A DNA stretch of 64,000 nt from Eledone cirrhosa (taxonomy: Eukaryota). Under the pieces are notes generated by a model. The model saw nothing but the letters and a program-made list of their open reading frames with translations, was not told where the DNA came from and did no database searches. Position 1 is the first letter of the stretch; each line of letters opens with the position of its first letter. The stretch spans positions 334,428,001-334,492,000 of the forward strand of contig OZ024740.1 in NCBI GenBank assembly GCA_964016885.1, given 5' to 3'. Shown in pieces: positions 1 to 64,000 of this stretch. A program made the translations under genes and the position numbers.

Positions 1-2181
1 CCATATGAAAATGAAGCTAATCAGCCCATGTGCATAGGCGTAAAACTATATATTTTCGCTTGTAGAAAATTCCAGCAGAGAGTAGGGCAAGGGAAACTCC
101 ATCTATACAACGGTCACTCGGCAGAAACGATTGTCGTTAATTATACTCTACATCCTCTGCTGGAATCCACTAGATGGTGTTAGCTGTCAGCTTCGAAATT
201 AATAGCAAAAATGTTTTCAAATGTTTATTTATAAACTTACCGTTTATCGTTAGATATACATATATGTACACAGTTATGTCGGGATAAACTTTAATATTAT
301 TATTATTATTTTTTTAATTTTAACGTAATATTATATCACACTCAAGAAATCTGCATTTCCACTCAGAATCATTTATTAAATGACGCAATGGACTTATTTT
401 GTTTCATTTATGTTTCCATTACAAGAAACATCCTATCGAGAAAGAGATATTACTAATGAGATGTTCTGCTGGATATCAACATTTTCCTAAAATTGCATAA
501 TGGGTTTGTAGATTCACAAATAAATCGCAGAAATTGAAAGATAATCAGTACAGATCAGATGCGCAGTTTAGAGATGAATAAAGATACTAAAAGTATTCTC
601 CGACTGGAGAGACACAAATAGTATGGGACAGAGCAACTTTTATTACAATGTAGATTTTTACAATTATACAATTCAATTACTTAACTTGATGCGCATTTTC
701 TAATCAAATGTGTACTTTGTTAATTAGAAAGGCATAAATGCAATATCTAATAGTCCCAATATATTTACAAATGCTTGTAAAATCAGTAGTGTCGTATGGT
801 AATTAGTCGTATTACAAACATACATTTGTTGATAATTATTGTTAGGTGTAAAGAAAGCGATGCCATAATACTGCATATACAGTAAGATTCATAATGATAT
901 ATTGTGGAAAGGAATTATACTTAATTGAAATCCTAATCTTATACTACAATATAAACTGAGTAAGAGATATTGTAGTGACAATTTGGACATGTTTCAGTTG
1001 CATTAGACCGCCTTAATTAAGCATTCTTTGACCAATAATTGACAGTTGTAAAATGACAGACAGATATAATTATTTGTAAATGAGTAAATACTGATTCACC
1101 TGTAAAATTAAATAATGCTCGGGTTCAATTACACAAGGACGGATCTGCCAAATATCAATTTCAATGTTAATGCATGCTGATTATTGAATGTTTTAAAATT
1201 AATTCAGGAAACAGATTTGCCACCTCCGGTCTTTATTGACCGTAACAGACCAGCAGGTATATGTTAAATCAATAAATATCTATATATCTATATATATAAC
1301 GTTGTAGTTCCTATCTGTTTGTTTGTTTGTTTGTTCACAAACTCCTCCTATGGTTTTGGAGATAGACCCCCATAACCATATATATTCTGAAACTACATTG
1401 TCCAGGGTACTTGGATAAGTATATTTCATTTTAATGAAAGTGATCCGCAGAACCACAAACACCGGCTGAAAATGTTTCCCTTCGATTTATATAAAATTTA
1501 AACCATAGGTAAATGACAATATATGATGCCTATTCACAATAGTTTTGAATTGATATTTAAAAAAAATTATTTGCAAGAAACAAAATAAGAATAAAATTTA
1601 ATAATGTCATTTTGATTTGATATATTACAAAAAAATAATGTTTTCTAATTTTTCATCCCTACGTTTTACATTGAGTAATATTGAAATACAGAGTTTTTCT
1701 CCATAAATTATATCACTGATTTAAAATCAATCTCATTTGCTTACAAAAAGAAAATGTGTGAAACGCAGAAAGGCGCGGGTAATTTGGCTAGTATATATAT
1801 ATATACCGATTGTGTTGTTATTTTTGTTTACTTTTAACATTCATATATATATATATATCAACGCTTACGTGGACCTCTCAAATTTGTTGGATTTTCACTC
1901 TGAAACTAGATATACACCCGGAGATTACCTGAACTTCCACCAGAAATTTTCTTTGCTGATATTTTCTTTGCTTCTTGAATTATTTCAATATAACACGATT
2001 TCTATCAGTTTTCTTCTACTATCGTCTTACTTATACATTCTTCTCGTCCGTCTATTTTTCTCTCCCACCCTAGTACCTTCTGTAAAAAGATTTTTAAGAC
2101 CGTCTTCCTGCTATTTCACACGTTAACGTAATATATTCCTACCATATACTGTACCGAATGTGTTCTTTCTGTTTACCTTTT

Positions 2182-2263
<82 letters not shown>

Positions 2264-3284
2264 CAAAGAGAGTGTGGTAAGGAATCAGCTGAACCATAAA
2301 GCACCAGCGAACTCGATACTTAGCTGTCGAAACGGCCAGAGCTCAGCCGTCATGGTCCTGACTCTTTTGATATATACATATATATGTATATATGTGTGTG
2401 TGTGTGTGTGTGTGTCTGTGAGTGTGTGTGTGTGTGTGTCTTTAATCTTTGCTATATTCATTTAAGAACATAGGGCAGAATTAATCGTAGAAATTACAGG
2501 ATGTCTACAATTCAAACGTCAAAATTAGATGCTGCCAATGAAGGTTTAGGCGTGAAATTTGACTGCATTCATGTTCGTGCAGTACATGGAGAAATCGTTG
2601 ATTCTACGAAATCGCATGTTTTCTACCCTACTGGTTGGCATATCTTTATAAACCTACAGCTTTCTATATGGTAATACATTTAATTTAGTGTTAAAAATAA
2701 TGCCACATAATTAAATTGAAATATGTAATGCAGAGAAAAACTAATTGGGTTCAAATTACTGCGCGAGCAAGACAACTTAGGTGAGACAAATAACAAATTT
2801 CAATTATATTATATTCAAGATTAAAATAAGACCTGCAGTCGGACGGAGGTTCGTATGGTGAGAAATACGGAAAGGGTCCATGCATATTAATATGTTTATG
2901 TACCTGCCAGAACGCGAATCACTGGTAAGTATAAATACATTGTATTTCAAGTACGGGTAGAACTTTGATAATCTCACAAATAATTATAATAGTACGTTAA
3001 AAGGTATTTCAATATTAAGAGAACAAAGATACAACATAAAACTTCTGTTCCATAGTTTTCAATATATTCAAACAAGCCTTCCCAGTTGGAATCGTTTGAG
3101 TTTACTGGATTAAGATACATTTATAAGAATATACATTTAGAGAGTGAATTAGATGGCGGCGCCGTTTGCATTTGTTCTCTAATAAATGTCATTCAGTTAT
3201 ATATAGTTGTATAATTGAAATAAAACGGTGAAACCTGCTAATGTTTAAAGTTTATTCCGATTTGTTTAATCTCTTTCCATTTTA

Positions 3285-3779
3285 TGGCATTATTCAACGA
3301 ACGGTCATTGAATTACTTCTGAGAGGCTAAATTCTATGTCGCTAAGAATATTCTGGCAATGTTTCAAATTGCGAATAGTGCTTGATCTACTTTCAATATC
3401 ATGACGTATTTTGGCTGGCATTCAGAAACAATGAATATGTACCAGTAAAGCACAAAAAGATTGTAAAATGCTAACTAGATTAGAATATCAGTATTTCTCT
3501 GCAATGATATGGTCGGGCTATATAATGAAATTATATAACTCAATATATTCAATATAATATTTTTTTATAGTTTACCTAGTTTATGATCACATACATATAA
3601 CGACTTGAAGGAATAATATATCAGTCCATTCGTAAATATATTATCTTCTTTTGTTTAACTAAGCTAGTAGTGCAATACATAAAATAATACTATGTATAAC
3701 TACAAAGACAGAATGTTCTTAGCGACATAGAATTTAGCCTCTCAGAAGTAATTCAATGACCCTTCGTTGGATAATGCCA
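3285..3779. mobile_element. MITE-like non-autonomous DNA element with ~71-bp terminal inverted repeats and a possible TA target duplication
   Basis: 3285-3355 (tggcattattcaacgaacggtcattgaattacttctgagaggctaaattctatgtcgctaagaatattctg) is the near-exact reverse complement of 3709-3779. TA flanks both sides and the interior has no ORF. Confidence 0.65.
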
Positions 3780-4655
3780 TATAGATGATATAATGCCGTA
3801 TAGATTATACTTACAAGCAATCATACAGACTCACACAAACAAACATGCATACGTACATGGCTACCTACATACATACGTAATGCTTACATCATATATAAAT
3901 ACGTACATAAATTCATACATACGTGTACATATGAGTGTGTATTAGCGTGCATGTGTATCTGCGTGTTTGAATGTGTGTGAACCTCATTTGGATTTGATAA
4001 ACTTTGTTACTGTTCTTCTGTTAAAGATACATGTATGTTTATAAGTGGTTATGTAAAATACAAGCACAGGAATATTCCTAGTAACACAGCGTGTAACAAG
4101 GCACGTTCTTTTAATCAGAGATGCAGTAATACGACTGGCTTGCACATAGTTTCTTCCATTCTCTTATACTCTCATAAGACTATTGTAATATATACTTTGG
4201 GCCGAACTATATATGTGATTATAACTATATTTTTCACTATGACTGTCATAATATATATTTTTCTCATAATTTTCACTCGTGCAATTTCTCTTTTCATGTC
4301 TTGGCAATTGCCGATGTTTATATTCTTTCTTAGAAGTGTTGTTCCCATTCACATGTGTTATATTATTGCATAGTGTTTTACGCTTTTTTACGATAAAAAT
4401 GTTCGGTTTCTAGTTTCATTCGTTCTGAAATATTGCATGTTGAAATTCCATAAGCTTTATATTTCTCTATTTTCTTCCGTGGCTTTAGGTTGCTGCTTGT
4501 ACAACCTATCAGCTCTCTCTGAATTATAGTTTTCCACACAATTTCAATCAAACATTCATTCAATATACCTCATTATATATTCCCTTTGTGAAAGTGTGCT
4601 GTGTAAATCTCGTTCATACCTTCGCATTCTATAAATTATTATTATTATTATTGTT

Positions 4656-7600
4656 CTTTGAGTCTCAGTCATTGATGTTATTTAACTGGAAAGTTTGTTG
4701 AAATTAATATCAACCCACTACATGCAGCCTCAGATATTCTGGACGTAAAGGCAAGCATGCCTTTTGAAGCGTTCAAAAAAGCGAGGCTGGAAGAATTTTC
4801 TCAAGTTCCAAATCCTTTTTTAACTCCCACTTTAAGTGCTGGTATCGGTTAATTTTCTCCCTCTCCTTCTCTTGCACTCTCGTGTCGAATGGGCAGGCCA
4901 CATCCACAATCAGGCACGATCTTTTTTCCTTGCCCAAAACTACCAGGTTAGGTCTATTGTGTTCCAGTTTCTTGTCCATCTGTATCCTAAAATCCCATAG
5001 CACATTCACCTGATCGTTTTCTATCACCGACTCTGGCTTATGCTCATACCACTTCTCAGAATGTGGTAAATTGTTTACTTTGCTTGGGTGCCAGTGGATC
5101 ACCCTGCCCATCACATCATGTCTCCAGCCTTTATAGTGAGTCTGGGCTAGGTATTTACACTCGGATACAATGTGAGCCAGAGTCTCCTATCTCCTTCCAC
5201 AGATCCTGCACAGTGAGCTAGCCTCCTCTTTGTAAATATGGTGTTTCAGCCACTTCGTTTTGAGGGCCTGCTCTTGTGCAGCCATTAGCATTCCTTCTGA
5301 AGCATTGTTAAGGTGTCCTCTTTTTAACCAGTTCTATGTCTGTGGATCTCTACATTCAGTTTTCTCAAATAAGGTACTATGAAGGGATTGTTCATGAAGG
5401 TTGTTCTTCCTCCTTGCTGTTTTTTCCTCCTTGGACCTCCCCTGGTCTATTGTCCTCTCCTTCAGTACAATTTTGAGCATTGGCTCCATACTGTCAGCCA
5501 CCTATTTGTGTAGGTTGTTTTTCTCCATCTGAACACACTCCTCTATGCTGATAAGATCTCTCCACCTTCATATCTCCTTAAGTAGAATCTATCGACATCA
5601 CTCCTCTTGTGGAACATGTTGTAGATAGTCAATAGCTTCCTAGTCTTCCTATCCATTTCTTTTTGTTCAGCAACATTCCATTTCAGAATTCCCGCACTGT
5701 ACCTAATAATAGACACAGCTTGGGAATTCACTGCACTTATGACATTCCTACTGTTCAGATGTGATTTTAATACGCTCCTTACTCTCCTAATGTACTCAGA
5801 TCTTATCAATTCCTTCATTTTTTTGTACTTGATATCATCTGCCTCCAGAACACCTAAATATTTTTATCCTTCTTCAGAGTCAATTTCCTTTATCATCTCA
5901 CCTGTTGGTACCTGTATTCCGTTGCTTCTTCTCAATTTACCCCCTCTTCATCACTAGGATTCTGAACTTAATGCCAAATTCCATACATATATCATTGCTG
6001 AAAATACGGACAGTGTCAACAAATACATCCAACTCCTTCTCACTCTTCCCAAAGAGTTTAAGATAGTCCAAGAAGAGGAGGTGATTGATGGTAATCTCTT
6101 CTTTTCCCAACTTCTATCCTGCTCTCACGTTTCGCAATATAACGTTCAGGGGTATCAGGGCAAGGACAAACAGCAAAGGGGACAAACTAACTCCCAGGAA
6201 GATACCTCTCTTGATCTTCACGCCTCGAAAGTATTCTCCACCCGATGTTAACTCTGTTTCCCAGGACTTCATACTTTTTCTGAACAACTGTCTGATGTTA
6301 TCTGCCACCTTGAAGATCTCTTTGCGTTTGGTTATCCAAGAATTAGGTACCATGTCGAATGCTTTTTGTAATCTATCCATCCCATGGCAAGATCAGTGTG
6401 TCTCCTCTTGCAATTCCTCATTACCATCTTATCAATAAGTAATTGTTATTTTGTACCACGGGACTTCTTTCGGCATCCTTTCTGTTCTTCCGGTAATAAG
6501 TTTTTTATGTGGAGGTGATGGTAGATTTCCTCAGACACAATGCTTGTTAACAGTTTCCACATTACGGACAGACATGTCATAGGCCTATAGTTGGTGACAT
6601 CATGACCCTTGATTCGGTCTTTTATTACTAGAACTGTGGCACCTTTTGTCAAGCACTCTGGTACCTCACCCAACATCAAGCAGTCATTGAACATGGTTGT
6701 CAGTTTCGGGTGGAGGGATGTTATATTTTTAATCAAATACCCCTGCACACCATCAAGGCCTGGTGATTTCCAGTTGGTTAGTTTTTTGGCCTGCCCTTTA
6801 AGAGTTTCAACTGTGATACTCAAATCAGTTTGTTGGTGTGCTTGTTCACTAACCTCCTTTTGTACTGTCTCAATCCACACTGCCTGACCATTATGTTCAA
6901 CATCCTGCTCCCATATTCCTCTCCAGAATGTCTTAGTCTGTTCCGCCTCAAGGATCAATTCGTTGCCTCTTTCTTTCCCTTCAAGCTGCCCAAACAACAT
7001 CTTCTGGTTGTTGTCAAACATGCGGTTCTGTCTATACTGACTGACTCTGCTCTCATACGCCTAATCTTTGCACTCTTTGCTACTATGCGTTGCTTCAGTT
7101 CCTCTATGATAATATTTAGCTTTTTCCTCCTAGATTTATACTTTATTTCCAGTCTATCTTTAGTTTCTATGTTTTGTAATGTACCATTCAGTAGAGACTC
7201 AAGCTTTCCAATGTCATTTCTCATTTCCTTGATTTGACCATTCAGCCGTTTCTTCCACCAAGGTTCTGATCTTTCTTGTTTGTTGTTTCATCTCGTTTTT
7301 ACGCCAAGTAATTTCCTCACCGTATTTGCTGTTGCTTTGAGGATATTTTTGCATCAGTGAAGGTTCCTCGCCTCAAGGTATGGGATGACTTTGTTTAACT
7401 TAGCTGTTGTTTCTTTTAACTTTTTCCTGTCTACAAATCTTAGGTTCATAGGTTTCCCACTATCATTGTTCATTTCATCTACCACTAAATTTAGGATATC
7501 AACCAAATCTTGTCCTAGCCCGTCAGCATTCATTTCATCGATGGGCGTATCTCTGTTCCAGATGTTATTTATTTCAGCATTCAGATCATTGTCTGCTTCG

Positions 7601-7910
7601 GATGCTTCCTCCGTTCTCTCAACCTCTTCACCTTCATTTCCCACTGGCTCGTTTGCCTGGCATACTCCACTCTCCATTTCTAACCTAATCCCTCTGCTCA
7701 GTTCCTCCAGTTCGAAACTCACTTATCCATCCATTAGTTCTTATTACCCGAGCCTGCCAGGCCACTTTTGTTCATCTAATTTAAATAGAGCCATCTCGTT
7801 CCAGATGTTATGCATTCGTTTCCTATAGCCTTTTCCCTTGAGGTTACTCTTCAGGTAACATTCCATGACAGTTCTATTTAATTATTTCGCCCAGTTGGTC
7901 CTTGTCCCTT

Positions 7911-7912
<2 letters not shown>
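4656..7912 (-). pseudogene. Decayed, 5'-truncated R4/Dong-like non-LTR retrotransposon, family A copy A1
   Basis: Fragmented ORFs (4773-5114, 5543-5818, 6114-6380, 6446-7021, 6955-7224, 7354-7722) are collinear with the 1130-aa ORF at 13075-16467. It has the same 3' UTR and abuts (ATT)n at 4635-4652. Confidence 0.93.
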
Positions 7913-8050
<138 letters not shown>

Positions 8051-8190
8051 TGCATTTATCTTGCTTTATGTTTATACGAGTTATCACCAAGTCACAACCA
8101 GTGACCTCAAGAGACAACAAGGTCCGCCATGTTCAAGAAAGAACACACATATTCACACATGCATCCTTAGTGTTTAGACTTGTGATGTAC

Positions 8191-11100
8191 TTATATTGAC
8201 AGGATCTTCCTTAGTATATGGGCAGTTCCCATTAGTACTATCTTTTGTATTTCTCCTATACGCGGGTTTCCTGGGATTTGCGATAAGTAGTCGTTAGACC
8301 CCTTAGGTATCATTCCCAGAGCGCCTACAACCACTGGTATTGTTTTAGTTCTCAATTTCCACATTTTTCCAATTTCTATCTCCAGGTCCTTATACTTGCT
8401 CAATTTTTCAAATGTTTTTATAGATACATTCTTGTCTATTGGAACAGACATATCAATTAGCAGGCATACCCTCCTTTGAAAGTCCTTCAACATTATATCA
8501 GGTCTATTTGCATCTATTTTTCGGTCTGTTTGGATGCTAAAGTTCCACAAGATTGAGATGTGATCTTTTTCAAGTATGGGAGGTGGTTGATGCTCCCACC
8601 AATTCTTTTGATGGGGCAGGTCAAAATGCTTGCACATTATCCAATGTATGTATTGTGCAGCTCTGTCATGCCTGTTTAGGTATTCGGTTGGAGCTATAGG
8701 ACTGCACATTGAAATTATATGGTCAATGGTCTCTGGTTGTTTTTTGCATACACGGCATAATGGGCTGCACCCATTTTTTATTATGTTGGCTTGGTAATTT
8801 TTTGTTGGCAGACACTGATCTTGTGCGGATATAATCAGTCCTTCAGTCTCCGATTTCAGTCCAGAGGATGCCAACCACTGATGGGTTAAAGTTTTGTCAA
8901 CATCAGGATTGTTAGCTCGCTCTGGGTATTTTCCATACAGAGGCTTTTCTTGCCATTTCTTAGCCAGTTTCTGTAGCAGTTCTTTCTTTGCAGTTACTTT
9001 TACCTGCTTTGCTTTTTCTGTGTTTTCCATTTCAGCAGTAAATGGGACTTCTGAAATTTGTAGTCCATTACTGTATCTTTGTGCATCTTTTGTAATGGAA
9101 TATGATCTTTTGGTGCTTTCGTGTTTCAAAACGAGTTTGATCATCCAATCATGTGATTCCCTTAGATATGTGGATAATCCAATTGTTGCAGTTTTCAACG
9201 CAATGTCTAACTGGATTAACCCACGTCCTCCTTCTTTCCTAGGGAGATATATTCTATCTATGTCTGCCTTAGGGTGATGCATTCTGTGCATGGTTAAGAA
9301 TTTTCGGATTTTTGTATCGAGCCTACGGATCTCTGTGCTTGACCAGTTGATGACATTGTAACTGTAGGTTACTACTGGTATGGCAAGCGTGTTTATGGCA
9401 TCGATCCTATTCCTTGCATTCAATTCCGTTCTTAAGATTGCTCTGACTCTGCGGTAACATTCCTTCCTTATCCTTTCCCTCATTGTCGAGTGCTTGATTC
9501 CGTCTCCTTCACAAACACCTAGATATTTGTAAGTTTGTTCTTGATCAAGCTCTCTTATCACGTTCCCCCGATCAAGATTAATGTCTGAACTCTTCAGCAG
9601 CTTTCCTCTGGTGAACGTTGCTTTGGCGCATTTATCCAGTCCAAACTCCATTTTAATGTCATCACTGAACTGCTTCACAGTGGATAATAGCCCTTGCAAT
9701 TGTTCATCATTTTTTGCAAATAGTTTCAGGTCATCCATGTAGAACAGGTGATTAATGGTTTTGTCATAGACTCTATATCCATGTTTTGTTTCATTGAGCA
9801 TTTTACTTAATGGTATAAGTGCGATGCAGAATAAAAGCGGTGATAAAGAGTCACCCTGAAAAATTCCACAATTAATGTTAACTTCTCCAGCTTCCAGTGA
9901 TTTTGTTTCACTATTCAAAAGGAGTGTCGTTCTCCATATCCTCATACTGAATGACAAAAACCTCCTGATAACGGGGGATATTTTGAAAATCTCTAAACAT
10001 TTTTCAATCCAACTGTGTGGCAAACTATCAAATGCTTTTTTATAATCTATCCAAGCAATCGATAGATTTTTGTGTCTATTATGACAATCTTCCAGTATCA
10101 TTTTGTTAACCAGAAGCTGATCCTTACAGCCATATGAGCCTCGTTTACACCCTTTCTGCTCAATGGGAAATAGGTCATTTGTTATCAGGTGGTCATATGT
10201 GTATTCAGTTAGGACTGATGTTAAAATTTTATACATTGTGGTCAAGCAGGTTATCGGTCTGTAATTTTTGGGATTGTTTGTCTCATCATTCTTCGGTAGC
10301 AGGAATGTAATGCCGTTAACTAGCCATGATGGTATCTTTTCTGGCTCCTTAACTATTTCATTGTAAAGTTGGGCTAACAGCTCATGAGACTCTGTGAAGG
10401 CATTTATCCAAAAGTTTTGTATTTTGTCTTTTCCTGGGGATTTCCATTTGCTGGTTTTTCTTAGAGCCAAGCGCAGCTGTTCAACTGTTATATTTTCCCA
10501 TGTTTGTTCTTCAAGGTGAGCTGTTTCTTTCATTTGTCTGTCTATCCATGGGGCATGTATGTTATGAACTTTTTCTTCGGCCCAGATCTTTTCCCAGAAT
10601 TCTTGCACTTCCTCCTTGGGTGGTATTGATTTAGCAGTTATTGTTGACTTACCAATTTTTCTGTAGAAGTTTCTTTGGTTGTTTTTGAACATATTATTGT
10701 CCTTATAGAATCTAGATCGTTTTTCAAAGCGCCTTATACGAGCAGCTTTGGCCGACACTTTTTGCTTGATTGTTTCTATCAGCATGTCTATGTCACATGT
10801 TGATCTTATACTGTACTTTTTTTTCAATTTTCTAAGTTTAGTTTGTTTAACATGTTCACCTACTTTATAGTTTGTTAAAATTTCTATGTCAGATCGGAGA
10901 AGGTTTATTTGGCGATTGATGTTATCTTGCCAAGTAGATTTCTTGTGGGAATTCCTTTGTTTTTTCATCTTCACTCCACATAAGTGAGTGGTGACTTTAG
11001 CCGATGCATAATAGAGATGATTTAAGTCAGTAATGCTTAGTTTGTTTGTGATGATAATGTTTTTGAGAATTATGTTTGTCTTGTGTATTATCTTTTGGTT

Positions 11101-11841
11101 CTGTTTGGAGTTCTGGATCTTAGGGAGGGTGTCTCGTTCCCCCATGTCAGATTCTTTCATTTTCATCCATTCGATCATAATTTCATCCTTCAAGTTGGCA
11201 AGTTCATTCTCATTCATTTCTTTATCATTTACGATCTCATTATTTTCATTTGGAGTTTCATCCTGAGCATGCACTCCCTCCACTTTTTCGCTCCTTTCTT
11301 TAATTTGTTCTGTTGCCAGTGATTCCGCCCCAACTCTGGGATTCGAAGTGTTACAGTTTACCTCGTTTTCACTGACACATGCTTCATTTTCCCTTCGCTG
11401 ACTTTGTGCTACTAGCTTGATCTGATCAATTTCTATATCAGTTAGTAACTTTTTTCTTACAATATTTCTTCGTATATTGGCTAGTTTGTTACTGTCAATA
11501 TAGCCTCTGTTTTCGGGATGTTTCTTTTTCCAGTTGATATATGTTTGCTCTGTATTCGATGTATTTGATGGGTAGTACATGGCAGTGTAGAAAGCCTCAA
11601 GGACTTCTTTATTATCTTCCCTTGACCATTTTTCTCTCTTTTTCTTTGGATTTCTTGGTGGTGAGCATGGAGGGCCAACAGTAGGAGTATTCCGGTTATG
11701 GGAGGTCTCCAGCTCCGAAGTGATGGGAAGGTTTGAAGCATTAGCTGATTTTTCGACCCCAGTCTGGTTCCTCTCTGAGGGACGCGGCCCTTTTTTACCC
11801 GGGTGACGGCCGATCCGGTATGAGATTTCATCATTAGACAT
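8191..11841 (-). CDS. Non-LTR retrotransposon protein (RT, CCHC zinc knuckle, restriction-like endonuclease), R4/Dong-like, 1216 aa
   Basis: RT motifs KSPGKDKI, NYRPITCL, WIDYKKAFDS, GIFQGDSLSPLLF and HLFYMDDLKLF; GGRGL thumb; CRVC...HIISMC knuckle; RHD, RPD..D and EKLSKY RLE motifs; PVVVGALG C-terminus. No APE domain. Confidence 0.96.
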   Translation of the reverse strand: MSNDEISYRIGRHPGKKGPRPSERNQTGVEKSANASNLPITSELETSHNRNTPTVGPPCSPPRNPKKKREKWSREDNKEVLEAFYTAMYYPSNTSNTEQTYINWKKKHPENRGYIDSNKLANIRRNIVRKKLLTDIEIDQIKLVAQSQRRENEACVSENEVNCNTSNPRVGAESLATEQIKERSEKVEGVHAQDETPNENNEIVNDKEMNENELANLKDEIMIEWMKMKESDMGERDTLPKIQNSKQNQKIIHKTNIILKNIIITNKLSITDLNHLYYASAKVTTHLCGVKMKKQRNSHKKSTWQDNINRQINLLRSDIEILTNYKVGEHVKQTKLRKLKKKYSIRSTCDIDMLIETIKQKVSAKAARIRRFEKRSRFYKDNNMFKNNQRNFYRKIGKSTITAKSIPPKEEVQEFWEKIWAEEKVHNIHAPWIDRQMKETAHLEEQTWENITVEQLRLALRKTSKWKSPGKDKIQNFWINAFTESHELLAQLYNEIVKEPEKIPSWLVNGITFLLPKNDETNNPKNYRPITCLTTMYKILTSVLTEYTYDHLITNDLFPIEQKGCKRGSYGCKDQLLVNKMILEDCHNRHKNLSIAWIDYKKAFDSLPHSWIEKCLEIFKISPVIRRFLSFSMRIWRTTLLLNSETKSLEAGEVNINCGIFQGDSLSPLLFCIALIPLSKMLNETKHGYRVYDKTINHLFYMDDLKLFAKNDEQLQGLLSTVKQFSDDIKMEFGLDKCAKATFTRGKLLKSSDINLDRGNVIRELDQEQTYKYLGVCEGDGIKHSTMRERIRKECYRRVRAILRTELNARNRIDAINTLAIPVVTYSYNVINWSSTEIRRLDTKIRKFLTMHRMHHPKADIDRIYLPRKEGGRGLIQLDIALKTATIGLSTYLRESHDWMIKLVLKHESTKRSYSITKDAQRYSNGLQISEVPFTAEMENTEKAKQVKVTAKKELLQKLAKKWQEKPLYGKYPERANNPDVDKTLTHQWLASSGLKSETEGLIISAQDQCLPTKNYQANIIKNGCSPLCRVCKKQPETIDHIISMCSPIAPTEYLNRHDRAAQYIHWIMCKHFDLPHQKNWWEHQPPPILEKDHISILWNFSIQTDRKIDANRPDIMLKDFQRRVCLLIDMSVPIDKNVSIKTFEKLSKYKDLEIEIGKMWKLRTKTIPVVVGALGMIPKGSNDYLSQIPGNPRIGEIQKIVLMGTAHILRKILSI

Positions 11842-11865
11842 CTACTTTATTTTGTCGCGTTTTAT

Positions 11866-11995
11866 CCTTATCCGCCAAGGGGTAATCTTTTCGTGTTACC
11901 ACTTCTAGAACGAGTGTCAACCAAGACTAGAGGGGTCGTTCTCCCCTAGAGACATGGCTATTCCCCGCCGGCCGCCATCCCGGTATTTCTTGGTC
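11866..11995 (-). ncRNA. Candidate structured leader RNA (pseudoknot with HDV-like topology) upstream of the family B ORF; second copy at 22196-22324
   Basis: Minus-strand pairings GACCAAGA/UCUUGGUU, AUGGC/GCCAU, AGAACGA/UCGUUCU (crossing), GGUAA/UUACC and CCUU/AAGG. The three B1/B2 differences lie in loops or create a U-G wobble. Confidence 0.45.
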
Positions 11996-12920
11996 ACGGG
12001 GTTTTCTTTTTGTTGTTTTTTTTAAATTGTTATTATCATGAGTGGTTCCTTAATGTGAGCATTGCGTGGCTTAAGAATGAAATTATTAATAATTGTCTCC
12101 ACTCCAGGCCAGCAATCACCCAGTGCATTACAATAATATAATATACTTTTTGTTGTAGTTGGCTGTTATTGCTGCTGGCTATGTCGGTGGTGGTGCCGGG
12201 GCTTTTTATATTGTTGGTGAGGAAGGGGTGAGCCAGCAGTCCCATAATTGTTGATGTAGACATTTGTCCGTGGCAAGGTTACCAAGTCAATCTATTTATA
12301 TCTTTTGCTAGCCTCTCTCTTGTCTAGTGCTACCACCACCTTCCCTTTTCTCTCTCAAGTTAACAGGGGAATAGTGTCAGTAGCATTGAATGAGTGGTGG
12401 CGGCGATGATGGATGTGGTGGTGTTGTGGTTACTGATATAGTATCTATGAGTTTGTGTTCGTATGTTTAATATATATTTTCATTATATTTTGTGTTGACA
12501 TATTCCCGTAAAATTTGAATTAAACATTTTTTTAAATTTGAGACAATAATAATAGTAATTATTATTATGATGCCGGTGAAGTTGCCGTTATATTTAGTGT
12601 GATGGGATAGGTAGTGTATCAAGTTTCTGGTGTTGGTGAAATTGAAATTGCCGCTGTTCTATATAGTGTAGACAGAGGGTGTTTTGTTCCATTTATAACC
12701 ATTTTCTTTTTTTTAATACAAAATATATAATACAAAATTGAATATTTGAGCGATACAACAATATAATATGGATCCGAAACTTTATGGGACCTCATTCGGT
12801 GCCTTTATGCAACATTTGTGCTAAGAATTGTTCTTTCACAATTGATTTAAATATGTTAAAAATCAAAAAACTTACGGGAGCAATTTCGTGACGTTCTACC
12901 ACCTCGTGCGTCTTCTTCCC

Positions 12921-12922
12921 TT

Positions 12923-13000
<78 letters not shown>
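12921..13000. repeat. Compound microsatellite (TTC)10(TTA)~16 between B1 and A2
   Basis: Seen directly in the sequence. Confidence 0.98.
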
Positions 13001-13001
<1 letters not shown>

Positions 13002-13074
13002 CTTGAATCTCAGTCATTGATGTTGGTTAACTGGAAAGTCCGTTGGATTGAATATCAAGCCACTACCTGCAGCC

Positions 13075-16000
13075 TCAGATATTCAGGACGTATCGGAGGG
13101 TTCTTGCCGTTCCAAGCAAGCATGCCTTTTGAAGCGTTCCAAAAAGCGTGAAGGGGCCGATTTTCTTTAACCATCCCTGGAAACCTTTGGAGATAGTCCC
13201 CAGTGCGCCTATGACAATCGGGATCACTTTGACTTCATGGCAGTTCCAAATCCTTTTCACCTCCCACTTTAGGTCCTGGTATCGGTTAATTTTCTCCCTC
13301 TCCTTCTCTTGCACTCTCGTGTCGAACGGGCAGGCCACATCCACAATCAGGCACGATCTTTTTTCTTTGTCCACAACCACCAGGTCAGGTCTATCGTGTT
13401 CCAGTTTTTTGTCCGTCTGTATCCTAAAATCCCACAGCACCTTCACCTGACTGTTCTCCATCACCGCCTCTGGCCTATGCTCATACCATTTCTCAGAATG
13501 TGGTAGATTGTTTACTTTGCACAGGTGCCAGTGGATCACCCTGCCCATCACATCGTGTCTCCAGCCCTTATAGTGGGTCTGGGCTAGGTGTTTACACTCG
13601 GACACAATGTGAGCCACAGTCTCCTCTCTCTCTCCACAGATCCTGCACAGTGGGCTAGCCTCCTCCTTGTAGATATGGTGCTTCAACCACTTCGTTTTGA
13701 GGGCCTGCTCCTGCGCAGCCATTAGCATTCCTTCTGTAGCCTTTTTGAGGTCTCCTCTTCTCAACCAGTTCCATGTCTGTGGATCTCTAAATTCAGTTTT
13801 CTCAAAGAAGATACTATGAAGGGATTTTCCCTTAAGGCTGCTCTTCCTCCTTGATGTTATTTCCTCCTTGGGTATCCCCTGGCCTACTGTCCCCTCCTTC
13901 AGTACAGCTCTGAGCATTGGCTCCTTACTATAGGTCACGTATTTGTATAGGTTGTTTTTCTCCATCTGAACACAGTCCTCTATGCTGATAAGACCTCTTC
14001 CACCCTCAGATCTCCTTAGGTAGAGTCTATCGACATCACTCCTCTTGTGGAACATGTTGTAGATAGTGAATAGCTTCCTAGTCTTCCTATCCATTTCTTT
14101 TTGTTCAGCAACATTCCATCTCAGAATTCCCGCACTGTACCTAATAATAGACACAGCTCGGGAATTTACTGCGCTTATGGCATTTCTGCTGTTCAGATGT
14201 GACTTCAATACGCTCCTTACTCTCCGAATGTATTCAGTTCTTAACAATTCCTTCATTTTTTTGTTCTTTATGCCATCAGCCTCCAGAACGCCCAAATACT
14301 TGTATCCTTCCTCAGAGTCAATTTCCTTTATCATCTCACCTGTTGGTATCTGGATCCCGTTACTTCTGCTCAACCTACCCCTCCTCATCACAATGACTCC
14401 ACATTTACCAATACCAAACTGCATACATATATCACTGCTGAAAATACGGACAGTGTCAACAAGCACATCCAACTCCTTCTCACTTTTCCCGAAGAGCTTA
14501 AGATCGTCCATGAAGAGGAGGTGATTGATGGTAAGCTCTCCCCTTCCCAACTTGTATCCTGCTCTCACTTTTCGCAGCATAATGGTCAAGGGCATCAGGG
14601 CAAGGACAAACAACAGAGGGGACAGGCTATCTCCCTGGAAGATACCTCTCTTGATCTTCACGCTTCCCAAGGATACTCCAGTTGATGTCAACTCTGTCTG
14701 CCAGGACCCCATACTCCTGCCCAGCAACTGTCTGATGTTATCTGCCACCCTGAAGATCTCCAGGCTTTTGGTGATCCAGGAATGAGGCACCATGTCAAAT
14801 GCCTTTCTGTAGTCTATCCATCCCATGGCAAGATCAGTGTGTCTCCTCCTGCAATTCCCCATTACCATCTTATCAATAAGCAACTGGTCCTTTGTACCAC
14901 GTGACTTCTTTCGGCATCCTTTCTGTTCGTCCGGCAACAAGTTGTTTGTGTGGAGGTGATGGTAGATTTCCTCAGACACAATGCTCGTCAACAGTTTCCA
15001 CATTACGGGCAGACATGTGATAGGTCTATAGTTGGTAACATCATTACCCTTGATTCGGTCTTTCATTATCAGAACTGTGGTACCTTTTGTTAACCACTCT
15101 GGCACCTCACCCGACACCAAGCAGTCATTGAACATGGCCGTCAGCTTCGGGTGGAGGGATGTTAAATGTTTAATCCAATACCCCTGCACACCATCTGGGC
15201 CTGGTGATTTCCAGTTGGTTAGTTTTTTGGCTTGCCCCTTAAGAGTTTCAACTGTGATACTCAAATCAGTCTGTTGCTGTGCCTGCTCACCGATCTCCCT
15301 CTGTACTGTCTCAATCCACCCTGCCTGGGCATTGTGTCTAACATCCTGCTCCCATATTCCTCTCCAGAATGTTTTAGCTTGTTCCGCCCCAGGGATCAAG
15401 TCGGTGCCTCTTTCTTTCCCCTCAAGCTGTCCAAACAGCATCTTCTGGTTGTTGTCGAACATGCGGTTCTGTTTATACTGACTGACTCTGTTCTCGTATC
15501 GCCTGATTTTGGCACTCTTTGCTACAATGCGTTGCTTCAATTCCTCTATGATAATATTTAGCTTTTTACTCCTAGTTTTGTATTTTATTTCCAGTCTATT
15601 TTTAGTGCCTATGTTTTTTAGTGTCCCATTCAGTAGTGACTCAAGCTTTCCTATGTCATTTCTCATTTCCCCGATTTGCCCACTCAGTCGCTTCTTCCAC
15701 CACGGCTCTGCTCTTTCTTGTCTGTTGTTTCCTCTCGCTTTTATACCAAGTAGTTTCCTCACCGTATTTGCTGTTGCTTTGAGGATATTGTTGCACTGGT
15801 GAAGACTCCTCGCCTCAAGGTATGGGATGACTTTGTTTACCTTAGCTGTTGTTTCTTTTAACTTTTTCCTGTCTACAAATCTTAGGTTCATAGGTCTCCC
15901 ACTATCATTGTTCAACTCATCTACCACTAAATTTAGGATGTCAACCGAATCTTGTCCTAGCCCGTCAGCATTCATCTCCTCAGTGGCCGTATCTCTGTTC

Positions 16001-16467
16001 CAGGTATTATTTATCTCAGTATTCAGATCATTGTCTGCTTCGGGTGGTTCCTCCGCTCTCAGGACCTCCTCACCTTCATTTCCCGCCGGCTCGCTTGTCT
16101 GGCATACTACACCCGCCATCTCCAAGCCATTCTCTCTGCTCAGTTCCTCCAGTTCCAGCTCGCTTATCCACCCATTAGTTCTTATTACCCGAGCCTGCCC
16201 GGCCAATTTTTGTTCATCTAATTTAAATAAACCAATCTCGTTCCAGATGTTATGCATCCGTCTCCTGTAGCCCCTCTCCTTGGGGTTACTTTTCAGGTAG
16301 CATTGCATAACAGTTCTATTCAATTCTTTCGTCCAGTTGGTTCTGGCCCCTTTCCTTCTTCTTCTTCCTCCAACATCAGCAGTATTTCGTTGACAGTCAG
16401 GTTCCTGCTGCTGAGCCAGGGGGCACCTGTTGGGTGAGAGTCTGTCACATGACGTTCTAGTCTCCAT
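13075..16467 (-). CDS. Non-LTR retrotransposon protein (RT, CCHC, RLE), R4/Dong-like, 1130 aa
   Basis: Motifs WKSPGPDG, NYRPITCL, WIDYRKAFD, GIFQGDSLSPLLF, HLLFMDDLKLF, CRICG...HIVSEC, RHD, RPDLVVVDK...DVACP, EKINRY and PIVIGALG. Confidence 0.96.
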   Translation of the reverse strand: METRTSCDRLSPNRCPLAQQQEPDCQRNTADVGGRRRRKGARTNWTKELNRTVMQCYLKSNPKERGYRRRMHNIWNEIGLFKLDEQKLAGQARVIRTNGWISELELEELSRENGLEMAGVVCQTSEPAGNEGEEVLRAEEPPEADNDLNTEINNTWNRDTATEEMNADGLGQDSVDILNLVVDELNNDSGRPMNLRFVDRKKLKETTAKVNKVIPYLEARSLHQCNNILKATANTVRKLLGIKARGNNRQERAEPWWKKRLSGQIGEMRNDIGKLESLLNGTLKNIGTKNRLEIKYKTRSKKLNIIIEELKQRIVAKSAKIRRYENRVSQYKQNRMFDNNQKMLFGQLEGKERGTDLIPGAEQAKTFWRGIWEQDVRHNAQAGWIETVQREIGEQAQQQTDLSITVETLKGQAKKLTNWKSPGPDGVQGYWIKHLTSLHPKLTAMFNDCLVSGEVPEWLTKGTTVLIMKDRIKGNDVTNYRPITCLPVMWKLLTSIVSEEIYHHLHTNNLLPDEQKGCRKKSRGTKDQLLIDKMVMGNCRRRHTDLAMGWIDYRKAFDMVPHSWITKSLEIFRVADNIRQLLGRSMGSWQTELTSTGVSLGSVKIKRGIFQGDSLSPLLFVLALMPLTIMLRKVRAGYKLGRGELTINHLLFMDDLKLFGKSEKELDVLVDTVRIFSSDICMQFGIGKCGVIVMRRGRLSRSNGIQIPTGEMIKEIDSEEGYKYLGVLEADGIKNKKMKELLRTEYIRRVRSVLKSHLNSRNAISAVNSRAVSIIRYSAGILRWNVAEQKEMDRKTRKLFTIYNMFHKRSDVDRLYLRRSEGGRGLISIEDCVQMEKNNLYKYVTYSKEPMLRAVLKEGTVGQGIPKEEITSRRKSSLKGKSLHSIFFEKTEFRDPQTWNWLRRGDLKKATEGMLMAAQEQALKTKWLKHHIYKEEASPLCRICGEREETVAHIVSECKHLAQTHYKGWRHDVMGRVIHWHLCKVNNLPHSEKWYEHRPEAVMENSQVKVLWDFRIQTDKKLEHDRPDLVVVDKEKRSCLIVDVACPFDTRVQEKEREKINRYQDLKWEVKRIWNCHEVKVIPIVIGALGTISKGFQGWLKKIGPFTLFGTLQKACLLGTARTLRYVLNI

Positions 16468-17036
16468 TTCACCGTTATTCGAACTGTTTATGTTCGATAT
16501 TTAAACACTCTTATCGAGGATTGGCGAATGTATGTTTACATAGCCATCTGTGGATCCGCCATCCCACTTGGCCCTTGTGTGGCATTATCACCACGCTGTA
16601 TACGGACACACATAAACAAACAAACACACGGGCAGAAAGGGCCCCAAAAATGAATAAGCATAAGTTTCATTGTAATGTAGTATTCGAATGTCTGACTTAG
16701 TTTTTGTTTTTTAAGTTTTACTTTTTCCCCCCTCTTCTCTGTCCGTCCGCCTGCTTCTCTCTTCATTCTTATTTTCTTTACGTTTTTGGGGTTTCTTTTT
16801 TTGTTTTTGTTTTTCTCTGTTTTTCTCGTTTTTTACTGTTGTTGCTGTGCTGCTTTTGTTGTTTGTTTTTTCTTTTTTCTTTTGAGTCTATCTATATATT
16901 TTGATGCCTTCCTCTTTGTTGGTAGTAGGAATTCTATAATGTGGAAGTGGTAGCCAGCAGAGACTAGCGGCGTTGGCGATACTGAGACAGTGGTGGCGGT
17001 GATGTCGATACCGAGGCAGTGGTGGCGGTGATGCGA

Positions 17037-18012
17037 CCGTATTACTGTAGTGATGGTGCTGTAGCGGTGGCAGCAGCAGTGAAGGAGTCAGGGGGTGGTG
17101 GCGGCGGTGATGGGATAGTGGTGGTAATGATGGCCGTAGTGAGCGGTGGCGGTGAAGGTGAAAATGCTGTTGTGTTTAGTGTACACAGATGATGGGGTGG
17201 GTGGTGTATCTAGTTTCTGGTGTTGGTGAGTTTCGCTGTCCTATATAGTGTAGCCAGAGGAGAGGAGGGGGGGGTTCTTCTTCTTCCATTTATAGCCATT
17301 TTATTTTTTTTTTTTTTTTTGGATATACAGTGTACAATACAAAGTTGAATATTTGAATATTTGAGCCGTATTACTGTAGTGATGGTGCTGTAGCGGTGGC
17401 AGCAGCAGTGAAGGAGTCAAGGGGTGGTGGCGGCGGTGATGGGATAGTGGTGGTAATGATGGCCGTAGTGAGCGGTGGCGGTGAAGGTGAAAATGCTGTT
17501 GTGTTTAGTGTACACAGATTATGGGGTGGGTGGTGTATCTAGTTTCTGGTGTTGGTGAGTTTCGCTGTCCTATATAGTGTAGCCAGAGGAGAGGAGGGGG
17601 GGGGGGTTCTTCTTCTTCCATTTATAGCCATTTTATTTTTTTTTTTTGGATATACAGTGTACAATACAAAGTTGAATATTTGAATATTTGAGCCGTATTA
17701 CTGTAGTGATGGTGCTGTAGCGGTGGCAGCAGCAGTGAAGGAGTCAAGGGGTGATGGCGGCGGTGATGGGATAGTGGTGGTAATGATGGCCGTAGTGAGC
17801 GGTGGCGGTGAAGGTGAAAATGCTGTTGTGTTTAGTGTACACAGATGATGGGGTGGGCGGTGTATCTAGTTTCTGGTGTTGGTGAGTTTAGCTGTCCTAT
17901 ATAGTGTAGCCAGAGGAGAGGAGGGGGGGGGGTTCTTCTTCTTCCATTTATAGCCATTTTTTTTTTGGATATACAGTGTACAATACAAAGTTGAATATTT
18001 GAATATTTGAGC
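17037..18012. repeat. Three tandem copies of a ~325-bp unit in the A2 5' UTR
   Basis: Units start at 17037, 17366 and 17693 (ccgtattactgtagtgatgg...gaatatttgag). The equivalent region of A3 (~33597-33887) has a single copy. Confidence 0.95.
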
Positions 18013-18127
18013 CTTATAACAATATATTTTGGGTCCGAATTTTTTGGGGCTCAAGCCGGGTGCTTTACGTAGCATTTGTACGTAAGTTTTGAATTTTTAA
18101 CATATTTAAATCATTTGTGAAATAACA

Positions 18128-18128
<1 letters not shown>

Positions 18129-18192
<64 letters not shown>
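18129..18192. repeat. (TTA)n tract at the 5' end of A2
   Basis: Seen directly in the sequence. Confidence 0.98.
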
Positions 18193-18594
18193 CAACCAGG
18201 AAAAGTCGGTGGGCCTGCTACTCGGCACCTGGAGAGGCAGGTCCATGCCGTCCAACGGCGTCGTCGGGCGTTGGACGGACGGACCGTTAAAATGCTAGGG
18301 GTCTGGTTCGGTCCGGACCTCCAGACGGACAAAAACTGGGACGAGGTGACGAGCAGGGTGGCTTCTCTCACCCAGAAATGGTCGGAGAGGAAGCTATCCC
18401 TGAAAGATCGAGCGGAGGTGGCTACCGCGTACATCGCGCCCGTCATCTACTACCGCCTGACCGTCGTGTTTTGTCCTAAGCCTAGCCTAACTGCGCTGTA
18501 GCGTTTGCTCTTTCGCTTTTTGTGGAAGGGACGCGCTCCGATGGTCAGGCGGTCTATCTGCTGTCAACACCCGCTACGTGGAGGGCTGGGTATG
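18191..18594 (+). pseudogene. Internal ~400-bp fragment of Tx1-clade ORF2
   Basis: Closely matches ~27983-28387 (LLGVWFGPDLQTDKNWDEVTSRVASLTQKW). Confidence 0.93.
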
Positions 18595-21500
18595 AAAGAA
18601 CACACATACAAACACATACATCTTTAGGTGTTTAGACTTGTGATGTACTTATATTGACAGAATCTTCCTTAGCATATGGGCAGTTCCCATTAGCACTATC
18701 TTTTGTATTTCTCCTATACCACTGGTATTGTTTAGTTCTCAATTTCCACATTTTTCCAATTTCTATCTCCAGGTCCTTATACTTGCTCAATTTTTCAAAT
18801 GTTTTTATAGATACATTCTTGTCTATTGGAACGGACATATCAATTAGCAGGCATACCCTCTTTTTAAAGTCCTTCAGTATTATATCAGGTCTATTTGCAT
18901 CTATTTTTCGGTCTGTTTGGATGCTAAAGTTCCACAAGATTGAGATGTGATCTTTTTCATGTATAGGTTGTGGTTGATGCTCCCACTAATTCTTTTCATG
19001 GGGCAGGTCAAAACGCTTACACATTATCCAATGTATGTATTGTACAGCTCTGTCATGCCTGTTTAGGTATTCGGTTGGAGCTATAGGACTGCACATTGAA
19101 ATTATATGATCAATGGTGTGTGGTTGTATTTTACATACACGGCATAATGGGTTGCATCCATTTTTTATTATGTTTGCTTGGTAATTTTTTGTTGGCAGAC
19201 ACTGATATTGTGCTGATATACTCAGTCCTTCAGTCTCCGATTTAAGTCCAGAGGATGCCAACCACTGATGGGTTAAAGTTTTGTCAACATCAGGATTGTT
19301 AGCTCTTTCTGGGTATTTTCTATACAGAGGCTTTTCTTGCCATTTCTTAGCCAGTTTCTGTAGCATTTCTTTCTTTGCAGTTACTTTTATCTACTTTGCC
19401 TTTTCTGTGTTTTCCATTTCAGCAGTAAATGGAACTTCTGAAATTTGTAGTCCATTACTGTATCTTTGTGCCTCTTTTGTAATGGAGTATGATCTTTTGA
19501 TAATTTCGTGTTTCAAAACGAGTTTAATCATCCAATCATGTGATTCCCTTAGATATATAGATAATCCAATTGTTGCAGTTTTCAACGCAATATCTAACTG
19601 GATTAACCCACGTCTTTCCTAGGGAGATATATTCTATCTGTATCTGCCTTAGGGTGATGCATTCTGTGCATGGTTAAGAATTTTCTTATTTTTGTATCGA
19701 GCCTACGGATCTCTGTGCTTGACCAGTTGATGACATTGTAACTGTAGGTTACTACTGGTATGGCAAGCGTGTATATTGCATCGATCCTATTCCTTGCACT
19801 CAATTCCGTTCTTAAGATTGCTCTTACTCTGCGGTAACATTCCTTCCTTATCCTTTCCCTCATTGTCCAGTGCTTGATTCCATCTCCTTCACAAACACCT
19901 AGATATGTGTCAGTTTCTTCTTGATCAAGTTCTCTTATCACATTTCCCCGATCAAGATTAATCTCTGAACTTTTCAGCAGCTTCATCTGGTGAACGTTGC
20001 TTTGGCGCATTTATCTAGTCCAAACTCCATGTTAATGTCATCACTGAACTGCTCCACAGTGGATAATAGCCCTTGCAATTGTTCCTCATTGTTTGCAAAT
20101 AGTTTCAGGTCATCCATGTAGTACAAGTGATTACTGGTTTTGTCATAGACTTTATATCCATGTTTTGTTTCATTGAGCATTTTACTTAATGGTATAAATG
20201 CGATACCGAATAAAAGTGGTGATAAAGAGTCACCCTGAAAAATTCCACGATTAATATTAACTTCTCCAGCTTCCAGTGATTTTTTTTCACTATTCAAAAG
20301 GTGTGTCCTTTTCCATGTCTTCATACTGAATGACAAAAAGCTCCTGACAACGGGGGATGTTTTGAAAATCTCTAAACATTTTTCAATCCAACTGTGTGGC
20401 AAACTATCGAATGCTTTTTTATAATCTATCCAAGCAATCGATAGATTTTTGTGTCTATTATGACAATCTTCCAGTATCATTTTGTTAACCAGAAGCTGAT
20501 CCTTACAGCCATATGAGCCTCGTTTACACCCTTTCTGCTCAATGGGAAATAGGTCATTTGTTATCAGGTGGTCATATGTGTATTCAGTTAGGACTGATGT
20601 TAAAATGTTATGCATTGTGGTCAAGGAAGTTATCGGTCTGTAAATTTGGGGATTGTTTGTCTCATCATTCTTCGGAAGCAGGAATCTAATGCCGTTAACT
20701 AGCCATAATGGTATCTTTTCTGACTCCTTAACTATTTCATTGTAAAGTTGGGCTCACAGCTCATGAGACTCTGTGAAAATTTGTATTTTGTCTTTTCCTG
20801 GGGATTTCCATTTGCTGGTTTTTCTTAGAGCCAAACGCAACTATTCAACTGTTATATTTTCCCATATTTGTTCATCAAAGTGAGCTGTATCTTTAATTTG
20901 TCTGTCTATCCATGGGGCATGTATATTATGAACTTTTTCTTCGGCCCAGATCTTTTCCCAGAATTCTTGCACTTCCTCCTTGGGTGGTATTGATTTAGCA
21001 GTTATTGTTGACTTACCAATTTTTCTGTAGAAGTTTCTTTGATTGGTTTTGAACATATTATTGTCCTTATAGAATCTAGATCGTTTTTCAAAGCGCCTTA
21101 TACGAGCAGCTTTGGCTGACACTTTTTGCTTGATTATTTCTATCAGCACTTGTTGGTTTTATACTGTACTTTCTTTTCAATTTTCTAAGTTTAGTTTGTT
21201 TAACATGTTCACCTACTTTATAGTTTTTTTAAATTTCTATGTCAGATCGGAGAAGGTTTATTTGGCGCTTGATGTTCTCTTGCCAAGTAGATTTCTTGTG
21301 GGAACTCCTTTGTTTTTTCATCTTCACTCCACATAAGTGAGTGGTGATTGTAGCCGATGCATAATAGAGATGATTTAAATCAGTAATGTTTAGTTTGTTT
21401 GTGATGATAATGTTTTTGATAATTATGTTAGTCTTGTGTATTATCTTTTGGTTTTGTTTGGAGTTCTGGATCTTAGGGAGGGTGTCTCGTTCCCCCATGT

Positions 21501-23351
21501 CAGATTCTTTCATTTTCATCCATTCGATCATAATTTCATCCTTCAAGTTGGCAAGTTCATTCTCATTCCTTTCTTTATTATTTACGATATCATTGTTTTC
21601 ATTTGGAGTTTCATCTTGAGCATGCACTCCCTCCACTTTTTCGTGTCAGTGATTCCGCCCCAACCCTGGGATTCGAAGTGTTACAATTTACCTCGTTTTC
21701 ACTGACACATGTTTCATTTTCCCTTCGCTGACTTTGTGCTAATAGCTTGATCTGATCAATTTCTATATCAGTTAGTAACTTTTTCTTAACAATATTTCTT
21801 CGTATATTGGCTAGTTTGTTACTGTCAATATAGCTTCTGTTTTCGGGATGTTTCTTTTTCCAGTTGATATATGTCTGTTCTGTATTCGATGTATTTGATG
21901 GGTAGTACATGGCAGTGTAGAAAGCCTCAAGGACTTCTTTATTATCTTCCCTTGACCATTTTTCTCTCTTTTTCTTTGGATTTCTTGGTGGTGAGCATGG
22001 AGGGCCAACAGTAGGAGTATTCCGGTTATGGGAGGTCTCCAGCTCCGATGTGATGGGAAGGTTTGAACCATTAGCTGATTTTTCGACCCCAGTCTGGTTC
22101 CTCTCTGAGGGACGCGGCCCTTTTTGACCCGAGTGACGGCCGATCCGGTATAAGATTTTATCATTAGACATTTACTTTATTTTGTCGCGTTTTATCCTTT
22201 CCGCCAAGGGGTAATCATTTCGTGTTACCACTTCTAGAACGAGTGTCAACCAAGACTAGAGGGGTCGTTCTCCCCTAGAGACACGGCTATTCCCCGCCGG
22301 CCGCCATCCCGGTATTTCTTGGTCACGGGGTTTTCTTTTTTGTTGTTTTTTTAAATTGTTATTATCATGAGTGGTTCCTTAATATGAGCATTGCGTGGCT
22401 TAAGAATGAAATTATTAATAATTGTCTCCACTCCAGGCACAGGGCCAGCAATTACCCAGTGTATTACAATAATATAAAATACTTTTTGCTGAAGTTGCCT
22501 CTTATTGTTGTTAGCTATGTCGATGGTGGTGCTGGGGCTTTTTATATTGTTGGTGGGGAAGGGGGGAGCCAGCAGTGCTATAGTTGTTGACGTTTGGCCG
22601 GTGGCCGGGTCACTAAGTCAATCTATTTATATATTTTGCTAGCCTCTCCCTTATCTAGTGATACCGCCACCTTCCCCTTTCTTAAGTTAACAGAAGGTAA
22701 TGGGGAATAATGGTGGTAGCAATGAAGGAGTGGTGGAGGCGGTGATGGGATAGTGGTAGCAATGATGGATGGAGTGGTGGCGGCGGTGGCGTTGTCGTTA
22801 CTGAGTTTTGTTGAATAGACTGTAGTTTTGTTTGATCTGTAGTATCTATGCGTTTGTTTCGCGTATGTTTAATATGTGTGTTGACATATTCTCTTAATAT
22901 TGGATTTAAACATTTTGTTAAAACTCGAGACATTAATAATAGTAATTATTATTATGATGCTGGGATTGGTGGTGGTGGTGATGAAATTGCCGTTATCTGG
23001 CTGTTATATTTAGCGTACACAGCGGGGTGATGGGGTAGGTGGTGTATCTAGTTTCTGGTGTTGATGAAATTGGTGTTACTTGGCTGTTCTATATAGTGTA
23101 GACAGAGGGGGTTTCTTTCATTTATAACCATTTTCTTTTTTGAATATAAAATATATAATACAAAATTGAATATTTGAGCGATATAACAATATATTATGGA
23201 TCCGAATTTTTATGAGACTTGATTCGGTGGTTTATGCATCGTTTGTACTAAGAATTGTTATTTCACAATTGATTTAAATATGTTAAAAATCAAAAACTTG
23301 CGGGAGTGATTTCATGACCTTCTACCACCACGTGCGTCTTATTCCCTTATC
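18595..23351 (-). pseudogene. Decayed family B copy B2 with stops, frameshifts, deletions and a missing 3' tip
   Basis: ORF fragments at 18632-22171 are collinear with the 1216-aa ORF, and the 5' UTR and 5' terminus match B1. Confidence 0.95.
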
Positions 23352-23479
<128 letters not shown>

Positions 23480-23697
23480 GAATACTATGGTTGACAGAGG
23501 CTCGGCTCTGTAAGGTATTGTAAATTTTGAACGGTATAACAATTGTAAATTGTTTAAAACTTTTACCAACTTGTAGACAAAAACACCCTCCTCCCCGTGA
23601 GAGGGGTCTTTCTGTCCGTTATTTGGCCCTTCGGGATTAAATAACTGCTCATTGGGGTTTTGTTTCCAATATTTATTTTAAACAAAAAAAAATCAAC

Positions 23698-25799
23698 ATG
23701 GCTACGAAAAAGAATTTTCATAGGTCACTCCCACTCATTCCGTCTTCTTCTTCCTCAATCGTCACTACAACAGAGAGAAGATTGTCTCTCTCCCTCCCTT
23801 CTTTAAATGTGTCTCTCTCCCGCTCTTCTCTTTCGCAAGCGACGACAGAAAAGAAAAGTCTCGTGCAAAGCGTGCAAGATTTCTCCACGACGACGACGAC
23901 AACGACGACGAAACAGGTGTGCGGGAAATACGAAAACCCATTTCATTCGTCTGACGTAAGGAATAATAGCAGTAGCAGCCGTAATAACAACAGCAACAGT
24001 GACAATGAAAACAACAGTAGCAGCCGCAACAGCATCAGCAGCAGCATAAAGAACAACAGCATTAGCAGCAACAACAACAGCAGCAGCAGAAACAACAACA
24101 ACAACCACAGCAACAGCGGCGGCGGCAGTAGTCGTAGTACCTGCAGCAACAACAAAAGTAACAGCAGCTCTGACAACAACAACAACAACAACAACAGCAG
24201 CAAAGAAAAACCAATCTCGTTTGCAGGTATCGCGAAGAACCTCGAAACAATCCTCATAACAAATGAAGAATTACAGGAAGCGAAGAAGATGGTGACAAAA
24301 ACTGGACACCGAGCAATCTGCAAGGCAGCCGAAACATTTTTCGAAACCCAACAGTACTGTACGGTCACGTACCGTACAGTAAGTACAAAATCCCGTAGGG
24401 TGGAAAGAGCCACAGAGGCTTAAATACAAAAAGCCTTGGGGTCTGTGTGGCAGCAGAAAACACACATCACCCGAGGCAAGAAATATGCCACCGTAGACGT
24501 ACTTTTTGCCACACCCCAGGAGGCAAAGGCTCAATCCGTAGTGACCCTAAGGAGCGAGGAAATGGTGTTGGTGCCCTCCTACTGCGGGCAAAAAATTGTG
24601 AGGGTCAAACTGACCCCCCCCCCCGGGATGGCCGTGTCTGTCCTCGTCGGAATCGAGGACAAAACAACTGTACTGCAAGTACAGAAAAAAGTAAGAGAAG
24701 ATTGGGTCGGCACCTCCATTGAGATGTTAATCCAAACCAACCAGGAGTGCATCGAAGCTATCCTGGATGTGATAGACTTCGATAACGGCACTCAACTGCC
24801 CATAAGTGTTGAGGGCAAACGCCCGAAATGCTTTCGCTGTGGATCGAAGACTCACCTCAGGGCCTTCTGCAACGAGAAGACCCTGAGAAAGGAGAAAACC
24901 TCCCTCCTTCCGAAACCGGCTCCACGGCTACCAGCAACAGGACAAGCGGCAACCAGGAACGATAGATCCGTGGCACCCATACCCACGCCACGGAAATCAA
25001 AAACAGCAGCAGCAGTGGAAGTATTAACAACAACAACAACAGCAATACCAAATGCAGCTGCAACAGAGACTCCAGTGCAAACATCACCAACAACAAGTGA
25101 AAGAGTGGAGCTGGTACCCCTCCCGACCTCACATAATCAGACATGGAGTGTGAGGTGGGAGAGGGATGGCAAAAGGTCGTAAGAAGGCACAAACGCAGAA
25201 GCAGCGCATCGTCGCCTTCGAAAAGGGAGGAAAGAAATGAAAAAAGGGTAAAGGCTACTGCAAAGAGACTCACAGCAGCAACACCACCAACACCATCACC
25301 ACCCACACTAGCACCACCATCACCACCGGCGACAACAACAACACCTTCAACACCACCACCACAAGAACCAACATCGCAAACACAACAACAAAACACACAC
25401 ACCCAGCAACAACGACAAGAAAATAGCAGAACCACACCCCACCCCCAGAAAAACAAATGCACGGCAATAAATACACACAACAAGAAACTAATGACTTACA
25501 TAATTGAACACACAGACATTTCACAACACGACTACATAATACCAGCACCAATCAAAACGCCAACTAACATAAGACTGCTAAAAATAGCACAGAAACAATA
25601 CACAAACATTAAAACGAAATTCCCCAACGCAGTTGGTGATTTCAGAGACCTAGGAGGAACTATCAACCGAAGAGTATATTCGGACATACTCATAGAAGAG
25701 CCGATGACCAGCCGAAGGGACGATTCAACGGTCCCTTCACAAGACGATCAAGTGAAAAGGGATGTAAAAACCATCCCTCCTCTACGAAAAGTACGGTAA
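23698..25799 (+). pseudogene. Tx1 ORF1 (gag-like, zinc knuckle) interrupted by an in-frame TAA at 24421 and a frameshift near 25140
   Basis: 23698-24423 and 24436-25182 share a frame. It contains a CFRCGSKTHLRAFC CCHC knuckle, a WQKVVRR motif in the shifted frame and low-complexity S/N/T/P tracts. Confidence 0.8.
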
Positions 25800-25834
25800 G
25801 TGGTCTTTCCCATCTTTTCCACTCTATTTTAAAC

Positions 25835-28800
25835 ATGACCTCACTCAGAATAGGCAGCATAAATGCGCGTGGCTTGGGGTCGTCATGGAAGCAGGGCCAC
25901 CTGCTCAACGACCTCAGGTCACTAAACATAGATGTAGTGGCCATCAGCGAGACCAGAATCTCCGAAGCACAGGCTTTCGCACCGATCTTCGGCGGCTACG
26001 ATGTGTACGCATCTCCCAGCCGTCCGGGATCGGGGGGAGGAGTTGCTGTGCTTTTTCGGAAAGGTTTGGATCTTGCCATACGGGCCATCTTCCTGGACCC
26101 AGAAGGTAAGTTGGTGGTGCTGGACGTGACCAGCGGAGACGGGCAAGCTTTCAGGTTAGTGGCCGTCTATGCCCCGACAGGAGCAGGGCGGCCTGATTTC
26201 TTCCGGCGTCTGGAGACCTTTCTTGGAACGTCCCGCTCTTTAGTGTTAGTGGGCGACTGGAACGGGATCTTAGATACACGCTGGGATTGTGTGGGATTAG
26301 TGGATAGAGAAGGAGGGTGCAAGAGTCTCACCAACCTGCTCAGACGTTTTGAACTGTCTGACAGGTACCGAATGGATTTCCCGAATGTACCAATGTGGAC
26401 TTGGACAAATCGCATAGGGTCATCCAGATCATATCTAGATAGAGTATTGTGTAGGGAAATAGATAGGTCTAGCATAGGCTGTCCACAATTCAAGATAGTC
26501 AGCTACACGGACCACAAATTCGTGATCTGTGTGCTTGACTTAGATAGGCTTCATAGACGAGGACCCGGCTACTGGAAGTTAAACGCGTCCTTACCAGCGC
26601 GCAAGGCCTACAGAGACCGGATTAGCGAACCAGTTAAGCGGGCGTTGACGGGGGCCATCGTCAACAACATGTGGTGGTTTGCTCTGAAAAGAGCAATTAG
26701 AATAGAGTCCATTAGGTTTAGTAAGACTTTAGCAATAGAGAAAAATAGAGCAGAGGGAGAATTAGTTAGAAAATTAGATGAGGCGCTTAGCAAAGGCATC
26801 GCGACCGACGTACTTGCGGCGAAATTGGCCCTTGACCAATTCTTCAATGCAAAGCACGAAGGCTGCGTTGTCAGAGCTAGGGTGCGTGCTCTCAGACACG
26901 AGGGAGCGAAAGCCGTTCAATGGGCCCGAGTGGCGGAGGCGCATCGTGGCAACAAAGCCACGATCCGGTCTTTGGTGGACCACGACGGGCGCATGCTACT
27001 CGATCCCGGGCAAATGTGTGAAGCTTTTCAGCGACACTTCGCTCAACTGTTCGGGGGCAGTGGCGGGCCGGATCGAGGGATGGACTTTAGTGTCTACCTC
27101 GACGGACTGCCGCGGCTTTCGGCCACTGAGGCGGAGTGTTGCGAAAAGCCGATAACAACCGCTGAAGTACGGGATGCAATGACTGGCTGCACAAGGGGTA
27201 AATCGCCTGGTTTGGATGGTCTGCCCTATGAACTTTACGTACAAATGCCAAACTTGTTCGGATGCCTCTTGGCGGACGTCTACTGCAACTGGCAACAGAA
27301 CGGGAGAATTCCCAGCTCTGTGAGCCGAGGAGCGGTGGCGCTGCTGAGAAAGGATCCGAACAAGGGGGATAACATAGATAATTTTAGGCCCATAACTCTG
27401 CTAAACACAGAGTTCAAGATTTTGGCCAAGGTGCTAGCAAAGAGGTTGGCACTTGTCGTTGGTGGTCTGGTGGGAGAGGCACAGACATGCGCCATTCCCG
27501 ACAGATCCATCCACGACAACCTCCACCTCATGCGATACATCGTAGAGAGGGTAGCTAGGGAACCTGGCACGGGTGGGTCTTTGATCAATTTAGATCAGTC
27601 GAAAGCCTTCGATAGGGTCGACCATCGTTACCTAGCGGCAGTCCTGAGGGCGGCTGGCTTTGGGCCCGTCTTCAGAGGCTGGATCGCTGCCATGCACAGC
27701 GACATCTGCTCTGTAGTGAGAGTGAACGGTCACCTTTCGGAACCGTTCAACATCATGCGCTCGGTCCGCCAAGGATGTCCCCTCTCGTCCCTATTGTACG
27801 TATTGACTCTCGAGCCATTACTGCACAAACTGGAGACGTTGAGGGGGGTCCCGCGCGAACTAGGATGCGGAAGATCCGTGTCAGCATATGCCGACGATGT
27901 CACCGTAGTGGTGTCGAACGCCAAACACATCGAGGCGATCGGCACTACACTAAGAGAATACGAAGCGGTGGCAGGATCAATGATCAATCAGGAAAAGTCA
28001 GTGGGCCTGCAGCTCGGCACCTGGGGAGGCAGGTCCATGCCGTCCAACAGCGTCGTCGGGCGCTGGACGGACGGACCGGTTAAATTGCTAGGGGTCTGGT
28101 TCGGTCCAGACCTCCAGACGGACAAAAACTGGGACGAGGTGACGAGCAGGGTGGCTTCTCTCACCCAGAAATGGACCGAGAGGAAGCTATCCCTGAAAGG
28201 TCGAGCGGAGGTGGCGAATGCGTACATCGCATCCGTCATCTACTACCGCCTGACCGTCGTACCTTGTCCTAAGCCCCGCCTGACTGCGCTGGAGCGTTTG
28301 CTCTTTCGCTTCTTGTGGAAGGGACGCTCTCCGATGGTCAGGTCGTCCATCTGCTGTCAACACCCGCTACGTGGAGGGATGGGCATGCCGTGGCTGATGA
28401 TGCGCAGACACGCGCTCAGGCTACGACATCTCCACCTCTTCCTCGACGGTGATCAGGTGTGGTCGCCGTTTGCAAGACACGTTTTTCCCCAGCTCGTCTC
28501 CTTGACGGAGCTGCAGTCCTGGGTCAAGCGAAGACCGAGAGGGAGCGCTTGGAGACTGGAATGTCTTCAGGCGCTCACAGCCCTCGACCAATCGGGCAAT
28601 GTGATCGGTGGAAACTCCACCTTGGCGTTCTATAGGGGATTAGTGGAGGGGAAGAGCGACGACGTACTTGGAGAAACTCTAGGCGTCGACGAAAATCAAC
28701 TAGCCAATCTCTTCGGAAGGACTTTCGGGCCGGGGCCTATGGACAACTTCCAGAAATCCCTGGCCTGGCAGTGCTACCGAGGAGCTTTGCCAGTTCGGGA

Positions 28801-29254
28801 TAAACTCTACAGGCATGGAGGTGCCGTCAGCCGGGCATGTCCGAGATGCGCGCAGGGCGACGAAACCGTCCTGCACGCACTCGTCCAGTGTCCGAAAATT
28901 GCTGACTTGTGGGTTTATGTCGAACACCTGCTGTCACGTGTAGGACGGATCCAGCTATCAGCTGAGTCCATCGTGAGGATTGCCCCGCCCTCTTCCTTTA
29001 GCCTGGAAGGGCAGGCAGTTTTTATCTGTCTGGTGGCCATGGCGAAAGAGATAGTATGGTGGACACGTTTGAAAGGGCTGAAGACGAGCACTTACCTCTT
29101 CGGTGATGCCCTGATTACCTTTTTCAAATTTCATTTGAAAAGGAAAATCAGGGTAGAGAGGGAAGTGCTCTCTTCCCAGCATTTTGTTGAAAGATGGGTG
29201 AGAGAAGCAAGTATGGCCCGAATGAATGGGCCTTCTCTGAGTATATATCTGTAA
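25835..29254 (+). CDS. Tx1-clade ORF2: APE endonuclease, reverse transcriptase and C-terminal zinc finger, 1139 aa
   Basis: APE motifs SINARGL, ISET, VYAP, GDWN, SYLDR and TDH; GYWKLN linker; RT motifs KSPGLDGL, FRPITLLN, DQSKAFDRV, VRQGCPLS and AYADD; CPRC...H..VQC finger. Confidence 0.96.
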   Translation: MTSLRIGSINARGLGSSWKQGHLLNDLRSLNIDVVAISETRISEAQAFAPIFGGYDVYASPSRPGSGGGVAVLFRKGLDLAIRAIFLDPEGKLVVLDVTSGDGQAFRLVAVYAPTGAGRPDFFRRLETFLGTSRSLVLVGDWNGILDTRWDCVGLVDREGGCKSLTNLLRRFELSDRYRMDFPNVPMWTWTNRIGSSRSYLDRVLCREIDRSSIGCPQFKIVSYTDHKFVICVLDLDRLHRRGPGYWKLNASLPARKAYRDRISEPVKRALTGAIVNNMWWFALKRAIRIESIRFSKTLAIEKNRAEGELVRKLDEALSKGIATDVLAAKLALDQFFNAKHEGCVVRARVRALRHEGAKAVQWARVAEAHRGNKATIRSLVDHDGRMLLDPGQMCEAFQRHFAQLFGGSGGPDRGMDFSVYLDGLPRLSATEAECCEKPITTAEVRDAMTGCTRGKSPGLDGLPYELYVQMPNLFGCLLADVYCNWQQNGRIPSSVSRGAVALLRKDPNKGDNIDNFRPITLLNTEFKILAKVLAKRLALVVGGLVGEAQTCAIPDRSIHDNLHLMRYIVERVAREPGTGGSLINLDQSKAFDRVDHRYLAAVLRAAGFGPVFRGWIAAMHSDICSVVRVNGHLSEPFNIMRSVRQGCPLSSLLYVLTLEPLLHKLETLRGVPRELGCGRSVSAYADDVTVVVSNAKHIEAIGTTLREYEAVAGSMINQEKSVGLQLGTWGGRSMPSNSVVGRWTDGPVKLLGVWFGPDLQTDKNWDEVTSRVASLTQKWTERKLSLKGRAEVANAYIASVIYYRLTVVPCPKPRLTALERLLFRFLWKGRSPMVRSSICCQHPLRGGMGMPWLMMRRHALRLRHLHLFLDGDQVWSPFARHVFPQLVSLTELQSWVKRRPRGSAWRLECLQALTALDQSGNVIGGNSTLAFYRGLVEGKSDDVLGETLGVDENQLANLFGRTFGPGPMDNFQKSLAWQCYRGALPVRDKLYRHGGAVSRACPRCAQGDETVLHALVQCPKIADLWVYVEHLLSRVGRIQLSAESIVRIAPPSSFSLEGQAVFICLVAMAKEIVWWTRLKGLKTSTYLFGDALITFFKFHLKRKIRVEREVLSSQHFVERWVREASMARMNGPSLSIYL

Positions 29255-29492
29255 ATTAAAGGTGGAAAACTGGGAGAGGGCACTTGCCTTGGTGGTCAGG
29301 GTCATTGTGGCTTTTTACTGGGCTTTATCCACAAATGTCCCTCCGAAGTCTGCCCCCTATTGGGGAATTTTTCATTGTTATTTTTTGTTACATCCTCTTT
29401 TTTTGTTTTTTACACGCAGAAATGCCCATTTGTACCGTCCTGCATTGTCCTGCACTGTCCTTAATGTCTACTTTATGTAAACCCTTGTGGTT

Positions 29493-29498
29493 AATAAA
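29493..29498 (+). terminator. Polyadenylation-signal-like AATAAA at the T1 3' end
   Basis: AATAAA lies 6 nt before the (ATT)n flank. Confidence 0.55.
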
Positions 29499-29504
29499 GA
29501 AATC

Positions 29505-29534
29505 ATTATTATTATTATTATTGTTGTTGTTATT
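29505..29534. repeat. Short (ATT)n(GTT)n tract shared tail-to-tail by T1 and A3
   Basis: Seen directly in the sequence. Confidence 0.95.
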
Positions 29535-32500
29535 CCTTGAATCTCAGTCATTGATGTTGGTTAACTGGAAAGTCCGTTGGATTGAATATCAAGCCACTAC
29601 CTGCAGCCTCAGATATTCAGGACGTATCGGAGGGCTCTTGCTGTTCCAAGCAAGCATGCCTTTTGAAGCGTTCCAAAAAGCGTGAAGAGGCCGATTTTCT
29701 TTAACCATCCCTGGAAACTTTTGGAGATAGTCCCCAGTGCGCCTATGACAATCGGGATCACTTTGATTTCATGGCAGTTCCAAATCCTTTTCACCTCCCA
29801 CTTTAGGTCCTGGTATCGGTTAATTTTCTCCCTCTCCTTCTCTTGCACTCTCGTGTCGAACGGGCAGGCCACATCCACAATCAGACACGTTCTTTTTTCT
29901 ATGTCCACAACCACCAGGTCAGGTCTATTGTGTTCCAGTTTTTTGTCCGTCTGTATCCTAAAATCCCACAGCACCTTCACCTGATTGTTCTCCATCACCG
30001 CCTCTGGCCTATGCTCATACCATTTCTCAGAATGTGGTAAATTGTTTACTTTGCACAGGTGCCAGTGGATCACCCTGCCCATCACATCGTGTCTCCAGCC
30101 CTTATAGTGGGTCTGGGCTAGGTGTTTACACTCGGACACAATGTGAGCCACAGTCTCCTCTCTCTCTCCACAGATCCTGCACAGTGGGCTAGCCTCCTCT
30201 TTGTAGATATGGTGCTTCAACCACTTCGTTTTGAGGGCCTGCTCCTGCGCAGCCATTAGCATTCCTTCTGTAGCCTTTTTGAGGTCTCCTCTTCTCAACC
30301 AGTTCCATGTCTGTGGATCTCTAAATTCAGTTTTCTCAAAGAAGGTACTATGAAGGGATTTTCCCTTAAGGCTGCTCTTCCTCCTTGATGTTATTTCCTC
30401 CTTGGACATCCCCTGGCCTACTGTCCCCTCCTTCAGTACAGTTCTGAGCATTGGCTCCTTACTATAGGTCACGTATTTGTATAGGTTGTTTTTCTCCATC
30501 TGAACACAGTCCTCTATGCTGATAAGACCTCTTCCACCCTCAGATCTCCTTGGGTAGAGTCTATCGACATCACTCCTCTTGTGGAACATGTTGTAGATAG
30601 TCAATAGCTTCCTAGTCTTCCTATCCATTTCTTTTTGTTCAGCAACATTCCATCTCAGAATTCCCGCACTGTACCTAATAATAGACACAGCTCGGGAATT
30701 TACTGCGCTTATGGCATTTCTGCTGTTCAGATGTGACTTCAATACGCTCCTTACTCTCCGAATGTATTCAGTTCTTAACAATTCCTTCATTCTTTTGTTC
30801 TTTATGACATCAGCCTCCAGAACGCCCAAATACTTGTATCCTTCCTCAGAGTCAATTTCCTTTATCATCTCACCTGTTGGTATCTGGATCCCGTTACCTC
30901 TGCTCAAACTACCCCTCCTCATCACGATGACTCCACATTTACCAATGCCAAACTGCATACATATATCACTGCTGAAAATACGGACAGTGTCAACAAGCAC
31001 ATCCAACTCCTTCTCACTTTTCCCGAAGAGCTTAAGATCGTCCATGAAGAGGAGGTGATTCATGGTAAGCTCTCCCCTTCCCAACTTGTATCCTGCTCTC
31101 ACTTTTCGCAGCATAATGGTCAAGGGCATCAGGGCAAGGACAAACAACAGAGGGGACAGGCTATCTCCCTGGAAGATACCTCTCTGGATCTTCACGCTTC
31201 CCAAGGATACTCCAGTTGATGTCAACTCTGTCTCCCAGGACCTCATACTCCTGCCTAGCAACTGTCTGATGTTATCTGCCACCCTGAAGATCTCCAGGCT
31301 TTTGGTGATCCAAGAATGAGGCACCATGTCAAATGCCTTTCTGTAGTCTATCCATCCCATGGCAAGATCAGTGTGTCTCCTCCTGCAATTCCCCATCACC
31401 ATCTTATCAATAAGTAACTGGTCCTTTGTACCACGTGACTTCTTTCGGCATCCTTTCTGTTCGTCCGGTAACAAGTTGTTTGTGTGGAGGTGATGGTAGA
31501 TTTCCTCAGACGCAATGCTCGTCAACAGTTTCCACATTACGGACAGACATGTGATAGGTCTATAGTTGGTAACATCATTACCCTTGATTCGGTCTTTCAT
31601 TATCAGAACTGTGGTACCTTTTGTCAACCACTCTGGCACCTCACCCGACACCAAGCAGTCATTGAACATGGCCGTCAGCTTCGGGTGGAGGGATGTTAAA
31701 TGTTTAATCCAATACCCCTGCACACCATCTGGGCCTGGTGATTTCCAGTTGGTTATTTTTTTGGCCTGCCCCTTAAGAGTTTCAACTGTGATACTCAAAT
31801 CAGTCTGTTGTTGTGCCTGCTCACCGATCTCCCTCTGTACTGTCTCAATCCACCCTGCCTGGGCATTGTGTCTAACATCCTGCTCCCATATTCCTCTCCA
31901 GAATGTTTTAGTTTGCTCCGCCCCAGGGATCAAGTCGTTGCCTCTTTCTTTCCCCTCAAGCTGTCCAAACAGCATCTTCTGGTTGTTGTCGAACATGCGG
32001 TTCTGTTTATACTGACTGACTCTGTTCTCGTATCGCCTGATTTTTGCACTCTTTGCTACAATGCGTTGCTTCAGATCCTCTATGATAATATTTAGCTTTT
32101 TCCTCCTAGTTTTGTATTTTATTTCCAGTCTATTTTTAGTGCCTATGTTTTTTAGTGTCCCATTCAGTAGTGACTCAAGCTTTCCTATGTCATTTCTCAT
32201 TTCCCCGATTTGCCCACTCAGTCGCTTCTTCCACCACGGCTCTGCTCTTTCTTGTCTGTTGTTTCCTCTCGCTTTTATACCAAGTAGTTTCCTCACCGTA
32301 TTTGCTGTTGCTTTGAGGATATTGTTGCACTGGTGAAGGCTCCTCGCCTCAAGGTATGGGATGACTTTGTTTACCTTAGCTGTTGTTTCTTTTAACTTTT
32401 TCCTGTCTACAAATCTTAGGTTCATAGGTCTCCCACTATCATTGTTCAATTCATCTACCACTAAATTTAGGATGTCAACCAAATCTTGTCCTAGCCCGTC

Positions 32501-33942
32501 AGCATTCATCTCCTCAGTGGCCGTATCTCTGTTCCAGGTATTATTTATCTCAGTATTCAGATCATTGTCTGCTTCGGGTGGTTCCTCCGTTCTCAGGACC
32601 TCTTCACCTTCATTTCCCACTGGCTCGCCTGTCTGGCATACTACACCAGCCATCTCCAAGCCATTCTCTCTGCTCAGTTCCTCCAGTTCCAGCTCGCTTA
32701 TCCATCCATTAGTTCTTATTACCCGAGCCTGCCCGGCCAATTTTTGTTCATCTAATTTAAATAAACCAATCTTGTTCCAGATGTTATGCATCCGTCTCCT
32801 GTAGCCCCTCTCCTTGGGGTTACTTTTCAGGTAACATTGCATAACAGTTCTATTCAATTCTTTCGTCCAGTTGGTTCTGGCCCCTTTCCTTCTTCTCCTT
32901 CCTCCAACATCAGCAGTATTTGGTTGACAGTCAAGTTCCTGCTGCTGAGCCAGGGGGCACCTGTTGGGTGAGAGTCTGTCACATGACGTTCTAGTCTCCA
33001 TTTCACCGTTATTCGAACTGTTTATGTTCGATATTTAAACACTCTTATCGAGGATTGGCGAATGTATGGTTACATATCCATCTGTGGATCCGCCATTCCA
33101 CTTGGCCCTTGTGTGGCATTATCACCACGCTGTATACGAACACACATAAACAAACAAACACACAGGCAGAAAGGGCCCCAAAAATGAATAAGCATAAGTT
33201 TCATTGTAATGTAGTGTTCGAATGTCTGACTTAGTTTCTGTTTTTTAAGTTTTAGTTTTTCCCCCCTCTTCTCTGTCCGTCCGCCTGCTTCTCTCTTCAT
33301 TCTTATTTTCTTTACGTTTTGGGGTTTTTTTGTTTTTTTTTGTTTTTGTTTTTCTCTGTTTGTTTTTCTCGTTTTTTGCTGTTGTTGCTGTGCTGCTTTG
33401 GTTTTGTTGTTTGTTTTTTCCTTTTTTCTTTTGAGTCTATCTATATATTTTGATGCCTTCCTCTTTTTTAGCAGTAGGGATTCTATAATGTGGTGGCAGC
33501 AGCCAGCTAAAGAAGTGGGAGACTGGCGGCGGTAGCGATACTGAGACAGTGGTGGCGGTGATGTCGATACCGAGGCAGTGGTGGCGGTGATGTGACCGTA
33601 TTACTGTAGTGATGGTGCTGTAGCGGTGGTAGCAGTGAAGGAGTGAAGGGGTGGTGGCGGCGGTGATGGGATAATGGTTGTAATGATGGCCGTAGTGAGC
33701 GGTGGTGGTTTAGTGTACACAGGTGATGGGGTGGGTGGTGTATCTAGTTTCTGGTGTTGGTGAGTTTGGCTGTTCTATATAGTGTAGACAGAGGAGGAGG
33801 GGGGGGGGTTCTTCTTCCATTTATAGCCATTTTCTTTTTTGGATATACAGTGTACAATACAAAGTTGAATATTTGAATATTTGAGCCTTATAACAATATA
33901 TTTTGGGTTCGAATTTTTTGGGGCTCAAGCCGGGTGCTTTAC

Positions 33943-33943
<1 letters not shown>
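29535..33943 (-). mobile_element. Intact family A copy A3, slightly 5'-truncated in the UTR
   Basis: Near-identical to A2 and flanked by (TTA)n. Confidence 0.93.
29609..33001 (-). CDS. Non-LTR retrotransposon protein (RT, CCHC, RLE), R4/Dong-like, 1130 aa
   Basis: Same length and motifs as the A2 ORF, differing only by scattered substitutions. Confidence 0.96.
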   Translation of the reverse strand: METRTSCDRLSPNRCPLAQQQELDCQPNTADVGGRRRRKGARTNWTKELNRTVMQCYLKSNPKERGYRRRMHNIWNKIGLFKLDEQKLAGQARVIRTNGWISELELEELSRENGLEMAGVVCQTGEPVGNEGEEVLRTEEPPEADNDLNTEINNTWNRDTATEEMNADGLGQDLVDILNLVVDELNNDSGRPMNLRFVDRKKLKETTAKVNKVIPYLEARSLHQCNNILKATANTVRKLLGIKARGNNRQERAEPWWKKRLSGQIGEMRNDIGKLESLLNGTLKNIGTKNRLEIKYKTRRKKLNIIIEDLKQRIVAKSAKIRRYENRVSQYKQNRMFDNNQKMLFGQLEGKERGNDLIPGAEQTKTFWRGIWEQDVRHNAQAGWIETVQREIGEQAQQQTDLSITVETLKGQAKKITNWKSPGPDGVQGYWIKHLTSLHPKLTAMFNDCLVSGEVPEWLTKGTTVLIMKDRIKGNDVTNYRPITCLSVMWKLLTSIASEEIYHHLHTNNLLPDEQKGCRKKSRGTKDQLLIDKMVMGNCRRRHTDLAMGWIDYRKAFDMVPHSWITKSLEIFRVADNIRQLLGRSMRSWETELTSTGVSLGSVKIQRGIFQGDSLSPLLFVLALMPLTIMLRKVRAGYKLGRGELTMNHLLFMDDLKLFGKSEKELDVLVDTVRIFSSDICMQFGIGKCGVIVMRRGSLSRGNGIQIPTGEMIKEIDSEEGYKYLGVLEADVIKNKRMKELLRTEYIRRVRSVLKSHLNSRNAISAVNSRAVSIIRYSAGILRWNVAEQKEMDRKTRKLLTIYNMFHKRSDVDRLYPRRSEGGRGLISIEDCVQMEKNNLYKYVTYSKEPMLRTVLKEGTVGQGMSKEEITSRRKSSLKGKSLHSTFFEKTEFRDPQTWNWLRRGDLKKATEGMLMAAQEQALKTKWLKHHIYKEEASPLCRICGEREETVAHIVSECKHLAQTHYKGWRHDVMGRVIHWHLCKVNNLPHSEKWYEHRPEAVMENNQVKVLWDFRIQTDKKLEHNRPDLVVVDIEKRTCLIVDVACPFDTRVQEKEREKINRYQDLKWEVKRIWNCHEIKVIPIVIGALGTISKSFQGWLKKIGLFTLFGTLQKACLLGTARALRYVLNI

Positions 33944-34011
<68 letters not shown>

Positions 34012-34029
34012 ATTATTGTTGTTGTTGTT
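33944..34029. repeat. (TTA)n(GTT)n tract between A3 and A4
   Basis: Seen directly in the sequence. Confidence 0.97.
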
Positions 34030-37000
34030 CTTTGAGTCTCAGTCATTGATGTTAGTAAACTGGAAAGTTTGTTGAAATTAATATCAAGTCACTACCTGCA
34101 GCCTCAGATATTCAGGACGTATCGGAGGGTTCTTGCTGTTCCCAGCAAGCATGCCTTTTGAAGTGTTCCAAAAAGCGGGGCGGGGCCAACTTTCTTTAAC
34201 CATCCCTGGAAACTTTTTGAGATAGTACCTAGTGCGCCTATGACAATCGGGACCACTTTGACTTCATGGCAGTTCCAAATCCTTTTTACCTCCCACTTTA
34301 AGTCCTGGTATCGTTTAATTTTCTCCCTCTCCTTCTCTTGCACTCTCGTGTCGAATGGGCAGGCCACATCCACAATCAGGCACGATCTTTTTTCCTTGTC
34401 CAAAACCACCAGGTCAGGTCTATTGTGTTCAAGTTTCTTATCCGTCTGTACCCTAAAATCCCATAGCACCTTCACCTGATCGTTTTCTATCACCGACTCT
34501 GGCTTATGCTCATACCTCTTCTCAGAATGTGGTAAATTGTTTACTTTGCATAGGTGCCAGTGGATTACCCTGCCCATCACATCATGTCTCCAGCCTTTAT
34601 AGTGAGTCTGGGCTAGGTGCTTACACTCGGATACAATGTGAGCCAGAGTCTCCTCTCTCCCTCCACAGATCCTGCACAGTGGGCTAGCCTCCTCCTTGTA
34701 AATATGGTGTTTCAGCCACTTCGTTTTGAGGGCCAGCTCTTGCGCTGCCATTAGCATTCCTTCTGTAGCCTTTCTAAGATCTCCTCTTTTCAACCAGTTC
34801 CATGTCTGTGGATCTCTGAATTCAGTTTTCTCAAAGAAGGTACTATGAAGGGATTTTTCATGAAGGCTGCTCTTTCTCCTCGTTGTTATTTCCTCCTTGG
34901 ACATCCCCTGGTCTATTGTCCTCTCCTTCAGTACAATCCTGAGCATTGGCTCCTTACAATCAGTCACGTATTTGTGTAGCTTCTTTTTCTCCATCTGAAC
35001 ACACTCCTCTATGCTGATAAGACCTCTTCCACCCCAAGAGCAGCCTTCATGAAAAATCTTTAAGTAGAGTCTATCGACATCACTTCTCTTGTAGAACATG
35101 TTGTAGATAGTCAATAGCTTCCTAGTCTTCCTATCCATTTCTTTTTGTTCAGCAACATTCCATCTCAGAATTCCCGCACTGTACCTAATAATAGACACAG
35201 CTCGGGAATTTACTGCACTTATGGCATTCCTACTGTTCAGCTGTGACTTTAATAGGCTCCTTATTCTCCGAATGTATTCAGATCTTATCAATTCCTTCAT
35301 TTGTTTGTTCTTGATGTCATCAGCCTCCAGAACACCCAAATACTTGTATCCTTCTTCAGTGTCAATTTCCTTTATCATCTCACCTGTTGGTACCTGGTTT
35401 CCGTTGCTTCTGCTCAATTTACCTACCAATTACTTACTAATAACAAATTGCATACATATATCATTGCTGAAAATACGGACAGTGTCAACAAGCACATCCA
35501 ACTCCTTCTCACTCCTCCCGAAGAGCTTAAGATCGTCCATAAAGAGGAGGTGATTGATGGTAAGCTCTCCCTTTCCCAACTTGTATCCTGTTCTCACCTT
35601 TCGCAGTATAATGGTCAGGGGCATCAGGGCAAGGACAAACAACAGAGGGGACAGACTATATCCTTGGAAGATACCTCTCTTGATCTTCACGCTTCCCAAG
35701 GATTCTCCAGCTGATTTTAACACTGCTTTCCAGGACTTCATACTTTTTCTGAACAACTGTCTGATTTTATCTGCCACCTTGAAGATATCTAGACTTTTGG
35801 TGATCCAAGAATGAGGCACCATGTCAAATGCTTTTTTGTAGTCTATCCATCTCATGGCAAGATCAGTGTGTCTCCTCTTGCAATTCCTCATTACCATCTT
35901 ATCAATAAGTAACTAGTCCTTTGTACCACGGGACTTCTTTGGGTATCCTTTCTGTTCGTCCGGTAACAGGTTGTTTGTGTGGAGGTGATGGTAGATTTCC
36001 TCAGACACAATGTTTGTCAACAGTTTCCACATCACGGTCATAGGTCTATAGTTGGTAACATCATTACCCTTGATTCGGTCTTTCATTACCAGAACTGTGG
36101 TACCTTTTGTCAACCACTCTGGTACCCCACCTGACATCAAGCAATCATTGAACATGGTTGTCAGTTTCGAATGGAGGGATATTATATTTTTAATCCTGCA
36201 CAACATCTGAGCCTGGTGATTTCCATTTGGTTTGTTTTTCGGAGTTTTTAAGAGTTTCAACTGTGATACTCAAATCAGTTTGTTGGTGTGCCTGATCACT
36301 AATCTCCTTTTGTACTGTCTCAATCCACACTGCCTGGTCATTATGTTTAACATCCTGCTCCCATATTCCTCTCCAGAATGTCTTAGTTTGTTCCGCCTCA
36401 GGGATCGAGTCGTTGCTCTTTCTTTCCCTTCAAGCTGTCCAAACAACATCTTCTGGTTGTTGTCAAACATGCGGTTCTGTCTATACTGACTGACTCTGCT
36501 CTCGTATCGCCTAATTTTTGCACTCTTTGCTACAATGCGTTGCTTCAGTTCCTCTATGATAATATTTAGCTTTTTCCTCCTAGTTTTGTACTTTATTTCC
36601 AGTCTATTTTTAGCGTCTATGTTTTTTAGTGTCCCATTCAGTAGGTACTCAAGCTTTCCAATGTCATTTCTCATTTCCCTGGTTTGACGATTCAGTCGTT
36701 TCTTCCACCAAGGTTCTGATCTTTCTTGTTTGTTGTTTCCCCTCGCTTTTATGCCGAGTAATTTCCTCACCGCATTTGCTGTTTCTTTGAGGATATTGTT
36801 GCACTGGTGAAGGCTCCTCGCATCAAGGAATGGGATGACTTTATTTTCCTTAACTGTTGTTTCTTTTAACTTTTTCCTGTCTACAAATCTTAGGTTCATA
36901 GGTTTCCCACTATCATTGTTCATTTCATCTACCACTAAATTTAGGATATCAACCAAATCTTGTCCTAGCCCGTCAGCATTCATCTCCTCAATGGCCGTAT

Positions 37001-38100
37001 CTTTGTTCCAGGTATTATTTATTTCAGCCTTCAGATCATTGTCTGCTTCGGATTGTTCCTCCGTTCTCTCAACCTCTTCACCTTCCTTTCCCACTGGCTC
37101 GTTTGCCTGGCATACTCCACCCTCCATTTCCAACTTAATCTCTCTGCTCAGTTCCTCCAGTTCCAGCTCGCTTATCCACCCATTAGTTCTTATTACCCGA
37201 GCCTGCCCGGCCAATTTTTGTTCATCTAATCTAAATAGACCAATCTCGTTCCAGATGTTATGCATCCGTTTCCTATAGCCTTTCTCCTTGGGGTTACTCT
37301 TCAGGTAACGTTGCATAACAGTTTTATTCAATTATTTCGTCCAGTTGGATCTGGTCCCTTTCCTGCTTCTTCTTCCTCCAACACCAGCAGTATTTGGTTG
37401 ACAACCAGGTCCCTGCTGCTGAGCCGGGGAGCACCTGCTGGGTGAGAGTCTGTCACATGACATTCCAGTCTCCACTTCAGCGTTATTCGAACTGTTTAGG
37501 TTCGACATTTAAACACTCTTATCGAGGATTGGTGAATGTATGGTTACATAACCACCGGAGATTTCATCACCTCCGGTGATTTCATCATGCCCGGGGATTT
37601 TAGTGTGGGGCTATCACGCTGTAGACGAACATAAATAAACAAACAAATAGGTACCCCCCCCCCCCAAAAAAAAAAGAATAAGCATAAGTTTCATTGTAAT
37701 ATAATATTTGAATGTCTGACTTAGTTTTTTTCTTTCTTGTCTGTCTGTCTGTTTGTTTTTTCTTTTTTTTCTTTTCTTTACGTTTTTCGTTGCTGCTGTG
37801 CTGTTTTGATTTTTATGTTTTATTTTTTTATTTTTTTTATTTTTTGACCGGGTCATCAAATCAGTCTATTTATATCTTTTGATGCCTTCCTCTTTTAATG
37901 GGAATACTACGATGCCTGTCTTAGCAGGAGGTAGTGGGAGTGAATAACGGCGGTAGCGATAATGAGAGAGTAGTGGTGGTGCTGAGCTAGTAGTACTTAG
38001 CAGGAGGTAGTGGGAGAGAATAGCGGCGGTAGCGATAATGAGGCTGTGGTGGTGGTGATGTGATCGTAGTACTGTAGTGATGGTGTTGAAGTTGAAGTAG
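34030..38100 (-). pseudogene. Decayed family A copy A4 (older subfamily, closer to A1)
   Basis: ORF pieces 34104-35429, 35430-35897, 35913-36260 and 36270-37331 are collinear with family A. It shares diagnostic residues with A1 (e.g. HKPESVIENDQV, CQANEPVG) and has a partial 5' UTR. Confidence 0.93.
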
Positions 38101-38108
38101 AAATAGAA

Positions 38109-38380
38109 GCCTCGGATATTGAGGACATATCGGTGGGTTCTTGCTGTTCCCAGCAAGCATGCCTTTTGAAGTGTTCCAAAAGAGGGGGCTGGACTAATGT
38201 TCTTTAACCATCCTTGAAAACCCTTTGAGATAGTACCAAGTCCTCCTATGACAATCGGGACAACCTTGATCTCATGACAGTTCCATATCCTTTTTAACGA
38301 CTACTTTAAATCCAGGTATCGGTTAATTTTCCTCTTCTCCTTTTCTTGCACGCTTGTGTCAAAGGGGCACGCTACGTCTA
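38109..38380 (-). pseudogene. Diverged fragment of a family A-like ORF C-terminus (RLE domain)
   Basis: The minus strand encodes DVACPFD and ACLLGTARTHRYVLNI-like motifs. Confidence 0.8.
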
Positions 38381-38384
38381 GGCT

Positions 38385-39822
38385 GAGAAGCTGGATCGCA
38401 GCAATGCTCAGCGACAACAGCTCGTTGGTCAAAGTTAATGGCCACCTCACGGAACCGTTTCATTTTTCCCGATCGTTCCAGCAAGGGTGCCCTCTCTCTC
38501 TTCCCTTATGTACCTATTGACGCTTCAGCCTTTACTGCGGAAGCTGGAGCTGTTGCAAGGCATCCAGCTCGAACCTGGGCGCGGGAAGTCTGTGTCGGCT
38601 TATGCGGACAACATCACCGTGATGATGTCGGAAACCTATCAATATGAAAGGATGACGGGAGTGAAACCTAACACGAAAAAGTTGGTGGGCTTGCAGCGCG
38701 GCGCCTGGAGAGGCAAGTCCATACCATCGTTGGGTGCTGGACGGACGGACCGCTAAAGTTGCTCGAGGTTTGGTTAAGAATTGTAACGAGGTGGATAAGA
38801 ATTGTAACGAGGTGACGAGTAAGGTGGCCAGGCTCACCCAGAAATAGTCTGCGAGGAAGCTATCACCGAATGTCGGGCGGAGGTGTCGAATGCGTACATC
38901 GCACCCGTCATCTGCGGCATCTCCAGATATTCTGCCTAAACGGTGAACAGGTGTGGTCAATGTTTATCAGACGGGCCTTTCCACTGCTCGCCTCTCTTGC
39001 TGAGCTGCAGTCCTGGGTCAAAAAGAGACCAAGACTAGATGACTGACATCTGGAATGTTGCCAGGCACTCGCTGCCCTCTACCAGGCGGGCAATGCGGTC
39101 AGTGGAACTTCCACTCTCGGGTGTTATAAAGGATTAGTGGTCGGCAAGTGCGACGAAGGACTCGGAGAGGTTCTGGAGACCGAGGAAGACGAACTGACCA
39201 GTCTGGAACAGACTGGTCAGTTCGTCTGTTCTGCAGGCACTCGTTCAAAGTTTGCGCATTACTTACTTGTGGTGTTATGTCGAACAGCTGTTGTCGCATG
39301 TAGAACGGATCCGGTTATCGGCCGAGTCCATAGTGAATGTCGCCCGCTGCCTTCCTTTGGCCAGGAAGAACAGGCAATAGTCATCTGTCTGGTGGCAGTT
39401 GCGAAAGAAGATGGTGGACCAGGTTGAAAAGAATGAAGACAGACTCTTTTATCTTCGGCCTATCCCTCATCAACTTCTTCAAGTTTAACTTGGAAAGGAA
39501 GGTGAAGATGGAGAGAGAAGTGCTGCCTTCAGTACATTTGCTAAAAGGTGGATTAATGGGGCGGGAATGGCTCGAGTTAGTGGGCCTACTCTGACCATGT
39601 GCATATAGGGTGGTTAATTTGAGGAGGAGAAGGGTGCCCATCCTGGGTGCCCTGGATGTGTCGGGAGGTTCAGGTTCGGTGGGGTACCTGAGTCGCTCCT
39701 TATTGTTCATCCCTTCCCCATTGCGGAATTTATTTTGTTATGCGTATACATATTATATTTTTCATTGTTAGATTGGTTTTTCCATTGTGCACTTTTACTC
39801 GAGCTTATTGTAAACTCCCATT
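38385..39822 (+). pseudogene. Old decayed Tx1 ORF2 3' half and 3' UTR
   Basis: SVSAYADNITV and FFKFNLERKVKMEREVL are homologous to the T1 ORF2 C-terminal half. Confidence 0.85.
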
Positions 39823-40299
39823 GTAACGCAGTGAGCTGGGTAATGTAGTGCTATGTGAAGCACTTATTAGCTACTACTGTGTTTGGTTTTTCAAACCCGC
39901 CCCTCTATTTTCTGCGAAAGTTAAGTAAGTGAACAAAGATATTGTGTCCGCTATACGGAAGGTGGTAGCTTAGAAAGGAACAGCCAAAATTCAAAAAGCC
40001 ATGATGGCAGCAGCATCAACAACCAAAACCTATCACGTAGAAATGAAGCGATCTTTCATGGTCAGCCAATATTTCCCACAAATTCTAGAAGTAAATCGAA
40101 ACGTAAAACTGGTAAGGATCGGAGATGTAACTACTCATCCAAACAAATCAAGAAAAGATTGATGCCATGCCGGAAAAGATAGACTAGGCAGACGTCAAAC
40201 ACCTTCCTGCGGCCGTAAAAACACATCTGAAGTCTTTCTGCATTCAACAAACCAAGAAGCAAACTCGAACCCTTCTCCTGCCTACGCTAAATAAAATAT

Positions 40300-41330
40300 A
40301 TGCAGTAAACCAAACACCGGGGGACACAATACGTTCCAGAAGCTTACCAACGTCATCAACAGCAGCAGCTACAACAGTAGCCAGTGCTGGAGCACCATCT
40401 GCCACGCTATAACAAACACCACTACAAGCAAAAACGCCACAGGAGGAACACATATCCTCATTGGATTGACACACAAGGTCATGTATAGTCAAGGGCTAGG
40501 AATGGCAAAATTTTATTAAACAGAAAAGAAAGAATGAGAAAATCTGCCTCCCAAAAAGACAACCCAGAAAAACACATTACAAACAGGACGAACAGCACTA
40601 ACACAAATACAATCCTCCAGAGTACAATCTTATCCCTCATCACCCTCACAACAAATGCCTGCAGCAACACCACCAACACCAACTCCACAACCAACACACA
40701 ACAGACAATAACAACAGCATCCCAATCATAACCAAGCCTTTACCATCAATAGCAACAGCAAGTACAAGAAAAAGACACAAACTCCACACACTATACAGCA
40801 ATAAACACAAACATCACAAGACTACTGAACTACATACACTACACTACAAATATCCACAGTAGCCACAAACATACACATCATACAAATAACACAAAACTCA
40901 TATACAATTTGGAATGTAAATTCACCGATGCAATTGTAGATTTTCGAGGGGCACACTCCAAAAGGATTTATACTGATATTCCAGTGCAGGATCTCACAAC
41001 TAGCCGGAAGCGTGGATCCACCACCCTTTCTCCAAAACAACTAAGGTAAGTGATTCTTCTCAATTTTTCCACCTTCGTATCGAACACTAACTCACTCAAG
41101 ATAGGTAGTATAAATGCACGTGTTCTGGGGTCAACCTGCAAGCAGGGTCTCCTGCACAACGACCTCAGATCATTGGATGTAGATCATTAGATACGCATAA
41201 GCCTTCACAGCCATTTTCAAGCGCTTCGAGGTGTACGCATCTCCAAGCTGTCTGGGATATGGAGGCGGAATCGCTGGCTTGTTTGTAAACAGCTTGCATC
41301 TTCCTTCCAAAACTGGTCATCTTGTGATGA
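40300..41330 (+). pseudogene. Old decayed Tx1 ORF1 end, spacer and ORF2 start
   Basis: 41045-41300 (ggtaagtg...ctcactcaagataggtagtataaatgcacg...gcaagcaggg...caacgacctcagatcattgg) matches 25795-26070 and is preceded by a CA-rich ORF1-like tract. The left boundary is uncertain. Confidence 0.7.
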
Positions 41331-42122
41331 AAACAGCCACGAAGTATTTCTCTATGATAAATATAATTCTGAATATCCAGTGTTAATTCACAAATATGTA
41401 ATTAGCAGCAACAAGAGCAAAGACGTGTACTTAGCAATCTGCTGAAACAATACACCCTCAAATTATAGCAATAAAAAACAACTATCACTACTACAGACAC
41501 GAGAGGAGTAGCGAACATGACCTCAACCTGACCAACAATAGAACAAGCAGCACAACCACAACCATTAGCATGTCAGCATGTAACAAGTCCAGCGCTGTCG
41601 TGAAAGAAACTAGAGTTGAAGAAGTTATAATAACCTCTGCCGCCAAAAATACTACGATAACAATAAGCTTATATTTTGAAAAATCCGTCAGAACGACAGA
41701 TGTGTCAAAATAACTGAAGAGAATTACCCCAGAGCCATTCAATTACTAACATGTGTCTGCTGAAATGTAGTCAAGTAGGTTTATGTTCTGAGAGACATAT
41801 AAACTATGACTGTTTTGTACTGTTATATAGGCACCAGCTCCAAGAAGCTCAAAAGAACCCAATGAGACCAAATTGAAACATGCCAATCTGAGTCGTAAAA
41901 TCCTTATCTCGAGGGAAAATGTTTGTCAAAGTTAGCTTCCTAAATGAGGAGACAATCCATTTTAAACGCCGGTCACTCACCGACAGTCCATTGCACTAAA
42001 TAAAAATACTAAGATAACAGGCGTAGTCCCAGGAAAAAAATGGTATTTGCTAGTGGCCACAGTCTTGGTAGGAATATTAAACGAAACATAGACACTAGGT
42101 TCATGCCTTGATGTAGGAGAGC

Positions 42123-42300
42123 ATGGAAGTCCAGAAAGTGAAGTTGCTGATCGAAACTGATCACGAGCGTGTGAAATCCATCCCCGTCCCCATTTTCCTC
42201 GTAGCTGGAATACAACTGTTCATGATTGTGGAAGATAGAATGCCGCGATGCCACCTCGGTGACGCCGACGCATTCTTTCTATCTGCGAAACAGGCACAAA
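42123..42300 (+). pseudogene. Decayed Tx1 ORF1 remnant
   Basis: VKLLIETDHERVKSIPVPIFLVAGIQLFMIVEDRMPRCHL aligns with T1 ORF1 IEMLIQTNQECIEAILDVIDFDNGTQLPISVEGKRPKCFR. Confidence 0.6.
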
Positions 42301-44440
42301 AGGCGAGAAAGGCACTGCTACCGACCCCTAGTATCAGCAGCCAGCATCGGCAAAACAACAGTAGTAAGACCAACGGATACAGACAACAGCATCAGCAACA
42401 TCATGGAAATATTCATCAGAAAGCTACAGCCACAATTCAATCCTCAACACATGCCACTCCACATTTCCGATCATTGGTTCACTTTGTATTGCAAAGGATA
42501 CGAGAATGTCGTGTAGAAAGTCGTTTCCAAGAAAGTGTAAGAAATTAAAAATGAATAAAACATAATCATCCTTGTCCATAAAAGGAAGAATTTGACACGA
42601 GAATATATTAGGCAAACATATAGAAAGTGTAAGCGTGTCTACAATAAAAAACAAACATCGCATTTCGTATATGGACATGCAACCTGCATAGAACAGGAAG
42701 AGATATATTAGGGTTTTTTAAAGTGTCATTACTGGCGAGTAAGGCCTAGAGAGACCTGCTTAGCATACTACTTGAAGGCCAGTTGACAGGGTTCACGGTA
42801 GGCTGTGGTGCAATCTCCAGGGAACAATGAGATTAGTATCAATAGCTTATAGCCAAGAAGTAGTAATAGAAAAGCCGGTTTATGCTTCGAAGAACTAATG
42901 TAGTTATCTTAGTTTTATCATATCCCGTAATGTAAAGAAGCGGTTTATATACAAGTGGCAATTTAACACAAACGAGAAAACAAACAGCATAATATTTATA
43001 ACTCAAGAAGATATAGTGACAGCCAGCAACGAATTATTGGCCAGAGAAATTACTCAGATGACGCCTGCTCTTATGGCAAATAATGCGCAAAAACTATAGT
43101 ATATTTTTGCTCGAATACAAACGTCAATATATAAATTTAATACCATATATTTACATTTGTTTAATTATATAAACAAAACGTTTGCATTTTAAAATGTTTA
43201 CAGTACGGGATATTGGGTGGGAAGTGACTTGATCTGAAATCATGCGTAGGAATGGTTACAATTACCGCATGGATGCGGCTTGTTCGAAATTAAACACGGT
43301 ACATATAACGTTACATACAATTTTATTTTTATTTTATAAGGATATAGTGTGACGAAACAGTTTTACTCTTTGTAGTACATAAACATTTTTAGGAAATGAA
43401 GTGAAAGCACATATTAACAGGATATATGGGTTTTCAAAAGTAATCTCGATATCTTATGGTAATTTCATTATAGAATCTTCAAATGTATGTTATACATAAA
43501 TCACTGTCCATCTAATTGCATCTTAATGTGTTCTGCAGCGTGGTAATATTTCCATTAACAAATGTGTATCGCTTCGTAAAAGGAAATACATTCTTATCTC
43601 GATATCATATTATAACTGGTACAGGAGAATAAATAAAATGTATGAGTTTTTGTTGGGTCTACAGAGAAATATGTACATACATACTTATTGCAACAACTAT
43701 AACATAAAGGTTCCCGTATAATTATTGTAGACTATTTAATTGCTCTTCTCGTAAACACATGAATCTGAATGGTTTTCATATTTTTCTCTGCAAGTACAAC
43801 TAATATTCAATTATATTTCAAAGTGATGTTTTATATTTTATGTTTTTTTAAGTATTTATTTTCCTTTGAAAATTGAATTATCATGGGATATATCACATTA
43901 GTAAATATTGGAGATGTGATTAAAAATTGAAATCGGTTTTGGCATTTATTCAAAATATTTTGAATCAAGAGATTAGAATTTATATCGCCCTGTCTACATA
44001 AAAATATACATCAAAATTCCTCAATTGTTTAATTAATTACAGTTTCTATTGCTACATTTTATATTTTTCATCTGTTATTAACGTGGCATTGAATAAGAAA
44101 TATAACTAGTTAAACAATTTCCTTCTTTTTTTCTCACCATCTTCAATTCTAATAGTTTTATATGATGTGACATTTAGTCGTATATTTTCATATCTCCACA
44201 GATGAGTTATTTCACCGTCAAAGTTGAGATGTAATAGATAAATAATATAGAAACTGCGAGTAAATACTAAAATATTAAAACAATAAATACAAGCTCAATG
44301 AACTTCAATTAATATGATATTTTAGAATATTTAATCAGGCAAGGATTATTAATTTCAAACGTTTTTCTTTCTTTCGGCATGACACTTAGAGAAATTAAAT
44401 AATTGTCATTTCAACCGTCGTTGTATAATGGCCTTTAAAG

Positions 44441-44480
<40 letters not shown>

Positions 44481-44974
44481 CATGTGTGTGTGTTTACGCG
44501 TGTGTGTGTCCGTCTGTCCGTCTGTTCGTTTCCACCTCCTTTATTACCATCGTCTACACGTTTCTAATCCCCGTGTTAATATGGTGGAACGACAATCCTT
44601 GAAAAGTTGTTTCAACCTAAATTTGAAATATTGTTGTTGCATTCGGCCCGTTGAGGCAAACAATCCTTAGGATTTTAAAACAACAAAGAAATATATACGG
44701 ATTATCCCTAAATAAAAACATCATACATTAGAAGCACAGTATGTCCATTAGCTATGTAAACCTCGTATCCGAGATCTTCAGTAAATGTTATCTCTTCGAT
44801 AAATATATCGTGAAACGAGTTTTACACTTGCTACTAATGTCACTGATCGAGATTTAGTGACCGTTAATTCGTGTTAGCTTTGTATTCCTTGTGTATTTGT
44901 TTTTTGTTGATACAACATGACTTTGGAATAATTGTTCGCGATATAATGAATACATAAAAACAGTTTCCTACACT

Positions 44975-46760
44975 CAGAGATTATACATGACGGTGTGGTG
45001 ACTACAAAGTACATATATGTCACATTTGTACATATTCGCATTCGCTCTTAACATTTATACGATCTTGCATTGTAAGAAGTACGTCTGTATTTTTCGATTT
45101 TTCGAAACTTGAGGCATGTCATAGTTATTGGCAAATTCAGTTGAGAGATGAAGCAAAAGAGATATGTGTCATAAATACGACTAATATGGTCTACTAAGTA
45201 AACAGATTTCAGATGGGATTAAAGAATGTTTTCTGGGTTGTATAGAAAATACTATTGTCCACGTTCTTATGTTCAAACAATCAAAGATGATATACAAATT
45301 CAGGTCCAGTCGGGTCAAACTGAAGTGTAGAGGAAACGTCGAACGGGGAAAACTTAGATTTCATAAGGTTACGTTATATGCAGACATGTATTTTGAGGAA
45401 CCTGCCCATAGATGTTTTGGGTGTTAATTGATTTATATTACCTTTCAGATTCGACATGATATAGCTGATTTAGATCACTTTCTAAGGTTATCCAATGACT
45501 GCCGTAAGATCTTGGAGCTGTATGCTAACGTAGTTCAAATGCAGTAAGATGCAAGTGTAAACTGTGCTGAGGAGACAAGATAATTGTAGACCTTAGTAAA
45601 TTTAACGATATCCTAAACATAAGCCGTTATTTGAATCGTTGTCCTTGGAGGAATACTCGATTTTAACTTTTGACATTTCTCAAAATATTATTGCAGTAAT
45701 GCTAACTCCGTCTAATGAACGCTTCGCCTATATTGCACACACATATTCAGAAAGTGGAAAGCATTATTCCAGTAGAGAAAGATAGATTAATGGCTGCTTA
45801 ATCCGTGCGTGTTCAGTGCCTATGGTGTTTCTCAATTATTAAACAAAAAGGTATGTTTTAAACAGTGATCATAATACATAGTATCGTATATTCTCATAGT
45901 TAATAGGTGTATCGAATCTGAATTTTCAGAAGCTAGATCAACAGATCATTTTGTTATAAAAATTTCATTTCAAAATGTACTATCTACAGGGAAGCAGTAT
46001 TATTCGTATTGATGCGTTTACATGCTTATAAACAACAGCAGAACTTGTACTGTAGTGTGGGTTACTTCAATAAAAAAAACTATGACCAAGAACTGAATAC
46101 TTAGGGAGTTAGGGAAATATCTAGGAGTAGATACATGTAATGAAACAAGATTGAATAAATCCAATAGAATTGGAGAGTGCCTTTTTAGATCTAAATATAT
46201 TCTGATTGTCGACAATGGTCTCACTTGACCTGAACATGCTGTTCATTCAGAACATTTAGGTAGACGCAATTTAGCTGAAATATATAACAACTATATGGAA
46301 ATTCACCAAACACTCCCAAACTTTCTGTGTGGTTGGCTATGTATATCACGCGATGAGTGTTGCTTTGTTGAAAGATGTCAGGTTTACTAATACGAATAAT
46401 TTCATTGCGTCACGACGAACACAGATAAATGGCTTATCGGAAAGCTAAGGCTGAAAACCCATATTTATTACGCAAGTATTCAACAAATAGGTTCGTTGTT
46501 AAATGCCATTGATCTCGATATCATATATATTGAGTATGGGTTGCTCGCATAAAATTGAAATGCCCTTTTAATGAAGACACTCTCACAATATCGAGTTCTG
46601 GAATGTTTAGTTTATGACAATGAATAATAATCTGATCATTTCACTGAATGATTACGTGCATTGAAACACCCTCATACAAAATGTCATGAAAGGGAACAGC
46701 TTGAAGAATATAAAAGCGTGCTCTTAATACTATACTATTACATTCTCCAAAAGGTATTAA
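44975..46760 (+). pseudogene. Highly decayed Ty3/gypsy pol remnant (RT, RNase H, integrase order)
   Basis: Hand translation gives CGDYKV (~44993), FSKLEACHSYWQIQLRDEAKEICVINT (~45100), LGAV (~45511), HSEHLG (~46243), HIYYA (~46459) and LECLVYDN (~46598). Confidence 0.55.
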
Positions 46761-47394
46761 ATTATGTCGTGATGAATACATTAAATTCATCTTATATCGA
46801 ATTACAGACACAAGGTTTTCCTTATTGCACTGGTGAAATCTAAATAAACGTGCAAATGTGTCGTCAGAAACTAAAGTCGCACCCAATGACAGAGTAATTT
46901 CAGTATTTGTCTGAAGATTACTCCTCTGTTCATGTACGTAACTGGGGAATTCTATAGTAGACACATATGTTGTCCAGTAATGTTTTACTATTTAGCTTTC
47001 ATTTCTGTCTGAAGTGAATTACATTTCAATTATTTCTTGCTGTAAATGCCTGTTCAGATGGTGAAGTTTAATCATGTCTTATTGGACATCATAACAGCTG
47101 TTTACGTGACAATTACACATATAAGACATACAGTTATCACAAACGAAAATAAACACCGGCCTAATGATATATACACATGCCAAAATTTAGGTCTAGGTGT
47201 TTACACTAATCATATTGAATATTCCTCAGACAAAGAAACAATAGATACATCAATACCAATTTGCCCTGAATGTGAAGCTACAATGATCTAGAAGCATCGT
47301 TGATCTTTTAATAATGTTAATGTATTAGATAATTTGCAAGGAACTGAGACGAAAATACGAAACAAAGATAAACAATAACGTACCAGTGTGTCCG

Positions 47395-47447
<53 letters not shown>

Positions 47448-47449
<2 letters not shown>

Positions 47450-48363
47450 AAGGTATATATTGAGTTAGAAATTCAAAGTAGTCTCTTATAATAATATAGC
47501 TCTAGGAAAGAGATTTTTCCGAGCCGTATATTATAATTGAATATAAAAGAAAGACGAACACTAATATATAGATATATGTGTTCAAATCGTAAGGGACCAG
47601 ATTCGCTAAGGTGAAAAGAATACTAACTATAGACAATAGGGTTTGCCTGTCTCAATTTAAGAATAAATCAAGAAAATAAATACAAACCAGACACCTTTTG
47701 GTACTGCTGTTTCGCAAAATTGTGAATAGGAATGCCAATTCTTGCTCATCAGTGGTGAAGAATTAGTATCCTAGACACTTCTAAGTATATTAAGAAACTG
47801 AATAGTCTGCGTATATATAACAACGCACATGGTATCTGAACTTAGCGCGTCTCACAAACTTACACCACTAAATATAGCAGGCAGGTTTATTCGACATTTG
47901 AATTAGCTAAATTAATTAACGGAGCCGAATATATCAAAGGTATATATTGAGTTAGAAACTCAAAATAGTCTCTTACAATAAAATAGCTCTAGGAAAGAGA
48001 TTTCTTTCACCTTAGCGAATCTGTTCCCTTACGATTTGATCACATATATGTATATATCTCTCTTCGACTTTCTTTTATATTCAATTGTAATATACGGCTC
48101 GGAAAAATCTCTTTCCTAGAGATATTTTATTGTAAGAGACTATTTTGAGTTTCTAACTCAATATAATTCCGAATGTATATATTCGGCTCCGTTAATTTGT
48201 TGAGCTAATTCAAATGTCGAATAAACCTGGCTGCTATTTTTAGTGGTGTAAGTTTGTGAGACGCACTAAGTTCAGACACCATGTGCGTTGTTATATATAT
48301 GCAGACTATTCAGTTTCTTAATATACTTAGAAGTGTCTAGGATACTAATTCTTCACCACTGAT
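47448..48363. mobile_element. Non-coding hammerhead-containing unit (~487-bp period) with a partial tandem repeat and an inverted permuted copy; Penelope pLTR or retrozyme-like
   Basis: 47448-47516 is repeated at 47935-48003. 48004-48363 is the reverse complement of 47457-47616 joined to 47749-47933. It sits next to (TA)n. Confidence 0.7.
47686..47756 (-). ncRNA. Type I hammerhead ribozyme
   Basis: Minus strand reads ACCA CUGAUGA GCAAGAAUUG-loop-CAAUUUUGC GAAAC ... GUC UGGU, giving a complete core, stems I and II, and a GUC cleavage triplet. Confidence 0.75.
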
Positions 48364-49300
48364 TATTCTGAATTAATTTTCCGTATCAAATTTTTCATAT
48401 ACTTTGTACGAGCATTTATGTAGTTTGCACTAGAATTTTTGTATCGTAGCGGCACCCTTAGAGATAGTATTAGTATTCTTTTTCGGGATTCTGATTTATT
48501 ATTTCGTATTAGTTTATTTTTTGCACTGGGTGGTTGCTGGCCTTGTGCCTGGGGTAGAAGCAATTATTTCGTATTGGTCTCGGGACTCTGAATTATTATT
48601 TCGTGGTAGTTTCTTTAGTATTTTGGCCCCCACTTGTTGACCCGTCACCGTAAGATATACTCGGTTGATTACTACTACCTCTTAAAAGGGTCTCATTATA
48701 ATTTCGTCCCAGCTAGTAAAATTTTCTATAGTCTAGCAGTACCAGTGAGAGACTTGATGGCTCTCGTTGGGGAATAGTAACCAGTAATTGTTTTTTTTTT
48801 TTAATATTTAATTGTTTTGTTTTATTTTTAACATTCTCGGTATTCTTCTAAAGTTGTTTACCCCATATTGTTTTACTTTTTGTTTCGACTTCCTCCCCTT
48901 CCCCCTCCCTAGTATACTTCCTTGACCTCCTGCCCTGCTGTAGTTGGCACTATCAACGCACGACTGGGTTTCCTCCACCCCTTCTCCCTCTTTCTTCTAC
49001 TGGCAGGTTCAGCTACCCCTTCCTTACACAAATTGCCATGATAAAATTATGTGTCTCAACAACAGACTTTTGACCAATCCTTGTGACAATCACTTTTACC
49101 ATATATGGAATTACCCCCTGAGAAGCTCGGCTATTCATATACCAGGATAAAAATTTTAATTTAGTCCAGAATTAACCGTCGAAACGGCTTGAGCTCAGCC
49201 GTCGGGCTCCTACTCGTTCCTATTACCCACTCTACTACCCTAAGTATTGAGTACTTTGGTGCATTATGGTCCACCTGGTTCCTTACCACATTTCCTTCGT

Positions 49301-49334
<34 letters not shown>

Positions 49335-49375
49335 GATATTAAATAAATGGAAACTATATTTATAAAACCCTATTT

Positions 49376-49434
49376 ATTCTATTATATATATTTCAAGGGT
49401 ACCAAAACTTTGGTATGCTTTCATCAGATGAAAT
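49376..49434 (-). ncRNA. Minimal type I hammerhead in the inverted pLTR
   Basis: Minus strand reads AUUUCAU CUGAUGA AAGCAUACCAAAGUUUUGGUACCCUU GAAA UAUAUAUA AUAGAAU, with a palindromic stem/loop III. Confidence 0.65.
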
Positions 49435-52400
49435 ACAAAGTTTGTTTTATAAATTTTTACATAACCAAGAAAAGATACCTTAACGGTTCAAGTTTTTCTT
49501 GGATAGTGAAGAAAAAAGAGAAGAAAAGTCAGATATTTCAAATTATTAAGATGAGTATGCAAATGAGGTTGAGGTATAGGGCTGAAAAAACGTTATTTTA
49601 GACGCTATGCAGAATTGAAATAGTTAGAATATATGTATGTATGAGTAGAAAGAAGAAAAAATAAAGAAGAGCTTGTATTTACGTTAATTTAAAAGGAATT
49701 AACAATTTGCGGAAATGGTGGAATATTATTCCAGAATTTAAATTTATTTAGCTATATTATGAGTATATTGTATATATAATTAATTAGAGTAAATTGAAAA
49801 GAAACCAATTTTTCGGCCAGGAGTACCTTAAAGGCCTCAAGAATAAAATAGATAATCTAGAAAAAACAAAGAGATCCTGGTAAAATCTGACAAAACAAAT
49901 AATTTATGTGGTATGGAAAAGGACGAATATAATAACCTTATATTGAAAGAACTCAGGAAAAACTACAAAATAATATCAAATGAAGATATTTCAACGTTAA
50001 ATAGGGAAGCTTCCGAAATTATTTATAAATTAGACATCCAAAATAGGACAGAACCCTTTATACCTAGAAAACCGAGGATTAACCTGAAGGACCACAAATG
50101 GAATTTTGAAATTGAACTACCAGTCAGACTCATCGCACCGTCTAAATCGGACATAGGCATAATTAACACTACTTAAAGAAAAAACACACCTTAAACTATG
50201 GAACGGTACTAATGAAGTTATAGATTGGTTTAATAACATAAAATTAAAACATAACAAAAAATTCATTCAAAAGGATATTGCAAATTACTACTCCTCTATT
50301 ACCCCTAGCTTACCTAATATCTAGTGAAGAAATGAATATAATTCTAACAGCAGGTAAAACCGAAATAGAATTTAATAATCATCTCTGGACAAGACTCGAC
50401 AGAAAAAACAATGTTGATATCACCATGGGATCATCCTTCTCGGCGCAAGTAAGGAGCCTAGTTGGATTATTTATTAATAATGTACTGCATAGGAAAATGC
50501 CAGAGATGACCGGAGGTTTATATCGCGACGATATGTTACTTTTAATTGAAAACCATAGCAATAGTGAAATTAATAGGAAAAAGAAATCCATAATGCAATT
50601 TTTCAACACCTACAACCTTAATTTAGAAATCGAGAATAATTACAAAATCGTTAACTTCTTAGATGTAACATTAAACCTTAGCACAGGTCTTTACTATCCA
50701 TTCCATAAAATTAACAAAATGTAAATTACGTAAGTTTCAATTCTAATCATCCTAGAAATATTAAAAACACTATTGTCAATAGCGTTCTACAACGGATTTA
50801 CGCATCTCTGCTAATAAAAATATTTTTGATGATAAGGCAGAATATTACAATGAAGCTTTACATAGAGCAGGATACTCGAATAAAATTAAATACATAGATA
50901 ACAATAACATGACAAATCATCCTAGAATTAATTATAATAATAATAAACAATTTAACTTAAACACTAAACAAAACAAAAAAACTAGAACTAGAAATATTAT
51001 TTGGTTCTCTCCCCCATCCTCATTAAGCGTTAAAAAACAAAGCTATTTTTTAAAGAACTAGATAAATGTTTTCCTAAAGCCCACAGATACTACTCTATTT
51101 TTAAAAGACACACTATAAAACTATCCTACTCTACTACTATGAATATAGCACAAAACATAAATTGAATTAATAATAGAAACTTAACTTTAAACCCTAACCA
51201 AACTAACCAAGATAGCAATAATAATATTTCTAACAACAATATTCAGAATAATAGTACCGTCCTGAACAACAACAACTCCAGAAAATGTAACTGTAGAATT
51301 AAATCAAAATCCCCTTTACAAAATAATTGCTTAGACAAAAACGTAATTTATAAATGCACAGTTAAAACTAGAGACAAAGTATTTAACTATGTTGGTGCCA
51401 CTTCTACAAACTTCAAAGAACGCTGGTATAACCATAAACACACATTTAATAGATCCGATAAAAAATCTTCCACTTCACTTTCACATTTTATTTGGAACTT
51501 AAAAGACAACAATATAGACTATTCAATATCTTGGGGAACGATTTCGAGACCACCTGCATACCGAAATATGGCTTTCTCAAGGTACTGTAACTAGTGTATC
51601 GAGGATTTTTTTAAATATAATTAACTGTCAAAACTCTATTAATCTTAAAACAGAATTATTTTCTACTTGCAGACATCGCCAAAATTCTACTTTCAGAAGT
51701 ATTTTTAATTTATGATATTCATTACTCTTGACTATATCTTATACATCTTCAAAATGATCATATTTTCTTTAAAAATTTAAATAAAAATTTTTCTAAATGA
51801 TCTTCCTTCTTAATTTTTTAATATTTCTACTATTTTTGCCAATTTGACATTATTTTCCTAATGATACCCCTCTAAATATATGTTTTTAGATGTAGATTTA
51901 TAATCTTTAATTGACATTCTGAAAGTTTATCCTCTTTACGATAGTTCTTCCAAGTGCACATTATTTTTTCCTCTCCTTTTGGTCTTCAAACTTTCACACA
52001 TATTTCGACTAAAATAATATATAATTCAATTTAATCTCACACAAAATAATATATAATTTTCTTTATATTTTTTCTGATTAAATCATTCATCAAATTTAAC
52101 GGTTAACAAACAAGATTGGAGTTATCTTTCCCTTTTCAATCGTGCAAACATAAACATTATATTATAATGTAATATGTATGATAAACTATATAACTTCGCT
52201 AAATTAACAATATTCTGCAAACAGTTTCAATGTTGGAACAAAATATTCAAATCTACAAATTGTTCTCCTCTTATAACTTGAACCATGTGTTTTTTTATGT
52301 AAAATGCAAAATCAACGTTCTTCGAAACTCATATTAGAAATGTAAACAACTAATAATTGTAAAGTATTTCTATTTCTATAATACGTATACATGCACAATT

Positions 52401-52847
52401 ATTAATCTATATACACATATGTATATACTTACAACCTATTGTAATGTAATAAGATAAAATCTACTTACAACCATAATTCTTCATATAATCTAATTGATTA
52501 TATATACAATATTATAACTCATAACATAGCTAAATAAATTTAAATTCTGGAATCATATTCCACCATTCACGCAAATTGTTAATTCCTTTTAAATTAACGT
52601 AAATACGAGCTCTTCTTTCTCTTTCTTCTTCCTACTCATACATACATATATCCTAATTATTTAAATTCTGCATAGCGTCTAAAATAACGTTTTTTTTTAA
52701 GCCTTATACCTCAACCTCATTTGCATACTCATTTAATAATTTGAAATATCTGACTGTTCTTCTCTTTTCCCTTCACTATCTCAGAAAATATTGAACCGTT
52801 AAGGTATCTTTTCTTGGTTGTGTCAAAATTTATAAAACAAAGTTTGT

Positions 52848-52906
52848 ATTTTATCTGATGAAAGCGTACCAAAGTTTTGGTGCCCTTGAACTATATATAA
52901 TAGAAT
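52848..52906 (+). ncRNA. Hammerhead copy in the 3' pLTR with core mutated from GAAA to GAAC
   Basis: Sequence attttat ctgatga aagcgtaccaaagttttggtgccctt gaac tatatata atagaat. Confidence 0.5.
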
Positions 52907-53140
52907 AAATATGGTTTTATAAATATGCTTTCCATTTACTTTATATCATTGAATATTATACTTCAGAACACTGTCGAGTGCTCTGAATCAGTTATAAACA
53001 TTTATATTTGTTGAATTACCAACAAATTGAATATCCCTTGTGCTTATATATATATATATAAATGGACACACGGTTCCGTTCATGTATATCTTTGTTTATA
53101 CTACATACATATATATATTCATATACATATACATATATAC

Positions 53141-53171
<31 letters not shown>

Positions 53172-53609
53172 CGTGTATGTGTGTGTGGGGGGGGGGGGAT
53201 AGCGTGTGTGATATTCACGTTTGTAATAAACAGCACATATGCTTTTATTGTTTTTTTTAATGGATGTGTTTGTATGTTCTTCAAATTTCATTGTTCATTT
53301 CGATCATAACTCTATGTTCCGTTTAAATTTACTTGTATAGAGTCACGCTATATTTGACAAATATAACTAATAAATTATTTATATGTGGAATTAATGTGTA
53401 GGTCAATTTTCTGAAATTATCTTTTGTTGGTGTTAAAGAAAGGAAATGGAAGAATTATTGTCACGGTTGTAAAATGCAAATGTATTTTCGTCTAATTCTG
53501 AATTGCTATTTGAAAGTAGATTTATTGTATAATTATGCAGTAACAATATTAGCTTCGCAATTATTTTTAGACTGCAACTTCTTTATTTATATGGAATTAT
53601 TATTATTTT

Positions 53610-53698
<89 letters not shown>

Positions 53699-53730
53699 AC
53701 AGCAGCAGCAGCAATAGTAGGAGCTGCAGA

Positions 53731-53792
<62 letters not shown>

Positions 53793-53888
53793 AGGAAGAT
53801 GGTGTTGTTCTCGTAGTTGTCGTCGTTGTTGTTATCGTTGTTGTTGTTGTTGGTGGTGGTGGTGTTGTTGTCGTTGCTGTTGTTGTTG
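53610..53888. repeat. Compound (AGT)n(AGC)n(GTT)n microsatellite
   Basis: Seen directly in the sequence. Confidence 0.95.
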
Positions 53889-54729
53889 CCAGAATCAAAA
53901 TATGTTTTATTTTGATTTATGCAAATCTTAATGTATTGTTTTCGATTTTATAATGATTTTCAAAGAGATATGTGCTGAAAGAATTTGTATAAATGGTTTA
54001 TAAAGGCATAGAAATTACTAAATAACTCATACGCCGATGTCATGTGAGAGTTTAAATATTGTATAAGTTTATTTAATACAATGCAATAATATAGAGTTGG
54101 TGAGTTCAGGCTGTGGCGTTGAAAATTGGTGTGAGGAAAGATGTTCTTCTGTAAAGCTTTGCCTCAGTAAGTCCCGTTCAACCCATTTCAGCATATAATA
54201 GTCAACATAAAAACGTTTCCGTGTATGTATGTGTGTGCCCCGGGTGCTTTTTAGCTTAATGTGATATACCTTTAATTAACATGTATCCGTGAAATATACA
54301 CCAGGTATCAATAATCAAAATGATAGGCAAACATCATGTATTTAATATATGTATTTTTATTGTTTACGGGCTAAAGAATTTCATTTCTTAGGTGCATTTG
54401 ATCTGTTGCCCACGTATCATGGTGCCTTCTGTCATACCATTCGTTACTCTAATATCTTGCGCTTTGAATCTATTAAAAGTAATCTTTGCAGACGCCTACA
54501 GATGTAAAATGTTTGCTCTTCTGTAGAAGACATAATCCATCACTAGTTTTACAGCCATTACCTGACACAAGTATACATTTAAAGCATTCATATAGTTTAA
54601 ATTACATATATATTTACATCTGTGCGAATATACATACGTAATATACATATATGATATACATATAAGTGTGTGTGTGTGAGAGCGGGCGTTTTGTAGTTCT
54701 GATTTTTTATATGTACGTGCGAGCAGTTA

Positions 54730-55792
<1,063 letters not shown>

Positions 55793-56267
55793 ATTAGGAT
55801 TGGTGCTCTGAAATAGCGATGTATACGTGACTGTATGTATAGTATAGCCACTACTTTAAAACTGATAGAGTAAGGTCTTCTCAATATGTTTAATTAAACA
55901 TACGGTATATTGTCAAATATACTATACATACATTCATGTATACATCGTTATTTCAGAGCACCAATCCTAATTTCTAATTTTTGCTGGACCGGTAATCGCT
56001 CTGTATAATCACCTCGTGATTATTACTGGAATTCTATAAGAATCCAGCCTCTATAATTTTCGACGGAAGCAGGGGAGTGCGTGGTTCTGATGAAAGTCAA
56101 CCAGCGTGAAACAGAATGACAGCCTGTCTCCCTTCTTTCGCCGAAAATAAGTGACATAGTCACTAGTTTAAAGCTGATAGCGTATGGTCTTCGAAATGTT
56201 TTTAATTGAACATGCGGTATATTGCCAAATATACGATACATACATTCATACTGTACAATTTGCTGTC

Positions 56268-56300
<33 letters not shown>

Positions 56301-56714
56301 TTATATATATATAAAGACAGCAAATGAGACAGTACACTGTAGAAATATATTAGTTTTACGCTTGATAGGATAAGAGTTTTAACGTTTCGGATGTTAGTAC
56401 TTCATCAGATGATAGAATGAGTAATTAAAGAAGAAATATAAAGTTAGAGGAACGTGCAGGGGAATAGAAACAAGAAAAAATGTCTTTCAAAAAAGCAGGT
56501 GTATTTAGTTCACCAATCCCATACATACATAAATACATACTTACATACATACATTCGTACATACATTCACATTCGAAGAAATGAGAGGCAATAAGAAAAT
56601 AATTTATTGAGCTCTCTCTCTCCGATTCCCCTTTTCCCATTATTCCATGTATATTTAATAATATCTTTGAGATAGGTTTTCATAACAGAAAGGGCACTGA
56701 TAAAACAGAGGTCT

Positions 56715-56990
56715 AATATAGCCTCTCATTTCCTATTGAGATCGGGATAGCTTTTCTATCCAATATCTCCTCTCCGTGTCAGGCTGTCAATTCAAATGTG
56801 CCATGAATTCTCCCATTAGGATATATAATTCAGTCTTAACTACATCTAATGCTGCAGTGACTTCATCACAGAAGGATCTGAATTCAGTTTCTTTGGTGCA
56901 TAAGGTTTCACTACACACCTAGATATATATATATCAGCCTATGCTTAAAGGGGCAAATCCTCCCTCCAAACGAGAAAGAACTGCAATATA
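56715..56990 (-). pseudogene. Decayed APE endonuclease remnant of an RTE-like LINE
   Basis: The minus strand gives ETEFRSFCDEVTAALD...LMGEFMAHL...PDLNR, resembling the MGDFNAH and LNxNG motifs. Confidence 0.45.
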
Positions 56991-59614
56991 CTTTTCGGAC
57001 AGGCCCTCTCTATATATGTCTTGAACGTGTCTCTTATTAACTAGTGCGAAAGGCGATCTGGGATGACAGTTTCTGTTGCATTTTACGATGCTCGGCGATA
57101 AATGTGTCATCCATTGCTCCCTCTCCCCTTCCAGTTTACCGCAGTTGGTCCGGGGTTATTATATCTTGTGGCCGTATCACTGTCCGTCCCCTTTGACCCA
57201 TTCTCTAGCAGTACGGCTCTGGCAGGAATATATATTTCATGAAGAACAAAAATATACAGCCAAGATCTATTTTTGTGATTAGTTGCAACTTACAAGAATG
57301 CAGTGCCTGGTGGGTATATCTTACATCGTACTATAATTTTCTGCAGAACAATCAGATATTTTATGGGAAACCTTTATTACACTGTGAGACCATGTGTATT
57401 GTATTGTATGCATTATCGTTGTTTCTTGGTTTTCCATATATTTAAGGGAGAATATCATTAAATTGGAAACGTTAGTTGGTGGATTTTTTAAATAAAATTC
57501 TAGTTAATTGATTGCACACCGGACATTTAATTGGGATTTACATTGATGCCATACATAAACGTGTTGTTATATAGACATGTGAAGTTTGTCCTGAATATAA
57601 TTAATAATTATGACCAAATTACGAATGATAATTGATGGTTTAGTTATAAACGGATGGATATAAAGGGTAAATAAACAGCCTGAACTCCACAATAGACATG
57701 AGATTCTCTTAAAGCAGGTGTTAGAAGAAATTTAATCTCAAGAACAATATAACCCGATCATTAAATATACAATGGAATTAATAAAATGTGATGTTAGTTG
57801 ATGGTCCTATAAAAAAAAAACGAACATTACACCAGATATGTGGGGATAATATAGCAATATGGAAAACCTTAGTATTTTCCATCGATGTTATTGATATTCT
57901 CTGTGTTAAATACAGCAGAACCATACTGACGTTGAACGATTGGTACTTAAAACGAAAAGATATTTCTAACCCAATTTTGTACCCAATATAACAAAAATGA
58001 GAATACCGTATATAAGTTAATGGAATTATATAATATTGCTTAATGAATAATTTATCTGGAGAAATGGGTCAAAACTATATTGTTTTATTTCTATTATTAT
58101 TGGAAAACATACAAATAATCGAGGAGAAGGAATAATTATTGATTTATGTCCACTTATTATATGCCTAACACAATCAATCAATACCTGTTTTTTTTTTCTC
58201 CTATCACCTACTTTTTTCTCCATCTACGGTAATATGTATTTCCAGCAAATTATTGTTTCTATTTCATCAGTTTTATTCTCTTCAATATTTCTACAGTTTC
58301 TTATTTAATACTGATTAAAATATATTCCCATAATAGTAATAGCTCTTAAGAAAAAAAAAAAGAAAAAAACAATTGAATCATTCACTCGTCTAGGCAAACA
58401 TTATGGTTCAGGGTTACCTTAACATATATTTATTTACTGAACAAATTTGTCGAATGCTTTATAGTTATTATATTCATTTATGTCTTTCCTTTCTAAATTG
58501 TGAAAGAGGTCATGAGATTTTGAATTAAAGATAATGCATGTTCAACAATTGTCATTTGCGAGTGGTTCAGAAGGATTTAGTTAAATATGCATTTGATTAT
58601 TGTATAAAATTTCTGTAGAATATATGATCGTGTGCTCAGTTTAGAGTTAGGCAATATTTTTAGTGAGACGTGTGTATACAATAAGACAAAGTGCGTTTGT
58701 TTGATGTGATTTGGGCGCAAAAGAATGGGATGCATTTTAGACTATTCTGTTTCAGAAAGGAGTGAGGAATCTCAATGATAACGGATACATAGCCAGAACT
58801 AGATATCTGGTATTCTCATTGATACTGGAAAAGTTGTGACATAACATTGAAAGTAATAATTACGAAACTCTCGTATGTATTTTTTACATACATTAATATA
58901 TCACATACGCTTTCATATAGTTGTTTTTGGTATATATTTTCTTTTAATGGTTTTAGCTACCATGTTTTTAGGTGTTAGCCTCTGATTTAGCTTTGGTTTC
59001 TTGCTGTTTGGATTACTATATCTATTTGGCTTGAAATTTACATAATATTCTTTTTCGTGTTGTTTGGATTTACTTTAATTTGATATTGTTTGGGTTTAAC
59101 ACCTGTTCATAGTTTACATGTCAGCTTTTTATATTGTATACTGTGATGGGTGGTTATTGCTTATTACTTAATGTAAGTTTCTATTTAGTTTTAATTTATT
59201 CAGTTAATTGCTGAATCTTTAGAGTCGTTTAATTTGAGTTTTATTTTGGTTAAGTTAATGGCTGGTTGTTGATTTATGGGAGAGGGGGTTAAAACGGTAG
59301 TCGTATTCGTTCTCTCATATAATTCATTTTGATTAGATATGTATGTTTCTGGAGCTGGGTAGGCGTAGGATTAGGGTAGTTAGTGATTGCATTGTTTTGA
59401 TTTAGCCGATTCTGTGTTTCTCTATATCGGATCGGATTTGCTGAAGCATATATTATGTGCTGGTGCTGATAAGGAGTAGATACAATGCAGTTTACGTAAT
59501 GCAGTATTGTTCACTACAGGTTCATATAGAGACTACGTAATACGACTGTAGCAGTTTGAATACATCGTTTTATGTACAGATGTGTTTATAACCTCTGCAA
59601 CATTTTCTATACAA

Positions 59615-59810
59615 AACAATATCGACAACGGTACGCGATAAAATTTTGTGTGAACCTCAAAAAAGCTGCCACGGAAACCCATAATGCTTTAACACGAGCT
59701 TAGGGATATACCATTACATCGGGATGTAAAGTTTTTAAGTTACAAAGCTTGAAGAATAAACGGGCTTGGATAGAAATACTTTTCACAGACGTTCATCAGA
59801 CCATCTGCAC
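59615..59810 (+). pseudogene. Mariner transposase N-terminal HTH remnant
   Basis: QRYAIKFCVNLKKAATETHNALTRA*G...KVFK followed by an RPS-like motif. Confidence 0.7.
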
Positions 59811-60025
59811 ATGTCAAAAAATTAGCAGATATTAGCAGATCCACTGATCAGCCAGATTTGCGTATCAGCAGCTGGCCAGTCTGTTTCCTGTATACGAGCG
59901 ATAAATGGCCGGCTTTGCCAAATTCAGCCAGTCTGCTAATATGCAAATCAGGCCGATCAGTCACTGTGTATTTTTGAAAATAGCATATATTTTCACTAGC
60001 TCTGACAATTTGGCAGGTGAACAGT

Positions 60026-60075
60026 GAGCTGTACTGATGGAGGGTGATACCCAGAAACATTAGTGTCTGCAGTTC
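60026..60075 (+). ncRNA. Degenerate minimal type I hammerhead
   Basis: GAGCUGUA CUGAUGGA GGGU GAU ACCC AGAAAC AUUAGU GUC UGCAGUUC: 8-bp stem I, 4-bp stem II and a GUC triplet, but a non-canonical core next to stem II. Confidence 0.5.
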
Positions 60076-60301
60076 TGTTCATATGCCAACACAAGAGCAA
60101 GAATGAAGGGTTCAATGTACTGACATGTCTATAAAATTGAGGCTTGTTTGTATAATTACAACCGAATCGAATGTTATTATTAATATTCGAAAAACTCAGA
60201 TTACATTTATTGTATTCAGCCATGTAGAGCGAAAATGTTATTTTCTATATATATATATATATATATGAAAAGTGTAAGTTTCTACACAAAACGAATGTTA
60301 T

Positions 60302-60838
60302 AGAGAAAATTGAGGTTGGTAATGGCACATGGAATATATAAGAGAGAGAATACTTTTTTGTGAAAAAACATATAATTTTATAAGGTAAGGAAAGAATAAA
60401 GGGTATAAAAAATGACCGGTTTTGATGGGTCTGCAAAAGCCATCTTTTCAAATGTTGATTAATATTAAGAAAAATGAATAATAATAAGAGTTAAAATTTG
60501 AGATTTGAAAATTCAAGTATAAAATTCAGTGTGGGATTTCATAGTAGTTTTCATCTTGGTAGCAGCAAGTTGACTGCTGTGTGACCCTTTCTGGTAGTGA
60601 ATGAGGAATTATTTGTGGGGAGTGATTTATTTATTTTTTTATTTTTTTTAAGGTCAGATTTAGCAATGGCCAGATGGCCAGCTGCTGGTCAGTGAGGGGG
60701 TGGAAGCAATATACATACATATATCTCCATGTGGTCGGTAGGAGAGGGGAGAGTGATAGAAAGGGATTTAGTGCACTTACACCTATATATACACATACCC
60801 TCATCCACACACACACATACATATACATATACATACAC

Positions 60839-60869
<31 letters not shown>

Positions 60870-60897
60870 TACATACACACACACATACATATACATA

Positions 60898-60939
<42 letters not shown>

Positions 60940-61393
60940 TACACACACATATATATACACACACACACATATATATACATACACATACATCCAGATACAC
61001 ACATACATAAACACACAAAAAAAAATCCAGATACACACATACATACACACACACACAAAAAAAAAAGAAAAAAACCACTCCCCACGAATAATTCCTCATT
61101 CACTACCAGAAAGGGTCACACAGCAGTCAACTTGCTGCTACCAAGATGAAAACTACTATGAAATCCCACACTGAATTTTATACTTGAATTTTCAAATCTC
61201 AAATTTTAACTCTTATTATTATTAATTTTTCTTAATATTAATCAACATTTGAAAAGATGGCTTTTGCAGACCCATCGAAACCGGTCATTTTTTATGCCCT
61301 TTATTCTTTCCTTACCTTATAAAATTATATGTTTTTTCACAAAAAAGTATTCTGTCTCTTATATATTCCATGTGCCATTACCAACCTCAATTT

Positions 61394-61398
<5 letters not shown>
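60302..61398. repeat. 323-bp inverted repeat (60302-60624 and 61076-61398) around a ~450-bp spacer
   Basis: The arms are reverse complements with about five mismatches by eye. Confidence 0.93.
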
Positions 61399-61441
<43 letters not shown>

Positions 61442-61458
61442 CACATTCTCGGGACACA

Positions 61459-61520
61459 TTCTCGGGACACATTCTCTCTCCCTCCCTCCCCTCTCTCTCT
61501 CTCTCTCTCTCCCTCTCTCG

Positions 61521-61557
<37 letters not shown>

Positions 61558-61640
61558 GAGAGAGAGAGAGAGAAAGCGAGAGAGGGAGAGAGAGAGAGAG
61601 AGAGAGAGGGGAGGGAGGGAGAGAGAATGTGTCCCGAGAA
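61459..61640. repeat. ~180-bp near-perfect palindrome centred on (TA)n
   Basis: ttctcgggacacattctctctccctccctcccc...cgctttctct..tata..agagaaagcg...ggggagggagggagagagaatgtgtcccgagaa. Confidence 0.92.
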
Positions 61641-62094
61641 ATGTATACACATTTTGATTACCTGTACAGGCAATATTTATTAGCATTCTGTTGAAGTCTG
61701 TATGCATTTCAGTGTTTTTTTGTGGCAGAATTAAGCATAATGTACTATAGTAAATATGACAGGAAGCTAATGTTTCCAAAGTGGCAATATGGAAACATGT
61801 GTCCATTTCCTTGTTTCATTATCCGTCAGATTCTTACTAATATATATCTCAGTGGTCTTACGCAGCGACTTGGTAAACCTTGGAATTGGAATTTTTCCAT
61901 TCTGTAGAGTGTAGTAAATCATATAATTTACTTTAACACATACTGAGTTATCTCTGCTTGTTTCATGCAATCCGTATTGCAGTGTATGTATGTATGTATG
62001 TATGTATGTATGTATGTATGTATGTACGCACGTATCTGTTTGCATGTGTATGCATGTGTATGTGTGTACATATGTATTTTCATCTATCTTTCTT

Positions 62095-62165
<71 letters not shown>

Positions 62166-62313
62166 ATATATTTATATATATATATATATTAGAAAGTGAG
62201 GTTTTTTTACAAAATGAAAAAAACCGAGGCGTCCTACACGAGTGAAAGTATAAAGAAAAAAAGATGAAATCGAAAATGCAACTGGAGTCTTATTTAAAAA
62301 AAAACAAAAAAAC

Positions 62314-62371
<58 letters not shown>

Positions 62372-63412
62372 TTACATATATATGAAACTGTATGTGAATT
62401 TGTGTATGTGTCTGTGTGTATGTGTGAATATGTGTGTTTGGTGCTCAGTGTGTGGGTGCAAATCTCTTGTTGAACTTGTCACAACTATTCTCTGAAAGCA
62501 TCACATTATTTTCTTGAATGAACCATAACTTAATCATAAAACGGAAAGTAATTATTGCCAAACTTCAACGATATCGAGCAGAACAACTCTAATGAACTAG
62601 ATTTTCAACACTGGTTAGTCCAGATCGCAATGAAAGAAAGTGGTAATCTCATTTGAATTTTCTTTCATAGTGAAATTAAATATTCTTTCTGGCGGTCCTT
62701 CGAATTATTTCGGTGCTTATAAGATTTAAACACCTTTAGAATTCCTGTTATCTTTAATGGAATTCTGTATGACCAATTTGTTGCTTAGTGTCTGTGATAA
62801 CCCGGCCACCTGATATTTTTATATTGAATCTTCTTATGTGTAGAATATATTTAATATTCCATGGCATATAACAGTGTATTGTGTTTTTTTATGATAATTC
62901 ATCTCATAACTTCGTTAATTATCAGTAAACCTCTCTATATGAATGACGTTTCCAAATTTAAATTTCTAAATTAATTATTATATAATAATCTTATAATTAT
63001 TGCGTGTTTTGATACGATATCCATCCGCATTTTGCTCCTTACATCGAAAGAAGTACTGTACAAGTTTAACTTTTGGCCAGAGTAACTACCCATATTTTAT
63101 TCCGATTAGAATTACCATACCCAATGTGACCTTTTTCATATGCTGTCATTTTTGAGTCATTTCAGTCATAATATTAGCAGGCAGATTGACCGTATAGAAA
63201 TTTCCTTCCTGATATACGTTTGAATTACATTTTAAATTAATTTTATTCTATGTAACATAATTTCAGTACATCTATTGCCATGTTATGTATGTTCCATATA
63301 CGGTTATGCCCATACAATCAAGTTACATTTTTCCTCGTTCTGTTTAAATTGTTCTCAAGTCAACTTTTTTTATTGAAATCGCAAAATGACATTTAGTTTC
63401 TTATCGTGTCAT

Positions 63413-64000
63413 CTATTTTACCCGACCTGCGCGAACTGCATCTATGACATTCTGAATGATGTCGGTAAAAGTGACATGCCGTGGGAGGTGACAGTCACTT
63501 CTACGACATGTCAGTGGGAGACAGTCGAAAGCAACCACTGTGGATCCACAGCGACATTTGTGTTGCTCGCAGATTCGAAGGTGTAGCTTCAAAGAAACTC
63601 CAATGCGCAGACACTGATACGGGCTATACATACGGAGCGAAGGTTATGACAGGTAATCTCCGTAGGGACACCATCTGTGGCCTCATCTAGATACCTCACT
63701 TTGAATGAAACCGTTATGCTATGAGCAACATTGTCTACCCGATATTGAAGAGGAGATTGCCTGCCGAGTCACCCTATGGAAAATCGATATAAGATATGAT
63801 TTTATTGGTGGTGAAGTGCTTGCACAGGTAACTTTACCATAAATAAGCCAGTGATCATACGCAAGGGGCACAGTTATTGGACGCTTAGAGCAAGGCTCAT
63901 GGTTCAGACGGCTGAAGGCATTTCTCTTTTCTATCGGTGTCTTTACATCCTGAATCTAGGTCATCCCCAAGCTTTGCAGTGCCAAAATCTGAAGCCATGG
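63413..64000 (-). pseudogene. Decayed CRE-clade RLE non-LTR retrotransposon remnant, running off the window edge
   Basis: LRIGVSLKLHLRICEQHKCRCGSTV....LTCRRS....RH..FTDII resembles the CRE-type LRLG...H.C.CG...H.L.C...RH..LND knuckle region. Confidence 0.6.

Follow-up and report, generated by a model that had tools for sequence, protein, structure and literature searches.

Elements in the window

The window is a stretch of 64,000 nucleotides from Eledone cirrhosa (contig OZ024740.1, positions 334,428,001 to 334,492,000). It contains copies of two families of non-LTR retrotransposons, A and B, whose elements all lie on the minus strand, together with a Tx1-type element in the opposite orientation.

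8191..11841, minus strand: B1 ORF, 1216 aa, with RT, CCHC knuckle and restriction-like endonuclease (RLE; RHD, RPD...D..P)
12270..12920, minus strand: B1 shared 5' leader, full length, with its start GGGAAGAAGACGCACGAGG at 12920 and an approximate 3' limit
12921..13000, no strand: (GAA)n(TAA)n separating the A2 3' end from the B1 5' end, a head-to-tail A-B junction
13075..16500, minus strand: A2 open frame of 1141 aa with RT, CCHC and RLE; residue 12 is its first Met
16880..18131, minus strand: A2 leader, B-derived type, 5'-truncated
17037..18017, minus strand: three tandem copies of the 327-bp A2 leader unit, 96% match
22600..23346, minus strand: full-length shared leader of B2, a copy with a broken ORF
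23480..29505, plus strand: APE-RT element of Tx1 type, inserted in the same TAA array
29609..33034, minus strand: A3 open frame, 1141 aa
33430..33943, minus strand: A3 leader with a single unit, truncated near leader nt 108
37850..38107, minus strand: A4, remnant of an old-A UTR

Both families encode a single ORF in which the RT is followed by a CCHC knuckle and an RLE, with no APE domain. Pfam detected RVT_1 and weak zf-RVT matches, no Exo_endo_phos, and the proteins contain the motifs CX2CX8HX4C, RHD and RPD...D..P, which we take to be the CCHC knuckle and the RLE motifs. Their closest solved structures are R2 proteins, and a TAA/GAA run lies at most 60 nt away in 51/51 full-length 5' ends, in agreement with (TAA)n insertion. 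By their domain order and target, A and B are assigned to Dong/R4-like non-LTR retrotransposons; the label is limited to "like" because no protein named Dong or R4 was present in their homolog lists. A Myb/SANT-like domain at the N-terminus has been described as a trait of the Dong/R4 clade (PMC7998251), and no Myb match was found in the A/B proteins in Pfam at E<=0.1.

The A and B proteins are 36% identical overall and 41% in the RT region, and in the RT comparison B was closer to proteins labelled Penaeus and Diaphorina than to A, which places the two families in deeply separated LINE lineages. The RT tree comprised 70 rows, a subsample of 238 matches plus the three window proteins, and its two basal branches were weakly supported (0.51, 0.28). 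A protein search for further families returned A copies only, and a third family, C, related to B, was recovered via flanking sequence.

A leader shared by the two families

A sequence-only reading of this DNA had proposed that A and B share a homologous 5' non-coding module, and self-BLAST of the window confirmed it. B1 12575-12852 matched A2 17813-18111 (E 1.6e-23), B1 12599-12788 matched A3 33723-33922 (E 1.7e-29) and B2 23009-23211 matched A3 33709-33918 (E 3e-45). Over the intervals first delimited in B1, B2, A2 and A3 (12610-12880, 23040-23300, 17860-18130 and 33738-33943), gap-free A-B identity was 82.8-86.0% in 4/4 cross pairs. Two further blocks had been regarded as shared. The block ggcggtgatgggatagtggt is indeed exact at 22738 and 17103, and also at 17432 and 17759, while tctatttatatcttttg occurs unaltered at both 12291 and 37865 and as a mismatched variant at about 16887. 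These blocks are not separate units: they are parts of one leader of about 650-700 nt, which in its full form opens with GGGAAG straight after the microsatellite (B1 12920, B2 23346). The ORFs and proximal UTRs, described as unalignable at the DNA level, mostly are so, except for two short matches in the RT region (53 nt at 75% and 98 nt at 67%).

Such a module could have moved between co-resident families or, as was also proposed, could be an independent, SINE-like small element that caps both. The number of leader start motifs, about 1,400 genome-wide, speaks for such an element. Against it, an A/B ORF follows in 39/40 start-motif loci, and further sets gave an A/B body behind the leader in 29/30, 29/30, 30/30 and 17/20 loci. 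Of the exceptions L093, L035, L138, L251, L259 and L265, the two that were read through (L093 and L035) are broken by other insertions. The leader has no 3' tail of its own and neither a solo form nor a solo copy with a tail was found, so that a capping element is extremely improbable.

Leader and ORF histories disagree

The leader of Bx, which carries a B ORF, is 95.7% identical to young A leaders versus 82.1% to other B leaders, and the Bx ORF is 97.6% identical to B. Old and young A share 92.3% identity in their ORF and only 63.2% in their leader. Within B, the corresponding values are 93.5% for the ORF and 78% for the leader; the leader thus evolves faster than the ORF even in B, and identities alone exaggerate the contrast between the two. 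The module and ORF trees, a comparison of the kind that the sequence-only reading had suggested, are incongruent. In AU tests, which took in 36 of the 76 leaders, a single clade of A-ORF leaders was rejected (p 1e-46, or p 3e-4 without Bx), as was a single clade of B and Bx leaders (p 2e-4), which refutes vertical descent of the young leaders. Among the first 30 sites of one leader marker (221 sites), 18 had A bodies and 12 had B bodies. The leader alignment left out seven old-B leaders lacking a findable end motif and 10/24 old-A loci lacking a start, and the ORF comparison left out 7/43 B loci and 2/38 A loci with too little ORF.

Simple conservation of a leader already present in an ancestor common to A and B would have a parallel in the conserved 5' extremities reported across divergent L1 families of one species (PMC5381506). 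Against it stand the AU tests for the young leaders, leader identities of 96-97% across a 41% RT divide, the junctions preserved in the genome and the 5' UTRs of the B-related family C, in which the leader was absent from 25 loci except for one 36-nt block in L234. Common ancestry is thus scarcely conceivable, and by tree and identity comparisons the leader shared by A and B reflects exchange.

Junctions and hybrid copies

The B-to-A junction is present in 34 exact copies. Among those fetched, the A ORF was found downstream in 12/12 and the leader upstream in 10/12, and these copies branch basally among the A-side leaders. The junction includes 15 nt of unassigned origin, with no clear microhomology or TAA target. 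For the A-to-B direction, two junction classes account for 8/12 and 4/12 copies and a third type occurs in L070; each of these junctions sits in a short shared motif.

These intermediates show that about 650 nt of B leader became attached to an old-A leader at about nt 175 of the latter, and that the hybrid then multiplied. It later lost its middle part between repeated CAC-rich blocks, giving today's A. The A-side leader subsequently returned to B bodies via at least three junctions. Together with the tree incongruence, these two-way junctions support the view that a 5' cassette has moved between families living in the same genome. The original interpretation is thus supported in part, its capping-element alternative being unsupported. 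Old A and old B leaders are still 73-75% identical, which suggests an even earlier A-B transfer, in one direction or the other. This oldest similarity is the only part without a preserved junction.

The two families are frequently found side by side: an A 3' end lies just upstream of 12/26 full-length B copies, and a B 3' end just upstream of 5/25 A copies. Direct 5' joins to the upstream neighbour, with an overlap of 2-3 nt, were observed in A4 and L106. In the window, the 5' end of the A4 remnant abuts a 3' fragment from a different A-type copy, with no TAA between them.

Probable origin and putative function of the leader

Two additional features lie within the B1 leader.

12690..12920, minus strand: leader core, whose old versions are colinear with a Tx1 5' UTR
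12821..12875, minus strand: possible 55-nt intron GTAAGT...TTCTTAG, with a conserved donor and an acceptor present only in young leaders

Along their whole length, old leaders match the 5' UTR plus start codon of a Tx1 family that inserts into the same target. They are colinear with it up to the ORF1 ATG, and against Tx1 5' UTRs they scored above 300/300 composition-matched genomic controls. In a Tx1 profile search at E<1e-3, 5/43 old leaders and 0/38 young leaders were recovered (best E 9e-6), the match of the young leaders being marginal. The likeness amounts to about 52% identity in AT-rich DNA. The Tx1-type element of the window is a relative of this donor family, whose ORF1 is 55-60% identical to its own. 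The leader was thus likely captured from Tx1, as a putative promoter of the L1 type, an origin that the sequence-only reading had not noticed. In B1, the ATG at 12702-12700 lies at the position of the Tx1 ORF1 start and is presumably vestigial. A YY1-like reading of AAAATGGC was dropped, as the ATG there aligns with the Tx1 ORF1 start.

The leader would likely act as an internal RNA polymerase II promoter, and its 5' ends are precise. The CAC(G/A)(A/T)G at +13 resembles an E-box by motif only. Precise 5' ends would also suit an HDV-like ribozyme that releases the element by self-cleavage from read-through transcripts, in which case a ribozyme would have been swapped; self-cleavage at the 5' junction was reported for Dong of B. 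mori (PMC3774820). However, folding z-scores of the first ~150 nt ranged from -0.3 to +1.2 in 6/6 copies, the alignment consensus reached -2.6 kcal/mol with 0/15 compensatory pairs, and no Rfam ribozyme matched at E<=5 in 4000-42000. An HDV descriptor, used without a positive control, gave 0 matches in five leaders and five UTRs, and no hammerhead core was found. By these folding and sequence comparisons, a ribozyme is considered very unlikely. No pile-up of 5' ends was observed inside the UTR, in a sample biased toward full-length copies. As for the possible intron, spliced genomic copies were absent from 152 distinct donor-site contexts of the sampled loci, and the predicted joint was absent from four public DNA data sets whose uneven coverage means that this is not evidence against splicing.

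How leaders may be exchanged

The explanation that we favour, with somewhat better than even confidence, combines repeated exchange of leaders between A and B in both directions, a promoter likely derived from Tx1 and a likely joining by microhomology within head-to-tail arrays. The leader, as a putative internal promoter, would first have been taken from a Tx1 element. A and B share (TAA)n targets, and in head-to-tail A/B arrays a new or neighbouring body would join the leader of the other family by microhomology. Swaps would be tolerated because it is the 3' end of its own element that the protein would recognise, and hybrids would spread on gaining a promoter that works or is less repressed. 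Against this joining step, the first B-to-A junction shows neither clear microhomology nor a TAA target, and to bridge an entire neighbour in an array a deletion of about 4 kb would be needed, which exceeds the A4 and L106 joins.

Alternatively, hybrids could arise when the reverse transcriptase jumps between family RNAs near the 5' end, which would leave the exchange and the likely promoter unchanged. The leaders of donors are sister to leaders active in the same period, so that donors and recipients were active together, which suits template switching as well as it suits joining in arrays. Junctions in short shared motifs suit template jumping, untemplated synthesis could account for the 15 unassigned nt of the first junction, and template jumps of R2 have been described in vivo (PMC3414825). 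Those R2 jumps, however, land on the 3' end of the second RNA (a tRNA ending in CCA) and not within a UTR, A and B are frequently direct neighbours, and the authors of that R2/R1 hybrid study judge DNA recombination "more likely". We regard template jumping as the less likely route, and joining within arrays is retained as the preferred route.

A bolder view, which we rate as somewhat less likely than not, is that (TAA)n arrays serve as a promoter exchange for unrelated LINEs. An RLE clade that elsewhere depends on read-through and a ribozyme would have taken an L1-clade promoter from Tx1 and become transcriptionally autonomous, and its lineages would go on trading whichever version works best or is least repressed. 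If true, each promoter capture would set off another burst, and the leader, changing fast, would represent the elements' part in an arms race against repressors of the host.

Comparison with known systems

In mouse L1, lineages acquire a different 5' UTR and carry on with the same ORF (Sookdeo et al. 2013, PMC3600994), as is observed here. That study also describes re-recruitment from co-existing families and tandem monomers, and discusses the same three candidate mechanisms. Its partners are families of one L1 lineage within the last 13 My, whereas the present partners are RLE lineages with 41% identity in the RT region; reciprocal transfer and a preserved first junction further distinguish the present case from mouse L1. 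The replacement that defines L1-type recruitment is found but its APE-type recipient is not: since the recipients are RLE elements, the A/B exchange would be a variant of L1-type recruitment rather than a member. In lizard, frog and zebrafish, L1 families that are divergent also share their first bases (Boissinot and Sookdeo 2016, PMC5381506), as A and B do, but the L1 extremities are reported as conserved motifs or ~100-120 bp, whereas several hundred nt were transferred here.

In Drosophila, the SIDEs that are R2/R1 hybrids (Eickbush and Eickbush 2012, PMC3414825) arose several times and join the 5' module of one site-specific non-LTR family to the 3' part of another from the same locus. SIDEs are non-autonomous and their module is a ribozyme; the hybrids described here, unlike SIDEs, retain a complete ORF, have displaced the parent leader in A and carry a module without detectable fold. 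Dong of Bombyx mori and R4-clade elements resemble A and B in having one ORF that encodes RT and RLE, a (TAA)n target and tandem nesting (PMC3774820, PMC7998251), but B. mori Dong starts with an HDV-like ribozyme (PMC3774820), where A and B start with a ~650-nt unstructured Tx1-like leader. For Octopus vulgaris, Dong-R4 is listed with the most recently active LINE insertions (1129, in 5 families), in a paper whose main text does not contain the words "UTR" or "chimer" (PMC13282606). Full-text literature searches, which reached few subscription journals and no Repbase reports, turned up no description of RLE lineages exchanging leaders or of a Tx1-to-Dong capture.

Implications

Regulatory ends of LINEs can thus move between lineages far older than the exchange events themselves, and the intermediates survive in the genome and reveal directly in which order the events took place. 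For L1, the origin of a new 5' UTR is frequently unknown. A promoter of their own would offer a testable reason for the high activity of A and B in this genome. Natural pairs with the same leader and different ORFs, or the same ORF and different leaders, would allow the effects of promoter and enzyme on amplification to be separated. Repeat libraries that split or merge A and B by their 5' ends would mis-assign copies.

Additional features

Two small features complete the description of the window.

12105..12135, minus strand: SINE-like 3' end fragment, fixed within the B proximal UTR
18081..18131, plus strand: inverted leader nt 45-93 at the A2 5' end

Leader nt 1-44 are missing from A2, and its inverted leader piece is suggestive of a twin-priming-like event. 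Tandem leader units are also found elsewhere, with two units in 22/29 other A loci. Finally, the B2 copy of the SINE-like fragment (22417-22461) matches 48524-48568.

The two families and their arrangement

Between 4.6 and 38.4 kb, the window of this 3.0 Gb animal genome holds a chain of minus-strand elements linked by (TAA)n and (GAA)n.

Elements of the chain, in listed order
4.6-38.4 kb: A4, A3, Tx1 (APE-RT element type, plus strand), B2, Tx1 fragment, A2, B1, A1

Families A and B each have one ORF, encoding 1141 aa in A and 1216 aa in B, with reverse transcriptase (RT), CCHC knuckle and restriction-like endonuclease (RLE) motifs and no APE domain. The closest solved structures to both proteins are R2 proteins. 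Identity between the two proteins is 36% overall, rising to 41% within the RT region, and their top-120 homolog lists have 2 entries in common. In a 70-row tree with two weakly supported basal branches, the distance of B is 0.98 to a Penaeus japonicus-labelled protein and 2.08 to A. Both families are termed only Dong/R4-like, since the tree contained no named Dong. Two homologous proteins, P0002 (A-like, 68%) and P0207 (B-like, 57%), raise the possibility that one other genome hosts both lineages side by side.

A leader common to both families

The sequence-only reading had claimed that A and B share a 5' non-coding module, and this leader is real: four segments match with E values of 1e-23 to 1e-45 and 83-86% gap-free identity. 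Its statement that the ORFs do not align at the DNA level holds apart from two short DNA matches between the A and B ORFs. Directly after the microsatellite, both families start with GGGAAGAAGACGCACG(A/T)GG; leader-start patterns occur 886 times in the genome for the A type, 554 for the B type (these two overlap slightly) and 147 for the old-A type. The common stretch spans about 650-700 nt up to the block CAAAAGATATAAATAGA, downstream of which lie 400-550 nt of family-specific UTR. Two leader units are present in 22 of 29 A loci and three in A2, the unit being 327 bp long and duplicated in the youngest A.

An independent small element capping both families had been put forward as a source of the module. 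This is contradicted by the A or B body found behind the leader in nearly all loci sampled: 39/40 start-motif loci (including 16 chosen for unusual starts), 29/30 B-type and 29/30 old-B matches, 30/30 marker loci, 17/20 old-A starts, and 28/28 rows inspected of 30 A-type matches. Such consistent attachment also speaks against a common unrelated repeat. At three loci (L128, L137, L247) the leader jumps directly into mid-ORF through internal deletions, and at L093 an inverted insertion of Penelope-like appearance, with a GIY-YIG-like motif, breaks it off at 95 nt.

The leader was absent from the 25 loci examined of a third, decayed family, C, and it is therefore not general to these elements. 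Family C (L191-L235) is older, B-related (about 45% aa identity to B) and has 5' UTRs of its own, seemingly of two kinds, upstream of a common proximal part. In two of its copies, L234 and L198, a short block matches the old-B leader and hints at a still older exchange.

Exchange of the leader between A and B

The leader has been exchanged between the two families. In five B-ORF copies with an A-like leader (Bx), leader identity is 95.7% to young A but 82.1% to other B, and the ORF matches B at 97.6%. Between old and young A, identity is 92.3% in the ORF and 63.2% in the leader; within B, too, the leader diverges faster than the ORF (78% vs 93.5%), which calls for some caution with this contrast. 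Simple conservation had been the competing expectation, and the leader and ORF trees are incongruent: young A leaders are nested within B-lineage leaders on starred branches. In AU tests on 36 of 76 leaders, with the Bx label assigned after the identities were known, a single clade was rejected both for A-ORF leaders (p 1e-46; 3e-4 without Bx) and for B plus Bx leaders (p 2e-4). A 31-nt leader marker has 221 genomic sites, the first 30 comprising 18 A and 12 B bodies. Together, the identities, AU tests and marker bear out the proposed cassette movement between co-resident families.

Order of events and joining of hybrids

At 73-75% identity, the leaders of old A and old B suggest an early transfer, from A to B or the reverse. 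A later B-to-A junction was found in 4 of the 30 marker loci, where a B-type leader runs to ...ATCACTAGACAA and, after 15 unassigned nt, the old-A leader follows from about its nt 175. This exact junction occurs 34 times in the genome; among the loci fetched, an A ORF lies downstream in 12/12 and leader upstream in 10/12, and these copies form basal branches among A-side leaders. Later A copies are devoid of it, and their deletions end in repeated CAC-rich blocks. In the A-to-B direction, the middle segments of Bx are A-derived and rejoin B at three points, each within a short common motif (8/12 copies, 4/12 copies, and the third in L070). The three points thus indicate at least three events, or one event followed by re-recombination with B.

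The hybrids probably arose by microhomology joining of DNA, which would take place at insertion or through later deletion. An A 3' end lies just upstream of 12/26 B copies, and a B 3' end just upstream of 5/25 A copies, in the same orientation. The truncated 5' ends of A4 and of locus L106 are fused straight to the upstream neighbour with a 2-3 nt overlap. At L030:2404-2745, 18 nt from the 3' end of the A ORF separate an A leader from an intact B start; here an A element has lost its body ahead of a B element, an arrangement that could give rise to a hybrid. Because of this adjacency, the direct joins and the deleted body, RNA template switching appears the less likely route, the first B-to-A junction fitting both processes. 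Once captured, the leader would have placed common blocks in A and B and eased further swaps, which would explain the reciprocal traffic.

Probable Tx1 origin and putative promoter role

Old leaders can be aligned to a TAA-associated Tx1 family (ORF1 55-60% identical to the window Tx1) across its 5' UTR and into the start of ORF1; the alignment extends from nt 1 through an ATGG located around +210 to +225. Against this 5' UTR, each of the 8 older leaders tested outscored 300/300 composition-matched controls; the result for young leaders is marginal, with 1-2 of 300 controls reaching their score. A profile search (E<1e-3) recovered the match in 5/43 old and 0/38 young leaders. This ATG is the start of a long ORF1 in the Tx1 family, and in old A a stop follows after 8 codons, so that transfer was likely from Tx1 to Dong. 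L1-clade 5' UTRs contain internal promoters, as is established for mammalian L1 (PMC5381506); by analogy, the leader would likely act as a promoter.

Ribozyme and intron candidates

The Dong element of B. mori has an HDV-like ribozyme at its 5' end (PMC3774820). No ribozyme was detected in the leader by folding, covariation, Rfam or an unvalidated descriptor. A GC-rich block just 5' of the B ATG (11860-12000, minus strand) could form GACCAAG/CTTGGTT and AGAACGA/TCGTTCT pairings, a possible pseudoknot, and does not match the HDV descriptor.

A donor-like GTAAGT at about +45 is retained in 129/152 contexts, and an acceptor-like AG at about +100 is present in 38/38 young and 0/14 old-A leaders. 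No spliced genomic copies were seen among the 152 donor-site contexts and four public DNA data sets of uneven coverage; a leader intron remains a candidate. At the A2 5' end (18081-18131), leader nt 45-93 are inverted and nt 1-44 lost, the inverted piece starting exactly at the GTAAGT. This resembles twin-priming inversion, a known feature of L1.

Comparison with known systems

The exchange is real. In how it works it is comparable to the 5' UTR recruitment of mouse L1 (PMC3600994), and it also resembles the R2/R1 hybrid SIDEs (PMC3414825). Unlike in both, exchange here is reciprocal, joins autonomous RLE lineages with 41% identical RTs, has preserved intermediates and likely involves a leader of cross-clade origin. 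A full-text literature search, which included two octopus TE papers and had most subscription journals and Repbase outside its coverage, returned no report of such exchange.

Neighbouring repeats

At 7911-7978 and 12921-12952 of the window and at L061, L134, L139 and L142, (GAA)n separates the TAA target from 5' ends opening with GAAGAAG-like sequence. These copies include A1, truncated within its ORF, and the elements seem to give rise to GAA microsatellites where their 5' ends join the target. A piece of the tail of an abundant tRNA-like SINE is fixed in the B proximal UTR (12105-12135 and 22417-22461, the latter matching 48524-48568), and a full copy of this SINE interrupts the L180 leader. 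The right part of the window contains long inverted repeats or fold-backs at 47748-48363, 49321-52960, 60302-61398 and 61459-61640.
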